A stretch of 64,000 bases of DNA from Minisyncoccota bacterium (GTDB lineage Bacteria; Patescibacteriota; Minisyncoccia; Phycocordibacterales; UBA9973). The position numbers and the translations under genes were made by a program. Below the pieces are notes generated by a model that saw nothing but the letters and a program-made list of their open reading frames with translations, made no database searches and had not been told where the DNA came from. Location of the stretch: contig JBAYHY010000003.1 in the NCBI GenBank assembly GCA_041665885.1, positions 4,529 through 68,528 on the forward strand, in the 5' to 3' direction. How positions within the stretch are numbered: position 1 is the stretch's first letter; the number at the start of each line of letters is the position of its first letter. Positions 1-64,000 of this stretch are shown piece after piece.

Positions 1-4
1 TGCA

Positions 5-466
5 ATGCTTGGTTTCTGTGTTTTTGTCGCTACGGTCGCCATTTTCCCCGCTTACTTTAGTTCTGTTTCTGGTAAAAATTTTGCGAACGCAAAACTGGTG
101 ATGCAGGAACAAGAGCCGGTTCCTTTAATTGATCAAGGTTCTCTGTTTGTGATGAAGGATATGAGCAATAAGTTAAATATAGTTGAGAATGCCGAGAAAA
201 ATAAATATTTTATTTCCCAAAAGATAATAAGCGAAATCATTCTCCTGAAAATGGAGGACATCAAAATAAGTGAAATAACTTATGAAAATAGCGCGACAGA
301 CGGGAAAAAGGTTCAGATTTGGGGGTTGGCGCCAAGCCGAGAGAGATTGTTATTTTTTCGTCGCGCGCTAGAAGAGAGTGAAGCCTTCAAAAGTGTTGAT
401 TTGCCAATTTCTAATTTTGTGAAAGGGTCGAATATCGAATTTTCCTTAAGTTTAATTCCTTCATAG
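5..466 (+). CDS. C-terminal part of a PilN-like type IV pilus assembly protein (start probably upstream of window)
   Basis: ORF runs from the window edge and is followed directly by a PilO-like gene. No strong motif; assignment rests on context and composition. Confidence 0.35.
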   Translation: MLGFCVFVATVAIFPAYFSSVSGKNFANAKLVMQEQEPVPLIDQGSLFVMKDMSNKLNIVENAEKNKYFISQKIISEIILLKMEDIKISEITYENSATDGKKVQIWGLAPSRERLLFFRRALEESEAFKSVDLPISNFVKGSNIEFSLSLIPS

Positions 467-470
467 TTCA

Positions 471-1028
471 ATGCGACACAATCTTAAATTACTGAAAAAA
501 TTCAACAAAACGCCACTTTTTATTTCGCTTTTTGTTTTGGTAATTTTCTGCACAGTTTTTGTGTTTTTATATATAAAAATTGACGGCAACAAAAAAGAGG
601 CAGAAAATGCACAAACCGAATGGCAGACTGAAGCGAACAGGCGCGACGAGATAAGGTCCCTCGAACGGTCGGTAAAAGACATTGAAGTAGAGAGAAATTT
701 ATTGGATTCCCATTTTGCGCAAAGTTCTGACGTTGTCCCATTTTTAGATACCATCGAACGGCTCGCCTCCTCGGTCGGAGCGAAACCCGAAATTGTTTCA
801 GTGAATATTTTGAAAGATAATTCTGGGCTTGTGGTCGAATTAAAAGCAAGTGGAAATTTTCAATCGGTCTATAAATTTTTACTGCTTCTAGAAAATTCTC
901 CATATGAGCTTGAGTTTGTTTCAGCAGATATACAGAATACAGAGGCGCAAGATGCTTATGACGGAAAAACCGAAAATCCGACATGGGAAGCTACCTTTAA
1001 AATAAAACTTTTAAGTTTTGTATTGTAA
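471..1028 (+). CDS. PilO-like type IV pilus assembly protein (N-terminal TM helix plus coiled coil)
   Basis: N-terminal hydrophobic helix (LFISLFVLVIFCTVFVFLYI), then coiled-coil region and a C-terminal domain typical of PilO. Confidence 0.45.
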   Translation: MRHNLKLLKKFNKTPLFISLFVLVIFCTVFVFLYIKIDGNKKEAENAQTEWQTEANRRDEIRSLERSVKDIEVERNLLDSHFAQSSDVVPFLDTIERLASSVGAKPEIVSVNILKDNSGLVVELKASGNFQSVYKFLLLLENSPYELEFVSADIQNTEAQDAYDGKTENPTWEATFKIKLLSFVL

Positions 1029-1037
1029 ATTAAAAAT

Positions 1038-1346
1038 ATGGAGATAAAATTTTTTAAAAAAGAAAAGAGTTTTAAAAAAGAAGGATTTCACCCGAGCCCA
1101 AGTGTTTTATGGAAATTTGTTCTTTTGGCGACCGCAGGACTGATTATAGTTTCTTTTATTTTTGCGTATAATTTGTTTTTGCAAGTAAATAAAGAGTTCG
1201 TTCCCACAGATGAGAATACAAAGGGGCAAATCAGGATTGTTAAAAAGGAGGAAATACAAAAAACGTTAGAGTATTTTTCTGAACGAGAAAAAAGATCAGC
1301 CGAGATTATGAATTCCCTGTTTCCTGTCGTTGACCCCTCGCTATAA
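1038..1346 (+). CDS. hypothetical small membrane protein
   Basis: ORF with one predicted TM segment (FVLLATAGLIIVSFIFAY); no recognisable family. Confidence 0.5.
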   Translation: MEIKFFKKEKSFKKEGFHPSPSVLWKFVLLATAGLIIVSFIFAYNLFLQVNKEFVPTDENTKGQIRIVKKEEIQKTLEYFSEREKRSAEIMNSLFPVVDPSL

Positions 1347-1351
1347 AAAAT

Positions 1352-1426
1352 TGGTGCCCTTGGTAGGAATCGAACCTACATCAAGGCCTTAGAAGAGCCT
1401 CGTTCTATCCATTGAACTACAAGGGC
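1352..1426 (-). tRNA. tRNA-Arg (anticodon TCT), CCA encoded
   Basis: Minus-strand cloverleaf: acceptor GCCCTTG/CAAGGGC, T-loop GGTTCGATTCC, anticodon loop CTTCTAA, 3' CCA present. Confidence 0.85.
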
Positions 1427-1430
1427 GGGG

Positions 1431-1503
1431 TGCGCGGTAAGGGACTCGAACCCCTGACCTTCCCGGTGTAAACGGGTTGCTCTACCAACTGAGCTAACCG
1501 CGC
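1431..1503 (-). tRNA. tRNA-Val (anticodon TAC)
   Basis: Minus-strand cloverleaf: GCGCGGT TA GCTCAGTTGGTAGAGCA ... anticodon loop TTTACAC ... GGTTCGAGTCC ... ACCGCGC A. CCA not encoded. Confidence 0.85.
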
Positions 1504-1537
1504 ATATTTAACATGTTATAACATAATTACAAAAAAA

Positions 1538-1651
1538 CAGTGCCTTCGTCGCGTCGCTACAACTGAGCAGACCGTGCATACTTAATCATTTTGCAACACA
1601 ACAAACAAAACAGTGCTTTCGCCGCGTCGCTACAGCTGAGCTAACCGCGCA
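1538..1651 (-). repeat. two tandem degenerate copies (1538..1578 and 1611..1651) of the 5' ~22 nt of the adjacent tRNA-Val, each followed on the minus strand by a T-run
   Basis: Read directly: ctaca[a/g]ctgagc..accg[t/c]gca matches tRNA-Val 5' acceptor/D-arm (ctaccaactgagctaaccgcgca). Both copies share the extension cagtgc[c/t]ttcg[t/c]cgcgtcgcta and are preceded by A-runs. Confidence 0.7.
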
Positions 1652-1697
1652 AAAACGAACGCTTGTAATTGTAGAACATTTCCACTAAGATTTCAAT

Positions 1698-2447
1698 ATG
1701 AAAATTTTGTACGAGGATTCTAATATTCTAGCCATAGACAAACCGTCTGGTATTTCTGTGCACGGTGATGGCAGAAGTAAGAAGAAAACAATTGTAGATT
1801 GGGTTCTAAAAAACTTTCCAAAGATGAAAAATGTGGGGGAACCGATGCGAGTTGACGCAAAAGTGTTTCCGCGCCCCGGTGTCGTGCATCGATTAGACAA
1901 CGAAACGTCCGGTGTTTTGCTTTTGGCAAAAAATCAAAAAGCTTATGAATTTTTGAAAAATCAATTCTCCGCCCCCGCTTTGGAATTAAAAAATAAAAGC
2001 GGGTTGGCGGACAGGCAAGACAGAATTAACAAGACGTATGTCGCAATAGTTGATGGCTGGGTAAAAAATGATCGTGGAATAATCAACAAGCCCATTGGCC
2101 GAAGTCCGAAAGATTTTCGTCGGCATTTAGCGGGGCGCGGAGTGCGCGGGGAGATTCGAGAAGCTATTACTCAATATAGAGTTTTGAAAAGATTTGAGGC
2201 TCCGCAGAAATATACTTATCTTGAAATTCGTCCCAAAACAGGCCGAACGCATCAAATTCGGGTACATATGAAATTTTTGAATCATCCGGTAGTCTGTGAT
2301 TCTTTATATAACCCAAACGGCATTTGTCCGCCAGGGATTAAAAGATTAGCGCTTCATGCAAAATCTATTGAATTTAAAAACCTGAAAGGGGAAACAGTAA
2401 AAGTGGAATCGTCATTACCAAAAGAGTTCATAAAATTGCAAAAATAA
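1698..2447 (+). CDS. RluA-family pseudouridine synthase
   Basis: Catalytic HRLD motif (VVHRLDNETSGVLLLAKN) and overall RluA/RluD-like layout. Confidence 0.85.
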   Translation: MKILYEDSNILAIDKPSGISVHGDGRSKKKTIVDWVLKNFPKMKNVGEPMRVDAKVFPRPGVVHRLDNETSGVLLLAKNQKAYEFLKNQFSAPALELKNKSGLADRQDRINKTYVAIVDGWVKNDRGIINKPIGRSPKDFRRHLAGRGVRGEIREAITQYRVLKRFEAPQKYTYLEIRPKTGRTHQIRVHMKFLNHPVVCDSLYNPNGICPPGIKRLALHAKSIEFKNLKGETVKVESSLPKEFIKLQK

Positions 2448-2473
2448 AGAGTTTGTGTTAAATTGAACCCACT

Positions 2474-2893
2474 ATGGCAGGAAATAAAATAACAAAAATA
2501 AAATTTAGTCCGGTAGATATCGAGGCCCGAAAGAAACTTGATTTTAAAGCGGGGGATACTATCAATGTGTCTTCTAAAATTCTTGACGAAAAAGGTAAAT
2601 ATCGTCTGCAGTCCTTTGAAGGTATCGTACTTGCGAGAAAGCACGGCAAAGAGGTAGGTGCTACTTTTACCGTTCGTAAAATTGCCTCTGGGGTAGGAGT
2701 AGAAAGAATTTTTCCACTGTATTCTCCGATGATAGATAAGGTTGAAATAACTAAAAGAGCTCGAGCCCGCAGATCAAAATTATATTACATTCGTACCAAA
2801 GCGGTGAAAGATGTTCGCCGAAAAATGCGCTCTGTCGCCAATCAGGCTGAAGCCGAAATAGAAGTAGAGGCAGCAGAAAAAGTTGCTGAGTAA
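2474..2893 (+). CDS. rplS: 50S ribosomal protein L19
   Basis: Matches L19 throughout (FKAGDTINVSSKILDEKGK...QSFEGIVLARKHG...TFTVRKIASGVGVERIFPLYSP). Confidence 0.9.
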   Translation: MAGNKITKIKFSPVDIEARKKLDFKAGDTINVSSKILDEKGKYRLQSFEGIVLARKHGKEVGATFTVRKIASGVGVERIFPLYSPMIDKVEITKRARARRSKLYYIRTKAVKDVRRKMRSVANQAEAEIEVEAAEKVAE

Positions 2894-2899
2894 AACAAT

Positions 2900-2982
2900 G
2901 CGCGGGTGTTGTAACAGTAGCCAAGCTGCCTTGAGGTGGCAGTGTCCGCAAGGACGTGGAGGTGCAAATCCTCTCCCGCGCA
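2900..2982 (+). ncRNA. GC-rich tRNA-like structured element (possible non-canonical tRNA-Leu(GAG)-like gene, pseudogene or other small RNA)
   Basis: 83 nt closed by a 7-bp helix GCGCGGG/CCCGCGC. Three internal hairpins: CTGCC-TTGAGGT-GGCAG, GTCC-GCAA-GGAC (GNRA loop), GGAGG-TGCAAAT-CCTCT. Discriminator-like A after the helix. Lacks the canonical G18G19 and T54-psi55. Confidence 0.35.
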
Positions 2983-3100
2983 CAAAGTAGCAATTCTATA
3001 TATTTTTTGCTATATGGATTACCATATACCAATTGCACTCGGACATTATGCAAATAAACTTGCATATGCTCCTCGTTTATTGGTATAAATTAGAGCACAT

Positions 3101-3174
3101 GGTGCCTATAGTGTAATGGTTAGCACTAGAGCTTGTGGAGCTCTCGGTCAGGGTTCGAATCCCTGTAGGCACCC
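3101..3174 (+). tRNA. tRNA-His (anticodon GTG) with encoded G-1
   Basis: G-1 plus acceptor GTGCCTA/TAGGCAC, anticodon loop TTGTGGA, T-loop GGTTCGAATCC, discriminator C. Confidence 0.85.
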
Positions 3175-3215
3175 ACGTTTAAACTTTTTCTTTTTCTCCT
3201 GTATAATCTAAACAC

Positions 3216-4604
3216 ATGAAAGAAACAAAATTATTTCCTGAACCGATATCTCTGAAAAAACTTATTGGTCCAAGTTTCATTATTCTTGCCTTGGGGCTTG
3301 GTTCCGGAGAAGTTATTTTGTGGCCTTATTTAACGGCTAATTATGGTTTAGGTATTGCTTGGGGGGCGATTTTGGGAATCACTTTTCAGTATTTTATGAA
3401 TATGGAAATAGAGCGCTATGCCCTCGTTAAAGGCGAGAGCGTTTTTGTCGGTATTTATAAGTTATGGAAACCGGCAATTTATTGGTTTATTGTCTCGACC
3501 TTTATCGGTTTCGGCTTGCCGGGGATTATTGCTGCTTCGGCGAAAGTTATGGCTAGCGTTCTCGGAATAGAAAATTTTAAATGGATAGCAATTTTGTTTT
3601 TGTTAATTATTGGGCTTATTTTAAGTATGGGGAAGACTGTTTACGGAATGATGGAGCGTCTCACGAAAATTATTATTTTAATTGGAGTCCCTTTTATATT
3701 TTTACTCGCTGTCTTTCTGGCTACGAGAACAGATTGGGTTGCATTGTTTGGTGGAATAATAGGAAAAGGGGAAGGGTTTTGGTTTTTACCGGAAGGCGTT
3801 AGCATTGCAACATTTCTCGCTGCCTTTGCTTATTCTGGAGCGGGGGGAAATTTAAATTTAACTCAATCAATCTATATAAAGGAAAAGGGTTATGGCATGG
3901 GAATTTATTCACAAAAAATTGCCAGCCTTTTTTCCAGGGAGCAGGACAATGAAATTGTTTTAGATGGCACGGATTGCGCCGCGACGAAGGAAGATGTCAG
4001 TCGTTTTAATAAGTGGTGGAAACTGATTAGTATTGAACACGCTTTTATTTTTTGGTTTTTGGGTGCAGTGTCGATGATTTTTCTCATGCTTTTATCTTAT
4101 GCGACTACCCACGGGCTGGCCGGAAATGCCGAGGGAATTAATTTCGTTATAAACGAAGGAGTAGTTATTGGGGAAATTGTATTTCCTTTCGTTGGGGTTT
4201 TGTTTTTGGTGGTAGTTTCTATTATGCTTTTTCAAACACAGCTCGGTGTGATGGACTCTACTTCGCGCATCATGGCAGAGAATTTTGCTATTAAAAAACT
4301 AGACGGGCAAGAAAGAGGAAAAATCAATCTTTCTAAAATATATTATTCTTTTGTTTGGGCGCAGATTGCTTTTGGGATAATTTTATTTTTATTTAATTTT
4401 TACGAACCAAAGACCTTAATTGTCTTAGGTGCGGTGATCAATGCCTTCGCGATGTTCGTGCATTTGGCTTTAGTTTCTTGGCTTAACCATAAGAGTCTGC
4501 CGAAAGTTTTCCGTCCAACTGTGTTACGAAAAATTATAATTGGAATTATTTTTATCTTCTTTGGTGCTTTTAGTTTTATCGTTTTAAAAGATAAACTTTT
4601 TTAG
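3216..4604 (+). CDS. polytopic integral membrane protein, possible transporter
   Basis: 462 aa with at least 10 hydrophobic segments. Nramp-like at first glance but lacks DPGN/MPH motifs. Confidence 0.6.
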   Translation: MKETKLFPEPISLKKLIGPSFIILALGLGSGEVILWPYLTANYGLGIAWGAILGITFQYFMNMEIERYALVKGESVFVGIYKLWKPAIYWFIVSTFIGFGLPGIIAASAKVMASVLGIENFKWIAILFLLIIGLILSMGKTVYGMMERLTKIIILIGVPFIFLLAVFLATRTDWVALFGGIIGKGEGFWFLPEGVSIATFLAAFAYSGAGGNLNLTQSIYIKEKGYGMGIYSQKIASLFSREQDNEIVLDGTDCAATKEDVSRFNKWWKLISIEHAFIFWFLGAVSMIFLMLLSYATTHGLAGNAEGINFVINEGVVIGEIVFPFVGVLFLVVVSIMLFQTQLGVMDSTSRIMAENFAIKKLDGQERGKINLSKIYYSFVWAQIAFGIILFLFNFYEPKTLIVLGAVINAFAMFVHLALVSWLNHKSLPKVFRPTVLRKIIIGIIFIFFGAFSFIVLKDKLF

Positions 4605-4622
4605 GTCATTGTTATCTCTTTT

Positions 4623-6719
4623 GTGTGGGTATATAATATTTTTATGGCCCTAGGAGAAAAATTAGCAAAAATATCACAGGAGCTACAAACATCTAAAACA
4701 GAAGCCGAAAAAAGGTTTAAAGACAAAGAGCTTGAACCAGTTCGCGCTAAAATTAAAGAGCTTGAAGTTCAAAAATATCAGTTAGAATTAGTAAAAGGTT
4801 CTTTGGAATTGAGGTCTGGAGAAAAAACAGGTAAGGGGATGAGGGAGTATTCTTCCGAAACAAAAGAACAATCTAGAAGAGAATCCCAAAAGCTTGATAT
4901 TTTAATAGAAAAAAATAAAGAAGCTCTTCAGTCTATTGGAATAAAGGACAGAGACCAGCTTGTAGAAAATCCAGAGTTTGCCGAAGAAGAAGAAGTGGTT
5001 AGTTATAAAAAATCGGCAATTCAAAACGAGGGATTAAAAATGTCTGATTCTGTATTGCAAGAAAGACTGCAGGGTTTAGGAGTAAATTTTGATACTGAAA
5101 ATTTTTCTTACGATTTCGCCGAAAAAGCATTGTCGGAAAAATTAAAAACCCTTGAAAGAGATCTTGTGTTGGAAAAATTAAAAACACCAGAGGGGAGAGA
5201 AAATGTGCTAGAAATGGCCACAAGGGGCCTTGAGAACTCACTACCGAAAATAGATGTCGCAAGAGGTTATGTTTTTGTTAACGGCTCGGGGTTTTCATTG
5301 GAAAGATTGTCTGAAGCAAGGTTGCTACCTGAAAATATTAAAGAATACCAAGCAATATATGGTGAAGACATAACAGAGGAGGCAATAAAAAAAATACATG
5401 AACAGAAGGTGAGGGAAAGAATTTTCGATTCTGACAGAAGAGGAGAAAATATTTTTTCTTTGCAACACCAGATGGAGCTCGTTAAACCAGAAGAAGCTGA
5501 AAAAGCAAAAAGGCTTATGGAAAATTTTATTGAAGCTCAGAACAAATTTAGAATAGCCGCAAAACAGAAATCCGAAGAGCTCAAGGAAAAAAACATAAAT
5601 TTTGATCCGGCATATGCCACTAGATACGGTGGTGAATATGAAGATTATATTCGGATAACAGAATACAGAGAAAGCGAACGAGAGATTATGTCTGCGCTCG
5701 AGGATTCATCAAATTTTCCGCCTGAGTTTGATTTTGTGAAGCTTCAAGATTACATAAGCAATAGAATGGGTTCGGTTTTAAAATTTACCGAAGCTGTAAA
5801 GGGTATAAAAACAAGAGAAGATGTAAATAATTTTCTGGGTAGCGGAGGGGCTGTTTCGAGTGCCCACACAGATCAGCTTAAATCCCCACTTTCTGTGGCT
5901 AGGTTTAAGTTTACGCGAGAAAACTCAAAAGCTTTTTCGAACGATTCCTTCTTCGCAACAATAGAAGAAATGTCTGCAAGGTGTAAAACTTATGCCCAGG
6001 CAGAAGAATATCTCAATGGAAAGTCAAATGCTCTTTTAAGCATGGTGCCTGCCACTCTTAAAAAAATTGAATTAGCCACTGATGTTTGGAAAAGAATGAT
6101 TGATTTCTTACAAGAAGCAGAAAAAGAAAAATTTAGTTCTTCTCCCGATGGCAAGAAAACGATAGAGTCCATGATTAATGGAATAGAAGTAGGCAAAAAG
6201 AGCGCATCTAAGTTAATGTCCGAACTTACAAAATTAGAATCAGAATTGCCAAGAGAAACCGTTGTTCTTGAGGGGGGCAATATCACAGTTCCAGCTATTT
6301 CAAAACGATTGGAAGAATTGAAAAAAGACACAGAAGGTGAAGAGAAAAACTTAACTAGCCTAAAAGCGACAATTGGAAAGCATAAATCAAACGAACCAAG
6401 GTTTTTTGGAAAGGATAAATGGGAAGACGAATTAGCTGATTTGGAGAGGAAAAGAAAAGATTTAGAGAAAATAATTAGTAAGATGAAAGACGAGGATTTT
6501 CCCTCTTTAGCTAGAAAACAAACTTATTATGTTCCAGTCGAACGATATTGTCCCCAGGAAATAGAAGAGTTAGTCAAGAGCCAAAAGTCAAAAGGGGGTC
6601 CAAACGAAGTTTTTGGAAAGCTAAGGGCCCAGCTTGGTGAAATTATTGATCGCAAGGTTTCAGAATCTGTGGCGAAGCTCTACAGGGAGTATCAAGAACT
6701 AGAAAAACAAATGCAATGA
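4623..6719 (+). CDS. large E/K-rich coiled-coil hypothetical protein
   Basis: 698-aa ORF, highly charged with heptad-like repeats; no catalytic motif recognised. Confidence 0.6.
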   Translation: MWVYNIFMALGEKLAKISQELQTSKTEAEKRFKDKELEPVRAKIKELEVQKYQLELVKGSLELRSGEKTGKGMREYSSETKEQSRRESQKLDILIEKNKEALQSIGIKDRDQLVENPEFAEEEEVVSYKKSAIQNEGLKMSDSVLQERLQGLGVNFDTENFSYDFAEKALSEKLKTLERDLVLEKLKTPEGRENVLEMATRGLENSLPKIDVARGYVFVNGSGFSLERLSEARLLPENIKEYQAIYGEDITEEAIKKIHEQKVRERIFDSDRRGENIFSLQHQMELVKPEEAEKAKRLMENFIEAQNKFRIAAKQKSEELKEKNINFDPAYATRYGGEYEDYIRITEYRESEREIMSALEDSSNFPPEFDFVKLQDYISNRMGSVLKFTEAVKGIKTREDVNNFLGSGGAVSSAHTDQLKSPLSVARFKFTRENSKAFSNDSFFATIEEMSARCKTYAQAEEYLNGKSNALLSMVPATLKKIELATDVWKRMIDFLQEAEKEKFSSSPDGKKTIESMINGIEVGKKSASKLMSELTKLESELPRETVVLEGGNITVPAISKRLEELKKDTEGEEKNLTSLKATIGKHKSNEPRFFGKDKWEDELADLERKRKDLEKIISKMKDEDFPSLARKQTYYVPVERYCPQEIEELVKSQKSKGGPNEVFGKLRAQLGEIIDRKVSESVAKLYREYQELEKQMQ

Positions 6720-6765
6720 TTTCTTTGCTTGGGCACTCGGTGTCCAAAGGGTGAATCTTTTGGCT

Positions 6766-7161
6766 TTATTTCTTTTCTTCTACTTCTTTATCGATATGTT
6801 CCAGTTTTTCCTCCACCCTTTTCAGGGTTTTTTGTAAATTTTTAAGTTGCATTTCTTCTGTCTCGAGTTCTTCCTCTTCTTTTTCTTCTATCTTTTTCTC
6901 ACCGACTAGGCCGGAAATGATCAGTTTGCTCCCGACGAAAGCAGAAACGAATACTCCCGTCATAAGTAGCATAACGCTACCGATAATTAATGAGAGGACA
7001 GAGCTAACGCTCATGTCATCTGCGATATGCCAAACTCCACGCCAAAACAGCACAACCCCAATACCCCCAATAAATGCATAAAGAATAGGGTAATGGCTTA
7101 ATTTTTCTCTTATTTTGTTTTCCAACTTATCAAAAAACCTAACAATACTTTTTATAAACAT
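6766..7161 (-). CDS. small membrane protein with E/K-rich coiled-coil tail
   Basis: Two TM segments, then a charged helical C-terminus. Confidence 0.5.
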   Translation of the reverse strand: MFIKSIVRFFDKLENKIREKLSHYPILYAFIGGIGVVLFWRGVWHIADDMSVSSVLSLIIGSVMLLMTGVFVSAFVGSKLIISGLVGEKKIEEKEEEELETEEMQLKNLQKTLKRVEEKLEHIDKEVEEKK

Positions 7162-7200
7162 ATTTCTAATAATACACCAAATTATGCTAATATAAAATAG

Positions 7201-7644
7201 ATGAAAAAAGTTTCCAAAAATATTAAAGAAACGACAGAAATAGCAAAAACTTTTTTGGATAAAATCCTAAAAGATAAAAAAAACACAGAAAAGGCCACCA
7301 TTGTATGCCTTTCCGGCAATTTGGGCGCTGGCAAAACTGCATTTACCCAGGGCGTGGCAAAACACTTGGGTGTCAAAAGCAAGGTCGTGAGTCCTACTTT
7401 TGTAATATATAAAAAGTACCCGCTTAAAAACAAAAAACATAAATATTTATTTCATTTGGACGCGTATCGTCTTAAAAATGAAAAAGAATTATTGCATTTG
7501 GATTGGAATAAAATTGTTAGCGACAACGAAAATCTCGTAATCGTCGAATGGCCCGAGAATGTAAAAAAAGTTATTCCCAAGTATGCAAAATATATTTACA
7601 TATCAAACGACAAGAATGATTCAAGAATTTTGGAACTTAAATGA
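7201..7644 (+). CDS. tsaE: tRNA threonylcarbamoyladenosine biosynthesis ATPase TsaE
   Basis: P-loop LSGNLGAGKT and conserved VVSPTF motif of TsaE/YjeE. Confidence 0.85.
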   Translation: MKKVSKNIKETTEIAKTFLDKILKDKKNTEKATIVCLSGNLGAGKTAFTQGVAKHLGVKSKVVSPTFVIYKKYPLKNKKHKYLFHLDAYRLKNEKELLHLDWNKIVSDNENLVIVEWPENVKKVIPKYAKYIYISNDKNDSRILELK

Positions 7645-8207
7645 ATTATAAGAATATTTGGGAAAATGAAATTCTAATAAAGGTGCTTAAGGGCGGTGGA
7701 ATCGTCGTGATGCCGACTGATACTATTTATGGAATTGTCGGTGCTGCCCTAAACGAAGCTACGGTTTTGCGTATTTATGAAATAAAAAAAACAGCGCCAG
7801 AAAAACCGTTTATTATATTAATCGGTGATATTAATGAAATTGAAAAATTTTCTGTTGTTTTATCTTCAGAACAAAAAAACATAATAAAAAATTATTGGCC
7901 CGGTCCCGTTAGTATTATTTTTGATTGCTTGGAAGATTCGTTCACATATCTTCATCGAGGCACGAAAACTTTGGCTTTTCGTTTACCCCAGAATATAGAT
8001 TTACAAAATTTATTAAATAAAACAGGTCCACTTGTCGCCACCTCTTCCAACCGTGCAGCCTTGCCCGCTGCCAAAAACACCACCGAAGCAAAAAATTACT
8101 TTGACGACCAAGTTGACCTATATATGGATGGAGGTGAAATCTCAGGTAAGCCGTCTAAACTTATTCGATTGCACAAAGATGGTTCAGTCAGTATACTTAG
8201 AGAGTAA
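7641..8207 (+). CDS. tsaC: L-threonylcarbamoyladenylate synthase (YrdC/Sua5 family)
   Basis: YrdC signature VVMPTDTIYGIVGAA; about 190 aa; adjacent to tsaE. Confidence 0.85.
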   Translation: MNYKNIWENEILIKVLKGGGIVVMPTDTIYGIVGAALNEATVLRIYEIKKTAPEKPFIILIGDINEIEKFSVVLSSEQKNIIKNYWPGPVSIIFDCLEDSFTYLHRGTKTLAFRLPQNIDLQNLLNKTGPLVATSSNRAALPAAKNTTEAKNYFDDQVDLYMDGGEISGKPSKLIRLHKDGSVSILRE

Positions 8208-8230
8208 TAGCCTAACAAATAATAAAAAAC

Positions 8231-8761
8231 ATGTCACAAAATCATACCTCGTTTTTGCGCTCAATTTTCAAGGAGAATGAGGAGGCAAGGAAAAAAATAT
8301 TTCGCAGCATAAAAGCCAAGGCCAATGCGAGAAGAAGTACCTCAGAAAAAGTTGCGGATTTTATGACGGATAATTTCGGAAGTAGCATTTTTTTGATACT
8401 TAACGCAATTTTTTTCGGGGCCTGGATAGTTATTAACACATCTCAAATAAACGGAGTGCCTGCTTTCGACCCTTTTCCTTTTAATTTGCTCACTATGATT
8501 GTGTCTCTCGAGGCCATCATCCTTGCTATTTTTGTGCTTATTTCTCAAAATCGAACAGCGAAGGTAGATGATCTCCGAGAAGAAACGCATCTACAACTCA
8601 ATATTATTTCTGAAAAAGAAATTACCAAGCTTATGAAAATGCTGGCGCTTCTTTTGGAAAAACAGGGGATAGACCTCTCGCAAGATCCCGAGTTGCACAA
8701 GATGATTCGACCTGTAAGTGAGGAAGAAATAGAGAGGAGATTAGAAAAAGAAATTTTATAA
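8231..8761 (+). CDS. DUF1003 family membrane protein
   Basis: FDPFPFNLLTMIVSLEAIILAIFVLISQNR matches the DUF1003 core. Confidence 0.7.
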   Translation: MSQNHTSFLRSIFKENEEARKKIFRSIKAKANARRSTSEKVADFMTDNFGSSIFLILNAIFFGAWIVINTSQINGVPAFDPFPFNLLTMIVSLEAIILAIFVLISQNRTAKVDDLREETHLQLNIISEKEITKLMKMLALLLEKQGIDLSQDPELHKMIRPVSEEEIERRLEKEIL

Positions 8762-9831
8762 TGGAAATTCAGAAAGATCACGATTTGTCTAAATTAAATA
8801 CTTTTGGTATTAGGGCGACTGCTCGGTTTTTCGTTGAAGTGAAATCGGAGGAAGATTTAATGGCGCTTTTTAAATTACCCGAGTTTAAGGAAAGTAAAAA
8901 AATGTTTCTCGGGGGCGGAAGCAATGTCCTTTTTACAAAAGATTTTGACGGAATAGTTGTAAAAATTTCAATTCTCGGCAAAAAAATTCAGGAAGAGAAT
9001 GATAAAAATATTTTGCTCGAAATTGGCTCCGGAGAAAAATGGCATGATTTAGTGACCTACGTTGTGAACAACAACTGGGGAGGGATAGAAAACCTGGCGC
9101 TTATTCCCGGCACGGTAGGTGCTGCGCCTGTACAAAATATCGCGGCTTATGGGGAGAACTTCTCAGACGTTTTTGAATCTCTCGATGGATTTAATGTTGA
9201 AAATGGGAAAATTGATAAATTTGGAAAAACAGAATGTAAATTTGGTTATCGGGAAAGTGTTTTCAAGAAAGAATTGAAGGGGAAATATATAATTTTAAAA
9301 GTTCGAATTAAGCTTTCCAAAAATCCACAAATCGAAACCTCGTATTACCAGATTGGGATAACCCGGGACTCGATAAAAGAAGAATTACAGAAAATAACCA
9401 AAGTCCCCTATTCCATAAAAGATGTATATCAGGCGGTGGTGAATATCCGCTCCAGGAAACTTCCCGACCCGGCCCATATTCCAAACGTTGGTAGTTTTTT
9501 CTTGAATTCCGTTGTCAGTAAAAAAAAATACGAAGAATTAAAAAAACAGGTTTCTGAGTTGCAATGCTACCCCCCCGACCAGCTTTATTATAAAGGAGTG
9601 GCGGAGAACAACGAGGATTATGTAAAAGTTGCGACAGGGAGACTTTTGCAAGAACTTGGCTGGTTGGGAAAATGGGTTGGGAATGTTGGTATACATGATA
9701 AACATGCCCTGGTGGTTGTCACGAACGGCAGGGCCACTGGAGAAGAGGTTGTAAATTTTACAGAACAAGTTAAGAAAAGTTATTTTGATCGTTATGGCCT
9801 AAAATTAGAAACCGAGGTTAATTTGATTTAA
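8761..9831 (+). CDS. murB: UDP-N-acetylenolpyruvoylglucosamine reductase
   Basis: FAD-binding N-terminus (LNTFGIRATARFF...GGGSNVLF) and MurB C-terminal domain. Confidence 0.8.
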   Translation: MEIQKDHDLSKLNTFGIRATARFFVEVKSEEDLMALFKLPEFKESKKMFLGGGSNVLFTKDFDGIVVKISILGKKIQEENDKNILLEIGSGEKWHDLVTYVVNNNWGGIENLALIPGTVGAAPVQNIAAYGENFSDVFESLDGFNVENGKIDKFGKTECKFGYRESVFKKELKGKYIILKVRIKLSKNPQIETSYYQIGITRDSIKEELQKITKVPYSIKDVYQAVVNIRSRKLPDPAHIPNVGSFFLNSVVSKKKYEELKKQVSELQCYPPDQLYYKGVAENNEDYVKVATGRLLQELGWLGKWVGNVGIHDKHALVVVTNGRATGEEVVNFTEQVKKSYFDRYGLKLETEVNLI

Positions 9832-9936
9832 GCATTTTGGGGTGTATAACCCGGTAGTGAGACTTTTGCAAAAAGCTCTACTCCCGGGTATAATTGGGCT
9901 GTTAAAAAAACATTATTAATTAATTTTATTTAAATC

Positions 9937-10410
9937 ATGGAAAATAAAAAAAACATGAATTTGGTTTGGGCAGTCATAATATGCCTGGTTTTAGTCGGAG
10001 TTTTTATTTTTATTAGTATAAACAGTAAAACAAATATGGCAACAGAAAATAACAATCCAGCGGCGAGCGGTGCTGTAAATAGTGCAGACAACAATATCGC
10101 TCCTGTCGGAGAGGTGGCGAAGGTGGGAGACAACGTTGTAATGAATTATACGGGGAGATTAGAGGACGGCACGGTTTTTGATTCAAACGTGGATCCGAAA
10201 TTCAAGCACGTGGAGCCTTTTGTGTTTATCCTGGGTGCCGGGCAAGTGATCGCTGGCTGGGATAAGGGCATTGTCGGCATGAAGGTCGGAGAAAAGAAAA
10301 CCCTTACCATCCCACCTGAGGACGGCTACGGAGCAACGGGGGCCGGTGGAGTTATTCCCCCGAATGCAACCTTGATTTTTGACGTCGAGTTAGTAGGAAT
10401 TAATAAATAA
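9937..10410 (+). CDS. FKBP-type peptidyl-prolyl cis-trans isomerase with N-terminal membrane anchor
   Basis: FKBP domain: VVMNYTGRLEDGTVFDS...PFVFILGAGQVIAGWDKGIVGMKVGEKK...ATLIFDVELVGI. Confidence 0.9.
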   Translation: MENKKNMNLVWAVIICLVLVGVFIFISINSKTNMATENNNPAASGAVNSADNNIAPVGEVAKVGDNVVMNYTGRLEDGTVFDSNVDPKFKHVEPFVFILGAGQVIAGWDKGIVGMKVGEKKTLTIPPEDGYGATGAGGVIPPNATLIFDVELVGINK

Positions 10411-10420
10411 TAAAAAATAT

Positions 10421-11221
10421 ATGGAAAAAATAGAAAATTGGAAATCAAATTTAGTAAAAGTCGGTATTGTATTATTAATCATTTTGTCGCTTTATTACTT
10501 GGCGAAAACGTTTACTGAAATAAGGGCGTATAAATATATCGGGGGAGGTGCTCCAGCTTCTAATGTGATGAGCTTTGATGGTAAGGGAGAAGTTACCGCC
10601 AGCCCTGATCTCGCTACTATTAGTCTGACCATCCGTGAGAATGCTAAAGTAATGAAGGATGCTCAGGACAAGGTAACGGCGAAAGAAACAGCGGTGTTAG
10701 ATTTTCTTAATAAAAGTGGCATAGACAAGAAAGATATAAAGACGGAAAGCTACAACTCTTACCCGAAGTATGATTATGGAAGTCCTTGCTATGGGTATGG
10801 AGCACCTTGCCCTCAGAGTATTCCAAAAATAATCGGTTATGAGGTTTCTGAATATATTTCAGTGAAAGTTCACGACCTTACGAAGGCGGGGGACGTAGTG
10901 CAGGGCATCGGGAATATCGGCATCTCTGAAATAAATGGCCCGGATTTTTCTATTGAAAAAGAAGACCAGCTGAAGGAACAAGCGAGACAAATGGCCATAG
11001 ATGAGGCAAAAGCAAAAGCAAAAATATTGGCAAAAGACCTCGGTGTGCAGTTGGTTCGGATTGTCGGTTTTTCGGAAAACGGCAATTATCCTACACCGAT
11101 GTATGAAAAATCTATGATGGCGGCTGACAGTATTGGTGCCACCGCGACCCCTTCTCCGACATTGCCAACGGGGGAAAATAAGATTACTTCAAATGTGACG
11201 ATTACGTACGAAATCAGATAA
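10421..11221 (+). CDS. SIMPL/DUF541 (BP26-like) periplasmic protein
   Basis: N-terminal TM then SIMPL-domain pattern (ATISLTIRENAKVMKDAQDKV...). Confidence 0.7.
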   Translation: MEKIENWKSNLVKVGIVLLIILSLYYLAKTFTEIRAYKYIGGGAPASNVMSFDGKGEVTASPDLATISLTIRENAKVMKDAQDKVTAKETAVLDFLNKSGIDKKDIKTESYNSYPKYDYGSPCYGYGAPCPQSIPKIIGYEVSEYISVKVHDLTKAGDVVQGIGNIGISEINGPDFSIEKEDQLKEQARQMAIDEAKAKAKILAKDLGVQLVRIVGFSENGNYPTPMYEKSMMAADSIGATATPSPTLPTGENKITSNVTITYEIR

Positions 11222-11243
11222 ATCTGTTTGTTTTCTAATGGAT

Positions 11244-11318
11244 TGACCCGGTTAGTAGATTTTGGCGAAGCCCATCAGGGCGCGCTGTGCGCATCACCAA
11301 AACTCACTACCGGGTTGA
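11244..11318 (+). ncRNA. GC-rich extended hairpin element (long imperfect stem with nested GCGC tip)
   Basis: Arms GACCCGGTTAGTAGATTTTGG and CCAAAACTCACTACCGGGTTGAC, with inner GCGCGC-tgt-GCGC hairpin. Intergenic between the SIMPL gene and secE, just upstream of terminator 11349..11371. Confidence 0.3.
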
Positions 11319-11348
11319 CTATTTTGGCAAAAAGAGTAATATTAAAAA

Positions 11349-11371
11349 AGCCCTTGAAAGGGGGCTTTTTT
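11349..11371 (+). terminator. rho-independent terminator
   Basis: AGCCC-ttgaaagg-GGGCT followed by TTTTTT. Confidence 0.6.
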
Positions 11372-11388
11372 AAAATAATTATAAATAT

Positions 11389-11574
11389 ATGTCAAAATTC
11401 ACCGAATACCTAAAGGAAACAAAAACAGAATTAAAACACGTTATCTGGCCGTCTAAAAATCAGACCTTTTATTATACGTTGATAGTTGTTATTTTGTCCG
11501 TGCTCATTGCATATTATTTAGGAATCTTTGATTTTATTTTTTCACAAGGATTGCAAAAGATAATCACCCCATAA
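11389..11574 (+). CDS. secE: preprotein translocase subunit SecE
   Basis: 61 aa, single C-terminal TM, conserved KETKTELKHVIWPSK motif; precedes nusG. Confidence 0.85.
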   Translation: MSKFTEYLKETKTELKHVIWPSKNQTFYYTLIVVILSVLIAYYLGIFDFIFSQGLQKIITP

Positions 11575-11581
11575 ACTTACC

Positions 11582-12124
11582 ATGAAACAAGAATCATTAG
11601 GAGTTAGAAATTGGTACGCAATACATACTTACGCTGGGTACGAGAACGTGGTTCTTCGTAATTTGAAGCAGCGCATTGATTCTCTTGGCATGAATGACAA
11701 GATTTTTAATGTGATTGTTCCGGTTGAAAAGAAGATAAAAATCAAAGCTGGCAAAAGGGTAGAGGTGGAAGAAAAAATTTATCCAGGATATGTATTGGTA
11801 GATATGATTGTGACGGACGATTCTTGGTATGTGGTACGTAATACTCCTCGAGTGACGGGTTTCGTTGGCGCTGGAGTGAATCCGGTCCCACTTAAAAAAG
11901 AAGAAGTCGATTATTTGTTCAAGAAAATGGATGCTGGTACTGCTAAACACAATATCGATTTGGTTTCCGGAGAAACGGTTCGCATCGCGGATGGTCCATT
12001 CAAGGACCTTGAAGGTAAAGTTAGCTCGATTGATCAAGACCGAGGGAAGGTGAAGGTTCTGGTTTCAATGTTCGGCCGTGAAACTCCCGTAGAACTTGAT
12101 TTCTTGCAAGTCAAGAAAATTTAA
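11582..12124 (+). CDS. nusG: transcription termination/antitermination factor NusG
   Basis: NGN domain (WYAIHTYAGYENVV) and KOW motif (GETVRIADGPFKDLEGKV). Confidence 0.9.
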   Translation: MKQESLGVRNWYAIHTYAGYENVVLRNLKQRIDSLGMNDKIFNVIVPVEKKIKIKAGKRVEVEEKIYPGYVLVDMIVTDDSWYVVRNTPRVTGFVGAGVNPVPLKKEEVDYLFKKMDAGTAKHNIDLVSGETVRIADGPFKDLEGKVSSIDQDRGKVKVLVSMFGRETPVELDFLQVKKI

Positions 12125-12211
12125 GGAGCAATGCGACTATAAATTTATTGATGCCGCTTCGGCGGTATTAAGAGAATTGCATTAGAAAGTATTTTATAGT
12201 AATGTAAAAAA

Positions 12212-12637
12212 ATGGCAAAAAAAATAACCAAAAAAATAAAACTACAAATTCAAGCTGCCAAAGCAACCCCTGCACCACCATTAGGACCTGCCCTCGGACA
12301 AGCTGGCATTAACATTGGAGATTTCGTTACCAAGTTCAATGCCGCGACCGCCAAGATGGCGGGGGACAAGGTGGGTGTTTCTATCACCGTTTACGAAGAC
12401 CGAAGTTATGATTTTGTCATTAAAACCCCTCCAGTAACTGGGCTTATTCTCAAAGCGGCAGGCGTAGAAAAGGGTTCCGGGAAGAATGCCACCACAAAGG
12501 TGGGTAAAATCACCAAAGCTCAAGCCCTGGAAATAGCCAAAAAGAAAATGGTAGATTTGAATGCCAAAGACGACGAAGGAGCAATCAATATTGTCGCTGG
12601 TTCTGCCAGGTCTATGGGGATAGAAGTAAAAGACTAA
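12212..12637 (+). CDS. rplK: 50S ribosomal protein L11
   Basis: [16 protein letters not shown] motif and full L11 length. Confidence 0.95.
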
Positions 12638-12767
12638 AAAACTTCCATGCTTACAAACAAAACAATCTCAACTTGGTCCTCGTTCGTAAGATAAATAATT
12701 AGCTTTAGCGGGTGGATTTTTTCTATTGTCGGAATAGATTTTTCACCTAGTAATCTAATTATTTTTT

Positions 12768-13418
12768 ATGAATGATTTAATTTCAAAAAAAATTTTAATT
12801 TGTTTAACGCTCTATCTCACTTCTCTTTTTGCGGCTAATACCCTGGGGATAAAATTAATGCCTTTTCTTTTCGGTACGCATCTTTCGGTAGCGGTCTTCT
12901 CTTTCCCGATTATATTTTGCATGACTGATGTTATTGGAGAAGTTTATGGTAAAAAAATGGCAAATAGCTTCGTCCTCGCTGGTATTGTTAGTCTTGTTTT
13001 ATTTTTGTTTTATTCATTAATTTCAACTGTTACACCCTGGGCCGAGGAAGGGCAGTGGGTTCAAGTCGGATACAATCAAATTTTTGGACTTTCTGCTCGT
13101 TTTTCTATTGCTTCTCTTGTTGCCTTTGCTGTTGGACAGTATCAAGATGTTATTTCTTTTTTCTTTCTGAAAAAACACATAGGTGAAAAAAAATTCTGGT
13201 TGCGTTCGAATTTATCTAATGTTTGGTCAGAATTTTTTGATTCCTTCGTCTTTATGTTTATTGCTTACTTTGGTATTTTGCCAATAAAAACCATTTTCTT
13301 GATTATAATTCCGTGGTGGGTTTATAAAATATTTATGGGATTTTTATATACTCCGCTTTCGTATTTAGGAATTTATTTATTAAGGGGAAAAAATTACAAT
13401 GCAAATCAAACCAATTAA
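12768..13418 (+). CDS. YhhQ/DUF165 (VUT family) putative queuosine-precursor transporter
   Basis: About 216 aa, 6 TM; central GQYQDVISFFFLKKHIGEKKFWLRSNLSNVWSEFFDSFVFMFIAY pattern resembles YhhQ. Confidence 0.5.
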   Translation: MNDLISKKILICLTLYLTSLFAANTLGIKLMPFLFGTHLSVAVFSFPIIFCMTDVIGEVYGKKMANSFVLAGIVSLVLFLFYSLISTVTPWAEEGQWVQVGYNQIFGLSARFSIASLVAFAVGQYQDVISFFFLKKHIGEKKFWLRSNLSNVWSEFFDSFVFMFIAYFGILPIKTIFLIIIPWWVYKIFMGFLYTPLSYLGIYLLRGKNYNANQTN

Positions 13419-14124
13419 AACAAGGATATTTCATGAGGGTGAAAATTTGTTGGAGTTTGTCCTAAAATATACAAAAAAAATTCCAGAAAATTCTGTTCTT
13501 GTCGTTACTTCTAAAATCGTAGCCCTCTCGGAGGGGCGAACGGTACGATATAAAAATCAAGAGCAAAAAGTTAGGTTGATAAAAAAAGAAAGTGATTTTG
13601 TGATTAAAACAAAGCACACCTGGCTCACCGTTAAAAATGGCACGGTGATGGCTTCTGCTGGAATTGACGAATCGAATGCCAACGGAAAACTCATCCTTTT
13701 ACCCAAAGATAGTTTTGGTTCTGCTGAAGTGCTCAGGAAAAAACTCAAAAAAATATTTAGAATCAAAAAGCTGGGGATACTGATTACGGATAGTAGGGTT
13801 TTTCCGCTTCGGGCCGGAGTCGTGGGGGTTGCCCTGGGCTATTCTGGATTCAAGGGCATTAGAAATTACATCGGCAAGAAGGATATTTTCGGTAGAGTTT
13901 TAAAAATGTCCAGGACAGATATTGCTGATAGTCTAGCAACGGCTGCGGTGCTTTGTATGGGGGAAGGAAAAGAGAAAAGGCCGCTTGCCTTGATAACTAA
14001 TGCTCCGATAGAGTTTATTGAAAAAATAAACAGAAAAGAGCTCCGGATTAATCCAAGAGATGATTTGTATTTGCCTCTTTTTGGGAGTATATTAGGGGCA
14101 GATAAAGATAAATTGCATGGCTAA
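13399..14124 (+). CDS. CofE-like (F420-0:gamma-glutamyl ligase family) protein
   Basis: VLVVTSKIVALSEGR and GIDESNANG motifs typical of the CofE family. Confidence 0.5.
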   Translation: MQIKPIKTRIFHEGENLLEFVLKYTKKIPENSVLVVTSKIVALSEGRTVRYKNQEQKVRLIKKESDFVIKTKHTWLTVKNGTVMASAGIDESNANGKLILLPKDSFGSAEVLRKKLKKIFRIKKLGILITDSRVFPLRAGVVGVALGYSGFKGIRNYIGKKDIFGRVLKMSRTDIADSLATAAVLCMGEGKEKRPLALITNAPIEFIEKINRKELRINPRDDLYLPLFGSILGADKDKLHG

Positions 14125-14683
14125 AATTATTTTAGGGGTTGCCAGTCAAATCGCGGCCGGCAAGGGAATTACAACTGAATATTTGAAAAAAAGTTATAAG
14201 GCTGGTACTTATAAGTTTTCAAACGTTCTCCGGGATCTTTTGGGGCGCTTATATCTAGAAAACAGCAGAGAAAATCTCTCGAAGCTGTCAACTGCGCTCC
14301 GTAAAAATTTTTCAGAGGACATTTTGGCAAAAGTTATATATGAGGATGTTAAAAAAGACGAACGAGAAATTATTGTGGTTGACGGAGTTCGGAGACTGGC
14401 AGATATTGTTTATTTGAAAAAATTACCCGGATTTAGGCTTGTCTTTATTGATGCTGATATTGAGAAGAGATATCAAAGAATTATTTTAAGAGGAGAAAAT
14501 GTAGATGATAAAAATAAATCTTTTGAGCAATTCAGAAAAGATCATGAACTTGAAACAGAGCTCCAGATCGCAGATTTAAAAAAAGTGGCTGATGTTGTGG
14601 TTGATAACAACGGAAATCTTGAAGATTTATATAAACAAGTAGACAAAATTATCAAAGAAATTTTAGAAAAAAATGAAAAGTAA
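14117..14683 (+). CDS. P-loop nucleotide kinase-like protein (dephospho-CoA kinase / dNMP kinase superfamily)
   Basis: N-terminal glycine-rich loop GVASQIAAGKG; about 190 aa; fold assignment only. Confidence 0.35.
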   Translation: MAKIILGVASQIAAGKGITTEYLKKSYKAGTYKFSNVLRDLLGRLYLENSRENLSKLSTALRKNFSEDILAKVIYEDVKKDEREIIVVDGVRRLADIVYLKKLPGFRLVFIDADIEKRYQRIILRGENVDDKNKSFEQFRKDHELETELQIADLKKVADVVVDNNGNLEDLYKQVDKIIKEILEKNEK

Positions 14684-16493
14684 ATTAGGCTTTGTCTCGG
14701 TAATATCGATTATAATTTTTACTCTCTTTCTTGGTTTTACTAAAATACAAGCAGAAAATATTGACCTCACGAATGAGGCTATTGTAAATTTCCATTCCGA
14801 CATTGCAGTAAATATGGATAACTCTATTGATGTTGTAGAGAACATTACTTACAACACCGGAGAGGCGGAAAGGCACGGGTTACTTCGCGATATTATCTCG
14901 AAATCTTCAGTCGGGTACCAAATGAAAATCGAGAAAGTGAGTGCGGTTGACGAAAACAATAATCCTTACACCTTTACCACTTCTAATTTAGGTTCGAATT
15001 ATGAAATTAAAATTGGTGACGCGGATAAAACTTTTGTTGGTCAAAAAACGTATGTTATTAAATACCACGCCACGAAGGCGACGGCTCAATTTGATGATTT
15101 TGATGAAATATATTGGAACGTTATCGGAAACGACTGGGAAATTCCCATTTATGCAGCGAGTGCTTCTGTTTTTTTGTCTACCGGGGTCGTTGCAACTCAG
15201 TCGTCTTGTTATTATGGGTCAAAAGGAAGTACAAAACAATGTGAGTTAAAGAAGGACACAAGTAATTCATCTTATAATTTTATTATTCCAGCCCCCCTTG
15301 GCCCAGGAGAAGGGTTAACCGTAGCCGTCGGTTTTCCGAAGGGAGCTGTCGCCCCCTATTCTTGGATGGATAAATTTTTTAATACATATTTTCCCTGGCT
15401 GACAGCGATAGTTTTACCTTTTTTAACTTTAATTTTTTCTCTATGGTATTGGTATAAAAAGGGGAGAGACCCGAAAGGTACCGGAGTGATTGTGCCACAA
15501 TATGATGTGCCAGAAGATCTAACCCCGCTCGAGGTTGGTGGTATAGTAAAAGAGAAAGTTGAAACAAAAAATATTTCCGCAGAGATTATATACCTTGCCA
15601 CTAAGGGATATTTAAAAATAAATCAATTAGAAGAAAAGTTTATCGGCCTTTTTAAAACGACGGATTACGAGCTCATTAAATTAAAGGATTTTTCGGATGT
15701 AAAAAATGATTTTGATAAGAAACTTTTGACATCATTGTTTAGCGAAAGACCCAAGCTGGATCTTTCAATGTATATAAATTTATTTAAGGGAATACCACCA
15801 GCTGTCCCCGAGGTTTCCCTTTTGCCTTCGGTCAAATTATCAGCACTTAAAAATGTTTTTTATAAGGAAGCTCAGGCAGTTATTCTTTCTTTGCTAGACT
15901 CATTGCTCAAGAAGGGTTATTACAAGAATCTGGGGAGAATGAAGAATTCTGCCGGTGGTATTGTTGTGGCAATATTTTTATTAGTTTGGGGCTTAATGAT
16001 TTTCGGTGGAGTTTTTAATGTTTTATTTTCCATCACTATGATAATTCCACTCCTCGCCGGTCTAGTAGTTTCAATAATTATTTATGTTGTCGTTTCTCGT
16101 TTTTTCCCAGCCAAAACGGAGAAAGGAGTTGAATTAAAAGAATATCTTCTCGGGCTAAAAGATTATCTGCAAATTGCGGAAAAGGATAGATTGATTTTTC
16201 ACAATGCTCCAGAAAAGAAGCCGGAAGTGTTTGAAAAATTATTACCTTTTGCCATGGTGCTGGGGGTGGCGGATATCTGGGCAAAAGAGTTTGAGGGGAT
16301 ATATACCACTCCACCGTCTTGGTATTTTGGTCCGAATAATACCGCCTTTAATGCGGTAACGTTCAATCATTCTCTGTCGAACTTCAGTACTTATGCTTCG
16401 TCTGCCTTAAGTTCTTCTCCCTCTGGATCCGGTAGTGGAGGTGGAGGTTCCTCTGGTGGCGGGGGAGGAGGCGGGGGTGGCGGGGGTTGGTAA
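14673..16493 (+). CDS. DUF2207-like membrane protein with C-terminal poly-Gly/Ser tail
   Basis: Signal/TM at N-terminus, large extracytoplasmic domain, TM segments, C-terminal SGSGSGGGGSSGGGGGGGGGGGW. Confidence 0.6.
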   Translation: MKSKLGFVSVISIIIFTLFLGFTKIQAENIDLTNEAIVNFHSDIAVNMDNSIDVVENITYNTGEAERHGLLRDIISKSSVGYQMKIEKVSAVDENNNPYTFTTSNLGSNYEIKIGDADKTFVGQKTYVIKYHATKATAQFDDFDEIYWNVIGNDWEIPIYAASASVFLSTGVVATQSSCYYGSKGSTKQCELKKDTSNSSYNFIIPAPLGPGEGLTVAVGFPKGAVAPYSWMDKFFNTYFPWLTAIVLPFLTLIFSLWYWYKKGRDPKGTGVIVPQYDVPEDLTPLEVGGIVKEKVETKNISAEIIYLATKGYLKINQLEEKFIGLFKTTDYELIKLKDFSDVKNDFDKKLLTSLFSERPKLDLSMYINLFKGIPPAVPEVSLLPSVKLSALKNVFYKEAQAVILSLLDSLLKKGYYKNLGRMKNSAGGIVVAIFLLVWGLMIFGGVFNVLFSITMIIPLLAGLVVSIIIYVVVSRFFPAKTEKGVELKEYLLGLKDYLQIAEKDRLIFHNAPEKKPEVFEKLLPFAMVLGVADIWAKEFEGIYTTPPSWYFGPNNTAFNAVTFNHSLSNFSTYASSALSSSPSGSGSGGGGSSGGGGGGGGGGGW

Positions 16494-16521
16494 TTTTATT
16501 TTTTGGTAGTATATTAGGACA

Positions 16522-17064
16522 ATGGAAAAAACAGTTAAAAAGATTTCCCTAAAGCACAAAGATTTAATAAAAAAAATTAAGGCTCACAAGGTGTTGGGGC
16601 AGAAGATTGTTTGTACCATTGGGTCTTGGGACATGCTTCACATTGGACACCTGAGATATTTGAACGCTGCTAAAAGTCACGGGGACGTGTTGATCGTGGG
16701 GGTGGATAGTGATCGGGGAGTAAAATCGTACAAAGGCCCGCTAAGACCAATCATCCCTGAAAAAGAACGAGCCGAAATGTTGTCATATCAATCCTGTGTT
16801 GATTATGTTACTCTCGTTGACGATATAGACAAAAAGGGGAATTGGCAATACGGCCTTATCAAAGATCTGCCGATAGACACTTTCGTTGCCGTTGAGGGGG
16901 ACAGCTATACCGAGGAACAAAAAAAGATGATTAAAAAGTTTTGTAAGAATATTTTAGTTATTCCTCGTCAGGCCCTAAGCACCTCTTCCACGAATATTGT
17001 ACAAAACGTCATCAAAATTCATTTACTTGATCAACTGGGTCAGTTGGAGAAAAAGGAAAAATAG
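16522..17064 (+). CDS. cytidylyltransferase-like nucleotidyltransferase (HxGH family; TagD / RfaE domain II-like)
   Basis: VCTIGSWDMLHIGHLRYLNAAKSHGDVLIVGVDSD matches the HxGH nucleotidyltransferase fold. Confidence 0.7.
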   Translation: MEKTVKKISLKHKDLIKKIKAHKVLGQKIVCTIGSWDMLHIGHLRYLNAAKSHGDVLIVGVDSDRGVKSYKGPLRPIIPEKERAEMLSYQSCVDYVTLVDDIDKKGNWQYGLIKDLPIDTFVAVEGDSYTEEQKKMIKKFCKNILVIPRQALSTSSTNIVQNVIKIHLLDQLGQLEKKEK

Positions 17065-17065
17065 G

Positions 17066-17902
17066 ATGGCAGAAAAAAAAATTCTCATAATAAATATTCC
17101 CGTAATTCACAAGGGGTTTTTAGATTTTCTAAAAAAAAACAAAAACAACGTATCAAAAATTTTTATTGTTAACCCAAAGCTTGTTGAAAAGATCTCTGAC
17201 CTAAGAAACGACATAGCCGCGATTGATTACAGGGAGAGCAAGAAAATTTTAATTTCTTTGGGGTTTAAAAATATTAGTTCGATTGGTGAAAAAAACATAA
17301 GGAAGCTCAATGGTTCGTCTGTTGTCATGATAAATGACCACGTATCAAGAGAAATAAAAAAATTTTTTTTAAAAAATTCTCAGGTAATCTGGAAAGATGT
17401 TTTTTTGAGATGGGATAAAGATAGTATTTCCGCAGAGCATTTCCCGGGTGAGAAGATTAGCGCAAAAAAAGAAGACAAAATAAAAATAGCGGAGGCCTAT
17501 AAAGAAGCGAAGAAAAGTACTGATTGGTGGCGAAGGGTAGGAGCAGTGCTTGTTAAAGGAAACAAAGTCGTTTTAAGGGGGCATAACAGGGGTGTCCCGG
17601 ACGATTATACTTCTTACCAAGTGGGTAACATCAGAGATTTTATTAAGGCAGGGGAAAAACAAGAATTAAGCTCAACTATTCATGCGGAACAGAAGATAGT
17701 TGCGGAAGCTGCTCAAAAAGGGATATCGCTGAAAGGGACGAAACTATATATTACCCACTTTCCATGCCCTGTTTGTGCTAAACTTATTATGTTTTCAGGA
17801 ATAAAAAAATGTTTTTTTGTTGAAGGTGCTTCAAACCTTGATGGTGGTAAAATGTTGAAACTTGCCGGAGTAGATTTATTTGTAGTAGACTGTAGTAAAT
17901 AA
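17066..17902 (+). CDS. dCMP deaminase (ComEB-like) with N-terminal extension domain
   Basis: C-terminal zinc-binding cytidine/dCMP deaminase motifs HAEQKIVAEAA ... PCPVCAKLI. Start set at ATG 17066 to avoid overlap with the upstream gene. Confidence 0.75.
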   Translation: MAEKKILIINIPVIHKGFLDFLKKNKNNVSKIFIVNPKLVEKISDLRNDIAAIDYRESKKILISLGFKNISSIGEKNIRKLNGSSVVMINDHVSREIKKFFLKNSQVIWKDVFLRWDKDSISAEHFPGEKISAKKEDKIKIAEAYKEAKKSTDWWRRVGAVLVKGNKVVLRGHNRGVPDDYTSYQVGNIRDFIKAGEKQELSSTIHAEQKIVAEAAQKGISLKGTKLYITHFPCPVCAKLIMFSGIKKCFFVEGASNLDGGKMLKLAGVDLFVVDCSK

Positions 17903-17903
17903 A

Positions 17904-18728
17904 ATGAGACAATATTTAGATTTATTAAAAGATGTTTTGGAAAACGGACAAGGGAAAAGCGACCCACATGGGGTTGGTAGTATTGCTGTCTGCGGGCGAA
18001 CAATGCGATTCGATTTATCTAAAGGAGAATTTCCGATGCTCACTACAAAAAAACTCCATTTCAAATCGATTGCCTATGAGCTTCTTTGGTTTCTGCGTGG
18101 TAATACTGATATTCAATTTCTTAAAGATAACAAAATAACGATTTGGGATGAATGGGCAACCCCGGAAGTGTGTAAAAAGATGGGTCTTCCGGAGGGAGAT
18201 GTGGGTAGAATTTATGGTGCGCAATGGAGGCATTGGAGAAAAACAGATGGAGGAGAAATCGATCAAATCAAAAACTTAATCGAAGGGTTAAAAGAACATC
18301 CGGACTGGCGCCGGCACATGGTGACCTCCTGGAATCCGGAAGACGTAGACAAGGTATTCGTCGCACCCTGCCACGGTATTTTCAAATGTTTTGCAGTCAA
18401 CGGAGAATTGTCTTTGCATATGTTCCAGAGAAGTGCGGATGTTTTTTTGGGCGTGCCTTATAACATTGCCTCATATTCCTTGTTGCTTCTTATGATTGCC
18501 CAAGTAACTGGTCTGAAGCCTAAAGAGTTTATTCATACGATGTCCGATGTTCACCTTTATAATAACCATTTTGAGCAGGCGAGGGAACAATTAAAAAGAG
18601 AGCCTAAACCATTACCCAGGCTAAAAATTAATCCTGAGATTAAAGATATTTTTGATTTTAAATACGAAGATTTTACTCTTGAAGATTACAACGCGGATCC
18701 AAACATAAAGGCGGATGTTGCCATCTAG
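17904..18728 (+). CDS. thyA: thymidylate synthase ThyA
   Basis: ThyA signatures: RTMRFDLSKGEFPMLTTKKLHFKSIAYELLWFLRG and catalytic-Cys region PCH. Confidence 0.95.
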   Translation: MRQYLDLLKDVLENGQGKSDPHGVGSIAVCGRTMRFDLSKGEFPMLTTKKLHFKSIAYELLWFLRGNTDIQFLKDNKITIWDEWATPEVCKKMGLPEGDVGRIYGAQWRHWRKTDGGEIDQIKNLIEGLKEHPDWRRHMVTSWNPEDVDKVFVAPCHGIFKCFAVNGELSLHMFQRSADVFLGVPYNIASYSLLLLMIAQVTGLKPKEFIHTMSDVHLYNNHFEQAREQLKREPKPLPRLKINPEIKDIFDFKYEDFTLEDYNADPNIKADVAI

Positions 18729-18736
18729 CAACTTGT

Positions 18737-28078: not shown

Positions 28079-28475
28079 GTGTCAAAACAAAGAGAGATTT
28101 TTGTCGGTACAGATTTTTTGAAGCTTAAAAAATCTCTTCGAGTCTGAGACTCTCAGAGTCGAATGACTTGAAGTTCTCGCGCCGTCGTGCTCGAAACCCC
28201 TTAAAAATCTTTCTTTGTTTTTTTATTTGACTTTATTTTTCTATCTGCTATTATCTTAAATAACTGCACTTTCTGCAGTTTTTATATTGTCTAGCGAGAG
28301 ATATCGTGGAAAACTTTATGTTTTACATGATTCACGAGCGACGACAATACAAAGTTCCTTTATATTGCATTTTTGATTATTAGTTAATTTAACCCGCCCT
28401 AGGCGGACAAGTTAGTAATTAAGCCTTAGCAACTGGTTCTCGTATGCTGAGTTTTGGTTATTAATCAATAATATT

Positions 28476-29669
28476 ATGGCAGAAGAATTTAAGAGGGATA
28501 AGCCGCACATCAATGTCGGCACCATTGGTCACGTTGACCATGGAAAGACCACTTTGACCGCGGCAATTTTGCACGTGTTAAACATGGCAGGAAAGACAGT
28601 TCGTCTTCGAGGAGTTGATCAAATCGACAATGCCCCGGAAGAAAAAGCTCGTGGAATCACCATTAACATTTCTCACAACGAGTACGCTACTGACGCTCGT
28701 CACTATGCACACATTGATGCTCCAGGACACGCTGACTACATCAAGAACATGATCACCGGTGCCGCTCAAATGGACGGTGCTATTTTGGTGGTTGCGGCTA
28801 CTGATGGTGCGATGCCACAGACTCGCGAACACGTTCTTTTGGCAAAACAAGTTGGGGTGCCAAAGATGATTGTTTTCTTAAACAAGTGCGACATGGTTGA
28901 TGACAAAGACATGATTGACCTCGTGGAAGAAGAAATTCGTGAACTTCTAACCAAGCAAGGTTTTGATGGCGCAAATGCACCGGTGATTCGTGGTTCTGCC
29001 CTTAAGGCCCTCGAAGCAAAATCTCTTGATGATGAATGGGCAAAGAAAATTCTTGAATTGACCAACGCCCTCGACACTTACATTCCGGTTCCAGAACGTG
29101 ATACTACCAAACCATTCCTTATGCCAGTAGAAGACATCTTTTCTATCGAAGGCCGCGGGACAGTGGTTACCGGTAAAATCGAAAGAGGAGTAGTAAAGGT
29201 TGGAGAGGAAGTTGAAATTATCGGTATTAAACCAACTCAAAAGACAACAGTTACGGGTATCGAAATGTTTAACAAAAATCTTCAAGAAGGTATGGCCGGA
29301 GACAATGCCGGTATTCTTCTCCGAGGTTTAAAGAAGGAAGATATTACCCGTGGACAAGTTTTGGCAAAACCGGGAACCGTTACCCCGCACGACAATTTTA
29401 CTTGCGAAATCTACGTCTTGAAAAAAGAAGAAGGAGGACGACACACTCCATTCTTCAAGGGATATAAGCCTCAATTCTATATTCGAACTACGGACGTAAC
29501 AGGAGATGTTACTTTGGCGGACGGAGTAGAAATGGTTATGCCTGGTGATACCGTGAAGCTTACCGTTAAATTAGTCACTCCGGTTGCGCTTGAGGAATCA
29601 CAAAGATTCGCCGTTCGTGAAGGAGGAAAGACGGTCGGCGCAGGGGTAGTTACAAAAATTCTTGGTTAA
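28476..29669 (+). CDS. tuf: translation elongation factor Tu
   Basis: [26 protein letters not shown]; 397 aa. Confidence 0.97.
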
Positions 29670-29713
29670 ATAAGAACGGTTCCTGTTCTTAAAAAGTCCT
29701 TTAAAACAAATTC

Positions 29714-30127
29714 ATGGCAACAACAGAAACAAAAATAAAAAAACCAAAATCAAAAGTGGTTAAAACCACCAAGACTGCCAAAGCACCGAAGGTTTCTTCC
29801 AAAAAAGAAAAGACTGAAGGTGGAGTGGTGCTTCGCATCCGAGTTCGAGCTTACGAGAGCAAAATCTTAGATGCATCTATTAAACAGATTATGGATACCG
29901 CTACTCGTTATGATGCTGTGATTGTAGGTCCCGTACCGTTACCAACCGAAATAAAAAAATATACAGTCAATCGTTCTCCTTTTATTTACAAAAATACGCG
30001 AGAACAATTTGAAATAAGAGTGCACAAACGATTGATCGACATAATAAATCCAAACGCGAAGACCGTGGAGGCTCTGACGAACCTTTCCTTGCCTTCCGGA
30101 GTTGATATTGACGTAAAAATGATGTAA
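29714..30127 (+). CDS. rpsJ: 30S ribosomal protein S10 with Lys-rich N-terminal extension
   Basis: Core RIRVRAYESKILDASIKQIMDTATRYDAVIVGPVPLPTEIKKYTVNRSPF matches S10; about 35 extra K-rich N-terminal residues. Confidence 0.9.
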   Translation: MATTETKIKKPKSKVVKTTKTAKAPKVSSKKEKTEGGVVLRIRVRAYESKILDASIKQIMDTATRYDAVIVGPVPLPTEIKKYTVNRSPFIYKNTREQFEIRVHKRLIDIINPNAKTVEALTNLSLPSGVDIDVKMM

Positions 30128-30131
30128 CTAT

Positions 30132-30746
30132 ATGAAATTTATACTGGGAACAAAAGAAAATATGGCTGAGTATTTTTCCGAAGACGGAACGGTTTTCCCG
30201 GTGACGATAATTTCCGTGCCAGGAATAACAGTTACCAGAATCTTTGAAAAAGTAAAAGACGGCTATGATTCTGTTCAAGTAGGTTTCGGTCCTCAGAAAA
30301 AGGAAAGAGTCAGCAAAGGAAGTGCCGGAGCGATGAAGGGCGCATTCTACAAAACCCTAAAAGAATTTAGATTAAAACCCAGTGATAAAATTGAAGCAAA
30401 AGAAGGAGATACGATTGAAGTGGGTGTCTTCGCGCCGGGAGATAAGATAATAGTATCAAGTGTTTCTAAGGGTAAAGGTTTCCAGGGGGTCGTAAAGCGA
30501 CATGGATTCTCTGGTGGCCCACGCACCCACGGACAAAAACATTCAGAAAGAGAGCCCGGAAGTATCGGTGGCGGTCTCCGAACCCACGTTCCAAAAGGGA
30601 TGCGCATGGCTGGACGTATGGGCTCTGATCGCATAACTCAGAAGAATTTGAAAGTTGTTTTTGTGGATAAAGAAAATAAATTGTTGCTTGTCGGAGGAGC
30701 GATAGCCGGGAAGCGTGGAACTTTAGTCGAAATAGTGCAGAGATAA
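30132..30746 (+). CDS. rplC: 50S ribosomal protein L3
   Basis: Order after S10 and L3-like sequence (GKGFQGVVKRHGFSGGPRTHGQ). Confidence 0.9.
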   Translation: MKFILGTKENMAEYFSEDGTVFPVTIISVPGITVTRIFEKVKDGYDSVQVGFGPQKKERVSKGSAGAMKGAFYKTLKEFRLKPSDKIEAKEGDTIEVGVFAPGDKIIVSSVSKGKGFQGVVKRHGFSGGPRTHGQKHSEREPGSIGGGLRTHVPKGMRMAGRMGSDRITQKNLKVVFVDKENKLLLVGGAIAGKRGTLVEIVQR

Positions 30747-30750
30747 TCAT

Positions 30751-31410
30751 ATGGAAGCAAAAATTTACAACCAAAAAGGAACGGACGCCGGAACAATTGC
30801 ATTGCCTGCAAAAGTTTTTGCTGCTAAATGGCGAGCAGATTTGGTACATCAGGTCGTGGAAGGGATGCGTAGCAACAAGCGTTCCGGTACGGCTGATACC
30901 AAAGATCGTGGGGAAGTGCGCGGTGGAGGGAAAAAGCCCTGGAAACAAAAAGGAACTGGACGAGCACGACATGGCTCCAGCAGGAGTCCTATTTGGGTTG
31001 GCGGTGGAGTCACCCATGGTCCATTATCTGAAAAGAACTATAAAAGAAAAATTTCAAAGAAAATGCGCGCTCAGGCTCTCTTCTCGGTACTTTCCAAAAA
31101 ATTGAAAGACGGGGAAATTCTTTTTGTGGATACTCTTGCCTTGTCCGATATCAAAACCAAGAACGCATTAAAAACAATGCAGAATTTAGCAAAAGTTTCC
31201 GGGTTTAAGCCCTTGGCAAATTCAAAAAAACCCAGAGTCTTGACTGCCTTATTTGAACGTAATGAAAAAGCAGAAAAAAGTTTCAGAAATTTGCCACAGC
31301 TAGAAATTGTTTTCCTGAAAAACTTAAACCCGCTCGACGTGCTCAATCACCAGTATCTTTTAATAGAAAATCCAGCCGAGGCAGTAAAATTTTTAGAATC
31401 AAGAGGATAA
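30751..31410 (+). CDS. rplD: 50S ribosomal protein L4
   Basis: GGGKKPWKQKGTGRARHGS motif; position in operon. Confidence 0.9.
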   Translation: MEAKIYNQKGTDAGTIALPAKVFAAKWRADLVHQVVEGMRSNKRSGTADTKDRGEVRGGGKKPWKQKGTGRARHGSSRSPIWVGGGVTHGPLSEKNYKRKISKKMRAQALFSVLSKKLKDGEILFVDTLALSDIKTKNALKTMQNLAKVSGFKPLANSKKPRVLTALFERNEKAEKSFRNLPQLEIVFLKNLNPLDVLNHQYLLIENPAEAVKFLESRG

Positions 31411-31414
31411 TTTT

Positions 31415-31687
31415 ATGAGCTCACAAATAATAAAAAATCCAAGAATCACCGAAAAAGCATCTTTTCACGCAGAACAAAATGTTTACACTTTTGACGTTAC
31501 AAAACCCGCCAATAAAACAGAAATAAAAAAAGCGGTTTTTGCTCTCTATAAAGTGCATCCGACAAGGGTAAATATTTTAAATATTCCAAGGAAAAAGATT
31601 CTGTCCAAGGGGAAGACCGGAATCCGTGGCGGGGGGCGCAAGGCCTATGTTTATTTAAAAAAAGGAGATAAATTAGAATTTGTATAA
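31415..31687 (+). CDS. rplW: 50S ribosomal protein L23
   Basis: ITEKASFHAEQNVYTFDVTKPANKTEIKKAV pattern; position. Confidence 0.9.
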   Translation: MSSQIIKNPRITEKASFHAEQNVYTFDVTKPANKTEIKKAVFALYKVHPTRVNILNIPRKKILSKGKTGIRGGGRKAYVYLKKGDKLEFV

Positions 31688-31715
31688 TTTTCCGGTTAGG
31701 CGCAAATGAATTTTT

Positions 31716-32555
31716 ATGAAAACATATAAACCAACAACTAAATCAAGGAGACAAATGACCAACGTGAACTATCGCGGGATTTTGACTGCGACTAATCCAG
31801 AGAAATCTCTTACTCATGGATTCAAACGTTCGGTCGGGAGAAATAGTCAAGGGCGAGTTACCATGATGCACAAGGGTGGTGGGCACAAGCGCCTGTATCG
31901 TGAAGTTGATTTTTTATATAACAAAAAAGAAATTCCAGCTAAAATAAAATCTATTGAATATGATCCAAATCGTAGCGCTTTTATCGGTCTCGCCGTTTAT
32001 AAGGACGGAGAAAAAAGATATGTAATATTGCCGAAATCTGCAAAACCCGGAGATTCTTTTATCGTATCTCCCAATGCGTCACTTTCTTCTCTTAACAGAT
32101 TGCCTCTCAAAAATATTCCGGTTGGTACATTTGTTTACAATATTGAGTTGAAGCCAATGGGGGGTTCGAAGGTTGGACGTTCTGCGGGAATTTTCGCTCA
32201 AGTCGTGGCGAATGCCGATGGTTATACGAATGTGAAAATGCCTTCAACAGAAATTCGTAAAATAAATGAAAATTGCTGGGCTTGCGTGGGCACCGTTTCC
32301 AACGAAGAACATCATTTGGAAAACTATGGTAAGGCGGGGAGAAGTCGTTGGAAAGGTATAAAACCAAAAGTTCGTGGAACAGCGATGAATCCGGTAGATC
32401 ACCCATATGGAGGAGGAGAGGGCAGACAGGGACGAGGAACCAAAAGACCGAAGACTCGTTGGGGGAAAGTTACTGGAGGAAAGAAATCTCGCAGACCAAA
32501 GAAATACTCAAACGTTTTCATTGTTTCTCGCCGAAAAACAGGGAAAAACAAATAA
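31716..32555 (+). CDS. rplB: 50S ribosomal protein L2
   Basis: HKGGGHKRLYR and GTAMNPVDHPYGGGEG motifs. Confidence 0.95.
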   Translation: MKTYKPTTKSRRQMTNVNYRGILTATNPEKSLTHGFKRSVGRNSQGRVTMMHKGGGHKRLYREVDFLYNKKEIPAKIKSIEYDPNRSAFIGLAVYKDGEKRYVILPKSAKPGDSFIVSPNASLSSLNRLPLKNIPVGTFVYNIELKPMGGSKVGRSAGIFAQVVANADGYTNVKMPSTEIRKINENCWACVGTVSNEEHHLENYGKAGRSRWKGIKPKVRGTAMNPVDHPYGGGEGRQGRGTKRPKTRWGKVTGGKKSRRPKKYSNVFIVSRRKTGKNK

Positions 32556-32666
32556 AAGCACAAAAATAGAAAAACCCAGGACTAAATCCTGGGTTTTTCT
32601 TTATCCACACTTCATGTTGATTTTTTTTACGATAATAGCATAATGTTTTCTAGAGGAGGACAGAAT

Positions 32667-32789
32667 ATGTACTCGAAACCGAAGAGAGAGAGAAGGCAGG
32701 ATCGCAACACTGAACTTCGTTGGGCCAAGAATGCTCGCAAGGACAGAAGGTCCAAAAAGTGGGCCCTCAAGAAGTGTAAGAAGCGCTAA
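32667..32789 (+). CDS. unannotated 40-aa highly basic peptide (MYSKPKRERRQDRNTELRWAKNARKDRRSKKWALKKCKKR), GC-rich
   Basis: Not in ORF track (below 60 aa). Strong SD (tctaGAGGAGGacagaat) 7 nt before ATG 32667, in-frame TAA at 32787..32789, followed by a GC hairpin. Lies in an otherwise unexplained ~650-nt gap between rplB and rpsS. Confidence 0.35.
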   Translation: MYSKPKRERRQDRNTELRWAKNARKDRRSKKWALKKCKKR

Positions 32790-32902
32790 TATTCTGTTTG
32801 TACCATCGTGGCGTGTCCGGGTCCAATCCCCGGCGCGCCCTTTTGTTTTAATGCTTGCTTTATTTTTTTGATATGTTATAATATGTAAAGAAGGAGGAGC
32901 AA

Positions 32903-33085
32903 ATGAGCAAAAAGCAGAAGGATGGGGCCATCCAAGGTGGTCACGAAGAAGGTACCTGCCGGCAATGCTGCCGGGCCGAAAGGAGTAGGTCGTTGCCCGT
33001 CGGAACGTTTCCGTTGAAGCGATCCTTCGGGACCAAGTGCGGGGGAGACCCTTGCACCTGTCAGTATCTCGAGCGTCCGCAGTAA
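32903..33085 (+). CDS. 60-aa Cys-rich small protein (CRQCC...C..GGDPCTC), GC-rich
   Basis: Strong SD AAGGAGGAG upstream, six Cys in clustered motifs, followed by terminator hairpin AGGGGTCCC-tat-GGGGCCCCT + T6 at ~33108..33137. Confidence 0.35.
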   Translation: MSKKQKDGAIQGGHEEGTCRQCCRAERSRSLPVGTFPLKRSFGTKCGGDPCTCQYLERPQ

Positions 33086-33211
33086 AATTTCACTGCGGGC
33101 ACAAAACACAAGGGGTCCCTATGGGGCCCCTTTTTTCTTCCTATTTGACATTTAAACTGAATTTGCTATTATAAAACCAAGCTCGTTAGGAGCTTTTTGT
33201 TTGCATAAATT

Positions 33212-33565
33212 ATGACAAGATCAATCAAAAAAGGATTAAATGTTGATGAACGGCTCTTAAAAAAGATTGCCGGTAAAAACCCGTTGCAGACTCCGATGGT
33301 GAAGACGTGGAAAAGAGCTTGTGTTATTTCTCCGGAAATGCTCGGTTTCACTTTTGGCGTTTATAATGGTAAAACCCACCTCGAAGTTTTAGTTACTGAA
33401 GACATGGTTGGACACAGACTCGGAGAATTTTCCCCAACCAAGAAATTTATTAAACACGGAGGTAAGATGCAGAAAGAGCTTGAACAAAAGAAAAAGGAGG
33501 CCGAAATAACTCAAGCCAAGTCCGCAACAGCTGCTGCCGCTGACGCAAAAGGCGCGAAAAAATAA
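33212..33565 (+). CDS. rpsS: 30S ribosomal protein S19 (with C-terminal extension)
   Basis: TRSIKKG...PMVKTWKRACVISPEMLGFTFGVYNGKTH matches S19. Confidence 0.9.
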   Translation: MTRSIKKGLNVDERLLKKIAGKNPLQTPMVKTWKRACVISPEMLGFTFGVYNGKTHLEVLVTEDMVGHRLGEFSPTKKFIKHGGKMQKELEQKKKEAEITQAKSATAAAADAKGAKK

Positions 33566-33592
33566 CTACGAGCTTAACGCCACAAAAATATT

Positions 33593-33991
33593 ATGAAGGC
33601 TTTTTTAAAAAATTACAGACAATCACCAAGAAAAGTTCGTCTAGTTGCCGGACTGATTAAAGGAAAAAGTGTAGCGGAAGCAATTGCCGAGCTTGATTTT
33701 TTGGCTAAGCGCGCAGGGCTACCAATCAAAAAACTTTTACTTTCAGCGGTAGCCAATGCGAAAAACATGGGGATAGAGGCGGAGAATTTATTTATAAAGG
33801 AATTGCGAGTGGACAAGGGCATTGTGATGAAAAGAATGATGCCGGCTGCGATGGGCACAGGGCACAGAATCAACAAACGCACCAGCCACTTGAATCTTCT
33901 TTTGGCGGAAAAGGTTGTAAAAAAAGTCGCAAAGACCCTAGGCCATAAACATACGGGCGAGGCAAAAGTAAAAAAAGTAGTAAAAAAATAA
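33593..33991 (+). CDS. rplV: 50S ribosomal protein L22
   Basis: NYRQSPRKVRLVAGLIKGKSVAEAIAELDF typical L22 N-terminus. Confidence 0.9.
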   Translation: MKAFLKNYRQSPRKVRLVAGLIKGKSVAEAIAELDFLAKRAGLPIKKLLLSAVANAKNMGIEAENLFIKELRVDKGIVMKRMMPAAMGTGHRINKRTSHLNLLLAEKVVKKVAKTLGHKHTGEAKVKKVVKK

Positions 33992-33992
33992 A

Positions 33993-34718
33993 ATGAGTAA
34001 AACAGTTCACCCATATGCGCATAGGTTGGTTATCCTCCGAGATTGGAAGTCTCGCTGGTTTGCTGATCCGAAAAAATATTTGACCTATTTGAAAGGCGAC
34101 GTTTTAATTCGCCAATATTTGGAAAAGAAATTACGTACGATGTATGTTTCTAGTATTGAAATAGAAAGAAGTCGCAAGGCTACTCGTTTCATTATTAAAA
34201 CTTCTCGTCCGGGCCTTGTCATCGGGAGGTCTGGAGAAGGGGCGACAAAACTGAAAGAAGATATTTTGAAAAAAATGGACAATTTGAAACTTCCAAGGCC
34301 GGAAGACTTTAAGTTGGAAATTATGGAAGTTTCAAACCCGGAGGCGGATGCCGCTATCGTGGCTTACATGATTGCTGAAGCATTAGAGAAAAGGATGCCT
34401 TATCGTCGAGTAATAAAACAAATTATTGAGAAGGTTATGCAGGCGCATGGAGTGGAGGGAGCAAGAATTGTCCTTTCTGGACGATTGGGCGGAGCGGAAA
34501 TCGCTCGTACGGAAGAGCTTAAGCGGGGAAGTATTCCGCTTCAGACTTTCCGCGCGGACGTAGATTTTAAAAGAGAGAGAGCAACTCTCTCATATGGGGT
34601 TGTCGGTATTAAGGTGTGGATTTACCGAGGGAAAATTTTTGCTGAAAAGAAAAACGCCAAGAGCGCTTATAGTACTGCTCCAGCAAATGAAAAGGAAAAT
34701 AATTTAAAGACCGATTAG
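33993..34718 (+). CDS. rpsC: 30S ribosomal protein S3
   Basis: KVHPYAHRLVILRDWKSRWF and KH-domain region. Confidence 0.95.
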   Translation: MSKTVHPYAHRLVILRDWKSRWFADPKKYLTYLKGDVLIRQYLEKKLRTMYVSSIEIERSRKATRFIIKTSRPGLVIGRSGEGATKLKEDILKKMDNLKLPRPEDFKLEIMEVSNPEADAAIVAYMIAEALEKRMPYRRVIKQIIEKVMQAHGVEGARIVLSGRLGGAEIARTEELKRGSIPLQTFRADVDFKRERATLSYGVVGIKVWIYRGKIFAEKKNAKSAYSTAPANEKENNLKTD

Positions 34719-34746
34719 TCAATCAATAAATTTATTATAAAATATT

Positions 34747-35172
34747 ATGTTAGTACCGAAAAAAGTAAAATTTAGAAAATGGCAGTCAGGACGCTCTAAT
34801 CTCAAGAAGCGAACAGCGGATACGCGTGGCATTAAGCTTTCTTTTGGTTCCTACGGACTAAAAGCCGAATCCCAGGCACGAGTGAAATCAAACCAAATTG
34901 AGGCTGCCAGAAAAGTAATTTCCCGTACCCTTACCAAGACTGGTAAATATTGGGTTCGTATTTTTCCGGATCGCCCCTATACAGCTAAAGCCGCAGAGGT
35001 AGGCATGGGAAAAGGAAAAGGAGACCCGCAAGGGTATTGTTTTGATGTTCTTCCTGGACGTATTATTTTTGAAGTAGACGGAGCCGATGAAAAAGTTTCT
35101 CATGAAGCCCTAAGAAAAGCTGGAAGTAAATTGCCACTCAAAACCAGAATTGTCGGAAGAGTAAACGAATAA
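34747..35172 (+). CDS. rplP: 50S ribosomal protein L16
   Basis: MLVPKKVKFRKWQSGR...GIKLSFGSYGLKA. Confidence 0.95.
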   Translation: MLVPKKVKFRKWQSGRSNLKKRTADTRGIKLSFGSYGLKAESQARVKSNQIEAARKVISRTLTKTGKYWVRIFPDRPYTAKAAEVGMGKGKGDPQGYCFDVLPGRIIFEVDGADEKVSHEALRKAGSKLPLKTRIVGRVNE

Positions 35173-35181
35173 GATTATTTT

Positions 35182-35406
35182 ATGGCCAAAGCAAAGAAAC
35201 AAAATTATAAAGAAATGACCGGCGGAGAACTCGAAAAAGAATTGGTTGTTCTGCGAGAGAGCTTGCGGGGTATCCATTTCAAATCAGAGGGGGCGAGGTC
35301 AAAAAACGTCAAGGAACAAGCTACCCTAAAAAAGCAAGTTGCCAGGATTTTGACAGAAATAAATCATGCCAAAGGTCAGGTAAGCAAGAATATTAAAAAA
35401 CAATAA
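35182..35406 (+). CDS. rpmC: 50S ribosomal protein L29
   Basis: Size, position and [13 protein letters not shown] coiled-coil typical of L29. Confidence 0.85.
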
Positions 35407-35407
35407 T

Positions 35408-35674
35408 ATGGCAAAGAAAATACAAGAAAAGAATACAGAAAATAAAGGAAAATTTCTAAAAGGAGTGGTTGTTTCCGATAAGATGGACAAGACCATTGTT
35501 GTTTCTGTTTCCAGGTTTGTGAAGCACCCCCTTTACGGGAAATATTATCAAATCAACAAAAAATACAAAGCACATGACGAAGGGAATACTTATAAAGTTG
35601 GGGAAAAAGTAGAAATAGTGGAAACCAAGCCCATTTCTAAAGACAAAAAATTTAAAGTAGTAGAAAAACAATAA
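35408..35674 (+). CDS. rpsQ: 30S ribosomal protein S17
   Basis: [29 protein letters not shown] pattern. Confidence 0.9.
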
Positions 35675-35683
35675 TTTAATTTT

Positions 35684-36055
35684 ATGATTCAAAATGAAAC
35701 CCTAGTAAAAATAACAGACAATGCCGGAGGCACCGTGGGAAAGGTGTTCAAAATTTTAGGCTCCTCAAAAAAGAGATATGCAACTCTCGGTGAACTTGTT
35801 ATTATTTCCGTGAAGGTTGCTTCTCCGAGAAAAATGGTGAAAAAGAAAGACGTGCATCAGGCCGTCGTCGTGCGTACTCGCGGGGCTTATAGGCGAAAAG
35901 ACGGTTCATATATTCGTTTTGATGATAATGCCGTGGTGCTTCTCGAAAAAGGGAAGAAGGATCCAAAAGCCGGACGTATCTTCGGACCGATTCCACGAGA
36001 GCTTGCGGAAAAAGGGTTTCAAAAGATAATTTCTTTGGCTCAAGAAGTGATTTAA
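35684..36055 (+). CDS. rplN: 50S ribosomal protein L14
   Basis: MIQNETLVKITDNAGG...LGELVIISVK. Confidence 0.95.
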   Translation: MIQNETLVKITDNAGGTVGKVFKILGSSKKRYATLGELVIISVKVASPRKMVKKKDVHQAVVVRTRGAYRRKDGSYIRFDDNAVVLLEKGKKDPKAGRIFGPIPRELAEKGFQKIISLAQEVI

Positions 36056-36073
36056 TCTTTTAATATAATAAAT

Positions 36074-36292
36074 ATGAAATTAAAAAAAGGAGACAATGTA
36101 AAAATAATTACTGGAAAGGACAAAGGGAAGTCCGGGAAAATAGTGCGTGCATTGCCGAAAATGAATAAAGTTATTGTCGAGGGGCTGAACATGGCAAAGA
36201 AACACCAGCGTCCAAGAAAGACGGGGGAGAAGGGCACAATGATGAGTGTCGCCATGCCGATCCACGTTTCCAATGTTAAAAAAGCAGATTAA
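36074..36292 (+). CDS. rplX: 50S ribosomal protein L24
   Basis: MKLKKGDNVKIITGKDKGKSGKIV KOW motif. Confidence 0.9.
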   Translation: MKLKKGDNVKIITGKDKGKSGKIVRALPKMNKVIVEGLNMAKKHQRPRKTGEKGTMMSVAMPIHVSNVKKAD

Positions 36293-36303
36293 CGATATAT
36301 TTT

Positions 36304-36852
36304 ATGAAACATTTAACCGTAAAAGAAAAAGAGATAGAGGCCTTTTCAAAAATGAAAGATGTTTTTCATTTTAAAAATGCGATGGCGGCCCCGAAGCTCA
36401 AAAAAGTAGTAATCAATGTCGGCACCGGTACTGCCATGAAGAAAGACAAGAATAAGAATGATGCTATTGCTGATAGAATTGCAAAAATCTCCGGACAAAG
36501 GGCAGCTCTCCGAGGCGCCAAGCAGTCTATTTCTTCTTTCAAAATCCGCCAAGGAGATCCTGTCGGAATAGTGGTTACCCTCCGTGGCAAGAGAATGTTT
36601 GCTTTCTTGGAAAAATTAATTAACGTAGCTCTTCCACGCACGAAGGACTTTCGTGGGATTAACCGCACTGCCGTGGATGATATCGGAAATTTAACTTTGG
36701 GCATCAAAGAACACACCATTTTCCCGGAAACAGCCGATGAAGATATTCGCGACGTTTTCGGTTTGTCCATCACCCTTGTTTCCACCGCCAAAAACAAAAA
36801 AGAAGGCACCGCCTTCTTTGAAATCCTCGGTATTCCTTTTAAAAAGGAATAA
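36304..36852 (+). CDS. rplE: 50S ribosomal protein L5
   Basis: L5 core (PKLKKVVINVG ... FAFLEKLINVALPRTKDFRG). Confidence 0.95.
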   Translation: MKHLTVKEKEIEAFSKMKDVFHFKNAMAAPKLKKVVINVGTGTAMKKDKNKNDAIADRIAKISGQRAALRGAKQSISSFKIRQGDPVGIVVTLRGKRMFAFLEKLINVALPRTKDFRGINRTAVDDIGNLTLGIKEHTIFPETADEDIRDVFGLSITLVSTAKNKKEGTAFFEILGIPFKKE

Positions 36853-36861
36853 AACTATCTA

Positions 36862-36889
36862 TTGACTTTTTGTGTAAATATGCTATCAT
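36862..36889 (+). promoter_or_regulatory. sigma70-like promoter (TTGACT-16 nt-TATCAT) for the DGR target gene
   Basis: Read directly; near-consensus -35 and -10, placed ~35 nt before the conserved leader hairpin. Confidence 0.45.
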
Positions 36890-36923
36890 TTTAAGATAGT
36901 TCTTTAAAATCACTTGCGAAAAT

Positions 36924-37006
36924 GGTCATAGCCAAAAGGTGCTTAATTTTAGGCATTTCCTGGCTATGACCAACGATGGTCAAGTCCCCAACTCACGGGC
37001 AGTGAG
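36924..37006 (+). ncRNA. conserved structured 5' leader element (copy B) of the DGR target gene
   Basis: Outer stem GGTCATAGCC / GGCTATGACC (perfect 10 bp), inner hairpin GTGCTTA-attt-TAGGCAT, downstream hairpin CTCAC-gggca-GTGAG. C-to-T in the 5' arm relative to copy A is matched by G-to-A in the 3' arm. Confidence 0.55.
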
Positions 37007-37047
37007 AAACCTCTCGGCAGGAAGTCGAGAAGAAAGGCAAGGGCAAC

Positions 37048-37656
37048 ATGAAATACGGAGAATTGAATCTCGGTCAGATCGAAGCGGTTGTAAACAAACT
37101 CGGCGGCATGGAGGGAGTCAACCGATTCCTCCGAGATGAACTGATGGTTTCTGAACCAGCTCACCGTTTTCGTGTGGAGAATGGTGTCATCTACCTGTCC
37201 GTCACTTCCGACGGTACCACTGGCCCAGAGTGGACCAAGCGTCTCGAGAAGAAAGGGTATCGTCTCGGCGACTACGCCAAGCAGATCCTTTGCTCGAAGG
37301 ACTTCAAGCCCACCAAGGACGTCACCACCAAGATTGCTATCCTGAAAGGGACGCTCTTCTCGGACGAAGACCGCATCACAGAGAAGATTCGCACCGAAGC
37401 CGCCAAGCGGAACCTCACGAAACCGAACGCCGAAGTGGCTTGCCTCATCCGGGAGAACTTCTCGGACGAAGAGCTCGAAGCCATGGGTCTCATTTGGGTC
37501 GTCATCATGCACGAACCCATCAAGGATTCCGATGGCGACCCGCGTCTCCTCGACGCGGGCCGCGATGTCGAGGGCGGGTGGCTCGACGCCAATTACGACT
37601 ACCCTGTCAGCAGGTGGGCTCGTGACGATGGTTTCGCTTTCGTTTCGCAAGCGTAG
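37048..37656 (+). CDS. DGR target (variable) protein, GC-rich; C-terminal 42 codons form the variable repeat
   Basis: C-terminus DSDGDPRLLDAGRDVEGGWLDANYDYPVSRWARDDGFAFVSQA is the diversified counterpart of the Asn-rich TR-encoded peptide. NxxNPDNRxNxxGFR-like ending resembles C-type-lectin-fold DGR variable regions. Confidence 0.85.
   Translation: MKYGELNLGQIEAVVNKLGGMEGVNRFLRDELMVSEPAHRFRVENGVIYLSVTSDGTTGPEWTKRLEKKGYRLGDYAKQILCSKDFKPTKDVTTKIAILKGTLFSDEDRITEKIRTEAAKRNLTKPNAEVACLIRENFSDEELEAMGLIWVVIMHEPIKDSDGDPRLLDAGRDVEGGWLDANYDYPVSRWARDDGFAFVSQA
37527..37651 (+). repeat. DGR variable repeat (VR) at the 3' end of the target gene
   Basis: 125 nt aligned base-for-base with TR 37989..38113: 110 identities, 15 mismatches, every mismatch an A in TR (e.g. 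aac/gac, aat/cgt, aac/ggc, gac/gtc, aac/tac, aat/gct). Identical ~40-nt 3' segment ggtttcgctttcgtttcgcaag (IMH-like). Confidence 0.9.
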
Positions 37657-37707
37657 TACTCTAAACTGGGTCACTGTGGTCTTTTAGACACTTTGATCTT
37701 TGCATCC

Positions 37708-37740
37708 GGCCCCCGAACTTTGTTCGGGGGCCATTTTCAT
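37708..37740 (+). terminator. GC hairpin + T-run immediately downstream of VR (terminator and candidate DGR cis hairpin)
   Basis: GGCCCCCGAAC-ttt-GTTCGGGGGCC followed by ATTTTCATTTT. Confidence 0.7.
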
Positions 37741-37988
37741 TTTGTCTTGAAGATTTGTTATACTGAAAATGGTAATAGGTGAATATGTGGGAAATTACGG
37801 TTTCCCGCCACCGAATCCAGTATCCATGCGCCCGGAGTATCCGCGATTATAATTTCGGATAGAGTGGTGCATGCAGAAACTTCAAAAAAGAAGATACTTG
37901 GCACGAAATATTAGGGCATTACGATGCCGAATACGATACAGCTTTGAGAGAATTCAAGGAGCAGTGGCATGGATGATATTTCGTGCAT

Positions 37989-38113
37989 TTCCGATGGCAA
38001 CCCGAATCTCCTCAACGCGAACCGCAATGACGAGGGCAGGTGGCTCAACGCCAATTACGACAACCCTGACAACAGGTGGAATCGTGACGATGGTTTCGCT
38101 TTCGTTTCGCAAG
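37989..38113 (+). repeat. DGR template repeat (TR), adenine-rich (encodes an Asn-rich frame)
   Basis: Non-coding copy of VR. In the VR frame it reads SDGNPNLLNANRNDEGRWLNANYDNPDNRWNRDDGFAFVSQ; AAC/AAT at every diversified codon. Sits between target gene and avd. Confidence 0.9.
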
Positions 38114-38118
38114 TTTTT

Positions 38119-38484
38119 TCATTTCTCTCTCGCTTTTACGGCGGGAGAGTTTTGTTTTTGGAGTTGTCCATTCCAACCCCCGAGCATTTTTCCAATTTCC
38201 TCTATTTTTACAGACAGAGCAATATATTTTTTATCGTCTATTGATTTTGCTTCCCACAGCACCATCAAAAGTATTTTCAAGGTATCTATTTTTCTAATTG
38301 CCAACCGAACCCACGGGCTTTTTTCTTCCCGAGACAAAAAAGTAGCGGTAGAAATTGCTTCAATAATTTCAATAAACAAAATATCTATCTTTTGTCCGAG
38401 GGAGTATTTATGTATTTTAGGCAAAGTTTGGTAAAAAGTAATCCAAATTAGATAACAGCTCTTAACTTTTGCCAGTACTGGCAA
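38119..38484 (-). CDS. avd: Avd-like DGR accessory variability determinant (four-helix-bundle protein)
   Basis: 121-aa basic helical protein; YSLGQKIDILFIEIIEAISTA...KIEEIGKMLGGW resembles Avd/four-helix-bundle family. Sits between TR and RT. Confidence 0.75.
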   Translation of the reverse strand: MPVLAKVKSCYLIWITFYQTLPKIHKYSLGQKIDILFIEIIEAISTATFLSREEKSPWVRLAIRKIDTLKILLMVLWEAKSIDDKKYIALSVKIEEIGKMLGGWNGQLQKQNSPAVKAREK

Positions 38485-38502
38485 AAGTTGGGGGGGGGGG
38501 GG
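38471..38502. promoter_or_regulatory. 12-nt perfect palindrome GCCAGTACTGGC followed by a 13-G homopolymer in the avd/RT divergent intergenic region
   Basis: Read directly: ttttGCCAGTACTGGCaaaagttGGGGGGGGGGGGGtact, between avd start (38484, minus) and RT start (38519). Confidence 0.6.
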
Positions 38503-38518
38503 TACTATTATAAATACT

Positions 38519-39550
38519 ATGTCCCATATTCAATTTATTCATACTTACGATACTATCACTTCTATTGAAAATTTGCTTCTGGCGTGGAAAGAATTTATTC
38601 TTGGCAAGAAGAATCGTAAAGATGTGCAAGAGTTTGAAAGGAATTTAATGACTAACATTATTCTGCTGCATCAAGACTTAGTAAATAAAACATACAAACA
38701 TTCTCAATATGAAGCATTTAATATTTCTGATCCGAAACCGCGGAATATTCACAAGGCGAAAGTGCGAGATAGGTTACTGCATCACGCTATTTGTCGAGTG
38801 CTTTATCTGTTTTTTGATAGAACATTTATTACCGACTCCTATTCGTGCAGAGTAAACAAAGGAACCCATAAAGCGATAAATAGGTTTAGAAAGTTTGCTT
38901 ATCAGGCATCAAAAAACCATACGAAAACGGTTTGGGTTTTAAAAGGAGATATAAAAAAGTTTTTTGCTAACATTAACCACAATATTTTAAAATCAATTCT
39001 TAAAGAACACATACAGGACAAAAATATTTTATGGCTTTTGTTTCAAATTGTAGATAGTTTTTATACTCAAAATTCAATCTACGCTATAGCGGAGATAAAA
39101 AAAGGTCTTCCTTTGGGTAATTTAACTTCGCAACTGCTGGTAAATATTTATATGAATGAATTTGACCAATTTATGAAACATAAAATTAAGGCGAAATATT
39201 ATATTCGTTATGCGGACGATTTTGTAATTTTATCTAGTGACAAAAAATGGCTGATAAATATATTGCCTCAAATAAAAGATTTTCTAGAAAACGAACTCAA
39301 GCTTTCTTTGCATCCCACAAAACTATCAATAAGCACGGTTGCCTCGGGCGTAGATTTTCTGGGTTGGGTTTTGTTTCCAGACCATAGAGTGGTTAGAACT
39401 ATTACCAAACAAAGAATGTTTAGGGGCATAAAAAAGAAACAAGGAAATTTTGAAACGGTGCAATCCTACCTAGGGTTACTTAGTCATGGTAATGCAAGGG
39501 GGCTAGAATGGAAAGTCAGGAACGATTCAGGGTTTAGTAGTGAAATTTGA
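38519..39550 (+). CDS. DGR-type reverse transcriptase
   Basis: RT motifs including YIRYADDFVIL (YxDD box) and the DGR-specific GLPLGNLTSQLLVNIYM (GxxxSQ in place of the QGxxxSP of group II/retron RTs). 343 aa. Confidence 0.9.
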   Translation: MSHIQFIHTYDTITSIENLLLAWKEFILGKKNRKDVQEFERNLMTNIILLHQDLVNKTYKHSQYEAFNISDPKPRNIHKAKVRDRLLHHAICRVLYLFFDRTFITDSYSCRVNKGTHKAINRFRKFAYQASKNHTKTVWVLKGDIKKFFANINHNILKSILKEHIQDKNILWLLFQIVDSFYTQNSIYAIAEIKKGLPLGNLTSQLLVNIYMNEFDQFMKHKIKAKYYIRYADDFVILSSDKKWLINILPQIKDFLENELKLSLHPTKLSISTVASGVDFLGWVLFPDHRVVRTITKQRMFRGIKKKQGNFETVQSYLGLLSHGNARGLEWKVRNDSGFSSEI

Positions 39551-39757
39551 CTCTTTTGGGATTATTTGCTAATATCAGAGCAAGGGAATATGGCTTTGAT
39601 TAATCCACTTTTCTCCTTTAAATTCATGCTCTCCTCTCCTTCGGGGAGGTCGGGAGGGGTTTAAAGAAAAAAAGTGACCCGTTCGAGTAGAACTCAGGGT
39701 CATGGTGAGTGAAAACGAACCATGAGATATTAACAGGGCAATCCTGATAAATTATTT

Positions 39758-39943
39758 ATGGCAAAAACATCAGTAAAAGCTAGGGCAGCAAAAAAACCAA
39801 AATTCTCTACACGACAGAAAAATCGATGTTTTCGTTGCGGGCGAGGAAATGGTTTTATGCGTGATTTTGGCATCTGTCGTATTTGTTTCAGAGAATTAGC
39901 AAACGAAGGAATGCTTCCAGGTGTTAGAAAATCTTCTTGGTAG
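39758..39943 (+). CDS. rpsZ: 30S ribosomal protein S14 (Zn-ribbon type Z)
   Basis: 61 aa with [25 protein letters not shown]. Confidence 0.95.
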
Positions 39944-39954
39944 AATAAAATTTT

Positions 39955-40341
39955 ATGGATCAAATTTCAAATATGATAATAATAATGAAGAACGGAAGCT
40001 TGGCAGGCAAGGATACTGTAGCTTTTCCATATTCAAAGATGAAAAACGCGATTGCTGAATGTTTGAAGAAAGATGGCTATATTTCTGAAGTTTCTAAAAA
40101 AACAAAAAATGGACAACCGGTTTTAGAAGTCGAACTTATTTACATAGATAAAAAACCAAAAATTACTGAAGTGGAAAGAATTTCTAAACAATCCCGCCGG
40201 GTTTATTTCGGCATGAAAGACATTCATTCTGTCAGGAACGGTTCAGGCTTGCTGGTGCTTTCTACCCCCAAGGGGATTTTATCAGGTAAAGATGCTCGCA
40301 AAGAACAAGTCGGAGGCGAAGCCTTGTTTAGGCTGTGGTAG
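39955..40341 (+). CDS. rpsH: 30S ribosomal protein S8
   Basis: Position and conserved IIIMKNG...AIAECLKKDGYI pattern. Confidence 0.9.
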   Translation: MDQISNMIIIMKNGSLAGKDTVAFPYSKMKNAIAECLKKDGYISEVSKKTKNGQPVLEVELIYIDKKPKITEVERISKQSRRVYFGMKDIHSVRNGSGLLVLSTPKGILSGKDARKEQVGGEALFRLW

Positions 40342-40361
40342 TTTTTTTAGGTAATAAATAT

Positions 40362-40895
40362 ATGAGTAGAATAGGCAAACAAGAAATCTTAATACCAGCC
40401 GGAGTAAAAGTCACCCAAAGTGGCGATGTCATTACTGTCGTGGGCCCCAAGGGAACCCTTACTAAAATTTTTAGAGACGACATTGCCATTACTATTACCG
40501 ACAAAATGATAACTTTAAATATTAAAAGAAACGATAAGTTTTCCAAATCGCTCTGGGGCACTTATGCTTCACATATCAAGAATATGATCAAGGGGGTAGA
40601 GACTCCATATCAAAAGAAATTAATTTTGGAAGGGGTTGGTTTTAAGTCTGAGGTCAAGGGAAAAGAATTTCATTTTGCTCTTGGTTTTTCTCATCCCGTT
40701 GTCGTCGCTATTCCCGAAGGGATTACCGCCACCGCCGAGAAGAACGTCATTACTATTACTGGTATTGATAAAGAATTAGTCGGGAGTTTTACCGCAGCAA
40801 TTCGTGCTTTGAAAAAGCCGGAACCATATAAAGGTAAAGGCATGCGTTACGAAGGGGAAGTTATCAGACGAAAACAAGGTAAAAAGACCGTATAA
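40362..40895 (+). CDS. rplF: 50S ribosomal protein L6
   Basis: MSRIGKQEILIPAGVKVT... tandem alpha/beta domains; start set at internal ATG 40362. Confidence 0.9.
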   Translation: MSRIGKQEILIPAGVKVTQSGDVITVVGPKGTLTKIFRDDIAITITDKMITLNIKRNDKFSKSLWGTYASHIKNMIKGVETPYQKKLILEGVGFKSEVKGKEFHFALGFSHPVVVAIPEGITATAEKNVITITGIDKELVGSFTAAIRALKKPEPYKGKGMRYEGEVIRRKQGKKTV

Positions 40896-40900
40896 ATAAA

Positions 40901-41242
40901 ATGATTAAAAAAACAGACAAAAGAATAAGACTGAAGAAAAAAATCAGAGTAAAGATTAAGGGCACAGATGCGCGCCCACGTCTGACTGTTTTTCGTTCCA
41001 ATAAATTTATTTATGCGCAAGTTATTAATGACATGACGGGGAAAACTTTGGTTCAGGCGAGTGATGCAAAGATAAAAAAAGGAACCAAGACAGAAAGAGC
41101 CAAAGAAGTAGGAAAGGCCATCGGAGCTGCTTGTCTTGCCGCCAAAATTAAAAAAGTGGTTTTTGACCGCAACGGATTTAAATACACCGGAAGAATAAAA
41201 TTAGTAGCCGACGAAGCTAGGGCCGGGGGTCTAGAATTTTAA
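40901..41242 (+). CDS. rplR: 50S ribosomal protein L18
   Basis: RPRLTVFRSNKFIYAQVINDMTGKTLVQAS. Confidence 0.9.
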   Translation: MIKKTDKRIRLKKKIRVKIKGTDARPRLTVFRSNKFIYAQVINDMTGKTLVQASDAKIKKGTKTERAKEVGKAIGAACLAAKIKKVVFDRNGFKYTGRIKLVADEARAGGLEF

Positions 41243-41246
41243 TATT

Positions 41247-41843
41247 ATGGAAAAGACAAAAGACAACACAAAAGATAATACAAGAGGAAAGAGAAACAGC
41301 GGTCGTCGAGGATCGTCCTTCAATAGAGTGAAACCTGAATTTGATCAGAAGATTTTGAATATTCGTCGAGTTACTCGTGTTGTCGCTGGTGGTCGCAGAT
41401 TCTCTTTTTCCGTTGCTCTAGTGGCGGGAGATGGGAAGGGGGCTGTGGGGCTTGGCTTAGGAAAAGCCGGAGACACGGCTTTGGCTATCAACAAAGCGCT
41501 TCGAAATGCAAAGAAAAATATGGTTAGATTAAAACTCACGAAAACGATGTCTATCCCGCATGAACTGCATGCCAAATTTTCAAGTTCGCGTGTCATGTTG
41601 AAGCCGAATAAGGGCCGTGGGTTAGTCGCTGGGTCTGTGCTTCGTGATATTATCAATCTTTCCGGCGTGAAGGATATTACAGGAAAAATTTTGTCCAACA
41701 GCAAGAACAAATTGAACAATGCTAAAGCAGTAATGGCAGCTTTGGCTACTATTTCTATAAAATATGAAAAAATAGTTCCAGGAGCTACCGTTGTCGCTAA
41801 TAAGGAAGTTATTGTTCCGGAAATTGAAAAAGAATCCCAGTAG
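41247..41843 (+). CDS. rpsE: 30S ribosomal protein S5
   Basis: VTRVVAGGRRFSFSVALVAGDGKGAVGLGLGKA dsRBD core. Confidence 0.95.
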   Translation: MEKTKDNTKDNTRGKRNSGRRGSSFNRVKPEFDQKILNIRRVTRVVAGGRRFSFSVALVAGDGKGAVGLGLGKAGDTALAINKALRNAKKNMVRLKLTKTMSIPHELHAKFSSSRVMLKPNKGRGLVAGSVLRDIINLSGVKDITGKILSNSKNKLNNAKAVMAALATISIKYEKIVPGATVVANKEVIVPEIEKESQ

Positions 41844-41880
41844 TAGAGTAGAGCTCACTACGGGACAAGTAATAAAATAT

Positions 41881-42207
41881 ATGCAAATACATAATTTAAA
41901 AAGAGTACATAAGAATAAAAAAGACAGGATTGTTGGCCGTGGTGGCAAACATGCCAAGACTTCTGGTCGCGGAGGCAAGGGGCAGACGGCCAGAGCAGGG
42001 AACAAGCGCCGTCCAGAGCTTCGTGATATTATTAAGAAATTACCTAAGAATCGTGGATATCAATTCAAGTCTATTCAAAAAGTATATATCCTAAAGAAGG
42101 ACAAGCTCGTCTCTCAAAAAGATACAAAGAAAAACACCAAGCAAGAAAGTTTTTCTGAAATTAGAAAACGATTGGGAATCAAGGGAAAAAAAATCAGAAT
42201 AAAATAA
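41881..42207 (+). CDS. rplO: 50S ribosomal protein L15
   Basis: IVGRGGKHAKTSGRGGKGQTARAG motif; start set at ATG 41881. No L30 gene between S5 and L15. Confidence 0.85.
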   Translation: MQIHNLKRVHKNKKDRIVGRGGKHAKTSGRGGKGQTARAGNKRRPELRDIIKKLPKNRGYQFKSIQKVYILKKDKLVSQKDTKKNTKQESFSEIRKRLGIKGKKIRIK

Positions 42208-42282
42208 AAGACTTGTCCCGTACTAAATTTTTGATTACGGGGCATAAAGATGAAGATTATTAATTAAAATTTTAGTACTGGG

Positions 42283-43554
42283 ATGGAAAATTTCTTAAAC
42301 AAATTAAAATTAATTTGGACGGATAAAATTTTACGGAAGAAAGTTTTGTTTGTTTTTGGGGCTTTGGTTGTATTCAGATTACTCGCCGCTGTCCCTATTC
42401 CCGGGATTGACACCGTGGAGCTGACCAGATTTCTTTCCAATAACCAATTTTTTGGTATCTTAAACATATTTTCCGGTGGTGGACTTTCCAACCTTTCCAT
42501 CATCATGCTCGGAGTGGGGCCATATATCACCGGCTCCATCATTATGCAGCTTCTGACCATTATGGTGCCTGCTTTGAAAAGAATTTACCACGAAGAAGGC
42601 GAAGCTGGGCGAAAAAAATTTGCTCAATATTCTAGACTTTTGACCGTTCCGCTTGCCGCCATCCAGGGCTTTAGTCTTTTATATATTCTTGAACAGCAAA
42701 ATATTTTATATAATTTAACTGCTTTCGACCGTATTACCAATCTATTTATCGTTGTCGCCGGCTCGGTGCTGATAATGTGGATTGGTGAGCTCATGACAGA
42801 ATTTGGCATTGGCAATGGGGTGTCCCTCATAATTTTCGCTGGAATCGTCTCTAGACTTCCTTCTTGGGTTAGTCAAAACATTTTTACTTTCGATGTTTCT
42901 CAAATTCCATTGTACCTTGTCTTTGCTGTAGTGGGGATTCTTATTTTGGCAGGAATTGTTTTGGTGACCGAGGCAGAACGACCAATTCCGGTCACGTATG
43001 CGAAGCGTGTTCGAGGGATGAAAATGTACGGTGGTGGTTCTACGTATTTACCTTTGCGGGTCAATCAAGCGGGCGTTATTCCGATAATCTTTGCGCTTTC
43101 TATTTTACTTTTCCCTCAAATGATCGGTACTTTTCTTTCTAGATTTAGCAATGTAATTGTCGCAAAAATCTCCGGTTTTTTAATTGCTTTCAACCAAACT
43201 TCGGTTCTTTACGCTATCCTTTACTTTATTTTTGTGTTTATGTTTACGTACTTTTATACTGCTGTTACTTTCGACCCGGAAGAGCTTTCAACTAATTTGC
43301 AAAAAAATGGAGCTTTCATTCCTGGAATTCGCCCGGGCCCATCTACCTCGGAGTATATTTCAAAGGTTTTAAGTCGAATTACCCTTTTAGGAGCAGTCTT
43401 TTTGGGTTTTGTCGCCGTTTTGCCTCTCATTATGCAATTTATCACCGGCAATAAATCCTTTGCGATAGGGGGAACTTCTATCCTCATCGTTGTTTCTGTT
43501 GTGCTTGATTTGATTAAGAAAGTCGACGCGCAAGTATCAATGCGGGAATACTAG
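42283..43554 (+). CDS. secY: preprotein translocase subunit SecY
   Basis: 10-TM protein at the end of the spc operon with SecY-like conserved segments. Confidence 0.95.
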   Translation: MENFLNKLKLIWTDKILRKKVLFVFGALVVFRLLAAVPIPGIDTVELTRFLSNNQFFGILNIFSGGGLSNLSIIMLGVGPYITGSIIMQLLTIMVPALKRIYHEEGEAGRKKFAQYSRLLTVPLAAIQGFSLLYILEQQNILYNLTAFDRITNLFIVVAGSVLIMWIGELMTEFGIGNGVSLIIFAGIVSRLPSWVSQNIFTFDVSQIPLYLVFAVVGILILAGIVLVTEAERPIPVTYAKRVRGMKMYGGGSTYLPLRVNQAGVIPIIFALSILLFPQMIGTFLSRFSNVIVAKISGFLIAFNQTSVLYAILYFIFVFMFTYFYTAVTFDPEELSTNLQKNGAFIPGIRPGPSTSEYISKVLSRITLLGAVFLGFVAVLPLIMQFITGNKSFAIGGTSILIVVSVVLDLIKKVDAQVSMREY

Positions 43555-44120
43555 TTTTCATTTATCCACTTTTTATATCGAGAGATGATAGTGTCAACAA
43601 CCTTTTGTAGGTTGTTTTCATTTGTGTCGATAATTAAATCAAAGTTATTTTTATCTTTATTGTTTATCTTATACAAATCCCAGTATCTTTTTTGCTCACT
43701 TTCAAAGCGTTCTTTCATTTTTTCATAAACCTCATCAAGCGATGATACTTGCTCACTCTGTTTACGCAACGCATCATCTTTGATGCTGTTCAATATCCTA
43801 ACTTTTGCAATATCTTGAGGCAGTTCCAGATAGACCTTGAATGATTCGGGTATCCAGTGATATGCCGTCCGTGAATCAATGACAATTTTTTCTTCGTTTC
43901 GCATGTCTCGTAGTTTTTGATCAGTCATTTCGTCTATTTTTGAATCCGTTTCAGCTTTTTTATTTATTTCATTAATCGATAAACCCAATTCTAGTCCAAC
44001 CTGCCGAAAAAAATCCCCCGAAGAAAAATGTTCAAAACCCAAAATTTTTGCCACTTCTTTGGCGGTGCTTGATTTTCCGCTTCCTAGGTCCCCGCAGATA
44101 GTAATAATTTGTTTTTTCAT
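43551..44120 (-). CDS. cytidylate kinase-like P-loop kinase
   Basis: N-terminal ITICGDLGSGKSSTAKEVA P-loop and NMP-kinase-like length. Confidence 0.5.
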   Translation of the reverse strand: MKKQIITICGDLGSGKSSTAKEVAKILGFEHFSSGDFFRQVGLELGLSINEINKKAETDSKIDEMTDQKLRDMRNEEKIVIDSRTAYHWIPESFKVYLELPQDIAKVRILNSIKDDALRKQSEQVSSLDEVYEKMKERFESEQKRYWDLYKINNKDKNNFDLIIDTNENNLQKVVDTIISRYKKWINEN

Positions 44121-44142
44121 AATTTATGCTATTATAACACAT

Positions 44143-44730
44143 ATGAAATCACAGACTTTAGTATTTTTTGGAATAGTTGGTTCTGGGAAGGGAACTCAAG
44201 TAGAACTTTTGACCAATTATCTCAAGGATAAGGACAACAAAGATATATTATATGCAGGCACTGGAGAAGAGTTTAGAAAATTAATCGGCACAGAAAGCTA
44301 TACGGCTCGCCGGGTAAGAGATTCAATTTTAAAAGGGGAACTCCAACCTGATTTTTTGACCACCACACTTTTTACCAATACCCTTATTCATTCCCTGGGG
44401 GAGGAGGAACATTTAATCGCAGATGGTTACCCTAGAACAGTAGCTCAGGCAGAGAGTTTCGATTTGATGATGAAGTTCTTCAGGCGAGACAAAATAAAAA
44501 TTATTTACATTAAAATTAGCGAAGAAGAAGCCCTCAAGCGTAATTTGTTGCGAGGTAGGGAAGATGACACAGAGGGCGGCATTGCCAGAAGAATTGAAGA
44601 ATATAAAAACAATGTTATTCCGGCGATGGATTATTTCAAAGACAGGGACGGTTATGAAATTTGCACAGTGAACGGAGAACAGAGCAGGGAGGATGTTTAT
44701 AAGGATATGATTAAGGCCCTAGGATTTTAA
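44143..44730 (+). CDS. adk: adenylate kinase
   Basis: FFGIVGSGKGTQ P-loop, NMP-binding and LID regions; start set at ATG 44143. Confidence 0.85.
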   Translation: MKSQTLVFFGIVGSGKGTQVELLTNYLKDKDNKDILYAGTGEEFRKLIGTESYTARRVRDSILKGELQPDFLTTTLFTNTLIHSLGEEEHLIADGYPRTVAQAESFDLMMKFFRRDKIKIIYIKISEEEALKRNLLRGREDDTEGGIARRIEEYKNNVIPAMDYFKDRDGYEICTVNGEQSREDVYKDMIKALGF

Positions 44731-44734
44731 GGAC

Positions 44735-45412
44735 ATGGAAACAATTATTATTTCACTCGGGGGGTCTCTTATCGTGCCAGAAGAGATAGATATCGATTTT
44801 CTGAAAGATTTTAAAAAATTAATATTATCCGAAACCGCGAAAAATAAAAAATTTTTCATAATTACCGGAGGGGGCAAGATATGCAGAAAATATCAAAGTG
44901 CAGCCACCGAACTTTCCAATCCATCTTCCGAGGATTTGGACTGGATAGGAATAGCTTCTTTAAAATTAAACGCTGAATTGCTTCGGGTGATTTTTGGTGA
45001 GGATGCACACGGTAAAGTTATTTCAGATCCATCCTCTCAGTTTTCTTTTGACAAGCCGATAGTAATTGGTTCGGCCTTTGGGCCCGGACGCAGTACGGAT
45101 TGGGACGCCGTAGAGGGGGCAAAAAACCTCGGGGCAAAAAAAATAATTAATTTATCCAACACTGATTATGTGTATGACTCTGATCCTGAAATAAATCCGA
45201 ACGCGAGGAAAATCGAACAAATTTCCTGGGAAGGTTATCGCGCTCTTATCCCTTCGGAATGGAGCCCAGGGCTTAATTCACCATTCGACCCCATCGCTTC
45301 AAAAATAGCCGAAGAGGAAGGTATGACAGTAGTGATGTTAAACGGCAAACCGGTTGACAATTTGGCTAAATATCTTAAAGGAGAAAATTTTTTAGGAACA
45401 ATAATTTTATAA
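44735..45412 (+). CDS. amino-acid kinase family protein (UMP kinase / PyrH-like)
   Basis: IISLGGSLIV ... ITGGGKICR glycine-rich loops of the carbamate/amino-acid kinase fold. Confidence 0.55.
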   Translation: METIIISLGGSLIVPEEIDIDFLKDFKKLILSETAKNKKFFIITGGGKICRKYQSAATELSNPSSEDLDWIGIASLKLNAELLRVIFGEDAHGKVISDPSSQFSFDKPIVIGSAFGPGRSTDWDAVEGAKNLGAKKIINLSNTDYVYDSDPEINPNARKIEQISWEGYRALIPSEWSPGLNSPFDPIASKIAEEEGMTVVMLNGKPVDNLAKYLKGENFLGTIIL

Positions 45413-45432
45413 CATTAAAAACATAATTAACA

Positions 45433-46221
45433 ATGATAATAATCAAAACACCGGAAGAAATTGAAATACTGAGAGAAGGGGGCAAGAGGTTGGCTACCGC
45501 TCTTTATAAAGTGGGCGAGATGGTGAAGCCCGGAATTTCTACCAAAGATTTAGATGATTATGCTTATAAATTGATTAGGGAGATGGGGGATGAGCCTGCT
45601 TTTTTAAATTACAAACCGGAAGGTGCGGACTCGCCATATCCAGCATCAATATGTATTTCGGTAAATAATGAAGTAGTGCATGGAATTCCCAAGAAAGAAA
45701 AAATTTTGAAAGAAGGTGATATTGTTTCTTTAGATTTGGGGTTAAAACATGAAAATCTTTTTACCGACATGGCTATCACTGTCCCGGTCGGGGAAATAAG
45801 TTCCGCCACCAAAAAACTTCTTGAGGTCACGGAGAAATCGTTGAAAGCAGGAATCGAAGTTGCTCAGGGTGGTAACAAAATAGGAGACATTAGTCATGCA
45901 GTGGAGAGTTTTGTTCGTTCCCAAAAGAAGAATCAGCAATATGGAATCGTAGAAATATTGGCTGGACATGGAGTTGGGCGGGCAATCCACGAAGACCCAT
46001 ATATCCCGAATTTTGGGAAGAAGGGGGTGGGAGCGAAGCTTGTACCGGGCATGGTTATAGCCATAGAGCCGATGGTGAACAATGGAACCAAGAATGTGGT
46101 TTTGGATAAAGATGGTTGGACTTTCCGTACAGCAGATGGTAAAAAAAGTGCCCATTTTGAACATACCATTTTGATTACTGATGGTGAGCCGGAAATTTTA
46201 ACGAAGATTACAAAAGATTAA
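45433..46221 (+). CDS. map: type I methionine aminopeptidase
   Basis: Pita-bread fold with conserved metal-ligand regions (VVHGIP, DIVSLDLG, HGVGRAIHE). Confidence 0.9.
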   Translation: MIIIKTPEEIEILREGGKRLATALYKVGEMVKPGISTKDLDDYAYKLIREMGDEPAFLNYKPEGADSPYPASICISVNNEVVHGIPKKEKILKEGDIVSLDLGLKHENLFTDMAITVPVGEISSATKKLLEVTEKSLKAGIEVAQGGNKIGDISHAVESFVRSQKKNQQYGIVEILAGHGVGRAIHEDPYIPNFGKKGVGAKLVPGMVIAIEPMVNNGTKNVVLDKDGWTFRTADGKKSAHFEHTILITDGEPEILTKITKD

Positions 46222-46366
46222 ACTTTTTTTGGTACGGATTTTTTGAAAACTAAAATGTAACAATATCTCGAAAGAAATTTTTGCGCCTTCGCCCTCGGAG
46301 ACATAAGGGCAGGGAACCCACGACGCTTAAAATTCCTTCCGAGATATTTGTGTTATAATATAGCAA

Positions 46367-49135
46367 ATGGAACCGTCATTCTTTAAAGAAATGCCGAAGT
46401 TCAAGAGTCCTGAAGAGGAGCTAGATTATTTGCGTGCGCACGTGAAGGCCCGAGAGGAAGAATTGATCAAAGCAGGGCATATAGAGCACGCAGGAGAGCA
46501 TGCGGCGAAAGACGTAATTATAGAATATAAAAAGATTCCAGTCGAAAACGCAGTTCACAAAGACAATCTTGTTAGCAAAAAGGAAGTTGAGGGAATTGTT
46601 CTTCAACTTAAACCGGAAATGCACGATACCGTTATGGAAGAACTCTTGGGTATTGTTATTACCAAGGGAATCAGAAATGCGCTTTCGGTGGTAGAAGCAA
46701 TGAACAATCCACACGTGGATGATGATTTTCATAGGATTCTCATTCAATATATAAAGACCGGCCAGGTAATTTCTGATTATAAAGAGGGCACTCCTTTTTA
46801 CAAATCCCTCAACATGACGCTTTTCGAAATAACCCTACCACCACCCCAGGACGAAGCAGATAAATCAAAAGGTTTCAAGGAATTCATCGGCGCGATGGAG
46901 CAATTTTACGCCGGGATGCAATCTATCGGGGAAGATCGATATAACGAGAAAGAAAATTATTTTACCTTAGAAGTGGCTCTTTCGAATGAGAGCGATGAGG
47001 TGGTGATATATGCAGCAATTCCAAATAAATATATTTCACTTTTTGAAAAACAAGTTCTGGCATTTTATCATGATGCGAAGGTCCGCGAGGTGGCGGATGA
47101 TTACAATATCTTTAACGAAAAAGGGAGAGCGGCAGGCGCGTACGCGAGTTTTTCTGAACGAGCCGTGTTGCCGATTAAAACTTACGACAATATCGAGCAC
47201 GACCCGATGAATCCGATACTGAATGTTTTTTCAAAATTGAAAACCGCAGGCGAAGGAGCTGCGATTCAGCTAGTGATAGCACCGGCCGGTGATAAATTTA
47301 TAAATGAGTTTCATCATATTTTAGATGACGTGAAGGATGGCACCTCCGTAAAACACGCTGCGGATAATTTTTATAAATTCAATAAGGCTGTAATGAAGGT
47401 CGGCAAGGAGTTGCTTTTTGGCACAAAAGAAAAAGAGGAAGGGGAAAAGAAAGAAAAATACATGAAGGGAAGAAGGGCGGTAGATGAGGGGGCGGCAGAA
47501 AAGATAGGAAATAAAATCAAAAGTTCTATCATGAAAGCGAATATTCGGGTAATTGCTTCCGGAGAGAATCAGGAAAGAGCCGAGGCAATATTAAAAGAGA
47601 TTGAATCTTCCTTTAATCAATTTTCCGAGGCGGCTAGTAATTCTTTTGTGTTTGAGCGGGTTTCTGGGGGCGAATTAAAAAAACTTTTTCATGATTTTTC
47701 TTATCGCACGTTTTCTCCCGATAAAACTTTGCCGATGAATTTGAAAGAACTCTCTTCGGTGTTTCATTTTCCCGTTGGTATTGGTGGTCAGCCACAATTG
47801 AAAGAGGCAAGGGCTGGTATTGCGCCCGCCCCCATCGAGATGGCGAACGAAGGAATAATTTTAGGAGTAAATAGTTATCGAGGAAAAGATACCGAAATTC
47901 ATATGGCCCGCGAGGATCGTATGAGACATTTCTATGTTATTGGGCAAACCGGAACAGGTAAAACGAATATTATGCTCAACATGATAACTCAGGATATCAA
48001 AAATGGAGATGGATGTTGTTATATTGATCCGCACGGAACAGATATCCAAACTATTTTATCTCGCATCCCGAAGGAACGCATTGAGGACGTTATTTACTTT
48101 GATCCAGCTTATACGGCGCGACCAATGGGATTAAACATGCTCGAGTATGATCCGAAATATCCGGAGCAAAAAACTTTTGTGGTAAATGAAATGATGGGTA
48201 TTTTCAACAAGCTTTTCGACATGAAGGTGGGGGGAGGAGCGATGTTTGAACAATATTTTAGGAATAGTGCTTTTCTGGTGATGGAGGACCCCGAGTCCGG
48301 TTCGACCTTGCTCGAAATTACCCGCGTGCTGGCGGATAAAAAATTCCGCGATTATAAAATCTCTAAATGCAAAAACCCAATCATTAAACAATTCTGGGTT
48401 TCCGCTGAGCAGACGACGGGGGATCAATCCCTGGCGAACTTTGTACCATATATTTCTTCTAAGTTTGACAACTTCATATCGAACGACATTATGCGTCCGG
48501 TAGTCCTTCAACAAAATTCCGTTTTCAATTTCCGCAAGATTATGGATGAGAAGAAAATTCTTTTGGTGAATCTTTCTAAGGGAAGACTCGGGGACATCAA
48601 TGCCAACCTAATCGGTCTCGTGCTTGTCGGTAAAATCCAAATGGCGGCGCTTTCACGCGTAGATATGTTTGGCAAACCGATGAATGATTTTTATCTTTAT
48701 ATCGACGAGTTCCAAAATGTAACCACGGATTCTATCGCCTCCATTTTGTCTGAAGCTCGCAAATATAGACTTTCATTAAATATTGCGCATCAATACATAA
48801 CCCAGCTTGAAGAAAATATCAAAAATGCTGTTTTTGGCAACGTCGGTACTATGGCAGTGTTTCGTGTAGGCACCGAGGATGCCGCTTTTTTAGAACCAAA
48901 ATTTAAACCCCAATTTACTGCACAGGATATTACCAAGCTTGATAATTATAATGCCTATATGAGCATGCTTGTTAACGGTCAACCAACTAAGCCATTTAAC
49001 TTACGTGCGTTGGCTCCAGAAAAAGGTAATCCGGAAATTGTAGACAGCCTAAAAGAACTTTCATATATTAAATTCGGCCGAGATCGCGAAGAAGTGGAGA
49101 ATGAAATCATGGACAGATATAAGACTATGGAATAA
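46367..49135 (+). CDS. large P-loop NTPase, DUF87 / TraD-VirD4-like (type IV secretion coupling-protein-like)
   Basis: 922 aa; Walker A FYVIGQTGTGKTN, Walker-B-like LYIDEFQNV, HQY motif. Confidence 0.5.
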   Translation: MEPSFFKEMPKFKSPEEELDYLRAHVKAREEELIKAGHIEHAGEHAAKDVIIEYKKIPVENAVHKDNLVSKKEVEGIVLQLKPEMHDTVMEELLGIVITKGIRNALSVVEAMNNPHVDDDFHRILIQYIKTGQVISDYKEGTPFYKSLNMTLFEITLPPPQDEADKSKGFKEFIGAMEQFYAGMQSIGEDRYNEKENYFTLEVALSNESDEVVIYAAIPNKYISLFEKQVLAFYHDAKVREVADDYNIFNEKGRAAGAYASFSERAVLPIKTYDNIEHDPMNPILNVFSKLKTAGEGAAIQLVIAPAGDKFINEFHHILDDVKDGTSVKHAADNFYKFNKAVMKVGKELLFGTKEKEEGEKKEKYMKGRRAVDEGAAEKIGNKIKSSIMKANIRVIASGENQERAEAILKEIESSFNQFSEAASNSFVFERVSGGELKKLFHDFSYRTFSPDKTLPMNLKELSSVFHFPVGIGGQPQLKEARAGIAPAPIEMANEGIILGVNSYRGKDTEIHMAREDRMRHFYVIGQTGTGKTNIMLNMITQDIKNGDGCCYIDPHGTDIQTILSRIPKERIEDVIYFDPAYTARPMGLNMLEYDPKYPEQKTFVVNEMMGIFNKLFDMKVGGGAMFEQYFRNSAFLVMEDPESGSTLLEITRVLADKKFRDYKISKCKNPIIKQFWVSAEQTTGDQSLANFVPYISSKFDNFISNDIMRPVVLQQNSVFNFRKIMDEKKILLVNLSKGRLGDINANLIGLVLVGKIQMAALSRVDMFGKPMNDFYLYIDEFQNVTTDSIASILSEARKYRLSLNIAHQYITQLEENIKNAVFGNVGTMAVFRVGTEDAAFLEPKFKPQFTAQDITKLDNYNAYMSMLVNGQPTKPFNLRALAPEKGNPEIVDSLKELSYIKFGRDREEVENEIMDRYKTME

Positions 49136-49161
49136 GTCGAGTTTTACAAAAACCTTAATTT

Positions 49162-49716
49162 TTGTTAGGATATTTTTATATGATAAACACACAAGAAAGA
49201 ACACTTATTATTTTAAAGCCAGATGCGGTACAGCGAGGGTTGGCGGGCGAGATACTTTCTCGTTTTGAAAGGGTTGGTTTAAAGATTATCGGAGCAAAGA
49301 TGTTGAAGCCGGACTACGACCACTTTTTTCACCATTATGAAAATATTGGCAAGATGATTTCTCGTCGAGGTAAAAAGATATTTGATGTAACCCTAGAGAT
49401 GATGAGTGCTGGTCCGGTTATTGCTTACGTCCTAGAAGGGATTGAGGCAGTTTCTCTCGTTCGGAAGATGGTTGGGGGAACCGAACCGAAGTCTGCGTTA
49501 CCAGGAACTATCCGCGGAGATTATGCGCATATGAGTTATGCTCACGGAGATGCAAATGAGCTTGGTATCCCGAATCTTATTCATGCCTCCGGGGATCCGG
49601 AAGAAGCAAAACAGGAAATAAAACATTGGTTTTCGGAGAATGAACTTTTTGAATATGAAACTGTTCATGAAAAGTTTACTCAGACGAATAAGTCTCATTT
49701 AAACAAAAACAGCTAA
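49162..49716 (+). CDS. ndk: nucleoside diphosphate kinase
   Basis: ERTLIILKPDAVQRGLAGEILSRFERVGLKI and active-site His region. Confidence 0.9.
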   Translation: MLGYFYMINTQERTLIILKPDAVQRGLAGEILSRFERVGLKIIGAKMLKPDYDHFFHHYENIGKMISRRGKKIFDVTLEMMSAGPVIAYVLEGIEAVSLVRKMVGGTEPKSALPGTIRGDYAHMSYAHGDANELGIPNLIHASGDPEEAKQEIKHWFSENELFEYETVHEKFTQTNKSHLNKNS

Positions 49717-49969
49717 GCTTGTTTTTCTCTAAAATTCGTGTTTTTCTGGTAAAGCTCTTGCAAAACTTTTTTTGTGGAATATACTTGAAGTAGGGTTATT
49801 TCAGATTATTACCTAGAACACTAATTTATGGGAGCCCCGATCGGTTTTGGCCTTGGCCTCAAGCGTCAGGCACCCACTTAGCTATAAGCTACGGTAATAT
49901 ATCAGGAATAGTCCTAAGAAGAACTCCGCAAGTGCGGATTTTTTCTTGGAAATGTAGTAAAATAACATC

Positions 49970-50398
49970 ATGGATAGGACAAAGCTTTTAAAACATCTAG
50001 TATTTCTGATGTTTTTTATTTTTGTGGCGGATTTTATCGCTCAAAAGTTTTATTTATATACATCTATTTGGTATTTTGATATGTTTATGCATTTTGGGGG
50101 TGGTTTCTGGGAGGGGTTACTCTTTTTGTGGTTTTTCCCTCTTTTGAATTTACCGTTTTTTCATTTATCTATAGAAAAAATTGATCTTAAATTGATTTGC
50201 AAAACTATTTCGTTTGTTTTAATGATTGGAATTTTATGGGAGGTTTTTGAAATTTACACTCATAACTATCTTGGTCACGACCCTTTCAATATTCTCGATA
50301 CTGCTTCCGATATATTTTTTGATTTAGCAGGGGGGTTTATGGCCGTTTTATATTTTGTCAAAAGAATTATGGTTTTTAAGGAAAATAAAGTAGAATAA
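49970..50398 (+). CDS. hypothetical membrane protein (4 TM)
   Basis: Hydrophobicity pattern only. Confidence 0.45.
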   Translation: MDRTKLLKHLVFLMFFIFVADFIAQKFYLYTSIWYFDMFMHFGGGFWEGLLFLWFFPLLNLPFFHLSIEKIDLKLICKTISFVLMIGILWEVFEIYTHNYLGHDPFNILDTASDIFFDLAGGFMAVLYFVKRIMVFKENKVE

Positions 50399-50402
50399 GA
50401 TA

Positions 50403-51767
50403 ATGCAGAAAAATGCTAAAGTAACTTTTTGTGGAGGAGCTGGTTCGGTGACGGGCGCAAATTTTCTTTTAGAAATAGATGGCAAAAAAATTTTAATTGA
50501 TTGTGGATTAACTCAGGGAGATAAATTAGACGATGCCATCAACTGGGAACCATTCTCCTATGATCCGAAGGAGATTGAAATTCTTTTTGTTACCCATGCG
50601 CACATAGATCATTTGGGAAGAATTCCTAAATTAATCAATGACGGCTTCCGCGGGAAAATATATTCTACCGAACCGACGAGGGGGCTCGCGGGGCCAATGT
50701 TAGATGATACGATGGGTATCTTGGGGAAAAATAGAGAATTGGGATTAGACAAGATTTATACAGAGGAAAACATTAAACTAACATTATCCCTTTGGCGTGG
50801 TTTCACTTATCACGAAAAAATTAAAATTACTGACAATGTAGAAGTTAGCTTATTGAACGCCGGACATATTTTGGGCTCAGCGATGGTTCTGTTTTTGTAT
50901 AATGGTAAAAAAATTCTTTTTACCGGGGATTTGGGCAATACTCCCTCGATGCTTCTTCCCGATACTGATAAAGTTACTGACGCGGATTATTTAATCATGG
51001 AAAGCGTGTATGGCGACAGAAATCATGAATCCAGGGAAGACCGGAGGAGACTTCTCGAGGGGGTGATTGAAGATAATTTTAAAAGAAAGGGGACTTTGAT
51101 TATTCCGACTTTTTCTCTGGAGCGCTCACAGGAGCTTTTGTTTGAGCTGAATAATTTGGTAGAAAACAGTAGAATTCCAGTGATGCCAATTTTTCTCGAC
51201 TCTCCGCTCGCCATTCGTTTAACGGATGTTTTTCGACAATACAAAAGTTATTTTAATGAGAATGCTCAAAAAGTAATGTCTCACGACAAGTACTTGTTTG
51301 ATTTTCCCGGGCTACATAATACACTTGAATCCAAAGAATCAAAAATGATCGGGCAAGTGGCTAATCCGAAGATCGTTATTGCTGGCTCCGGAATGTCTAC
51401 GGGCGGGCGGATTGTGCACCACGAAAGGCATTATTTACCCGACCCGAATAATACGATTCTTTTGACTGGATATCAGTCCTTGAATACTCCCGGGCGTCTT
51501 ATTCGAGAGGGTTTAAAAACTGTTCATATCTCTGGTGAAAATGTGCCGGTCCGGGCGCACGTGGTGACTATTTCTGGATATTCGGGACATAAAGATTCTG
51601 ATGGGTTATTGGGTTTTGTGGAAGATATGCAGGATTCTGTGAAGAAAATTTTTGTCGTTATGGGCGAACCGAAGTCGTCGATGTTTTTAGTTCAGAAACT
51701 GAGAGATAATTTAGGACTTGAGGCCGTTGCGCCCAGTGCCGGAGACAGTGTTTTGCTTCCTTGTTAA
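50403..51767 (+). CDS. MBL-fold beta-CASP ribonuclease (RNase J / CPSF-like)
   Basis: HxHxDH motif (VTHAHIDHLGRIP) and beta-CASP layout. Confidence 0.8.
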   Translation: MQKNAKVTFCGGAGSVTGANFLLEIDGKKILIDCGLTQGDKLDDAINWEPFSYDPKEIEILFVTHAHIDHLGRIPKLINDGFRGKIYSTEPTRGLAGPMLDDTMGILGKNRELGLDKIYTEENIKLTLSLWRGFTYHEKIKITDNVEVSLLNAGHILGSAMVLFLYNGKKILFTGDLGNTPSMLLPDTDKVTDADYLIMESVYGDRNHESREDRRRLLEGVIEDNFKRKGTLIIPTFSLERSQELLFELNNLVENSRIPVMPIFLDSPLAIRLTDVFRQYKSYFNENAQKVMSHDKYLFDFPGLHNTLESKESKMIGQVANPKIVIAGSGMSTGGRIVHHERHYLPDPNNTILLTGYQSLNTPGRLIREGLKTVHISGENVPVRAHVVTISGYSGHKDSDGLLGFVEDMQDSVKKIFVVMGEPKSSMFLVQKLRDNLGLEAVAPSAGDSVLLPC

Positions 51768-51828
51768 TTACTGTATAACTCCATAGTAGAATTTTGTTAA
51801 AAATTTCACTACGGGGTATAATAAAAAC

Positions 51829-52449
51829 ATGAATTCACTAATAGATCTGGCCGAAAAGCATGCGCACAACAAAATAAAGATTTGCGTCTCGGGTGCTGCG
51901 GAAACAGGACACTGCGGATTAGGGGCGCTTGATTTGGCGAAAGAACTTGGTAGAGAAATCGCGCGACAAGGGGCAGTTTTGGTGAATGGGGCAACGACAG
52001 GTTTTCCATTTTGGGCGGCAATGGGCGCAAAAGAAGTGGGGGGAATTTGTATTGGCATATCACCGGCGGCTTCCGAATACGAACACGTAGAGGTTTACAA
52101 ACTTCCACTTGATTATATGGATTTGATTATTTATACCGGCTTTGGTTATCCGGGACGCGACCTCTTGATGACTCGTTCGGCTGATGCGGTAATTTGTGGT
52201 TGTGGGCGTATCGGCACTATCCACGAATTTACGGTTGCCTTTGAGGATAAAAAACCAATCGGTGTTTTTGAAGGACCTTGGGATATGGATAAAGAACTTA
52301 AAGAAATTATCGAAAAATCGCATCGTTTCAATCCGAAAATTGTTATGGAAACAGATCCGAAGAAATTGGTGGAGGGGATTATTGCCCTTGTTCGAAAAGA
52401 TAAACTTGAATATAAAGTTTCCAAAGACTCAACCTCTGATACTAATTAG
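51829..52449 (+). CDS. TIGR00725/LOG-like Rossmann-fold protein
   Basis: KICVSGAAETGHCG ... VLVNGATTG ... ICGCGRIGTIHEF pattern. Confidence 0.6.
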   Translation: MNSLIDLAEKHAHNKIKICVSGAAETGHCGLGALDLAKELGREIARQGAVLVNGATTGFPFWAAMGAKEVGGICIGISPAASEYEHVEVYKLPLDYMDLIIYTGFGYPGRDLLMTRSADAVICGCGRIGTIHEFTVAFEDKKPIGVFEGPWDMDKELKEIIEKSHRFNPKIVMETDPKKLVEGIIALVRKDKLEYKVSKDSTSDTN

Positions 52450-52475
52450 TTTTATTATTAATTCTAATTTAATAT

Positions 52476-53906
52476 ATGAAAAAAATAAAAATATCTATTA
52501 GTTTGTTGTTAACGAGTGTAATGTTTTTAATAAACATTGTCCCTGCACATGCCTCTGTCACCTGGACGCAAAATGATTGGTCTGGAGGTCCTGGGCAGGC
52601 TACCTGGTTTGATATAACAAAATACGATTCTGGTTCTGGCGTTTCTGCAACTGCTCCCAGCCAACTAGAAATAGTAGCTTCCACTGACCCGATTGATGTG
52701 TCGCGTACTATAAATTTGATTGGTGGTGGAGCAGATAATCGCTTGTCATTTCCCCATTACAATAATTATCCTGATGTGGTTTCTTTATGGAATGCTATCC
52801 CGAACGCTTCCGAGATTTATTATTTAGACGAAGTCACTGGTAATGTGGTTAGTTATACAGGAAGTTTTCTTGATCCGATTTTTGACATAGCTCCTGGTGG
52901 AGAAATGGCCGTTGACAGGTCAATAAATATTAGAACAATAGGTGCTGATCAGGATTTTTTGATGACAGGTCAGGACAAACCCACCAATTCTATTTCCCTT
53001 TATGCTTCTGGTCCGGGACATACGGGGTTAAACTGGGTCTCTCTTCCGTATAACCTTTCGGCTACTACTGCCTCGGAATTATTTAATGAAATTCCTAATG
53101 TTGCAGAATTGGATGTTTGGGATACTGTTGATTATAGCCAAAGGATATATGACGGCGGATTTAATTTGGATGATTTTCCTATTGTTCCAGGGGCAGCTAT
53201 TTTGATTAAGGTGGGGGTTGATACAACATGGACTCCCACTTTCAATCCAGCTTCCGTTGCTCATACCTCTCCTGCCACCCTCACTTCGAGCACCTACGAA
53301 GCAGACAAAGCATACGTCTGGGGTCCTTTAACCTACAGTGCAGATACTCCAGCCAACACAGTAGTTTCCTTCGAAGTTTCAACCGATGGAGGCACCATTT
53401 GGCAAACAGTCAGAAACAATACTACTCAAACTTTTGGTTTCTCTAGAACCATTATTTACAGAGCTACTCTCTCCAATACAGATGGTTTTTCTACTCCTAC
53501 CTTAACGAGTGTATCCATTGGAGGAAATTCGAAACTCTCCTCCGGAGGATATTCCGGTGTTTTTGTCTCTCCGCCAGTAGTTTCCCCACCTTCTTCCAAC
53601 CCTATCTCTAGTTGTCTACCAGGAGATGCCTTCAGTAATGCGACGGGTCTACCTTGTTCTTCTTTTACCCCCAACCCTCCTTCCGCTACTCCTACCAATA
53701 CCACTTGTTCTATTCTTCAAACCCTAAGACAAGGCAGTAAGGGAGAGGAAGTGAAATGTCTACAGACCAAACTAAATTCCAATCTAATCATTGACGGCAT
53801 GTTTGGACCACTAACCAAAGCATCAGTTGTTCAATATCAGCTGTCTCACAATCTGGTAGGGGATGGAATTGTGGGACCACTGACGAGGGGGGTGCTCAAT
53901 AAGTAG
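52476..53906 (+). CDS. secreted protein with C-terminal peptidoglycan-binding domain
   Basis: Signal peptide, Thr/Ser/Pro-rich linker, C-terminal PG_binding_1-like repeat (LRQGSKGEEVKCLQTKLN...DGMFGPLTKASVVQYQ). Confidence 0.6.
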   Translation: MKKIKISISLLLTSVMFLINIVPAHASVTWTQNDWSGGPGQATWFDITKYDSGSGVSATAPSQLEIVASTDPIDVSRTINLIGGGADNRLSFPHYNNYPDVVSLWNAIPNASEIYYLDEVTGNVVSYTGSFLDPIFDIAPGGEMAVDRSINIRTIGADQDFLMTGQDKPTNSISLYASGPGHTGLNWVSLPYNLSATTASELFNEIPNVAELDVWDTVDYSQRIYDGGFNLDDFPIVPGAAILIKVGVDTTWTPTFNPASVAHTSPATLTSSTYEADKAYVWGPLTYSADTPANTVVSFEVSTDGGTIWQTVRNNTTQTFGFSRTIIYRATLSNTDGFSTPTLTSVSIGGNSKLSSGGYSGVFVSPPVVSPPSSNPISSCLPGDAFSNATGLPCSSFTPNPPSATPTNTTCSILQTLRQGSKGEEVKCLQTKLNSNLIIDGMFGPLTKASVVQYQLSHNLVGDGIVGPLTRGVLNK

Positions 53907-53922
53907 AAAATAAAAAACCACC

Positions 53923-54300
53923 CTAAGGGGTGGTTTTTGTTGTGGCTGCAGGTTTTTGTTTCAATGTTGCTAAGATTCTGGCGAAGGTTTCAGGATTATG
54001 TTCGGCGAGACCAGAGAGAATTTTTCTATCCAATTCTATTTTGTTCTTTTTTAATGCACCAATTAATTTGGAATAAGAGATACCGAGTTCTCGAGCTCCG
54101 GCATTAATTTTTATATTCCAAAGTTTTCGATTGTGTGATTTTTTATCTTTGCGATGAGCGAAGGAATAACTGCCGGCGTGCAAAAGCGCGTCTTTGGCTT
54201 GGCGTTCCTTGGTGCTTCGGCCATGGCGAAAACCCTTTGTTTGTTTCAAAACACTTCTTCTTCTTTTTAATGCATGTACTCCCTTTTTTACTCTAGTCAT
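53923..54300 (-). CDS. rplT: 50S ribosomal protein L20
   Basis: MTRVKKGVHALKRRRSVLKQTKGFRHGRS. Confidence 0.95.
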   Translation of the reverse strand: MTRVKKGVHALKRRRSVLKQTKGFRHGRSTKERQAKDALLHAGSYSFAHRKDKKSHNRKLWNIKINAGARELGISYSKLIGALKKNKIELDRKILSGLAEHNPETFARILATLKQKPAATTKTTP

Positions 54301-54318
54301 ATTATTGTTTAAAAATTG

Positions 54319-54516
54319 TTAATTAAATGGCATCAAATGACTTTTTGGTTTGTTCTTAATAACGAAACCAGCACGCTTGCGGCCGGCTAGCTGAGTGCCA
54401 CGTGATTGTTTGGCATTAAAATGATTGAAGCCAGGCTTCCTGGAGAGAAGTTTCCCGTTTTTGGTCATCTTCAATCTCTTACTATATGATTTATTTGTTT
54501 TCATTCCCTTTCCCAT
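54319..54516 (-). CDS. rpmI: 50S ribosomal protein L35
   Basis: MGKGMKTNKSYSKRLKMTKNGKL... Confidence 0.9.
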   Translation of the reverse strand: MGKGMKTNKSYSKRLKMTKNGKLLSRKPGFNHFNAKQSRGTQLAGRKRAGFVIKNKPKSHLMPFN

Positions 54517-54542
54517 AATTTTTTGTGGCGTTAAGCCCGTAG

Positions 54543-55046
54543 TTATTTTTTTTCTATTGTTGTGGTTAGACCTTTGGGACCTTTTTTATATGGATCCGAT
54601 ATTTTATAATCCTCAGAAATCAAATGCAATACTCTGTCTAAACGTTCTCGTAAAAATTTTTCATCCATATACTTCGCGCGTCCGGCTAGATACAACTCAA
54701 CTTTGATGCGGTGTCCCTCCTTGATCCATTTGGAAGCAGTTTTTGCTTTCAACTCCAAATCATGATCTCCGGTGCCTATTTTGATTTGGATTGATTTGGT
54801 TTCGGTCTTGTTCGCTCCAGCCTTGGCCTTTTTTAATTTTTTGGCCGCCTCGTATTGATATTTGCCGAAGTCCATTAGCTTGGCAATCGGCGGATTACCA
54901 TTCGGGGATATCTCTATCAAGTCTAAGCCCTTGCTCTCCGCGAGCTCTAAGGCGTCTTTTATACTTAAAATACCGAGATTTTTGTTTTCGCTGTCTAAAA
55001 CCCGAACCTCTTTCGCCCGTATTTGGTTGTTGATTCTTTCACGCAA
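54543..55046 (-). CDS. infC: translation initiation factor IF-3
   Basis: RINNQIRAKEVRVLDSENKNLGILSIKDALELAESKGLDLIEISPN. Confidence 0.9.
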   Translation of the reverse strand: MRERINNQIRAKEVRVLDSENKNLGILSIKDALELAESKGLDLIEISPNGNPPIAKLMDFGKYQYEAAKKLKKAKAGANKTETKSIQIKIGTGDHDLELKAKTASKWIKEGHRIKVELYLAGRAKYMDEKFLRERLDRVLHLISEDYKISDPYKKGPKGLTTTIEKK

Positions 55047-55157
55047 TGTATATATAGAAAGCCCGATGAAGGGCTTAACTGCTTAGAATAATAGCGTAAT
55101 TAGAGGTTAAAGTCAACAAAGGAACAGTCGACGAGAAAATTGTGATAATATGTATTT

Positions 55158-55604
55158 ATGGCTAGTTATGCAGAAAATCGAAAAGCGAGGTTTAATTACG
55201 AATTCTTGGAAAAATACGAAACGGGTATTGAGCTTTTGGGCACGGAAGTAAAGTCTGTGCGGGGTGGGCAAATGTCGCTCGAGGGTGCCTTCATCATCGT
55301 GCGTGGGGGAGAGGTGTTCTTAATCAATGCGAATATTCCGCCATATCAACCGCAAAATTCACCGAAGGATTATGATTCGCTCCGAAATAGAAAACTTTTG
55401 CTCACAAAAAAAGAAATTACTGAGCTCGCAGGCAGTGAGAAAAATAAGAGTTTGACAATTGTACCGATTTCGGTGTATAATAAAAATAGAAAAATCAAAG
55501 TTGAAATCGCTTTGGTGAAAGGAAAGAAAAAAATCGATAAACGCGAAACTATCAAGAAGCGCGAAACGGATCGCGAGATTCGAAGGGAATACAAAGCACG
55601 TTGA
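55158..55604 (+). CDS. smpB: SsrA-binding protein SmpB
   Basis: ENRKARFNYEFLEKYETGIELLGTEVKS. Confidence 0.9.
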   Translation: MASYAENRKARFNYEFLEKYETGIELLGTEVKSVRGGQMSLEGAFIIVRGGEVFLINANIPPYQPQNSPKDYDSLRNRKLLLTKKEITELAGSEKNKSLTIVPISVYNKNRKIKVEIALVKGKKKIDKRETIKKRETDREIRREYKAR

Positions 55605-55668
55605 AAATAAAGAAAGTGAATTTTGCCCTTCGCCGGAACGGCTCAGGACAAATTTGCTTCGCAAATTT

Positions 55669-56067
55669 GGGGATGCAAGGCATAGACAGTTGGCCTATTG
55701 TTATTGATGCATACCGAGCATGAACGTAATCTCGTAAATCTTCGTTCAAATGTTAATTGCAAAATTAACTGCTAAAGTAAAAGCTGCTGTCTCTCCATTC
55801 TTCGGAATGAATGACTTCGCTTTTGCTCGAGTTTCCGCTTTAGCGTAAGCTCGTGTCTCACTTATAGACTTCCGATATATAAGCTGGGGCACAATATTAT
55901 CGGGATAGGGTTATTGAATGTCCTGGCAATACCCGAAACAAAGGGACTCGATTAAAAAATATTTGGCTCGCTTAAGAATTTTTTAATCTAAACAAAAAAA
56001 GCGTGCTATGTATGTAGACTTCTTTACAATAACCTTCTGCACCGGGGTTCGATTCCCCGCATCTCCA
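55669..56067 (+). ncRNA. ssrA: tmRNA (SsrA)
   Basis: Directly downstream of smpB. 5' GGGGATG pairs with 3' CATCTCC, with G3-U wobble as in tRNA-Ala; T-arm CGGGG-TTCGATT-CCCCG; discriminator A. Internal tag ORF gct gct gtc ... gct tta gcg taa ends ...ARVSALA*, with TAA 2 nt before the first GCT. Confidence 0.75.
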
Positions 56068-56145
56068 CTCGACTCGTAAAAAACTCTATTTATTCAATAG
56101 AGTTTTTTCATTCACATTTAATCCTTTTTGTGCTATTATCACCCC

Positions 56146-58065
56146 ATGGATTTTAATTTTCTTAATCAAAAAGACCCACCAGGGAAGGGCAAAAAGGCTC
56201 CGAAAAAGACAAATTTCGGGATGAATATTGCCGCTACCATAATTTTCTTCGTATTTATTACGGCGCTGTATTTAGTCGTGTCCGGTGACGGAAAAGTCAT
56301 CCCGGAGGTGGCGATTTCTGATTTAGCAAAAAGTGTTATCACCGGAGAGGTGAAGACGATAGTGGTGGAGGGTGACAATCTGACTATCACTTATCAGAAT
56401 GACGAGGTGAAGACAGCGAAGAAAGAAGTTGGCGCAGCTCTTTCCCAAACGCTTTTTAATTATGGAGTGACGGGTACGGAGTTGGCGAAGACGGAAATCC
56501 AAGTTAAAGAAGATACCGGCTTTATGTTTTGGCTTGTGAATATTTTACCATTCCTTTTACCGATAGTTTTTATTTTAATTTTCTTCTGGTATTTGTCGCG
56601 ACAAGTAAAAGGCGCAGGCATGCAGGCTTTCACCTTCGGCCAGTCTAAAGCGCGGATTACCGACCCGAACGACAAGAACAATCGTGTCACCTTCAAAGAC
56701 GTCGCAGGGTGTAAAGAGGCGAAAGAAGAGCTGAAGGAAATCGTGGATTTCCTCAAAAGCCCGAAAAAGTTTCTGGACATCGGGGCTAGAATTCCAAAAG
56801 GAGTGATGTTGACTGGGGCGCCAGGAACGGGGAAAACTCTGCTTGCCAGAGCAGTAGCAGGGGAGGCGGTTGTACCGTTTTTTCACTTATCCGGCTCGGA
56901 ATTCGTGGAAATGTTCGTTGGAGTAGGAGCTTCTAGGGTAAGAGATTTGTTCAAAATGGCTAAAAAGGCGGCTCCGGCCATTATATTTGTGGATGAAATA
57001 GACGCGATAGGGCGTACTCGGGGAGGTGGGTTCGGTGGCGGAAATGACGAAAGGGAACAAACCTTAAATCAAATTTTAGTAGAGATGGATGGTTTTGAGC
57101 CGAATGATAAGGTAATCGTGATGGCGGCAACAAACAGACCGGACGTACTCGATCCTGCGCTCATTCGTCCGGGACGTTTTGATAGAAAAGTAATTCTTGA
57201 TTTGCCGGACCGCGCAGACCGCGAAGAGATTTTGAAAATTCACGCAGTACGCAAACCACTCGCTGAAGATATCAATTTAAAGTTAGTGGCTGAACGTACT
57301 CCAGGTTTTTCTGGAGCAGATTTGTATTCTCTCATGAATGAAGGTGCGATCTTGGCGGCTAGGGAAAATCGCAAAAAAGTTTTTCAATTTGATTTAATCC
57401 GCGCGATTGAAAAAGTGATGTTGGGACCCGAGAGAAAAAGTCATTTGCTTTCTAAAAAAGAAAAAGAAATTACCGCATACCACGAAGCCGGACATGCCAT
57501 CGTCGCTTCTGTGCTTCCTTATGCCGATCCGGTGCACAAAGTTTCTATCATTGCGCGCGGAAATGCGGGTGGCTATACTTTGAAATTACCACTTGAAGAA
57601 AAACGTTTGCAGTCTAAAAAAGAATTCATCGATGACATCGCAATGTCGCTCGGCGGATATGTGGCGGAGAAAACTATTTTCGGTGATATCACGACAGGAC
57701 CATCGAGTGACCTACAGATGGCTACGAGTTTGGCGCGAGCAATGGTGACGAGGTGGGGAATGTCGGACGTAATCGGGCCGATTGCTCTTGTGGATTCCGG
57801 GGGCAGACCACAATTTGGAGAAATCTCGGAGAGAGAGTTTTCGGAAACTGTTTCTACGAAGGTGGACGCGGAAGTTTCCAGAATTATTAATGATGGATTG
57901 AAATCTGCAGAAAAAGTTTTGACGGAAAACAAGAAAGCGTTTGTGGCTATCGCCCAAAAATTGATAGAGGTAGAAACAATAGAGCAGGAAGATTATGAAA
58001 AAATATTGACAGCCCATGGTATTGTGTTAAAAAAGAAAGAAATTACTGCTCCAGTTGAAGTATAA
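56146..58065 (+). CDS. ftsH: ATP-dependent zinc metalloprotease FtsH
   Basis: Walker [24 protein letters not shown] zinc motif; start set at ATG 56146. Confidence 0.95.
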
Positions 58066-58098
58066 TATGTATAATAGTTGATGTTTTTTTAACCACTT

Positions 58099-58172
58099 CC
58101 GTCCTTAGCTCAGCTGGTTAGAGCACAGAGCTTATACCTCTGGGGTCCTTGGTTCGAATCCAAGAGGACGGA
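58099..58172 (+). tRNA. tRNA-Ile (anticodon TAT)
   Basis: Acceptor CCGTCCT/AGGACGG, D-arm TAGCTCAGCTGGTTAGAGCA, anticodon stem CAGAG/CTCTG with loop CTTATAC, T-arm CTTGG-TTCGAAT-CCAAG, discriminator A. Confidence 0.8.
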
Positions 58173-58444
58173 CTTTTTTGAAAAACAAAACCGCAAGGTT
58201 TTGTTTTTTTGCTGTTTATTATATTAGAAATTGTATTTTTGGCTTCGTCAAGTTGATAATTTTTGAGAAAGCGTAGAAAGCGAGAAAAATTTTAATGGAA
58301 AAAAGCAAAGAAAACAACCACGAATCAAAAAATTTTTAAAATATGCCTTGTTTTATTTTTTTTATGTTGCTTAACGTATTTTTCCCGCCAAATTAACAAA
58401 AAATACTTTACTCGGAAAAATAATTTCGTGTATAATAAAGCCCC

Positions 58445-58993
58445 ATGAACACGAACGAAAAAAATTACTTCAAAGTTGCTCTAGTTTTTGTTTTATGTAT
58501 GGTGGCCCGGCTTCTCCCGTTTCGGGCACCAAACATCGAGCCAATTTTGGCGACAACAATGCCTCTCGGCAAAGTATACGGAAGGTTTATAGGTTTTTTT
58601 TTCGCCCTGTTTAGCATTTTGCTCTATGATGTATTAACCGGGACGCTTGGGCTACAAACATTTTTTACGGCGGGGGCTTATGGGATAATCGCACTTTGGT
58701 CTGTAAGTTATTTTGAAAAACATGAGGCTAATAAATGGGGTTATGTCCGCTTTGCAATTTTTGGAACTCTATTTTTTGACGCCGTTACCGGGCTTTCGGT
58801 CGGCCCGATTTTTTTTCATCAATCCTTGATAAATACTTTTGTGGGGCAAGTTCCATTCACCGCTCTTCATTTGGTGGGTAACGTGACTCTTGCCTTCCTT
58901 TTATCTCCAACGATTTATTATTTTATGATTAAAAAGAAGAAAAAAAAGAAAAACTTACTTCACATTAACACTCTTAATCATAAAATAATATAA
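58445..58993 (+). CDS. small 5-6 TM membrane protein (possible substrate-capture component)
   Basis: Hydrophobicity pattern; sits immediately upstream of nrdJ. Confidence 0.5.
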   Translation: MNTNEKNYFKVALVFVLCMVARLLPFRAPNIEPILATTMPLGKVYGRFIGFFFALFSILLYDVLTGTLGLQTFFTAGAYGIIALWSVSYFEKHEANKWGYVRFAIFGTLFFDAVTGLSVGPIFFHQSLINTFVGQVPFTALHLVGNVTLAFLLSPTIYYFMIKKKKKKKNLLHINTLNHKII

Positions 58994-58997
58994 GGTC

Positions 58998-61292
58998 ATG
59001 AAAAAAACAAAAGAAATTTTAAAAAAAGAATTAGCAAAAATAAAATCAATCAGAAGAAGAACTGGGGAAGTCATTCCTTTTGATTTGGAAAGAATTGCAC
59101 GCGCAGTTTTTAAGGCTTTTGAAATCACGAAGGAGGGAGGGGAGCTCGAGGCGCAGGAAGTGGCAAAAAATGTCTTTCGAAATCTTTTAAAATTTCAAGC
59201 GGAATTGTTGAGCGGACGTAAGGGAGTTAAGTTTTTGCCGACAGTAGAAATGATTCAAGATTTTGTGGAAAAAGAATTGATGACCGCCGGTTTTACCAAC
59301 ACTGCGAAGGAATATATTCTTTATCGCAACAAGCGTTCGGAATTACGAGCGAACTTCGGGCCGATCCCGGAAGCGGTGAAAAAGTCAGTAGAAGAATCCA
59401 GTAAATATTTTTCCAGTTCATATTCGGAATATATTTTCTACCAGATGTATTCACGCTGGGTTCCGGAACTTGGCCGTCGTGAGACCTGGGTAGAAACGAT
59501 AGATCGCTACATGGCTTTTATGAAAGAAAATATGGGGGATAAGTTGACTAAGAGGGAGTACGAAGACGTAAAACAAGCAATCTTAAACCAAGATATTTGT
59601 CCGTCCATGAGGCTTCTCTGGGCCGCGGGCAAGGCTGCCAGGCAGTCAAATGTTTGGGCATATAATTGTTCCTACGTTGCTCCCACCACCACCCAGGACT
59701 TGGGAGAAATAATGTATATCCTTATGTGCGGGGCGGGGCTTGGTTTTGCTGTAGAATGGGAAAATGTTCAACAATTTCCTCAAATCAAGAAACAGGGGAA
59801 AGAAAAGCCGACTATTCACGTTATTGAGGATAGTAAAGAAGGATGGGCGGATGCTTATGTTTTAGGGTTGAACTACTGGTTTGATGGTAAGGACGTAAAA
59901 TTTGATTATTCAAAAATTAGACCGGCTGGAGCTCGTTTGGAAACGGCGGGAGGAAAAGCTTCCGGTCCGCAGCCACTCATAGATTTGATAGAGTTTTCTA
60001 GACGTAAAATTTTATCCAAACAGGGTCGTCGCCTTTCGAATTTGGATATGCACGACATTATTTGCCAAATCGGGATGATCGTAGTGGCCGGTGGGGTGAG
60101 GAGGAGTGCGCTTATTTCTCTCTCTGAACTTGAGGATGCGGAAATGCGCGATGCAAAAAAGGGACAATTTTATTTGACGGAGGGTCAGCGTTCCATGGCA
60201 AACAATTCAGCTGTGTATAATGTAAAACCATCAGCGGAAGAATTTTTGGATGAATGGACAGCCTTGGTGAAATCAAAATCAGGAGAACGCGGTATTTTTA
60301 ATCGCGGAGGATTGGAAAAACAATTGCCGGCTCGTCGCTGGGAAAAAATCAAAGATGAAAGACAGATCGGTTTAAATCCATGCGGAGAGATTTATTTGCG
60401 CTCCAGACAATTTTGTAATTTAACCAGTATCGTTATCCGTCCGAAGGATACGACAGCGACCCTGAAAAGGAAAATGGAATTGGCCACTCTTCTCGGAACC
60501 TATCAATCAACCCTGACTAATTTCGGTTATCTTTCAAAAAAATGGAAAGATAATTGTGAGGAAGAAAGGCTGCTCGGAGTTTCCTTGACCGGGTATTACG
60601 ACAATACAGTTATTCGAAACGATAAAGTTTTGGACACCTTGAGACTAGACGCAATCGAAACAAACAAAAAGTATGCGAAACGTTTCAATATCAATCCATC
60701 GACTGCGATTACTTGCGTAAAGCCACACGGCAATTCCGGGCAACTTCTCGGAGTGGGCTCAGGAATGCATCCTTGGTATGCGCCATATTTTATTCGCAGA
60801 GTACGAATTTCTCACACAGACACTCTGTTGCAAATGGCTAAAGACCAGGGAGTACCTTGTCTTCCGGAAGTGGGCCAGTCCGCCGAAACAGCAACTACTT
60901 TTGTTTTGGAATTTCCGGTTAAGGCGCCTGAAGGTGCGGTCTTTAAAGATGAAGTTTCTGCCCTAGATCTGATTAAAGAATGGAAGAGATTGAAGGAACA
61001 TTTTGTGGAGCACAATCCATCTGCTACGATTTATGTTGGTCCGGAGGAATGGCTAGCTGTTGGTAATTTCGTATATGAAAATTGGGATTGGATAGGAGGT
61101 CTTTCCTTCTTGCCGCGCTCCGAACACGTTTACCAACTGGCTCCGTATGAAACAATCACCAAAGAGGAATATGAAAGGCGAGTAAAAGCCATAGGTAAAA
61201 TTGATTTCTCCAAACTTTCTCAGTATGAAACCGTAGACAACACCATCGGGGCAAAGGAATTTGCTTGTGTTTCCGGGGTTTGTGAAATCTAA
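58998..61292 (+). CDS. nrdJ: class II adenosylcobalamin-dependent ribonucleotide reductase (with N-terminal ATP-cone)
   Basis: ATP-cone (RRRTGEVIPFDLERIARAV), active-site NPCGEI, class II architecture. Confidence 0.85.
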   Translation: MKKTKEILKKELAKIKSIRRRTGEVIPFDLERIARAVFKAFEITKEGGELEAQEVAKNVFRNLLKFQAELLSGRKGVKFLPTVEMIQDFVEKELMTAGFTNTAKEYILYRNKRSELRANFGPIPEAVKKSVEESSKYFSSSYSEYIFYQMYSRWVPELGRRETWVETIDRYMAFMKENMGDKLTKREYEDVKQAILNQDICPSMRLLWAAGKAARQSNVWAYNCSYVAPTTTQDLGEIMYILMCGAGLGFAVEWENVQQFPQIKKQGKEKPTIHVIEDSKEGWADAYVLGLNYWFDGKDVKFDYSKIRPAGARLETAGGKASGPQPLIDLIEFSRRKILSKQGRRLSNLDMHDIICQIGMIVVAGGVRRSALISLSELEDAEMRDAKKGQFYLTEGQRSMANNSAVYNVKPSAEEFLDEWTALVKSKSGERGIFNRGGLEKQLPARRWEKIKDERQIGLNPCGEIYLRSRQFCNLTSIVIRPKDTTATLKRKMELATLLGTYQSTLTNFGYLSKKWKDNCEEERLLGVSLTGYYDNTVIRNDKVLDTLRLDAIETNKKYAKRFNINPSTAITCVKPHGNSGQLLGVGSGMHPWYAPYFIRRVRISHTDTLLQMAKDQGVPCLPEVGQSAETATTFVLEFPVKAPEGAVFKDEVSALDLIKEWKRLKEHFVEHNPSATIYVGPEEWLAVGNFVYENWDWIGGLSFLPRSEHVYQLAPYETITKEEYERRVKAIGKIDFSKLSQYETVDNTIGAKEFACVSGVCEI

Positions 61293-61434
61293 ATATAAAA
61301 ATTATAAATATAAACTTTTTTCCGGTACGGATTTTTTGAAGGTTAAAAAATCCTGAAGTTTGCTCGCCGCCGCTTGCAAAACCCCTGCAAAAAGTTATAT
61401 TTACAATTTTTATAAATCAGAATAATATAAAGAT

Positions 61435-61992
61435 ATGCTTTATACCAGGAAGGGGGACAATGGTACTACTAAAACTTTTGGATGCGACCAGCGCATTTCC
61501 AAGAGTTCCCTGGTTGCCGAGGCTCTGGGGGCGCTCGATGAGAGCAACTCTTTTTTGGGTTTGGTTCGAGCTAAAGCACTCGGAAAAAGTTTTAAAATTG
61601 GAAGGAAGAATGTAAAATTTTCCGAGCTTATTTTGGAAATACAACAGAATTTATTTATTGTTCAGGCTGAGGTCGCCGGGGCTACCTTGTTTATTGCTTC
61701 GGAAAAAGTAAGTGAAATAGAAAAAATCGTAGATGAAATCGAAAAAGTATTACCTCCAATAAAAAGTTTTTTTATTAGTGGAGCAACGGAACTTTCTGCC
61801 ACTTTTGATTTTGCACGAACTTTGGCGAGGAGAGCAGAAAGGCGAGTGGTAGAAGCCAAAGAAGAAGGGAAAATCACCGTAAGCGACGGCACTCTCGCTT
61901 ATTTGAATCGTCTTTCAAGTTTACTTTATGCTCTGGCCAGGATATCCAATCATTTAGAAAAAGCCAAAGAGGTAAAACCGAACTACAAATAG
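61435..61992 (+). CDS. PduO-type ATP:cob(I)alamin adenosyltransferase
   Basis: N-terminal YTRKGDNGTT ... EALGALDESNSFLGL signature of PduO/MMAB-type corrinoid adenosyltransferases. Confidence 0.85.
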   Translation: MLYTRKGDNGTTKTFGCDQRISKSSLVAEALGALDESNSFLGLVRAKALGKSFKIGRKNVKFSELILEIQQNLFIVQAEVAGATLFIASEKVSEIEKIVDEIEKVLPPIKSFFISGATELSATFDFARTLARRAERRVVEAKEEGKITVSDGTLAYLNRLSSLLYALARISNHLEKAKEVKPNYK

Positions 61993-61994
61993 TT

Positions 61995-64000
61995 TTATTC
62001 AAAGTGGAATTCAGATGTTTTTTGTTTTACTTTTTGTTTTAAAAATGGATATTTTGTGAGTTCCGGGTCTTCTTCGATGAGGCGAATGGCTTCGGTGCGA
62101 GCAGCTTCCACCATTTTGATATTTTTTATGGCTTCCATGCCGAGATCGGTAATACCCCATTGCTTCGTGCCGCCGAGCTCGCCGGCCCCGCGGAGAGTGA
62201 GGTCTAGCTCTGCTAATTCAAAACCATTTTTGGCTGTCTTGAGAGCTTTGAGTCGAGAAATAGTTTTTTCACTTTTGGCTTCGGCAAAAATGTAGCAATA
62301 CGCCTGGTGGGTGCTTCGGATTATTCGGCCACGAAGCTGGTGTAGTTGGGCTAGCCCGAATCTTTCGGCACCCTCAATGATGATGACGGTGGCATTCGGA
62401 ATATTTACTCCGACTTCCACTACCGAGGTGGCGCACAAAATATTTATTTTATTAGCCACAAAATCTGCCATCACTTTTTCTTTTTTTTCTTTGCTCATTT
62501 TGGAATGCAATACTCCTATTTCGTATTCAGGAAAAACTTCTTTTTTCAGACGTTTTGCTTCTGCCACCGCGGATTTAACATTTAAAGCCAGTTCTTTTTC
62601 TGGGTCTGGCTCGTTTATTCTGGGACAAATAACATAAAGCTGTCTGCCGTTTTTTAGTTCTCCTCTTATTTGTTCATAAGTTTTTCCGCGTTTATTAGGT
62701 GTGATAATTTCGGTGATTATTTGTTTGCGTCCGAGGGGCATTTCATCCAATAGAGATAAATCTAAATCCCCGTATATAGTAAGCGCGAGGGTGCGGGGGA
62801 TAGGGGTAGCCGTCATTGAGAGTAGGTGGGGGGCCACGCCGTCTTTGCGAACGAGTTTTCTCCGTTGAGATGTGCCGAAACGGTGTTGCTCGTCAATAAT
62901 GGCCAGGGCCAAGTTTTTAAACTTTACCGTTTTTTGAATTAGGGCGTGAGTCCCGATGAGAATTGGAATTTCTCCATTGGCTACCCATTTCAAAAGTTGA
63001 GCGCGAGAGATGGTGGTCCAGCTTGCCCCGCCACCGGCGGGGCCGATTGTTTTTGCCGGGAATTTACGACAACCTGAGCCCGTAATGAGTCCCACATTGA
63101 TGGGTAAATGTTTAAAATATTGGATAAAGGATTCAAAATGCTGGGTTGCTAAAATTTCTGTGGGTGCCATGTAGGCTACTTGCAAATTACCGAAATTTTG
63201 TCCATTGGGCCGTTGATTAATTGTCGCATAGGCAGCGGTAGCCGCTACGGCTGTTTTGCCGGAGCCCACATCACCTTCAAGTAATCGTGACATCGGAAAG
63301 TTTTTCGTTAGGTCTTCCAGGATTGTCTCGGTAGATTTTTTTTGCGAATTAGTTAATGAAAAAGGAAAACGTTTCAAAAAATCTTCCACGATTTGTTTGC
63401 TCGTTTTTATTTGAAAAGATTTATTTTTTCTATATTCAAATTTATCATGCTGGCGTTCAAGTTGAATACAAAAAACTTCTTCAAAAGCGAATCTTTTTCT
63501 GGCAGATTCCGCGTCGTCTTTGTTTTTTGGTTTGTGAATCCACACAAGTGCGGTCTTTAGGGTGGGCAGATGATATTTTTTTAGAATATCGTTCGGGATG
63601 TAATCCTCCATCTCGCCCAGGGTGCGGTCCTTGAATATTTTTTCTATTGCATGATAAAACCATTTTGAAGTAATCCCTCGAGTTTCGATATAAATCGGAT
63701 AGGAAAAACCGGCATTGGATATATTTTCTCCGGAAAAAAGAGTATCGTGTTTATCTATCGGCATGTTTGGCATTTTTTCAAATTCTGGGTTGGCTAAATA
63801 AATTTCATTTTTCCCTGCCGTCACTTTTCCCGTCAGTTTCACGTTTTCGCCATTTTTAATCATCTTGGCGAGGTATGCTTGATTAAACCAAGTGATTTTT
63901 ATTTTCCCCGACAAATCTTCAATTTCACCCTCAGCCATAGGAATTTTTGTATGGAAGGATTTTTTTGTTTTTAGTTTTGAAACTTTTCCATAGACTGTCG
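61995..64000 (-). CDS. recG: ATP-dependent DNA helicase RecG (N-terminus beyond window end)
   Basis: Walker A LLEGDVGSGKTAVA, DEQH box (IIDEQHRFG), TRG motif region. Confidence 0.85.
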   Translation of the reverse strand, partial: TVYGKVSKLKTKKSFHTKIPMAEGEIEDLSGKIKITWFNQAYLAKMIKNGENVKLTGKVTAGKNEIYLANPEFEKMPNMPIDKHDTLFSGENISNAGFSYPIYIETRGITSKWFYHAIEKIFKDRTLGEMEDYIPNDILKKYHLPTLKTALVWIHKPKNKDDAESARKRFAFEEVFCIQLERQHDKFEYRKNKSFQIKTSKQIVEDFLKRFPFSLTNSQKKSTETILEDLTKNFPMSRLLEGDVGSGKTAVAATAAYATINQRPNGQNFGNLQVAYMAPTEILATQHFESFIQYFKHLPINVGLITGSGCRKFPAKTIGPAGGGASWTTISRAQLLKWVANGEIPILIGTHALIQKTVKFKNLALAIIDEQHRFGTSQRRKLVRKDGVAPHLLSMTATPIPRTLALTIYGDLDLSLLDEMPLGRKQIITEIITPNKRGKTYEQIRGELKNGRQLYVICPRINEPDPEKELALNVKSAVAEAKRLKKEVFPEYEIGVLHSKMSKEKKEKVMADFVANKINILCATSVVEVGVNIPNATVIIIEGAERFGLAQLHQLRGRIIRSTHQAYCYIFAEAKSEKTISRLKALKTAKNGFELAELDLTLRGAGELGGTKQWGITDLGMEAIKNIKMVEAARTEAIRLIEEDPELTKYPFLKQKVKQKTSEFHFE

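Follow-up and report, generated by a model that had tools for sequence, protein, structure and literature searches.

In CPR bacteria, 90% of DGRs have the architecture B3, TR-(avd)-RT, where TR is the template repeat, avd is the accessory variability determinant, and RT is the reverse transcriptase (Wu et al. 2018, PMC5758913), and the DGR clade 2 is restricted to Patescibacteria (Roux et al. 2021, PMC8144416). A complete DGR was found in the studied window (the whole 64-kb stretch of DNA that was analyzed), which belongs to a Nomurabacteria (CPR) genome; it lies in the gap of 2,905 nt between the ribosomal protein genes rplE and rpsZ (positions 36853–39757). The element shares with the CPR B3 DGRs and clade 2 the gene order and strands, the presence of Avd, an RT with the LGxxxSQ and YADD motifs, the host phylum, the C-terminal position of the variable repeat (VR), adenine-only differences between TR and VR, and AAY codons. 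The best explanation of the interval, with a probability of about 0.85, is a complete CPR-type B3 DGR at a hotspot boundary between ribosomal transcription units. Viewed as a DGR, the element is a typical representative of class B3 in CPR. No description of its exact site, the hotspot nature of this site, the structured domain 5' of TR, or the repeat tract between avd and RT was found in the literature searched, although an earlier description is possible.

The cassette is flanked by rplE (36304–36852, + strand; Pfam PF00281 and PF00673), encoding ribosomal protein L5, and rpsZ (39758–39943, + strand; PF00253), encoding the zinc-type ribosomal protein S14. The gene identities and coordinates given in the first-pass annotation hold, with rplE ending at 36852, rpsZ starting at 39758, and the DGR between them. 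Its description of a self-contained DGR of about 2.9 kb with its own promoter and terminators was also borne out, by a promoter-like site at 36862–36889 and terminator-like hairpins at 37708–37732 and 38125–38149. The target comes first, followed by TR, the oppositely oriented avd, and RT; all genes but avd are co-oriented with the ribosomal genes. The cassette itself is compact (about 2.7 kb), starting at most 9 nt past the rplE stop codon and ending with the RT stop codon in the native −35 element of rpsZ. The insert had been called GC-rich, which is true for the target gene (56%) and TR (54%) and false for the gap as a whole (41.5% versus 40.2% in the window), avd (36%), and RT (33%). As the high GC content is confined to the target and TR, and members of this target family have a high GC content in all hosts examined, this property does not indicate a foreign origin.

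The target gene (37048–37656, + strand) encodes a protein of 202 aa with no Pfam match and no obvious signal peptide, and 1,744 homologs were found across CPR phyla. Its AlphaFold2 model had a pLDDT of 84.8; the best matches in the Foldseek search of PDB were C-type lectin domains, none of them significant (all E-values >0.04, TM-scores 0.11–0.28). The final 41 codons of the gene represent VR (37527–37651, + strand), which forms a repeat pair with TR (37989–38113, + strand). The two repeats are 88% identical, and all 15 mismatches coincide with adenines of TR, which account for 32 of its 125 nt (hypergeometric p = 6e-11). All 15 changes in VR affect codon position 1 or 2, and TR contains 10 AAY codons. 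At the 3' end the last 32 nt of the repeats are identical despite four adenines, forming an IMH-like segment, and the sequences diverge directly past 37651 and 38113. Only one VR allele of this target was present in the protein collection.

The RT gene (38519–39550, + strand; 343 aa; PF00078, E = 1e-26) encodes intact LGNLTSQ (residue 199) and YADD (residue 231) motifs, and the scores against the group II intron, retron, and Drt families were under their cut-offs. The avd gene (38119–38484, − strand; 121 aa) has a TTG start codon. Its product, an accessory protein present in most though not all DGRs, scored 41.4 bits against PF22296 (cut-off 40) and 60.4 bits against NF033474, below the cut-off of 80 for the latter, with a full-length alignment from residue 1 of the TTG-started ORF. 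The avd(−)/RT(+) arrangement was kept in every RT relative for which avd was captured.

The cassette could instead be a fixed remnant that is no longer mutagenic, with a domesticated target and decaying DGR machinery. Decay at this very site did occur in the more distant genome L024, where the target homolog and the 5' domain are kept and TR, avd, and RT have been lost, and in the window avd has a non-ATG start beside a slippery G13 tract. However, the absence of any non-adenine mismatch between VR and TR over 125 nt, the preserved catalytic and DGR-specific RT motifs, the full length of avd relative to the Avd model, the integrity of all RNA elements, and the conservation of avd and RT in the closest species at the level of ribosomal proteins make a remnant rather unlikely. 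The DGR is apparently functional; RT together with Avd would copy TR into cDNA with misincorporation opposite adenines, and this cDNA would replace VR.

Directly upstream of TR, a structured non-coding RNA domain of 235 nt was identified (37754–37988, + strand), with nucleotide identities of 70%–84% in at least 40 related DGR loci. RNAalifold predicted 54 pairs with 98% of cells paired; 32 pairs had supported compensatory changes, versus 0–3 in slid controls and no more than 7 in shuffles. The domain contains an extended −10 element, TGTTATACT, at 37756–37764, read by eye and accompanied by a weak −35. Directly 3' of TR there is a hairpin followed by a T-run (38125–38159, + strand; folding energy −15.6 kcal/mol), which overlaps the final avd codons of the opposite strand. 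An equivalent hairpin after TR, followed by TTTTGTTTT, was present in 48 of 50 unique relatives, and the RNA of the DGR probably ends at this hairpin. In the proposed scheme, a separate transcript of about 390 nt would be made, comprising the structured 5' domain, TR, and the terminator hairpin. Three by-products of this analysis are the structured RNA 5' of TR, the leader RNA of rpsZ, and the simple repeat of variable length located between avd and RT; neither the 5' domain nor the rpsZ leader had an Rfam match.

The genomic context was compared in the 80 best L5 relatives, and the junction counts refer to 66 Nomurabacteria-like genomes. In 63 of these 66, rpsZ has its own near-consensus extended −10 promoter, 131–231 nt upstream of the ATG, and a covarying leader RNA. 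The native rpsZ promoter in the window (39547–39575, + strand; TTGACT, 17 nt, and TAATAT with TG before it) is near-identical to that of L168, a related genome from the same sample in which the site is empty. Five promoters of such type were found in the window versus 0.76 expected from shuffles, at 21348, 28227 (tuf), 33145 (rpsS), 36862 (target), and 39547 (rpsZ). The conserved and structured leader RNA (39576–39757, + strand) is supported by covariation: 18 pairs were found with 95% of cells paired and double changes at 14, and a stricter count gave 12 pairs with supported compensatory changes versus 0–2 in slid controls and no more than 3 in shuffles. In the window the leader carries an extra insert of about 45–48 nt at approximately 39675–39722. 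The first-pass annotation placed the cassette inside an operon; since the insert is located upstream of the rpsZ promoter and leader, the rplE|rpsZ junction in Nomurabacteria is, judging by these sequence features, an operon boundary between two ribosomal transcription units, with rplE as the last gene of the upstream unit and rpsZ as the first gene of the downstream one.

If the DGR were nevertheless part of a single highly transcribed spc operon, ribosomal read-through would drive RT and hence mutagenesis, as was first proposed. The common orientation of the cassette genes other than avd with the ribosomal genes agrees with this possibility, as does the lack of terminators at both ends: the terminator scan revealed no intrinsic terminator 3' of rplE on the + strand, and none was found between RT and rpsZ, where the TGA stop codon of RT (39548–39550) is embedded in the −35 hexamer of rpsZ. 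In several relatives a terminator 3' of rplE is present. Since rplE is not followed by a terminator in the window, ribosomal read-through can reach the target gene, but it would hardly feed RT because of the strong predicted intrinsic terminator after the target (37708–37732, + strand; 11-bp stem with 9 GC pairs, then a T-run), the conserved hairpin at 38125–38159, and the 366 nt antisense to avd ahead of RT. Moreover, none of 80 related DGRs located elsewhere adjoins the nine spc-cluster genes tested, so the TR-(avd)-RT unit carries its own expression signals. Considering also the separate promoter and leader of rpsZ, expression of RT from a ribosomal operon is improbable. A role of the cassette as an internal spc-operon gene was likewise rejected, given the rpsZ promoter and leader in the relatives, the smallest spacing of 136 nt, and the two terminators in the insert.

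The target gene has the cassette's own predicted promoter (36862–36889, + strand; TTGACT, 16 nt, and TATCAT with TG before it), which is absent at the empty site of L168. A homologous promoter, CTATTGAC..., occurs upstream of the target genes of related DGRs in non-ribosomal contexts. The conserved 5' UTR of the target gene (36896–36972, + strand) holds a hairpin with 24-nt arms (36923–36972, inverted repeat I1) and is found at the same position with nucleotide identities of 79%–82% in L085, L086, L114, L128, L139, and L140. Transcription of the target would proceed from this ribosomal-class promoter, with added read-through from rpsS...rplE, and stop at the terminator at 37708.

The rplE and rpsZ genes had been taken to be normally adjacent or a few nucleotides apart, which is not the case in this lineage: among the 66 genomes the gap between the L5 and S14 genes has a median of 703 nt and a minimum of 136 nt, while the median gaps at six neighboring junctions are 8–62 nt. 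Cargo exceeding 450 nt was found at rplE|rpsZ in 39 of the 66 genomes and in 0–1 at the six control junctions. It comprised 89 ORFs, of which 52 were singletons, and included N_methyl pilins, a DUF4143 ATPase, TruB, Lcl_C, and guanylate kinase. No integrase or transposase was found among the Pfam-scanned representatives or about 30 cargo translations inspected. The duplicated 3' end of rplE in L024 suggests exchange by homologous recombination. These comparisons identify rplE|rpsZ as a lineage-wide cargo hotspot, and the placement of the DGR, initially regarded as unusual, is therefore not exceptional for the lineage. With the site being both an operon boundary and a hotspot, this DGR of ordinary CPR type occupies a permissive site and does not intrude into an operon. 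At the empty site of L168, 6 nt separate the rplE stop codon from the same rpsZ promoter, so the cassette was evidently inserted downstream of this codon and upstream of the native −35 element of rpsZ.

The closest species (L004/L165) has a DGR of the same architecture at the same junction, with shared avd and RT and a different target/TR module. Amino acid identities to L004 are 88% for Avd and 84% for RT, compared with 84%–100% for the flanking ribosomal proteins (100% for S14 and 89% for L5); the next-closest RT is 74% identical. DNA homology with L004 is broken across 36979–37753, and the peptides encoded by TR are unrelated. The 5' RNA domain of the window is 81%–82% identical to those of L128, L090, and L150 versus 75% to that of L004. 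The cassette would have entered the site before the split of this species from the L004 species, and the module comprising the 5' UTR, target, 5' domain, and TR would later have been exchanged for the corresponding module of a different DGR from the same clade, with avd and RT retained. The distribution of the DGR is patchy, covering the window and L004, with a remnant in L024, which could reflect lateral exchange between lineages rather than one ancestral insertion. The presence of the same genes in close relatives as ancient operon members with host-like GC had been named as an argument against the first reading, and here the picture is mixed: the closest species shares avd and RT, with host-like GC and at the same site, and more than 60 other relatives do not have them.

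These genomes also bear on whether the contig is an assembly or binning chimera of a DGR contig and a ribosomal contig, an artifact considered in the first-pass annotation. The source is a short-read metagenome assembly, and composition shifts inside the insert. However, the contig was recovered in two samples, and another study yielded the same arrangement on a contig of 357 kb (L004/L165), as did an independent 175-kb assembly from ENA (L166). Both junctions are also clean: the cassette begins no more than 9 nt past the rplE stop codon, and RT ends with its own stop in the native −35. A chimera is thus extremely unlikely.

The start codons of the divergent avd and RT genes are separated by 34 nt, and this spacer contains a G13 homopolymer (38490–38502). 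Tracts of G7–G13 occupy the avd–RT spacer in 47 of 59 relatives, and most of the remaining ones have 2- or 4-nt repeats; the forms observed are G7–G13, (GT)n, (TTGG)n, (TTGA)n, and (CTGG)n. L142 and L147 have G10 and G9, respectively, with 300-nt flanks that are 100% identical, and the window has G13 versus G10 in L004 with an identical flanking spacer. The unit length is thus not a multiple of three and the copy number differs between otherwise identical sequences, as in simple-sequence contingency loci. In each of the 58 tract-bearing loci the reading frame of avd continues uninterrupted through the tract, and the codon aligned with the TTG of the window avd is not a start codon in 41 of the 58. 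An in-frame avd start beyond the tract was found in only 26 of 60 loci. On the other side stand the alignment of the Avd model from residue 1 of the TTG-started ORF and the lack of the upstream ATG in L004. In the proposed scheme, avd and RT would be expressed divergently across the G13 tract, which may switch both genes on and off. Should it do so, the off state is possible for the element as sequenced.

Two linked broader readings, that CPR B3 DGRs are phase-variable and that the rplE|rpsZ spacer of Nomurabacteria is an expression platform, are proposed tentatively, and it is doubtful that they are correct. Under the first, strand slippage at the simple-sequence tract kept between avd and RT (G13 here) may toggle the mutagenesis machinery, and if this is true, target hypermutation would itself be a heritable, reversible, and stochastic state. 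Under the second, the spacer may be a parking place at the tail of a ribosomal unit for variable or surface genes that are exchanged quickly (pilins, Lcl_C proteins, and DGR targets), and lineages may trade these genes through recombination in the ribosomal genes on either side, which are nearly invariant. In this CPR lineage the ribosomal "super-operon" is cut into separately promoted units, and one of the cuts is heavily used by cargo. This has practical consequences, since syntenic phylogenetic markers include rplE and its neighbors and since contigs can be broken or mis-binned here owing to variable inserts. The locus also offers a natural case of modular DGR evolution, with an exchanged target/TR module and persisting avd and RT. 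For the regulation and RNA of non-phage DGRs it provides several leads, namely, the covarying 235-nt 5' domain, the terminator hairpin replacing the BPP-1 spacer, and the variable avd–RT tract.

The DGR of Bordetella phage BPP-1 (mtd-avd-TR-brt) has the same set of components and the same mutagenic-retrohoming logic, and it shares with the studied element an invariant 3' stretch of VR and TR, which here spans 32 nt including four unmutated adenines and, unlike in BPP-1, is not GC-rich. The studied element differs in its chromosomal rather than phage location, in the inverted avd between TR and RT, and in the large conserved structured domain 5' of TR, while only a terminator hairpin is present 3' of TR, where BPP-1 has a 140-nt spacer priming cDNA synthesis. 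With islets and integration hotspots flanked by core genes, the site shares variable content between two highly conserved genes. Here, however, the site lies inside a ribosomal-protein gene cluster, which puts the cargo at the tail end of a ribosomal unit. The rpsZ leader resembles the autoregulatory leader RNAs of ribosomal proteins in having a conserved covarying hairpin between a strong promoter and a ribosomal-protein gene. It matches no Rfam family, and it precedes rpsZ, whereas the S8 site of the Escherichia coli spc operon is located at rplE. Finally, the avd–RT tract is similar to the contingency loci of Neisseria, Haemophilus, and Campylobacter, in which divergent genes have a homopolymer or a 2- or 4-nt repeat of variable length between them or at their 5' ends. 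In those bacteria the switched gene encodes a surface antigen, whereas here the mutagenesis machine itself, avd and RT, would be switched.

The interval between rplE (36304–36852), encoding ribosomal protein L5, and rpsZ (39758–39943), encoding zinc-type S14, both identified by the ORF listing and Pfam, is 2,905 nt long in the window and contains a textbook diversity-generating retroelement (DGR). It includes a target ORF of 202 aa without a Pfam match (37048–37656), two 125-nt direct repeats with 88% identity, the variable repeat (VR, 37527–37651) and the template repeat (TR, 37989–38113), a minus-strand gene of the bAvd family (avd, accessory variability determinant, 121 aa, 38119–38484), and a gene for a 343-aa reverse transcriptase (RT, 38519–39550) with the motifs LGNLTSQ and YADD. 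All 15 VR/TR mismatches are adenines in the downstream copy, the TR, and another base in the ORF copy, and all 15 affect the first or second codon position. With 32 adenines in the 125-nt TR, the chance of adenine-only mismatches is 6e-11. The TR contains 10 AAY codons, and a BLAST search with it revealed no further VRs in the whole window. The ORF listing, Pfam, the repeat pair, and the RT motifs agree, which confirms with exact coordinates the DGR noticed at this place in the first-pass annotation. The insert was also described there as GC-rich, but the gap has 41.5% GC vs 40.2% for the window, and high values are confined to the target (56%) and the TR (54%), while avd and RT have 36% and 33%. 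A Rfam search of positions 36000–40500 (E <= 1) yielded nothing above noise, and the matches at gathering score across the whole window were tRNAs and a tmRNA only. For the target protein, a sequence-profile search of PDB gave nothing meaningful, Foldseek comparison of its model with PDB gave no significant match, and a structure model of the C-terminal part alone was poor.

An assembly chimera can be excluded for practical purposes, since the same JGI/NCBI metagenome contig (3300037810, Ga0376277_0002180), which derives from a Candidatus Nomurabacteria/Paceibacterota (CPR) bacterium, was recovered in two samples and the arrangement recurs in two other assemblies. At rplE|rpsZ, an identical gene order is present in L004 (JBBAAI010000001, also L165), the genome of a sister species, and in L166, which was assembled independently (ENA).

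The objects for comparison of this junction were the 80 best L5 matches from species-representative genomes (62%–89% identity), all Nomurabacteria- or Paceibacterota-like; counts refer to the 66 relatives in which both rplE and rpsZ lay within the fetched stretch. The expectation that the two genes are normally adjacent or a few nucleotides apart did not hold in any of them, the shortest directly measured gap being 136 nt. Estimates based on tblastn gave a median of 703 nt and a maximum of 4,245 nt, with gaps above 450 nt in 39 of the 66 relatives. Six neighboring junctions, from L14|L24 to L18|S5, had medians of 8–62 nt, with no more than one case exceeding 300 nt. The cargo at rplE|rpsZ, 0.45–4.2 kb in size in 39/66 genomes, comprised 89 ORFs, including 52 singletons, a 16-member type IV pilin-like family (PF07963), and a 7-member partner family, as well as a DUF4143 ATPase, TruB, guanylate and other kinases, and an Lcl_C protein. 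A small membrane-anchored protein together with a type IV pilin-like protein formed a recurrent pair, and L021, one of the relatives, carried four successive pilin-like ORFs. No tRNA that could serve as an integration site was found close to the insert, and screening for duplicated fragments of L5, S14, and L24 in the flanks revealed a single case, L024. Literature searches on cargo in ribosomal operons of CPR bacteria returned no relevant paper.

Cargo of 657 nt is also present in the window at the rplB|rpsS junction (32556–33211), in the order terminator, 40-aa very basic ORF (32667–32789), terminator, 60-aa Cys-rich and GC-rich ORF (32903–33085), terminator, and rpsS promoter (33145). The same junction is only 110 nt long in L168, a relative from the same sample.

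In minimal gaps, the native site consists of a terminator, present in some cases, an extended -10 promoter, a leader of about 100 nt, and rpsZ. The promoter is near-consensus (TTGACT, 14–15 nt, TGnTAGTAT) and was located 131–231 nt before the rpsZ ATG in 63 of the 66 genomes; cargo was invariably upstream of it in the relatives examined. The leader forms a covarying hairpin of 18 pairs, 14 of which show double compensatory changes. By a stricter count, 12 of the 18 pairs were supported vs 0–2 with slid partners and at most 3 in shuffles. No Rfam match was found, and this element is a candidate new ribosomal-protein leader. In the window, promoter and leader occupy 39547–39757, and the leader has an extra insert of ~45–48 nt at ~39675–39722. 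Since rpsZ has its own promoter and covarying leader, the rplE|rpsZ junction of the Nomurabacteria-like lineage appears to be a boundary between transcription units. The 64-kb window contains five promoters of the same strong type vs 0.76 expected, at 21348 and before tuf, rpsS, the DGR target, and rpsZ, a distribution consistent with such a boundary. The earlier placement of the DGR inside the operon is therefore not upheld, because the insert lies upstream of the promoter and leader that rpsZ has in 63/66 relatives, at the transcription-unit boundary.

The insertion point could be narrowed down by comparison with L168, which has about 84% nucleotide identity to the window (93% in rplE) and an empty site, where 6 nt separate the rplE stop codon from TTGACTCTTTGGGGATTATTTGCTAATAT, which is followed by the leader. 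The right-hand promoter of the window (39547–39575) is nearly identical to the promoter of this empty site. The left-hand promoter (36862–36889) could be considered a duplicate of the rpsZ promoter, but the empty site agrees with the right-hand one only, and in related DGRs from unrelated contexts a homologous "CTATTGAC..." promoter lies before the target gene, where the 5'-UTR hairpin (36896–36972) is likewise conserved. Duplication was rejected on these grounds, and the left-hand promoter belongs to the cassette. Given this promoter and the empty site, the cassette occupies the short stretch of a few nucleotides that separates the rplE stop codon from the -35 element of the rpsZ promoter. 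The RT stop codon TGA (39548–39550) lies within the -35 hexamer, and both ribosomal genes, the rpsZ promoter, and the leader are undisrupted.

The region upstream of the TR (37754–37988) is non-coding and represents a structured domain of 54 pairs, with 98% of cells paired. Compensatory changes supported 32 pairs vs 0–3 with slid partners and at most 7 in shuffles. The domain has no Rfam match; at least 40 loci of related DGRs share it with 70%–84% nucleotide identity. We consider it a candidate for the DGR RNA scaffold in CPR elements of architecture B3, TR-(avd)-RT with avd on the opposite strand. In the BPP-1 element the corresponding place is taken by a spacer located 3' of the TR, while the CPR B3 elements have the structured domain 5' of the TR instead. 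Right after the TR, a terminator-like hairpin with a T-run (38125–38159; CTCTC...GAGAG followed by TTTTGTTTT) is kept in 48 of 50 unique relatives. It overlaps the last codons of avd on the opposite strand, so that the RNA hairpin and the C-terminal tail of Avd constrain each other.

From these parts and signals, which were directly observed, we infer how the element could work. Transcripts from the strong rpsS promoter (33145) would run on past rplE, which has no terminator after it, into the target gene, which would also be transcribed from its own strong promoter; both would end at the terminator following the target gene (37708–37732). A separate DGR RNA, comprising the 235-nt structured domain, the TR, and the hairpin/T-run, would begin after the extended -10 element TGTTATACT (37756–37764). 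As in the established DGR mechanism, RT and Avd would copy the TR, misincorporating opposite adenines, and the resulting cDNA would replace the VR. Ribosomal read-through, earlier proposed to drive the RT, could thus raise expression of the target, but the RT lies beyond two terminators and the antisense avd.

The 34-nt spacer between the divergent starts of avd and RT contains a G13 tract (38490–38502). L004 has G10 with identical flanking spacer, and tracts of G7–G13 were found at this position in 47 of 59 related DGR loci. Most of the remaining loci had (TTGG)n, (TTGA)n, (CTGG)n, or (GT)n; unit lengths were 1, 2, or 4, and never 3. Two loci with 100% identical 300-nt flanks differed in tract length (G10 in L142 vs G9 in L147). 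These repeats bear the signature of a contingency locus on mutagenesis genes, and the G tract may switch the DGR machinery by phase variation, through either the translation of avd or the spacing of a promoter or UTR. A translational phase switch involving an N-terminal extension of avd was considered: the ATG upstream reads as a conserved His codon of RT on the other strand, only about a third of the loci have it in frame, as by chance, this ATG is absent from L004, and alignment to the Avd model starts at residue 1. Literature searches combining DGRs and phase variation found no relevant paper. Elsewhere in the window, the rpsG-fusA interval (25027–25838) contains two non-ribosomal ORFs of 130 and 92 aa, the latter preceded by TTGACA and then G9 (25510–25518) in the apparent promoter spacer; this presumed promoter may likewise be prone to slippage. 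An additional G9 occurs at 22963 within a terminator-like hairpin.

The 80 closest metagenomic relatives of the RT (61%–74% identity) had avd, wherever it was captured, directly upstream of RT on the opposite strand. Since none of the 80 had L5, S14, or other tested spc-cluster genes beside the RT, the ribosomal location is specific to the small lineage of the window rather than a property of the DGR clade. Avd and RT share 88% and 84% amino acid identity with those of L004, which is comparable with the flanking ribosomal proteins (84%–100%) and fits residence of the cassette at this site from before the split of the two species onward. DNA homology with L004 is interrupted at 36979–37753, and the target and TR of L004 encode an unrelated VR. 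The non-matching regions are 36979–37753 and 37958–38113 in the window and 6670–7463 and 7668–7829 in L004. The window's 5'-TR domain has 81%–82% identity to DGRs elsewhere that share its target family vs 75% to L004. Since the module that begins with the 5' UTR of the target and ends with the TR is non-orthologous to that of L004 and its 5'-TR domain is closer to DGRs elsewhere, this module was probably exchanged, with avd and RT retained.

The target family includes 1,744 homologs across CPR phyla, with a GC content of 48%–62% in every host vs 29%–48% in the adjacent RTs. Recent foreign import as the source of GC-richness was rejected, because the family is GC-rich in every host and the GC step is thus a family trait. 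In the loci compared (L090–L150 and the window), target genes exceeded the adjacent RT by 10–28 GC points and, with a single exception, were also much richer in GC than the genome around them. A DGR remnant occupies the same site in the more distant genome L024 (6540–7960): the promoter, an L004-type target homolog, the terminator, and the 5'-TR domain are retained, while the TR, avd, and RT have been lost, their place being taken by a 143-nt duplicate from the 3' end of rplE directly ahead of the rpsZ promoter. This loss and the duplicate show that the locus has undergone decay as well as recombination, the latter within rplE.

The literature searched contained no earlier description of the hotspot, of the promoter and leader of rpsZ, of the domain 5' of the TR, or of the avd-RT repeat tract. 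This DGR is of the ordinary CPR kind and occupies a cargo site that is permissive, specific to the lineage, and located at an operon boundary; it is not a retroelement wedged into the operon and driven by it. The first-pass interpretation is thus supported in part: the DGR at this site stands, the reading as an element inside the operon does not. The significance of the locus lies chiefly in its genomic context and by-products. Roux et al. 2021 (PMC8144416) reported one DGR clade restricted to Patescibacteria, and in the CPR set of Wu et al. 2018 (PMC5758913) the TR-(avd)-RT architecture, designated B3, accounted for 90%; the window DGR has the same order.

Follow-up and report, generated by a model that had tools for sequence, protein, structure and literature searches.

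INTRODUCTION

In a diversity-generating retroelement (DGR) a reverse transcriptase (RT) serves to rewrite the tip of one binding protein. The variable repeat (VR), usually at the C-terminus of a target with a C-type-lectin or Ig fold, differs from a template repeat (TR) almost only at TR adenines, and most DGRs have the accessory protein Avd. The first survey of DGRs in the ultra-small CPR bacteria (Patescibacteria) is said to be that of Paul et al. in 2017. The architecture B3, 'TR-(avd)-RT', found in CPR, was defined by Wu et al. 2018 (PMC5758913), who also reported five CPR DGRs that have ribosomal protein genes inside them and an inverted repeat after the IMH in only 34% of DGRs; DGR clade 2, that of CPR/Patescibacteria, was described by Roux et al. 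2021 (PMC8144416). The DGR of the Bordetella phage BPP-1 has the order mtd-avd-TR-brt and a DGR RNA (Handa et al. 2018, PMC6182149). It needs RNA on both sides of TR, and its two duplexes are adjacent (Handa et al., 10.1101/2023.10.23.563531).

Here we describe a DGR cassette of ~2.7 kb in a window of 64 000 nt, by which we mean the whole stretch of DNA that was analysed. The cassette is complete, with a 202-aa target of C-type-lectin fold, TR, Avd on the opposite strand, and RT (Table 1). The repeat pair at its core very probably belongs to a genuine and entire CPR (Patescibacteria)-type DGR, which lies between rplE and rpsN in a Paceibacterota genome. It is of the known CPR 'TR-(avd)-RT' type, B3 of Wu 2018 and clade 2 of Roux 2021; the host is CPR and the order and strands of TR, avd and RT in Table 1 are those of B3. 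With the CPR DGRs of these two studies it shares the host group, the cell-encoded location, the order target-TR-avd(reverse)-RT, a target with no recognisable domain or membrane anchor, the C-terminal VR and the adenine-specific mismatches. It is thus one more CPR DGR beside the thousands catalogued. What sets it apart among the 81 loci compared is that the whole cassette lies in the S10-spc cluster.

Table 1. Features of the cassette and its flanks (positions in the window)
Feature	Position	Strand	Remarks
rplE (L5)	36304..36852	+	left flank of insertion
Promoter-like site of target gene	36862..36889	+	TTGACT-16-TATCAT with TG; 10/12 matches
Structured 5′ leader of target mRNA	36897..37047	+	long hairpin 36923-36972; two smaller ones between it and the SD
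Target gene, 202 aa	37048..37656	+	C-type-lectin-like fold
VR	37527..37651	+	last 42 codons of target gene
Intrinsic-terminator-like hairpin (11 bp) and T-run	37708..37742	+	57 nt downstream of VR
Extended -10 promoter-like box of TR transcript	37754..37762	+	TGtTATACT; read from sequence
Structured RNA domain (~220 nt)	37770..37987	+	directly 5′ of TR; nine helices
Near-invariant strand GAAGAUACUUG	37890..37900	+	proposed partner 38110-38120
TR	37989..38113	+	mutagenesis window 37989-38090; invariant 3′ end 38092-38113
avd (accessory variability determinant), 121 aa	38119..38484	-	TTG start; convergent with TR
Hairpin 38125-38149 and invariant GUUUUGUUUU	38125..38160	+	directly 3′ of TR; terminator-like
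13-G simple-sequence repeat	38490..38502	.	between avd start and RT start
DGR reverse transcriptase, 343 aa	38519..39550	+	YADD and LPLGNLTSQ motifs
rpsN (S14, zinc type)	39758..39943	+	right flank of insertion

RESULTS

The VR/TR repeat pair

The ungapped alignment of VR with TR covers 125 nt at an offset of 462 and contains 15 mismatches, at every one of which the TR base is A (10 A to G, three A to T and two A to C). TR has 32 adenines, 15 of which are changed in VR, while the 93 non-A sites of the repeat show no difference; the hypergeometric probability that 15 of 15 mismatches fall on a TR adenine is 6e-11. An independent repeat search within 30000-42000 returned the pair as its top direct repeat (D1), and low complexity was excluded. 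Realignment reproduces exactly what a sequence-only reading had claimed for these coordinates, namely 15 mismatches over 125 nt, all at template adenines, and the 12 codon changes that it listed are all correct at codon level; neither a chance low-complexity match nor a non-A mismatch, the two outcomes it had named as counting against it, was found. TR translates as SDGNPNLLNANRNDEGRWLNANYDNPDNRWNRDDGFAFVSQ and VR as SDGDPRLLDAGRDVEGGWLDANYDYPVSRWARDDGFAFVSQ, with 31 of the 32 TR adenines in codon positions 1-2.

Identity at the 3′ end extends over 32 nt (37620-37651), shorter than the ~40 nt of the earlier reading. Relatives can have changes at two TR adenines inside this stretch, 38087 and 38090, which reduces the family-invariant, IMH-like part to the final 22 nt (TR 38092-38113). 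This 22-nt end is nearly A-free and not GC-rich, and VR and TR diverge right after it. The sole hairpin after VR is the terminator-like one of Table 1; none that is GC-rich follows VR directly. The adenines of the CAAG at the TR end were substituted in 0 of 38 loci; this is consistent with a terminal CAAG that is base-paired and left uncopied.

The target gene

The -35 box of the target promoter-like site starts 10 nt past the rplE stop codon, at what is the 5′ edge of the cassette, and related loci keep TTGACAA-17-TATAAT at the equivalent place. The structured leader (I6 in the repeat search) has 17 predicted pairs, 12 of them with compensatory changes across 40 loci. In the alignment of related loci the terminator-like hairpin downstream of the gene is kept too, again with compensatory changes. 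Neither the leader nor the RNAs flanking TR matched an Rfam family, at gathering thresholds over the whole window or at E up to 10 over 36800-39800.

The target protein has no Pfam family and no evident signal peptide, and a PDB sequence search with its profile gave nothing useful; only the fold search assigned a class, a C-type-lectin-like fold with VR at its C-terminus. The protein is apparently cytoplasmic and soluble. This exact protein occurs on two contigs and forms a 90% cluster of one, within a family of >1,700 clusters present in 290 of 185,579 species genomes, in which variability is restricted to adenine-templated codons. Because the family is large, 65-72% identical outside VR and apparently cytoplasmic, it is a good candidate for learning what CPR bacteria diversify, and why.

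Accessory gene and reverse transcriptase

Avd matches PF22296 (bAvd) with 41.4 bits, above the gathering score of 40, and NF033474 (NCBIfam) with E=1.8e-16 and 60.4 bits, under the curated cut-off of 80; phmmer found no match for it in PDB. Its TTG start comes right after a 13-C run and has no obvious SD, and a run of 13 G puts the alternative ATG (38527-38525) out of frame. Since the start is uncertain in this way, Avd could be OFF. In relatives without the simple-sequence repeat (SSR) the avd start is also non-ATG, next to LPVL.

By sequence comparison the RT is of the DGR lineage and closest to the Bordetella phage bRT: its best PDB relative is bRT 8ub7 (E=2e-40, versus 3e-20 for group II intron or retron RTs), and it matches RVT_1 with E=1e-26. 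Its LGxLTSQ is a DGR motif and fits motif 4 of the lineage, [LIV]GxxxSQ. The RT stop (39550) is the 3′ edge of cassette homology; 39551-39757 lies outside the cassette, because nothing is conserved downstream of that stop. The ORFs of RT, avd and target are all intact.

RNA structure around TR

A TATAAT-like box is kept in 41 loci at the alignment column of the TR-transcript promoter-like box, and the conserved TR RNA begins 7-8 nt downstream of the extended -10. The domain 5′ of TR has 54 pairs, with 97% of cells paired as against 37-51% when the partners are slid. Double changes occur in 41 of these pairs, a level reached in 0 of 500 shuffles. Its covariance model scores 235.7 bits (E ~1e-63) at this site, the sole match in the window, with the conserved helices all intact, and the model adjoins a TR in 71 instances. 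A 12-bp helix (37901-37912/37975-37986) ends 2 nt before TR; it is 98% paired, and 10 of its 12 pairs covary.

The strand 37890-37912 of the domain has proposed partners at both TR ends. Its first part would pair with 38110-38120, which comprises 4 nt at the end of TR and 7 nt at the start of the 3′ flank. This TR-closing helix is 87% paired (8.6 of 11 positions, versus 3.9-5.7 in shifted registers), with double changes in 3 of 10 pairs; independent substitutions are few, and C faces C in 33 of the 39 sequences. The covariation thus lends modest support to the idea that the GAAGAUACUUG strand closes TR into a loop.

Immediately 3′ of TR, the hairpin 38125-38149 has double changes in 7 of 8 pairs. 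Together with GUUUUGUUUU it overlaps the C-terminal codons of avd on the other strand, where the third-codon-position entropy of avd is ~1.0 bit, versus 1.4-1.6 elsewhere. This hairpin and U-tract, ~50 nt, are all that is conserved beyond coding needs 3′ of TR; the flank is otherwise antisense avd. Long-range pairings between the 5′ domain and GUUUUGUUUU also came out of a column scan; we rejected them, since any purine run will pair with a U-tract that does not vary. The 220-nt domain, the target leader and the SSR between avd and RT are not mentioned in the texts of Wu 2018 or Roux 2021.

Simple-sequence repeat at the avd and RT starts

The 13-G run sits in an 18-nt spacer between TGGCAA (38479-38484) and TACTAT (38503-38508, 10 nt before the RT ATG). 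An SSR is found at the avd/RT junction in 31 of 40 loci, as G8-13 or as arrays of (TTGG), (TGGC) or (TTGA), and among the loci compared this junction holds 28 of the 32 G/C runs of at least 8 and all five tetranucleotide arrays. The tetranucleotide units vary from 2 to 12 copies while the flanks are 90-97% identical, and in one locus (L029) two paralogous junctions have G8 and G9. When SSR loci were tested for the frame of avd, 9 were in frame and 20 out, which is the chance ratio; in the tetranucleotide sub-lineage 6 of 11 loci are in frame with compensating indels, which is suggestive.

Contingency loci of this kind include the poly-G or poly-C promoter spacers of Neisseria porA/opc and the tetranucleotide repeats in 5′ coding regions of Haemophilus. 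The avd/RT repeat resembles them in its make-up (a homopolymer or tetranucleotide array) and its site (a promoter spacer or the 5′ end of a gene), in the turnover of repeat type at a fixed position, in copy numbers that differ among near-identical sequences, and in extreme enrichment of the tract at one functional site. It differs in its uncultured CPR host, in that switching of avd/RT is putative, and in that the genes controlled would be a mutagenesis machine (avd, RT) and not a surface antigen. On these sequence features, the repeat may be a phase-variation switch. If so, one hypermutation mechanism would gate another, and such gating would bear on the ways in which cells hold down the cost of targeted mutagenesis. 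The genome has a comparable G9 promoter spacer ahead of a small ORF and fusA, and a spacer with a G-run is therefore not by itself a sign of ON/OFF switching.

Related loci

Layout and adenine bias are repeated in 44 related loci; of the 723 mismatches there, 703 fall on a TR adenine. With this bias and the full cassette (RT, Avd, target), the sequence-only reading's attribution of the repeat to adenine-specific mutagenic retrohoming by a DGR is borne out. The geometry is constant in ~40 loci: target stop, ~330 nt, TR, ~7 nt, avd stop (-), avd start, 30-60 nt, RT. Two relatives, L091 and L092, are identical over ~1.25 kb except at 15 VR sites, 14 of them adenine-templated, and live diversification is seen in these relatives only. 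In about 25 of 80 related genomes the target gene remains but has no TR, avd or RT nearby, a count made after ~10 indel-bearing TRs, missed by the ungapped TR search, had been recovered by the covariance model.

We saw no evidence of phage carriage of the cassette in IMG/VR, by 20-mer or at protein level. A 20-mer of the RNA domain matched three IMG/VR contigs, all by chance within unrelated genes, and the single protein-level candidate was an orphan homolog (42%) on a viral contig, with neither TR nor RT.

Alternative explanations

An ordinary duplication, or a match due to chance or low complexity, with an accidental adenine bias, has next to no probability as the origin of the repeat. The TR region is moderately A-rich, to the extent of the 32 adenines in 125 nt, but the P for 15 of 15 mismatches on A is 6e-11, the sequence is not of low complexity, RT and Avd adjoin the repeat, and the bias is replicated in 44 independent loci. 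A more serious rival is that the VR/TR pair records past homing by a DGR that has stopped working, the window copy being now silent or decaying, for example with Avd unmade. With 13 G the upstream avd ATG is out of frame, which leaves only the TTG lacking an SD; no alternative VR allele of the window copy was present in the databases searched, where the earlier reading had proposed a comparison across strains; and machinery loss is common, given the ~25 of 80 related genomes that keep the target alone. We nevertheless consider a silent copy unlikely. RT, avd and target ORFs are intact, non-A sites show 0 differences over 93, every conserved RNA helix is intact (236 bits against the model), the split of 9 in frame to 20 out is the chance ratio, and in SSR-less relatives avd likewise begins with a codon other than ATG, next to LPVL. 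The sequence-only reading had called the element recently active. The 93 unchanged non-A sites and the intact RT and target ORFs favour that claim, and on their account the last homing event of the window copy was probably recent; the missing second VR allele and the ambiguous avd start tell against it, and we infer recent activity of this copy, having observed it in relatives.

The position in the operon could also be an assembly chimera, the true cassette lying elsewhere in this or another genome. The sequence is a metagenome assembly, the GC of the target gene (54-64%) differs from that of the flanks (~41%), and such a position occurs in just one of 81 loci. However, a 71-kb JGI contig and an NCBI MAG have identical junctions, the gene order on either side is canonical (L24-L5, cassette, S14-S8-L6), the insertion is exactly intergenic, 10 nt past the rplE stop, the GC contrast is typical of the whole clade (target mean 0.53 versus 0.43 in flanks, with RT and avd at 0.38), and the operon carries another inserted-looking module, between rplB and rpsS. 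A chimera is on this evidence very improbable.

Proposed mechanism and comparison with BPP-1

The analysis shows the repeats and their adenine bias, which genes are present, the covariation of paired RNA bases and the fold class of the target; the steps proposed here are modelled on the DGR of the Bordetella phage. A non-coding transcript of its own, ~390 nt long (~37770-38160), would run from the extended -10 promoter to the hairpin and U-tract, and putative promoter and terminator sites are found where such a model expects them. It would consist of the 220-nt structured 5′ domain, the 125-nt TR and the 3′ hairpin, and would be bound by RT and Avd. The strand 37890-37912 of the 5′ domain would pair with the 3′ end of TR and may set the start of cDNA synthesis; unbroken, the same strand would also pair just upstream of TR, where the 12-bp helix would stop the cDNA at the TR 5′ edge. 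RT would copy TR faithfully save at adenines, and the cDNA would replace VR, with homology through the invariant 22-nt 3′ end. In this way 12-20 codons would be rewritten on the face by which a small, apparently cytoplasmic protein of C-type-lectin fold binds its ligand.

Like BPP-1, the cassette has an RT homologous over its full length (the E=2e-40 above), an Avd, a CLec-fold target, adenine mutagenesis, and a TR flanked by essential-looking structured RNA. The hairpin just 3′ of TR is in the same position as the Avd-binding stem-loop of BPP-1 and of other DGRs, and the ~12-bp helix at the TR 5′ edge in that of the BPP-1 cPRT-stop duplex; Avd binding and stop function are putative here. In both, one RNA strand pairs, here by proposal, with the TR 3′ end and then with a segment upstream of TR. 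Unlike BPP-1, the window has avd on the opposite strand and downstream of TR, and its two-duplex strand is 5′ of TR in the 220-nt domain, whereas that of BPP-1 is 3′, in the 140-nt Sp. Past TR, conserved RNA continues here for only ~50 nt, antisense over avd codons, and an Sp RNA of BPP-1 type 3′ of TR, supplying primer strand and stop duplex, is not found in the window cassette. BPP-1 is moreover phage-borne and its target a tail fibre, while the window element is cellular with a 202-aa soluble target, and the GC-rich cruciform adjacent to the IMH is absent directly after the window VR.

A tentative and somewhat doubtful reading is that in this clade of CPR DGRs the DGR RNA is circularly permuted and the elements themselves undergo phase variation. 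The strand equivalent to the Bordetella 'spacer' (template:primer and stop duplex) would have moved upstream of TR and become part of a structured 220-nt domain that has a promoter of its own, so that the downstream flank would be free for an inverted avd. The genes avd and RT would start back-to-back around a hypermutable SSR (poly-G or tetranucleotide array), whose slippage would turn the mutagenesis machinery on or off in a stochastic manner, with the consequence that only a sub-population would diversify the target at any time. The covarying RNA around TR offers a testable, sequence-defined model of cDNA priming and termination in a 'TR-(avd)-RT' DGR with no downstream spacer, and would tell whether the Bordetella RNP architecture has been conserved by permutation.

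Insertion in the ribosomal operon

Among the 81 loci compared, the window is the only one with the cassette between rplE and rpsN, and the insertion shows that in CPR genomes this operon can be interrupted. A promoter-like site (39547-39575) lies upstream of rpsN. The gap between rplB and rpsS of the same operon, where the other module lies, contains two small ORFs.

Variable and template repeats

The sequence-only reading had proposed a variable repeat (VR) and template repeat (TR) of a diversity-generating retroelement (DGR). The two align ungapped over 125 nt at an offset of 462 nt, and an independent repeat search of 30000-42000 returned this pair as the top direct repeat. As claimed, all 15 mismatches fall on a TR adenine (A>G 10, A>T 3, A>C 2). 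Of 32 adenines in the TR, 15 are replaced in the VR, and P = 6e-11 for 15 random mismatches all landing on adenines. The 12 codon changes listed earlier are all correct, and 31 of the 32 adenines occupy the first or second codon position. An identical 3′ end is also present, at a measured 32 nt rather than the ~40 nt first estimated; its invariant part is only the last 22 nt (TR 38092-38113), because adenines 38087 and 38090 vary in relatives, where 43-51% of elements have them substituted. Adenine-specific mutagenic retrohoming is thus supported as the explanation, both by the cassette genes and by the same pattern in relatives.

Recent activity had been claimed as well, and this stands directly for the clade. 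The loci L091 and L092, contigs from related JGI samples, have identical TRs and flanks identical over ~1.25 kb, while their VRs (L091 805-932, L092 564-691) show 15 differences, 14 of them adenine-templated. These are live alleles in the clade, so that the comparison of VR alleles between strains, proposed earlier as a check, is positive in relatives. For the window's copy the evidence is indirect: intact ORFs, intact conserved RNA helices throughout, and 93 non-A repeat sites without a single VR/TR difference would all fit recent activity. The databases searched yielded no second VR allele of this copy; the exact target protein is found there on two contigs, in a cluster with no other member.

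Cassette and genomic position

The repeats are enclosed in a compact 2.7 kb cassette (see table), a new CPR-type DGR of the known architecture B3, 'TR-(avd)-RT', which accounts for 90% of CPR DGRs (Wu et al. 2018, PMC5758913). Its interest beyond that of an ordinary DGR lies, at clade level, in a covarying RNA domain whose predicted topology is Bordetella-like but permuted and in a hypervariable repeat at the avd and RT starts, and, for this copy, in a ribosomal-operon position.

Features of the DGR cassette, in window coordinates
Feature	Position	Size	Remarks
Promoter-like site	36862-36889		near-consensus; ahead of target-gene leader
Target-gene leader	36897-37047	150 nt	conserved, structured
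Target ORF	37048-37656	202 aa	last 42 codons are the VR
VR	37527-37651	125 nt
Terminator-like hairpin	37708-37732		after target ORF
Extended -10 box	37754-37762		ahead of the non-coding stretch
Non-coding structured stretch	37770-37987	~220 nt	between -10 box and TR
TR	37989-38113	125 nt
avd (accessory variability determinant)	38484-38119		opposite strand; 6 nt past TR; Pfam bAvd above threshold; NF033474 E=2e-16
G-run	38490-38502	13 G	between avd and RT starts
RT (reverse transcriptase)	38519-39550	343 aa

The target mRNA leader contains a long hairpin (36923-36972) with compensatory changes in 12 of 17 pairs, and two more hairpins 5′ of the SD. The cassette lies between rplE (L5, end 36852) and rpsN (S14, start 39758), within the S10-spc ribosomal cluster; the contig carries the annotation Candidatus Paceibacterota. 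Among the loci compared, only the window has its cassette in a ribosomal cluster; five CPR DGRs with nested ribosomal genes have been mentioned (Wu et al. 2018, PMC5758913).

The normally tight rplB-rpsS junction of the window contains a 650-nt insert (32556-33211), a second module of foreign appearance within this ribosomal cluster. Its two ORFs are small and GC-rich, one encoding 40 aa (32668-32790, very basic) and the other 60 aa (32904-33085, Cys-rich); a promoter-like box, SD and terminator hairpin accompany each. Elsewhere in the window, a 130-aa ORF (25027-25419), in whose vicinity no CRISPR array was noticed, matches a PaaX central / Cas2-like domain (E=1e-13), and ARAGORN calls a tRNA-Ile (anticodon TAT) at 58099-58173.

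Target family and related loci

The target is one member of a large family that has no annotation (1744 clusters at E<=1e-3, ~205 aa, 65-72% identical). Host range and domain-less targets agree with DGR clade 2 of Roux et al. 2021 (PMC8144416). In a 40-member alignment the first 165 residues are strongly conserved, and variation is limited to positions that TR adenines template. Scanning a single genome per species gave 290 relatives, and the best 80 of these, spanning many CPR lineages, were used for locus comparison. A VR/TR pair was found in 44 of the 80 loci, with 703 of 723 mismatches at TR adenines. The geometry is constant: target stop, ~330 nt, TR, ~7 nt, avd stop (minus strand), avd start, 30-60 nt, RT. 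Of the 80 loci, about 25 (including L003, L008, L012, L013, L020, L026, L031, L042, L043, L051, L057, L058, L061 and L065) encode a full-length target homolog, but neither TR nor avd, RT or RNA domain was found up to 10 kb away. Such genes may be relics, or else orphan or remote targets. A 42% homolog of the target is also present on one IMG/VR viral contig (L100).

In one sub-lineage (L022, L027, L036, L044, L050, L055, L056, L070 and L083-L096) cassettes from MAGs placed in different CPR classes share 90-95% DNA identity. This identity suggests horizontal spread, although mis-binning could contribute to it. In the related loci target genes are consistently the GC-richest part, with a mean of 0.53 vs 0.43 for their flanks and 0.38 for avd and RT; together with the cassette identity, the excess of ~10 points of target over host flanks points either to horizontal cassette movement or to a composition constraint on the target.

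Structured RNA around the TR

Conservation is high across the ~220 nt separating the -10 box from the TR, for which nine helices are predicted. In the 5′ domain, 97% of cells are paired across 39 sequences, compared with 37-51% when partners are slid by 1-3 columns, and 41 of 54 pairs are retained through double changes (at most 21 in slid controls, 0/500 shuffles); loop insertions of several loci map to its hairpin loops. A covariance model has a single match in the 64-kb window (37770-37987, 236 bits) and 70 further instances in related loci, all on the TR strand. One of them adjoins an unrelated TR in L029, a locus with two tandem DGR cores (8350-9775 and 10001-12440). The 5′ RNA domain, 3′ hairpin, avd and G-run recur in its upstream core, which has the unrelated TR and a split RT; the target VR between the cores holds an in-frame TAG. 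Rfam has no family matching the TR-flanking RNA of the window.

A 12-bp helix (37901-37912/37975-37986) ends 2 nt 5′ of the TR and is 98% paired, with double changes in 10 pairs. Directly 3′ of the TR, a hairpin of ~9 bp (38125-38149; 7 of 8 pairs covary) is followed by an invariant GUUUUGUUUU, together terminator-like. The hairpin overlaps the final avd codons on the other strand, where third-position entropy is ~1.0 bit vs 1.4-1.6. The avd C-terminal tail (codons 100-121; window 38108-38121) is antisense to this hairpin and its U-tract. Variable hairpin loop length is at the same time variable Avd tail length, and both coding and RNA therefore constrain this stretch.

A near-invariant GAAGAUACUUG (37890-37900) immediately adjoins the 5′ strand of the 12-bp helix and can pair with 38110-38120, the last 4 nt of the TR and the first 7 nt past it. 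This putative helix is modestly supported: 87% of cells are paired, with a mean of 8.6 of 11 positions vs 3.9-5.7 in shifted registers, and double changes occur in 3 of 10 pairs, but independent changes are few and one position is C-C in most sequences.

In Bordetella phage BPP-1, cDNA synthesis requires RNA flanking the TR at both ends. The downstream spacer RNA (Sp) pairs with the TR 3′ end as the template:primer duplex; two nucleotides on, the same strand pairs upstream of the TR, forming a duplex that halts synthesis, and a stem-loop just past the TR binds Avd (Handa et al., 10.1101/2023.10.23.563531). In our clade, in contrast, the downstream flank is antisense avd, with only the stem-loop conserved; strand 37890-37912 would form the same two adjacent duplexes in the same 5′-to-3′ order, but it lies upstream of the TR. 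Its polarity suits priming: extension from its 3′ side would copy from ~38109 toward 37989 and run into the 12-bp helix. Both adenines of the terminal CAAG of the TR are never substituted (38 loci), as the model would predict for a segment that is paired and not copied. From the adjacent duplexes, their polarity and the unsubstituted CAAG we propose that the TR has a discrete ~390-nt transcript carrying a permuted Sp-like element. The survey of Handa et al. (10.1101/2023.10.23.563531) took in no more than 40 nt 5′ and 100 nt 3′ of each TR, and would therefore miss this domain.

Simple-sequence repeat at the avd/RT junction

In 31 of 40 loci a simple-sequence repeat separates the divergent starts of avd and RT. 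Of these, 26 have a G-run (8-13 nt) and five a tetranucleotide array, (TTGG)10-11, (TGGC)6-8 or (TTGA)7. Across 1.13 Mb of related loci, these junctions hold 28 of the 32 G/C runs of at least 8 nt and all five arrays. Copy number varies in one sub-lineage with flanks 90-97% identical (2, 2-3, 3, 8, 10, 11, 11, 12), and the two paralogous junctions of L029 differ solely by G8 vs G9.

In the window, the 13 G occupy the 18-nt spacer of TGGCAA/TACTAT, 10 nt 5′ of the RT ATG and, on the other strand, 5 nt upstream of the avd TTG. An alternative avd ATG lies further upstream, opposite the first RT codons; the 13 G of this copy put it out of frame, and a run of 12 or 15 would put it in frame. Frame counts across the repeat (9 in frame vs 20 out overall; 6 of 11 in frame in the tetranucleotide group, with compensating flank indels) do not tell whether it is translated. 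The repeat may act on the mutagenesis genes as a slipped-strand switch; our literature search found no paper tying phase variation to DGRs. A G9 run also occupies the 18-nt spacer of a TTGACA...TACACT promoter-like site (25485-25525) upstream of a 92-aa hypothetical ORF and fusA (EF-G), a 'G-run + TAC..T' layout that matches the one at the start of RT. The G-run spacer is therefore not DGR-specific here and need not be an ON/OFF switch. A third G9 of the window (22963-22971) is within a terminator stem.

Follow-up and report, generated by a model that had tools for sequence, protein, structure and literature searches.

An unstable simple repeat between avd and the reverse transcriptase gene of Patescibacteria DGRs, a candidate reading-frame switch for hypermutation

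The DGR and its avd/RT junction

DGRs are unusually abundant in the genomes of CPR/Patescibacteria, and we know of no study that has established how their mutagenesis is controlled. The window analysed here, a stretch of 64 kb (64,000 nt), carries a DGR that is inserted in a ribosomal-protein operon (Table 1). It is recognised as a DGR by the presence of a reverse transcriptase (RT) gene together with avd, by the 15 differences between the variable repeat (VR) and the template repeat (TR), every one of which falls at a TR adenine, and by a VR located in the 3'-terminal part of the target gene. TR is followed by an inverted avd and then by RT, which is the order of architecture B3. In the passages of Wu et al. 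(2018, PMC5758913) that deal with it, this TR-(avd)-RT arrangement makes up 90% of CPR DGRs and five CPR DGRs are noted among ribosomal-protein genes; the present element is like the B3 elements of those passages in its gene order, its inverted avd and its ribosomal-protein neighbourhood.

Table 1. Features of the DGR and of its avd/RT junction (nucleotide positions in the window).
Feature	Position	Strand	Remarks
Variable repeat (VR)	37527–37651	+	3' end of target gene (37048–37656)
Template repeat (TR)	37989–38113	+	
Avd domain ORF	38119–38484	-	bAvd, PF22296, E 2e-10
Intrinsic terminator-like hairpin and T run	38125–38159	+	Straight after TR
Leader ORF, present frame	38462–38542	-	MNKLNMGHSIYNSTPPPPTFASTGKS, then stop at 38464–38462; +1 out of frame with avd
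Perfect 26-nt palindrome	38464–38489	-	Predicted to fold, in avd mRNA, into an 11-bp hairpin bordering the 3' side of the tract
Simple-sequence tract	38490–38502	-	G13 on plus strand, C13 on avd sense strand (reads poly-proline); tract in ~150 of 160 related loci
-10-like hexamers TACTAT, TATTAT	38503–38511	+	Adjoin tract
DGR reverse transcriptase (RT)	38519–39550	+	RVT_1, E 1e-26; first 8 codons antisense to avd leader
Putative leaderless ATG of avd leader	38540–38542	-	Antisense to RT His8 (CAT)
Putative extended -10 element	38550–38558	-	TGATAGTAT, ending 7 nt upstream of ATG; antisense in RT codons 11–14

The terminator-like hairpin that follows TR has counterparts in 71 of 104 relatives, compared with 4 of 104 for a control region, and with its T run it should end the TR RNA before the avd body and the tract are reached. 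On this evidence the tract was rejected as a part of the TR RNA or as a spacer-like element. It is also distant from the repeats themselves, at ~380 nt from the end of TR and ~840 nt from that of VR, and the VR/TR homology ends at 37651/38113, where there is no G run; an IMH-type combination of GC stretch and cruciform, which would stand at the 3' end of VR and have an IMH* counterpart at the TR end, was rejected for the same reason.

The initial annotation had described avd (minus) and RT (plus) as divergent, with a G run and a 12-nt palindrome between them within nt 38471–38518, and had remarked that long G/C tracts are rare in this genome, all of which holds for the sequence of the window. 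The plus strand does show 13 G in a row, and the palindrome, GCCAGTACTGGC (38471–38482), proves to be the inner part of a larger one, AACTTTTGCCAGTACTGGCAAAAGTT, which is perfect over 26 nt and directly adjoins G13. No other G or C run in the window exceeds 9 nt, the other long ones being two G9 (22963, 25510) and one C7, while a calculation with G at 22% of bases gives an expectation of ~4e-4 runs of the G13 kind. Perfect palindromes with 13-nt arms occur only twice in the window, and in 50 shuffles the longest arm did not exceed 11 nt. Neither feature can therefore be attributed to chance. Two records, L001 (a contig from a JGI metagenome) and L002 (assembled separately by Logan from SRR6484324), agree on G13; they perhaps derive from one sample. 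A metagenome scan for a near-identical strain of the source locus found none, the best match having 74% identity.

The palindrome had been taken for an operator, and this proposal had to be abandoned. It spans the linker, a TTG codon and codons 1–7 of the Avd domain (LPVLAKV), its sequence is not conserved among homologous regions, and there is no second copy in the window even if 3 mismatches are allowed. Among the relatives a perfect palindrome is shared only by L040, variants with an 11-bp stem occur in L087 and L107, and elsewhere in the family its arms and register are different ones; the range of linker lengths and hairpin registers among loci is too wide for a single alignment. Hairpin potential beside the tract is raised (mean minimum free energy -5.5 kcal/mol, vs -3.9 kcal/mol in shuffles), and the hairpins are weak or absent in many relatives. 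Judged from these comparisons, the one thing that recurs is a propensity for hairpin formation beside the tract.

The tract in related loci

About 160 related DGR loci were compared. A simple sequence repeat (SSR) lies between the divergent avd and RT genes in 142 of the 161 loci scored, and in a further 9 where it stands at a contig end or was missed by the script. In 949 kb, G/C runs reach 8 nt or more 133 times, and 127 of these are located at the avd/RT junction. Usually the tract is a homopolymer, from G7 to G14, and in other relatives it is replaced by tetranucleotide units, (TTGG)3.5–12.75, (ATTG)10, (TGGC)6.5–8, (CTGG)9 and (TTCG)9, or by dinucleotide units, (TG)13, (AG)7–8 (L080) and (CT)7–8 (L068). 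Even inside one cluster, at 85% nucleotide identity, the repeat unit changes. All units seen are free of stop codons in every frame of the avd strand, as read from the sequences; (ATTG)n brings TGA on the RT strand. The distance from the tract to the Avd N-terminal motif is 5–15 nt in most loci and up to 26 nt in a few; that to the RT start is variable, from 4 to 60 nt across subfamilies.

Tract length differs between assemblies that are otherwise identical. L091 and L004 are identical over 4404 nt but for one G in the tract, L110 and L016 share 2662 nt apart from one tract G, and in L141 and L146 one tract G is the sole difference over 1896 nt; where G8–G11 runs of two assemblies differ by a single base, an error in the consensus is conceivable. 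The tract is exactly where some contigs break off, and one (L025) begins with G26, perhaps an artefactual extension; such breaks give a hint, only suggestive, of length heterogeneity within populations. The initial annotation had pictured a slipped-strand repeat and had proposed comparing tract lengths among related assemblies. The position is kept across ~94 sequence clusters of related DGRs, and both length and unit vary among close relatives, as that picture would have it. G13 is, as far as sequence comparison can tell, the local version of an unstable simple repeat that more than 120 related mutagenic retroelements of the ultra-small Patescibacteria carry in the same place.

A putative avd start and leader within RT

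The synonymous sites of RT codons 8–14 are constrained, and on the avd strand these codons read TGnTAnnnT-N7-ATG. Codon 8 is CAT in 88 cases and CAC in 2, while elsewhere in the same RT genes the two are found at 1069:613 (Fisher p ~1e-14); counted by cluster, the ratio at codon 8 is 68:2. The third base of codon 12 is T in 86 of 88, and codon 13 is ATC in 94 of 100, though in the rest of the gene Ile is more often encoded by ATT. On the avd strand of the relatives the TAnnnT hexamer is present in 82 of 88 and the TG in 74 of 88, counts in which shared ancestry is not fully corrected for. The window contains six matches to TGnTAnnnT-N7-ATG against 1.7 expected by chance, and of the five that lie elsewhere, four mark the exact N-termini of TsaE, L28 (rpmB), adenylate kinase (adk) and a TraG-like protein. 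Loci without the His8 codon have a comparable TAnnnT-N(6–8)-ATG in only 14 of 31 cases. These patterns suggest that avd has a leaderless start, an ATG inside RT and antisense to codon 8, so that the two genes would overlap at their 5' ends.

The avd mRNA would then be leaderless, with TGATAGTAT (38558–38550, minus strand) placed 7 nt upstream of the ATG (38542–38540), and translation would run through ~13 codons, the tract (as prolines), a short linker and the hairpin before entering the Avd domain. None of the 88 loci has a stop in the leader ORF between the promoter-linked ATG and the far end of the tract, and the RT-frame triplets TCA, TTA and CTA, which are stops on the antisense strand, number 0 where 24.4 are expected (P ~7e-13). 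With C13 the leader would yield a peptide of 26 aa; a tract of C12 or C15 would join the leader to the Avd domain, giving a protein that contains MNKLNMGHSIYNSTPPP(P)QLLPVLAK. Initiation behind the tract would instead give the N-terminus (M)PVLAK. After the tract the window offers avd a single canonical start codon, the TTG at 38484, and a post-tract TTG, which is found in about half of the loci including this one, could be an alternative avd start; its presence shows no correlation with frame state across loci. Of 119 unique junctions, 62 lack any ATG, GTG or TTG in the stretch that separates the tract from the conserved LP(V/L)L N-terminus.

Relative to the Avd domain, the leader is in frame in 19 of 88 loci, +1 in 44 and -1 in 25; by cluster, 14 of 68 are in frame and 35 of 68 are +1. 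Frame states are mixed within 8 clusters, and of the otherwise identical pair described above, L091 is in frame and L004 out of frame. Enrichment of in-frame alleles was sought among these loci and not found (34% with any upstream ATG, 22% with the promoter-linked ATG), and for this reason the fraction of ON alleles is not used as support. At 19 of 88, at or below the one-third expected by chance, the in-frame fusion is not the usual assembled state. Coupling through termination and reinitiation at the leader peptide was considered and rejected, the leader stop lying anywhere from 0 to 130 nt past the tract in a geometry that is not conserved.

By sequence, the junction shares several properties of an SSR contingency locus. 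G13 is beyond the threshold of mutability (a homopolymer of at least ~7 nt or several tetranucleotide units), repeat number is polymorphic in three near-identical pairs (consensus errors being possible) and in eight clusters of mixed frames, and the tract would lie, judging by sequence, between a conserved ATG and the Avd domain.

Interpretation and comparison with known systems

Avd is required for cDNA synthesis by the reverse transcriptases of DGRs. Because the tract would sit between the start codon and the Avd domain, its length would fix the reading frame of avd, and slipped-strand mispairing in replication would add or remove repeat units, so that lineages would flip between making and not making full-length Avd. 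Such a flip should gate mutagenic homing, given the need for Avd in cDNA synthesis. Conservation of the tract, variability of its length and unit, constraints that produce an antisense promoter and ATG, and an open leader ORF are all observed; from them we infer where avd transcription starts, that the tract is translated, and that it affects DGR activity. On balance we lean towards the view that the repeat in the translated leader of avd is a frameshift-type phase switch gating DGR hypermutation. The window element, with C13 leaving avd +1 out of frame, is predicted to be off or only leaky. The on/off switch for mutagenesis proposed in the initial annotation is supported in this form, narrowed from a shared intergenic control region to avd translation (reading frame), which is probably the main target. 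That the contingency repeat in an antisense-encoded avd leader gates hypermutation throughout the large TR-(avd)-RT clade of Patescibacteria DGRs is a wider claim, for and against which we would put about equal weight.

Poly-G/C tracts occupy the promoter spacers of porA and opc in Neisseria, and a (TA)n repeat lies between hifA and hifB of H. influenzae. By analogy the tract could be a promoter-spacer switch for RT, standing between a weak -35 (TGGCAA, in avd codons 1–2) and the RT -10, an explanation that we consider unlikely. The TATTAT hexamer 7 nt before the RT ATG makes a leaderless RT promoter possible, 30 of 97 relatives have a TAnnnT that adjoins the tract and stands 7 nt ahead of the RT start, TGGCAA-N18-TACTAT has a workable spacing, and a clear TTGACA-N18-TACACT promoter elsewhere in the window holds a G9 in its spacer (25497–25524). 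However, there is no convincing -35 element for RT and a consensus promoter scan made no call; the implied spacer varies from 14 to 19 nt in a hand tally of ~27 junctions, with no compensation between linker and tract, which excludes a constant spacing made up of the two; and neither the 4 to 60 nt between tract and RT start across subfamilies nor the tetranucleotide tracts of 15–51 nt, unfit as a -35/-10 spacer, agree with such a role. The signals under synonymous-site constraint, moreover, lie on the avd strand. Since the tract adjoins a -10-like hexamer upstream of RT, a secondary effect of its length on RT transcription is possible, with weak support; of the earlier suggestion that RT and/or avd vary in phase, it is the avd part, as reading frame, that stands on conserved start signals and an open leader.

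Programmed recoding, by ribosomal slippage (+1/-1, tRNA-Pro on CCC-C) or slippage of RNA polymerase with the neighbouring hairpin as an aid, would pass a constant small share of leader translation into the avd frame and set a low dose of Avd, and the fully slippery C run, the hairpin directly 3' of it in the window, the enriched hairpin potential of relatives and the skew of frames to +1 (44 of 88 loci, 35 of 68 clusters) could all be read in this way. It is nevertheless decidedly unlikely, as all three frames occur, flip within 8 clusters and differ between identical strains, tracts of (TTGG)n, (ATTG)n or (TG)n do not act as slippery sites for ribosomes, and hairpins are weak or missing in many relatives; a programmed ribosomal frameshift site in the strict sense was rejected because the frame offset is not conserved (19/44/25 loci). 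CA-rich sequences are known as enhancers of leaderless mRNAs, and the avd-strand units are C- or C/A-rich except for the AG unit of L080 and the CT unit of L068, which, with an avd start that is putatively leaderless, might suggest an unstructured translation enhancer whose repeat variability is incidental. Such an enhancer would have to keep the frame, while 78% of loci are out of frame, and it needs no perfectly pure repeat of mutable length, yet purity is maintained; we think this very improbable. A site acting at the DNA level (operator or cruciform palindrome, G-quadruplex or protein-bound G run, DGR RNA or IMH-like signal) is, if anything, even more doubtful. Its attraction lies in the perfect 26-nt palindrome beside G13 and in the comparable GC-rich stretch and inverted repeat at the IMH of the Bordetella phage DGR, as described in the passages of PMC5758913 that concern it, but the palindrome is not conserved and has no second copy in the window, the tract is ~380 nt from TR with a conserved terminator after TR, and no such tract occurs near VR. 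The units ATTG, TTCG and TG that replace the tract are unlikely to form a G-quadruplex, and this reading was rejected on that ground. As for a sequencing or assembly artefact (two-colour poly-G or a chimeric join), the contigs that end exactly in the tract and the G26 of L025 are what might raise the suspicion, but the tract is internal to unique flanks, is the same in two assemblies and appears in well over 100 contigs from many projects, and this origin is scarcely credible.

In the passages of PMC5758913 found by keyword there is no mention of a repeat tract, of an antisense-embedded avd start or of phase variation, and a search of the literature for DGRs with homopolymers, SSRs, phase variation or an Avd frameshift returned nothing relevant, Paul et al. 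2017 (Nat Microbiol) and one 2026 preprint being outside its scope. Should the repeat gate Avd, it would form a two-tier evolvability device, in which a stochastic switch controls a mutator, and most such DGRs, as assembled, would be one slippage event from the on state. Hypermutation of target proteins would be switched stochastically and heritably in populations, a form of bet-hedging on evolvability. The avd start would be systematically misannotated in the clade, and the on/off state of a DGR could be read from tract length in metagenomic reads and related to VR diversity, so that public data already at hand would suffice to test how the DGRs of uncultured bacteria are regulated. The placement of a promoter and start codon antisense within the RT gene would be a case of dense dual coding, and the results suggest a place for leaderless genes and G-tract switches in the gene regulation of Patescibacteria.

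Several known systems share features with this locus. At the programmed frameshift sites of dnaX, IS elements and prfB a slippery run is followed by a 3' stem-loop; a slippery homopolymer, an immediate hairpin and an upstream ORF out of frame with the domain are also found here, but neither the frame offset nor the length of the tract is constant among the loci. The (TA)n of hifA/hifB and the porA/opc spacers are similar in that a repeat between divergent genes may affect both; in the present locus the tract probably belongs to the coding sequence of one gene, and with respect to the other it is not within any well-defined -35/-10 spacer. Phage contingency loci (bioRxiv 2025, PMC12633550) likewise employ hypermutable repeats for bet-hedging outside the classical pathogens, although the genes and elements are others and the phage cases have no link to DGRs.

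The closest parallels are the contingency loci of Neisseria, Haemophilus and Campylobacter. Genes of C. jejuni carry poly-G/C tracts of at least 7 nt, and those of H. influenzae carry tetranucleotide repeats in their 5' coding regions (PMC8355987, PMC5084427, PMC11868660). The loci differ in that the hosts here are environmental Patescibacteria, in which switching is a prediction; in that the gated gene would be a retroelement accessory factor rather than a surface or restriction-modification gene; and in that the start and promoter would lie antisense in the neighbouring RT gene, with an mRNA that is predicted to be leaderless. In common they have homopolymers of at least 7 nt or tetranucleotides just after the (here putative) start codon, a repeat number that sets the frame and a length that differs among near-identical strains, and a tract that stays pure over long evolutionary spans.

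The simple repeat between avd and RT

The diversity-generating retroelement (DGR) of the window is inserted between rplE and rpsN of a ribosomal-protein operon and has the 'B3' TR-(avd)-RT architecture, reported by Wu et al. (PMC5758913) for 90% of CPR DGRs. Its template repeat (TR) and variable repeat (VR) differ at 15 positions, each at a TR adenine. The G13 run described in the initial annotation is present between the divergent avd and RT starts; no other G/C run of the 64 kb exceeds 9 nt. The 12-nt palindrome described with it is real and lies at the centre of a larger one, perfect over 26 nt, the arms of which (13 nt) exceed the maximum of 11 found across 50 shuffles. The junction sequence is identical in a JGI metagenome contig (L001) and a separate Logan assembly (L002, of a possibly shared sample).

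Features of the DGR and of other sites discussed (window coordinates)
Feature	Position	Strand	Remarks
Matches of the gene-start motif	7185-7203; 23283-23301; 44127-44145; 46351-46369	; -;;	starts of tsaE; rpmB (L28); adk; TraG/VirD4-like gene
G9 run	22963-22971		stem of terminator-like hairpin GGGGGGGGGCTGCAAGCAGCCCTCCC, then T run
Second perfect 26-nt palindrome	24995-25020		
Gene with PaaX_M/Cas2-like domain	25027-25419		
G9 in spacer of TTGACA-N18-TACACT promoter	25510-25518		within 24995-25838
92-aa ORF	25560-25838		no Pfam match
Target gene	37048-37656		
VR	37527-37651		within target gene
GC-rich inverted repeat	37708-37732	+	GGCCCCCGAAC/GTTCGGGGGCC, T-rich tail; ~57 nt past VR end
Imperfect palindrome	37838-37861	+	TATCCGCGATTATAATTTCGGATA, 88% complementary, contains TATAAT
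Promoter-like TTGGCA-16-TACGAT	37898-37925	+	upstream of TR
TR	37989-38113		
bAvd	38119-38484	-	
Terminator-like hairpin	38125-38159	+	CTCTCTCGC...GCGGGAGAG, then TTTTGTTTTT; right after TR, inside avd 3' end
Junction	38464-38518		AACTTTTGCCAGTACTGGCAAAAGTT, then G13, then TACTATTATAAATACT; RT ATG next, at 38519
Perfect 26-nt palindrome	38464-38489		
G13 run	38490-38502	+	
Motif copy before avd leader	38558-38550	-	TGATAGTAT, then CGTAAGT, then ATG (38542-38540)
RVT_1 reverse transcriptase	38519-39550	+	

Protein-guided scans recovered 160 related loci with RT identities of 58-74%, almost all of which carry a Patescibacteria/CPR label. Of 161 loci scored by script, 142 have a simple sequence repeat (SSR) between divergently arranged avd and RT, and nine more have one that lies at a contig end or was overlooked by the script; it is lost or interrupted in only about five (L084/85, L028, L073, L144). 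G/C runs of 8 nt or more number 133 in the 949 kb of fetched sequence, and 127 of them are at the avd-RT junction. Poly-G tracts range from G7 to G14 (mode 9-10), and in some lineages they are swapped at the same position for (TTGG)n, (ATTG)10, (TGGC)n, (CTGG)9, (TG)13, (TTCG)9, (AG)8, (CT)7 or C9G9, the last being, in L012 and L103, a self-complementary block of C9 and directly adjoining G9 in place of a plain G run. One cluster of 85% nucleotide identity has poly-G tracts alongside (TTGG)n, (ATTG)n and (TTCG)n, and its (TTGG) tracts span 3.5 to 12.75 units. The length variation anticipated in the initial annotation is found among related assemblies, and three contig pairs differ solely by a single G in the tract: L091/L004 (G9/G8, 4404 nt aligned), L110/L016 (G11/G10, 2662 nt) and L141/L146 (G10/G9, 1896 nt); one-base differences in G8-G11 are possible consensus errors, which the tetranucleotide differences could not be.

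That the tract is retained while its length and unit change rapidly speaks against a sequence-specific motif or an artefact, and the latter was also dismissed because the contigs with the tract number well over 100 and stem from many sequencing projects. Long-term maintenance of a pure tract combined with such turnover is, as read from the sequences, the signature of a selected hypermutable repeat, and the tract is very probably a conserved element of this kind.

Four contigs (L025, L131, L151, L156) start exactly at the tract (position 1), L025 opening with G26, and L101 begins 7 nt before it (tract from position 8); this is consistent with assembly breaks due either to length heterogeneity or to poor sequencing through poly-G. 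Elsewhere in the window, a further perfect 26-nt palindrome and a promoter with G9 in its spacer flank two small genes that form an insertion between rpsG and fusA; the promoter may be a second one under G-tract control. Another G9 run belongs to a terminator-like hairpin. A second G9-G10 tract occurs about 350 nt after RT in L025 (1076-2312), L121 (near 1361) and L156 (near 2880), and in L025 it lies inside a protein-kinase-like gene that is frameshift-split there (ORFs 1076-1414 and 1341-2312), which suggests that more phase-variable genes adjoin these DGRs.

The probable avd start and leader

Most loci have the tract 5-15 nt from the conserved Avd N-terminal motif (L/I)LP(V/L)L, and a few as far as 26 nt from it; the distance to the RT start codon varies from 4 to 60 nt. 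No ATG, GTG or TTG separates the tract from the Avd motif in 62 of 119 unique junctions, so that the avd start must there lie upstream of the repeat. The conserved His of RT codon 8 has a start codon as its antisense; the His codon is CAT in 88 loci and CAC in 2 (68:2 by cluster), against 1069 CAT and 613 CAC elsewhere in the same RT genes (Fisher p about 1e-14). The third base is T in 68 of 71 cases at codon 11 and 86 of 88 at codon 12 (about 64-70% elsewhere in these genes), and codon 13 (Ile) is ATC in 94 of 100, while ATT makes up 62% of ATT + ATC elsewhere. On the avd strand the constrained bases read TG-n-TAnnnT, then 7 nt, then ATG, with the hexamer TAnnnT in 82 of 88 loci and TG in 74 of 88. 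Such asymmetric conservation fits an extended -10 element, not a palindrome.

Within the window, TGnTAnnnT-N7-ATG occurs six times (1.7 expected; six reached in 0 of 100 shuffles), and four of the five other matches fall exactly at the N-terminus of a gene product, namely TsaE, L28, adenylate kinase and a TraG/VirD4-like ATPase. We take the motif to be a genuine gene-start signal in this genome and, since it coincides with four gene N-termini, leaderless genes with extended -10 promoters seem to be common in this member of the Patescibacteria.

The leader ORF, running from the ATG antisense to RT codon 8, reaches the tract and passes through it without a stop in 88 of 88 loci. The RT-frame codons that would be antisense stops (TCA, TTA, CTA) are absent from the 104 Ser/Leu-type codons of the leader stretch, where gene-body usage predicts 24.4 (P about 7e-13). 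Every observed repeat unit is stop-free in all frames of the avd strand; (ATTG)n would put TGA on the RT strand. Taken together, the start-codon gaps, synonymous bias, motif matches and open leader make a leaderless mRNA the most likely route of avd expression, its promoter and start codon lying antisense in RT codons 8-14, with the repeat inside the translated leader.

Reading frame, hairpin and template RNA

Each functional step set out here is an inference from sequence: where transcription begins, whether translation crosses the tract, and how mutagenesis is affected. Leaderless transcription from the promoter antisense in RT would be followed by translation from the leader ATG through the tract into the Avd domain, and tract length would set the frame, determining whether full-length Avd is made. 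Avd is required for DGR cDNA synthesis in the Bordetella phage system and, assuming that this holds here, the tract should gate mutagenic homing by turning Avd on or off. With C13, the leader product predicted for the window is MNKLNMGHSIYNSTPPPPTFASTGKS, ending at a stop at 38464-38462; C12 or C15 would yield MNKLNMGHSIYNSTPPP(P)QLLPVLAKVK..., a full-length Avd. L091 (G9) is in frame and the otherwise identical L004 (G8) out of frame. Counted from the promoter-linked ATG, 19 of 88 loci (22%) have the Avd domain in frame, 44 (50%) have it at +1 and 25 (28%) at -1; counted by cluster the states number 14, 35 and 19 (hand-calculated chi-square p about 0.005, kinship ignored), and eight clusters contain more than one state. 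The on/off switch for mutagenesis proposed in the initial annotation thereby gains a more specific mechanism, and on balance we favour the avd reading frame as the main route by which the tract acts.

Against a strict frame switch, the in-frame fraction is not above chance and TTG follows the tract in about half of the loci, the window included, so that leaky or alternative avd initiation may occur despite an out-of-frame tract. Selection for an element that is off most of the time, mutational bias or a degree of +1 slippage on CCC-C could lie behind the +1 excess; programmed frameshifting as a conserved mechanism fails, as the frame offset is not conserved. Altered RT transcription, the other part of the original proposal, is uncertain and would be secondary to the avd effect. 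The window has TATTAT 7 nt before the RT ATG, adjoining the tract, and TAnnnT is found at this offset in 30 of 97 relatives, but no convincing -35 element was found for RT and a consensus promoter scan of the window makes no call there; moreover, a spacer role is incompatible with tracts of up to 51 nt, and RT upstream regions are quite different in other subfamilies.

The 26-nt palindrome comprises a 5-nt linker, the TTG codon and codons for PVLAKV, and in avd mRNA forms an 11-bp hairpin directly after C13. Among relatives, the 36 nt beside the tract fold more stably, at a mean of -5.5 kcal/mol, than shuffled sequence (-3.9; p about 4e-7) or an internal avd control (-2.4; p about 9e-10; 117 unique junctions, kinship ignored). 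Hairpin sequences and registers vary, many loci having a weak hairpin or none; the perfect palindrome is restricted, among the loci compared, to the window and L040. In L087 and L107 the 11-bp stem persists around an altered centre. As its sequence is not conserved and a search of the window found no second copy, the suggested operator role is unsupported. A hairpin accompanying the slippery tract, for example aiding slippage, pausing or mRNA stability, is possible.

The terminator-like hairpin after TR may form the structured 3' end of the DGR's template RNA; 71 of 104 relatives have a comparable CTCTCC...GGAGAG TTTTGTTTT element, compared with 4 of 104 in a control region. The promoter-like site and imperfect palindrome upstream are candidate signals for TR RNA transcription. 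TR RNA thus appears to be a short separate transcript, delimited by the promoter-like site and the conserved terminator-like hairpin; since it apparently ends at the latter, a place for the tract within TR RNA was rejected. An IMH-like signal was rejected on position. The inverted repeat past VR could be the target-gene terminator or the post-IMH GC-rich inverted repeat of other DGRs.

Comparison with known phase-variable loci

No link of DGRs with a repeat tract, with phase variation or with a frameshift in Avd turned up in the literature searched, as far as its text was accessible. In mechanism the proposed switch looks like the classical phase variation by intragenic SSRs that is found in Neisseria, Haemophilus and Campylobacter. 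Unlike the loci of those genera, the repeat described here belongs to environmental Patescibacteria, the gene it would control is a retroelement accessory gene, and the RT gene contains the leader in antisense.
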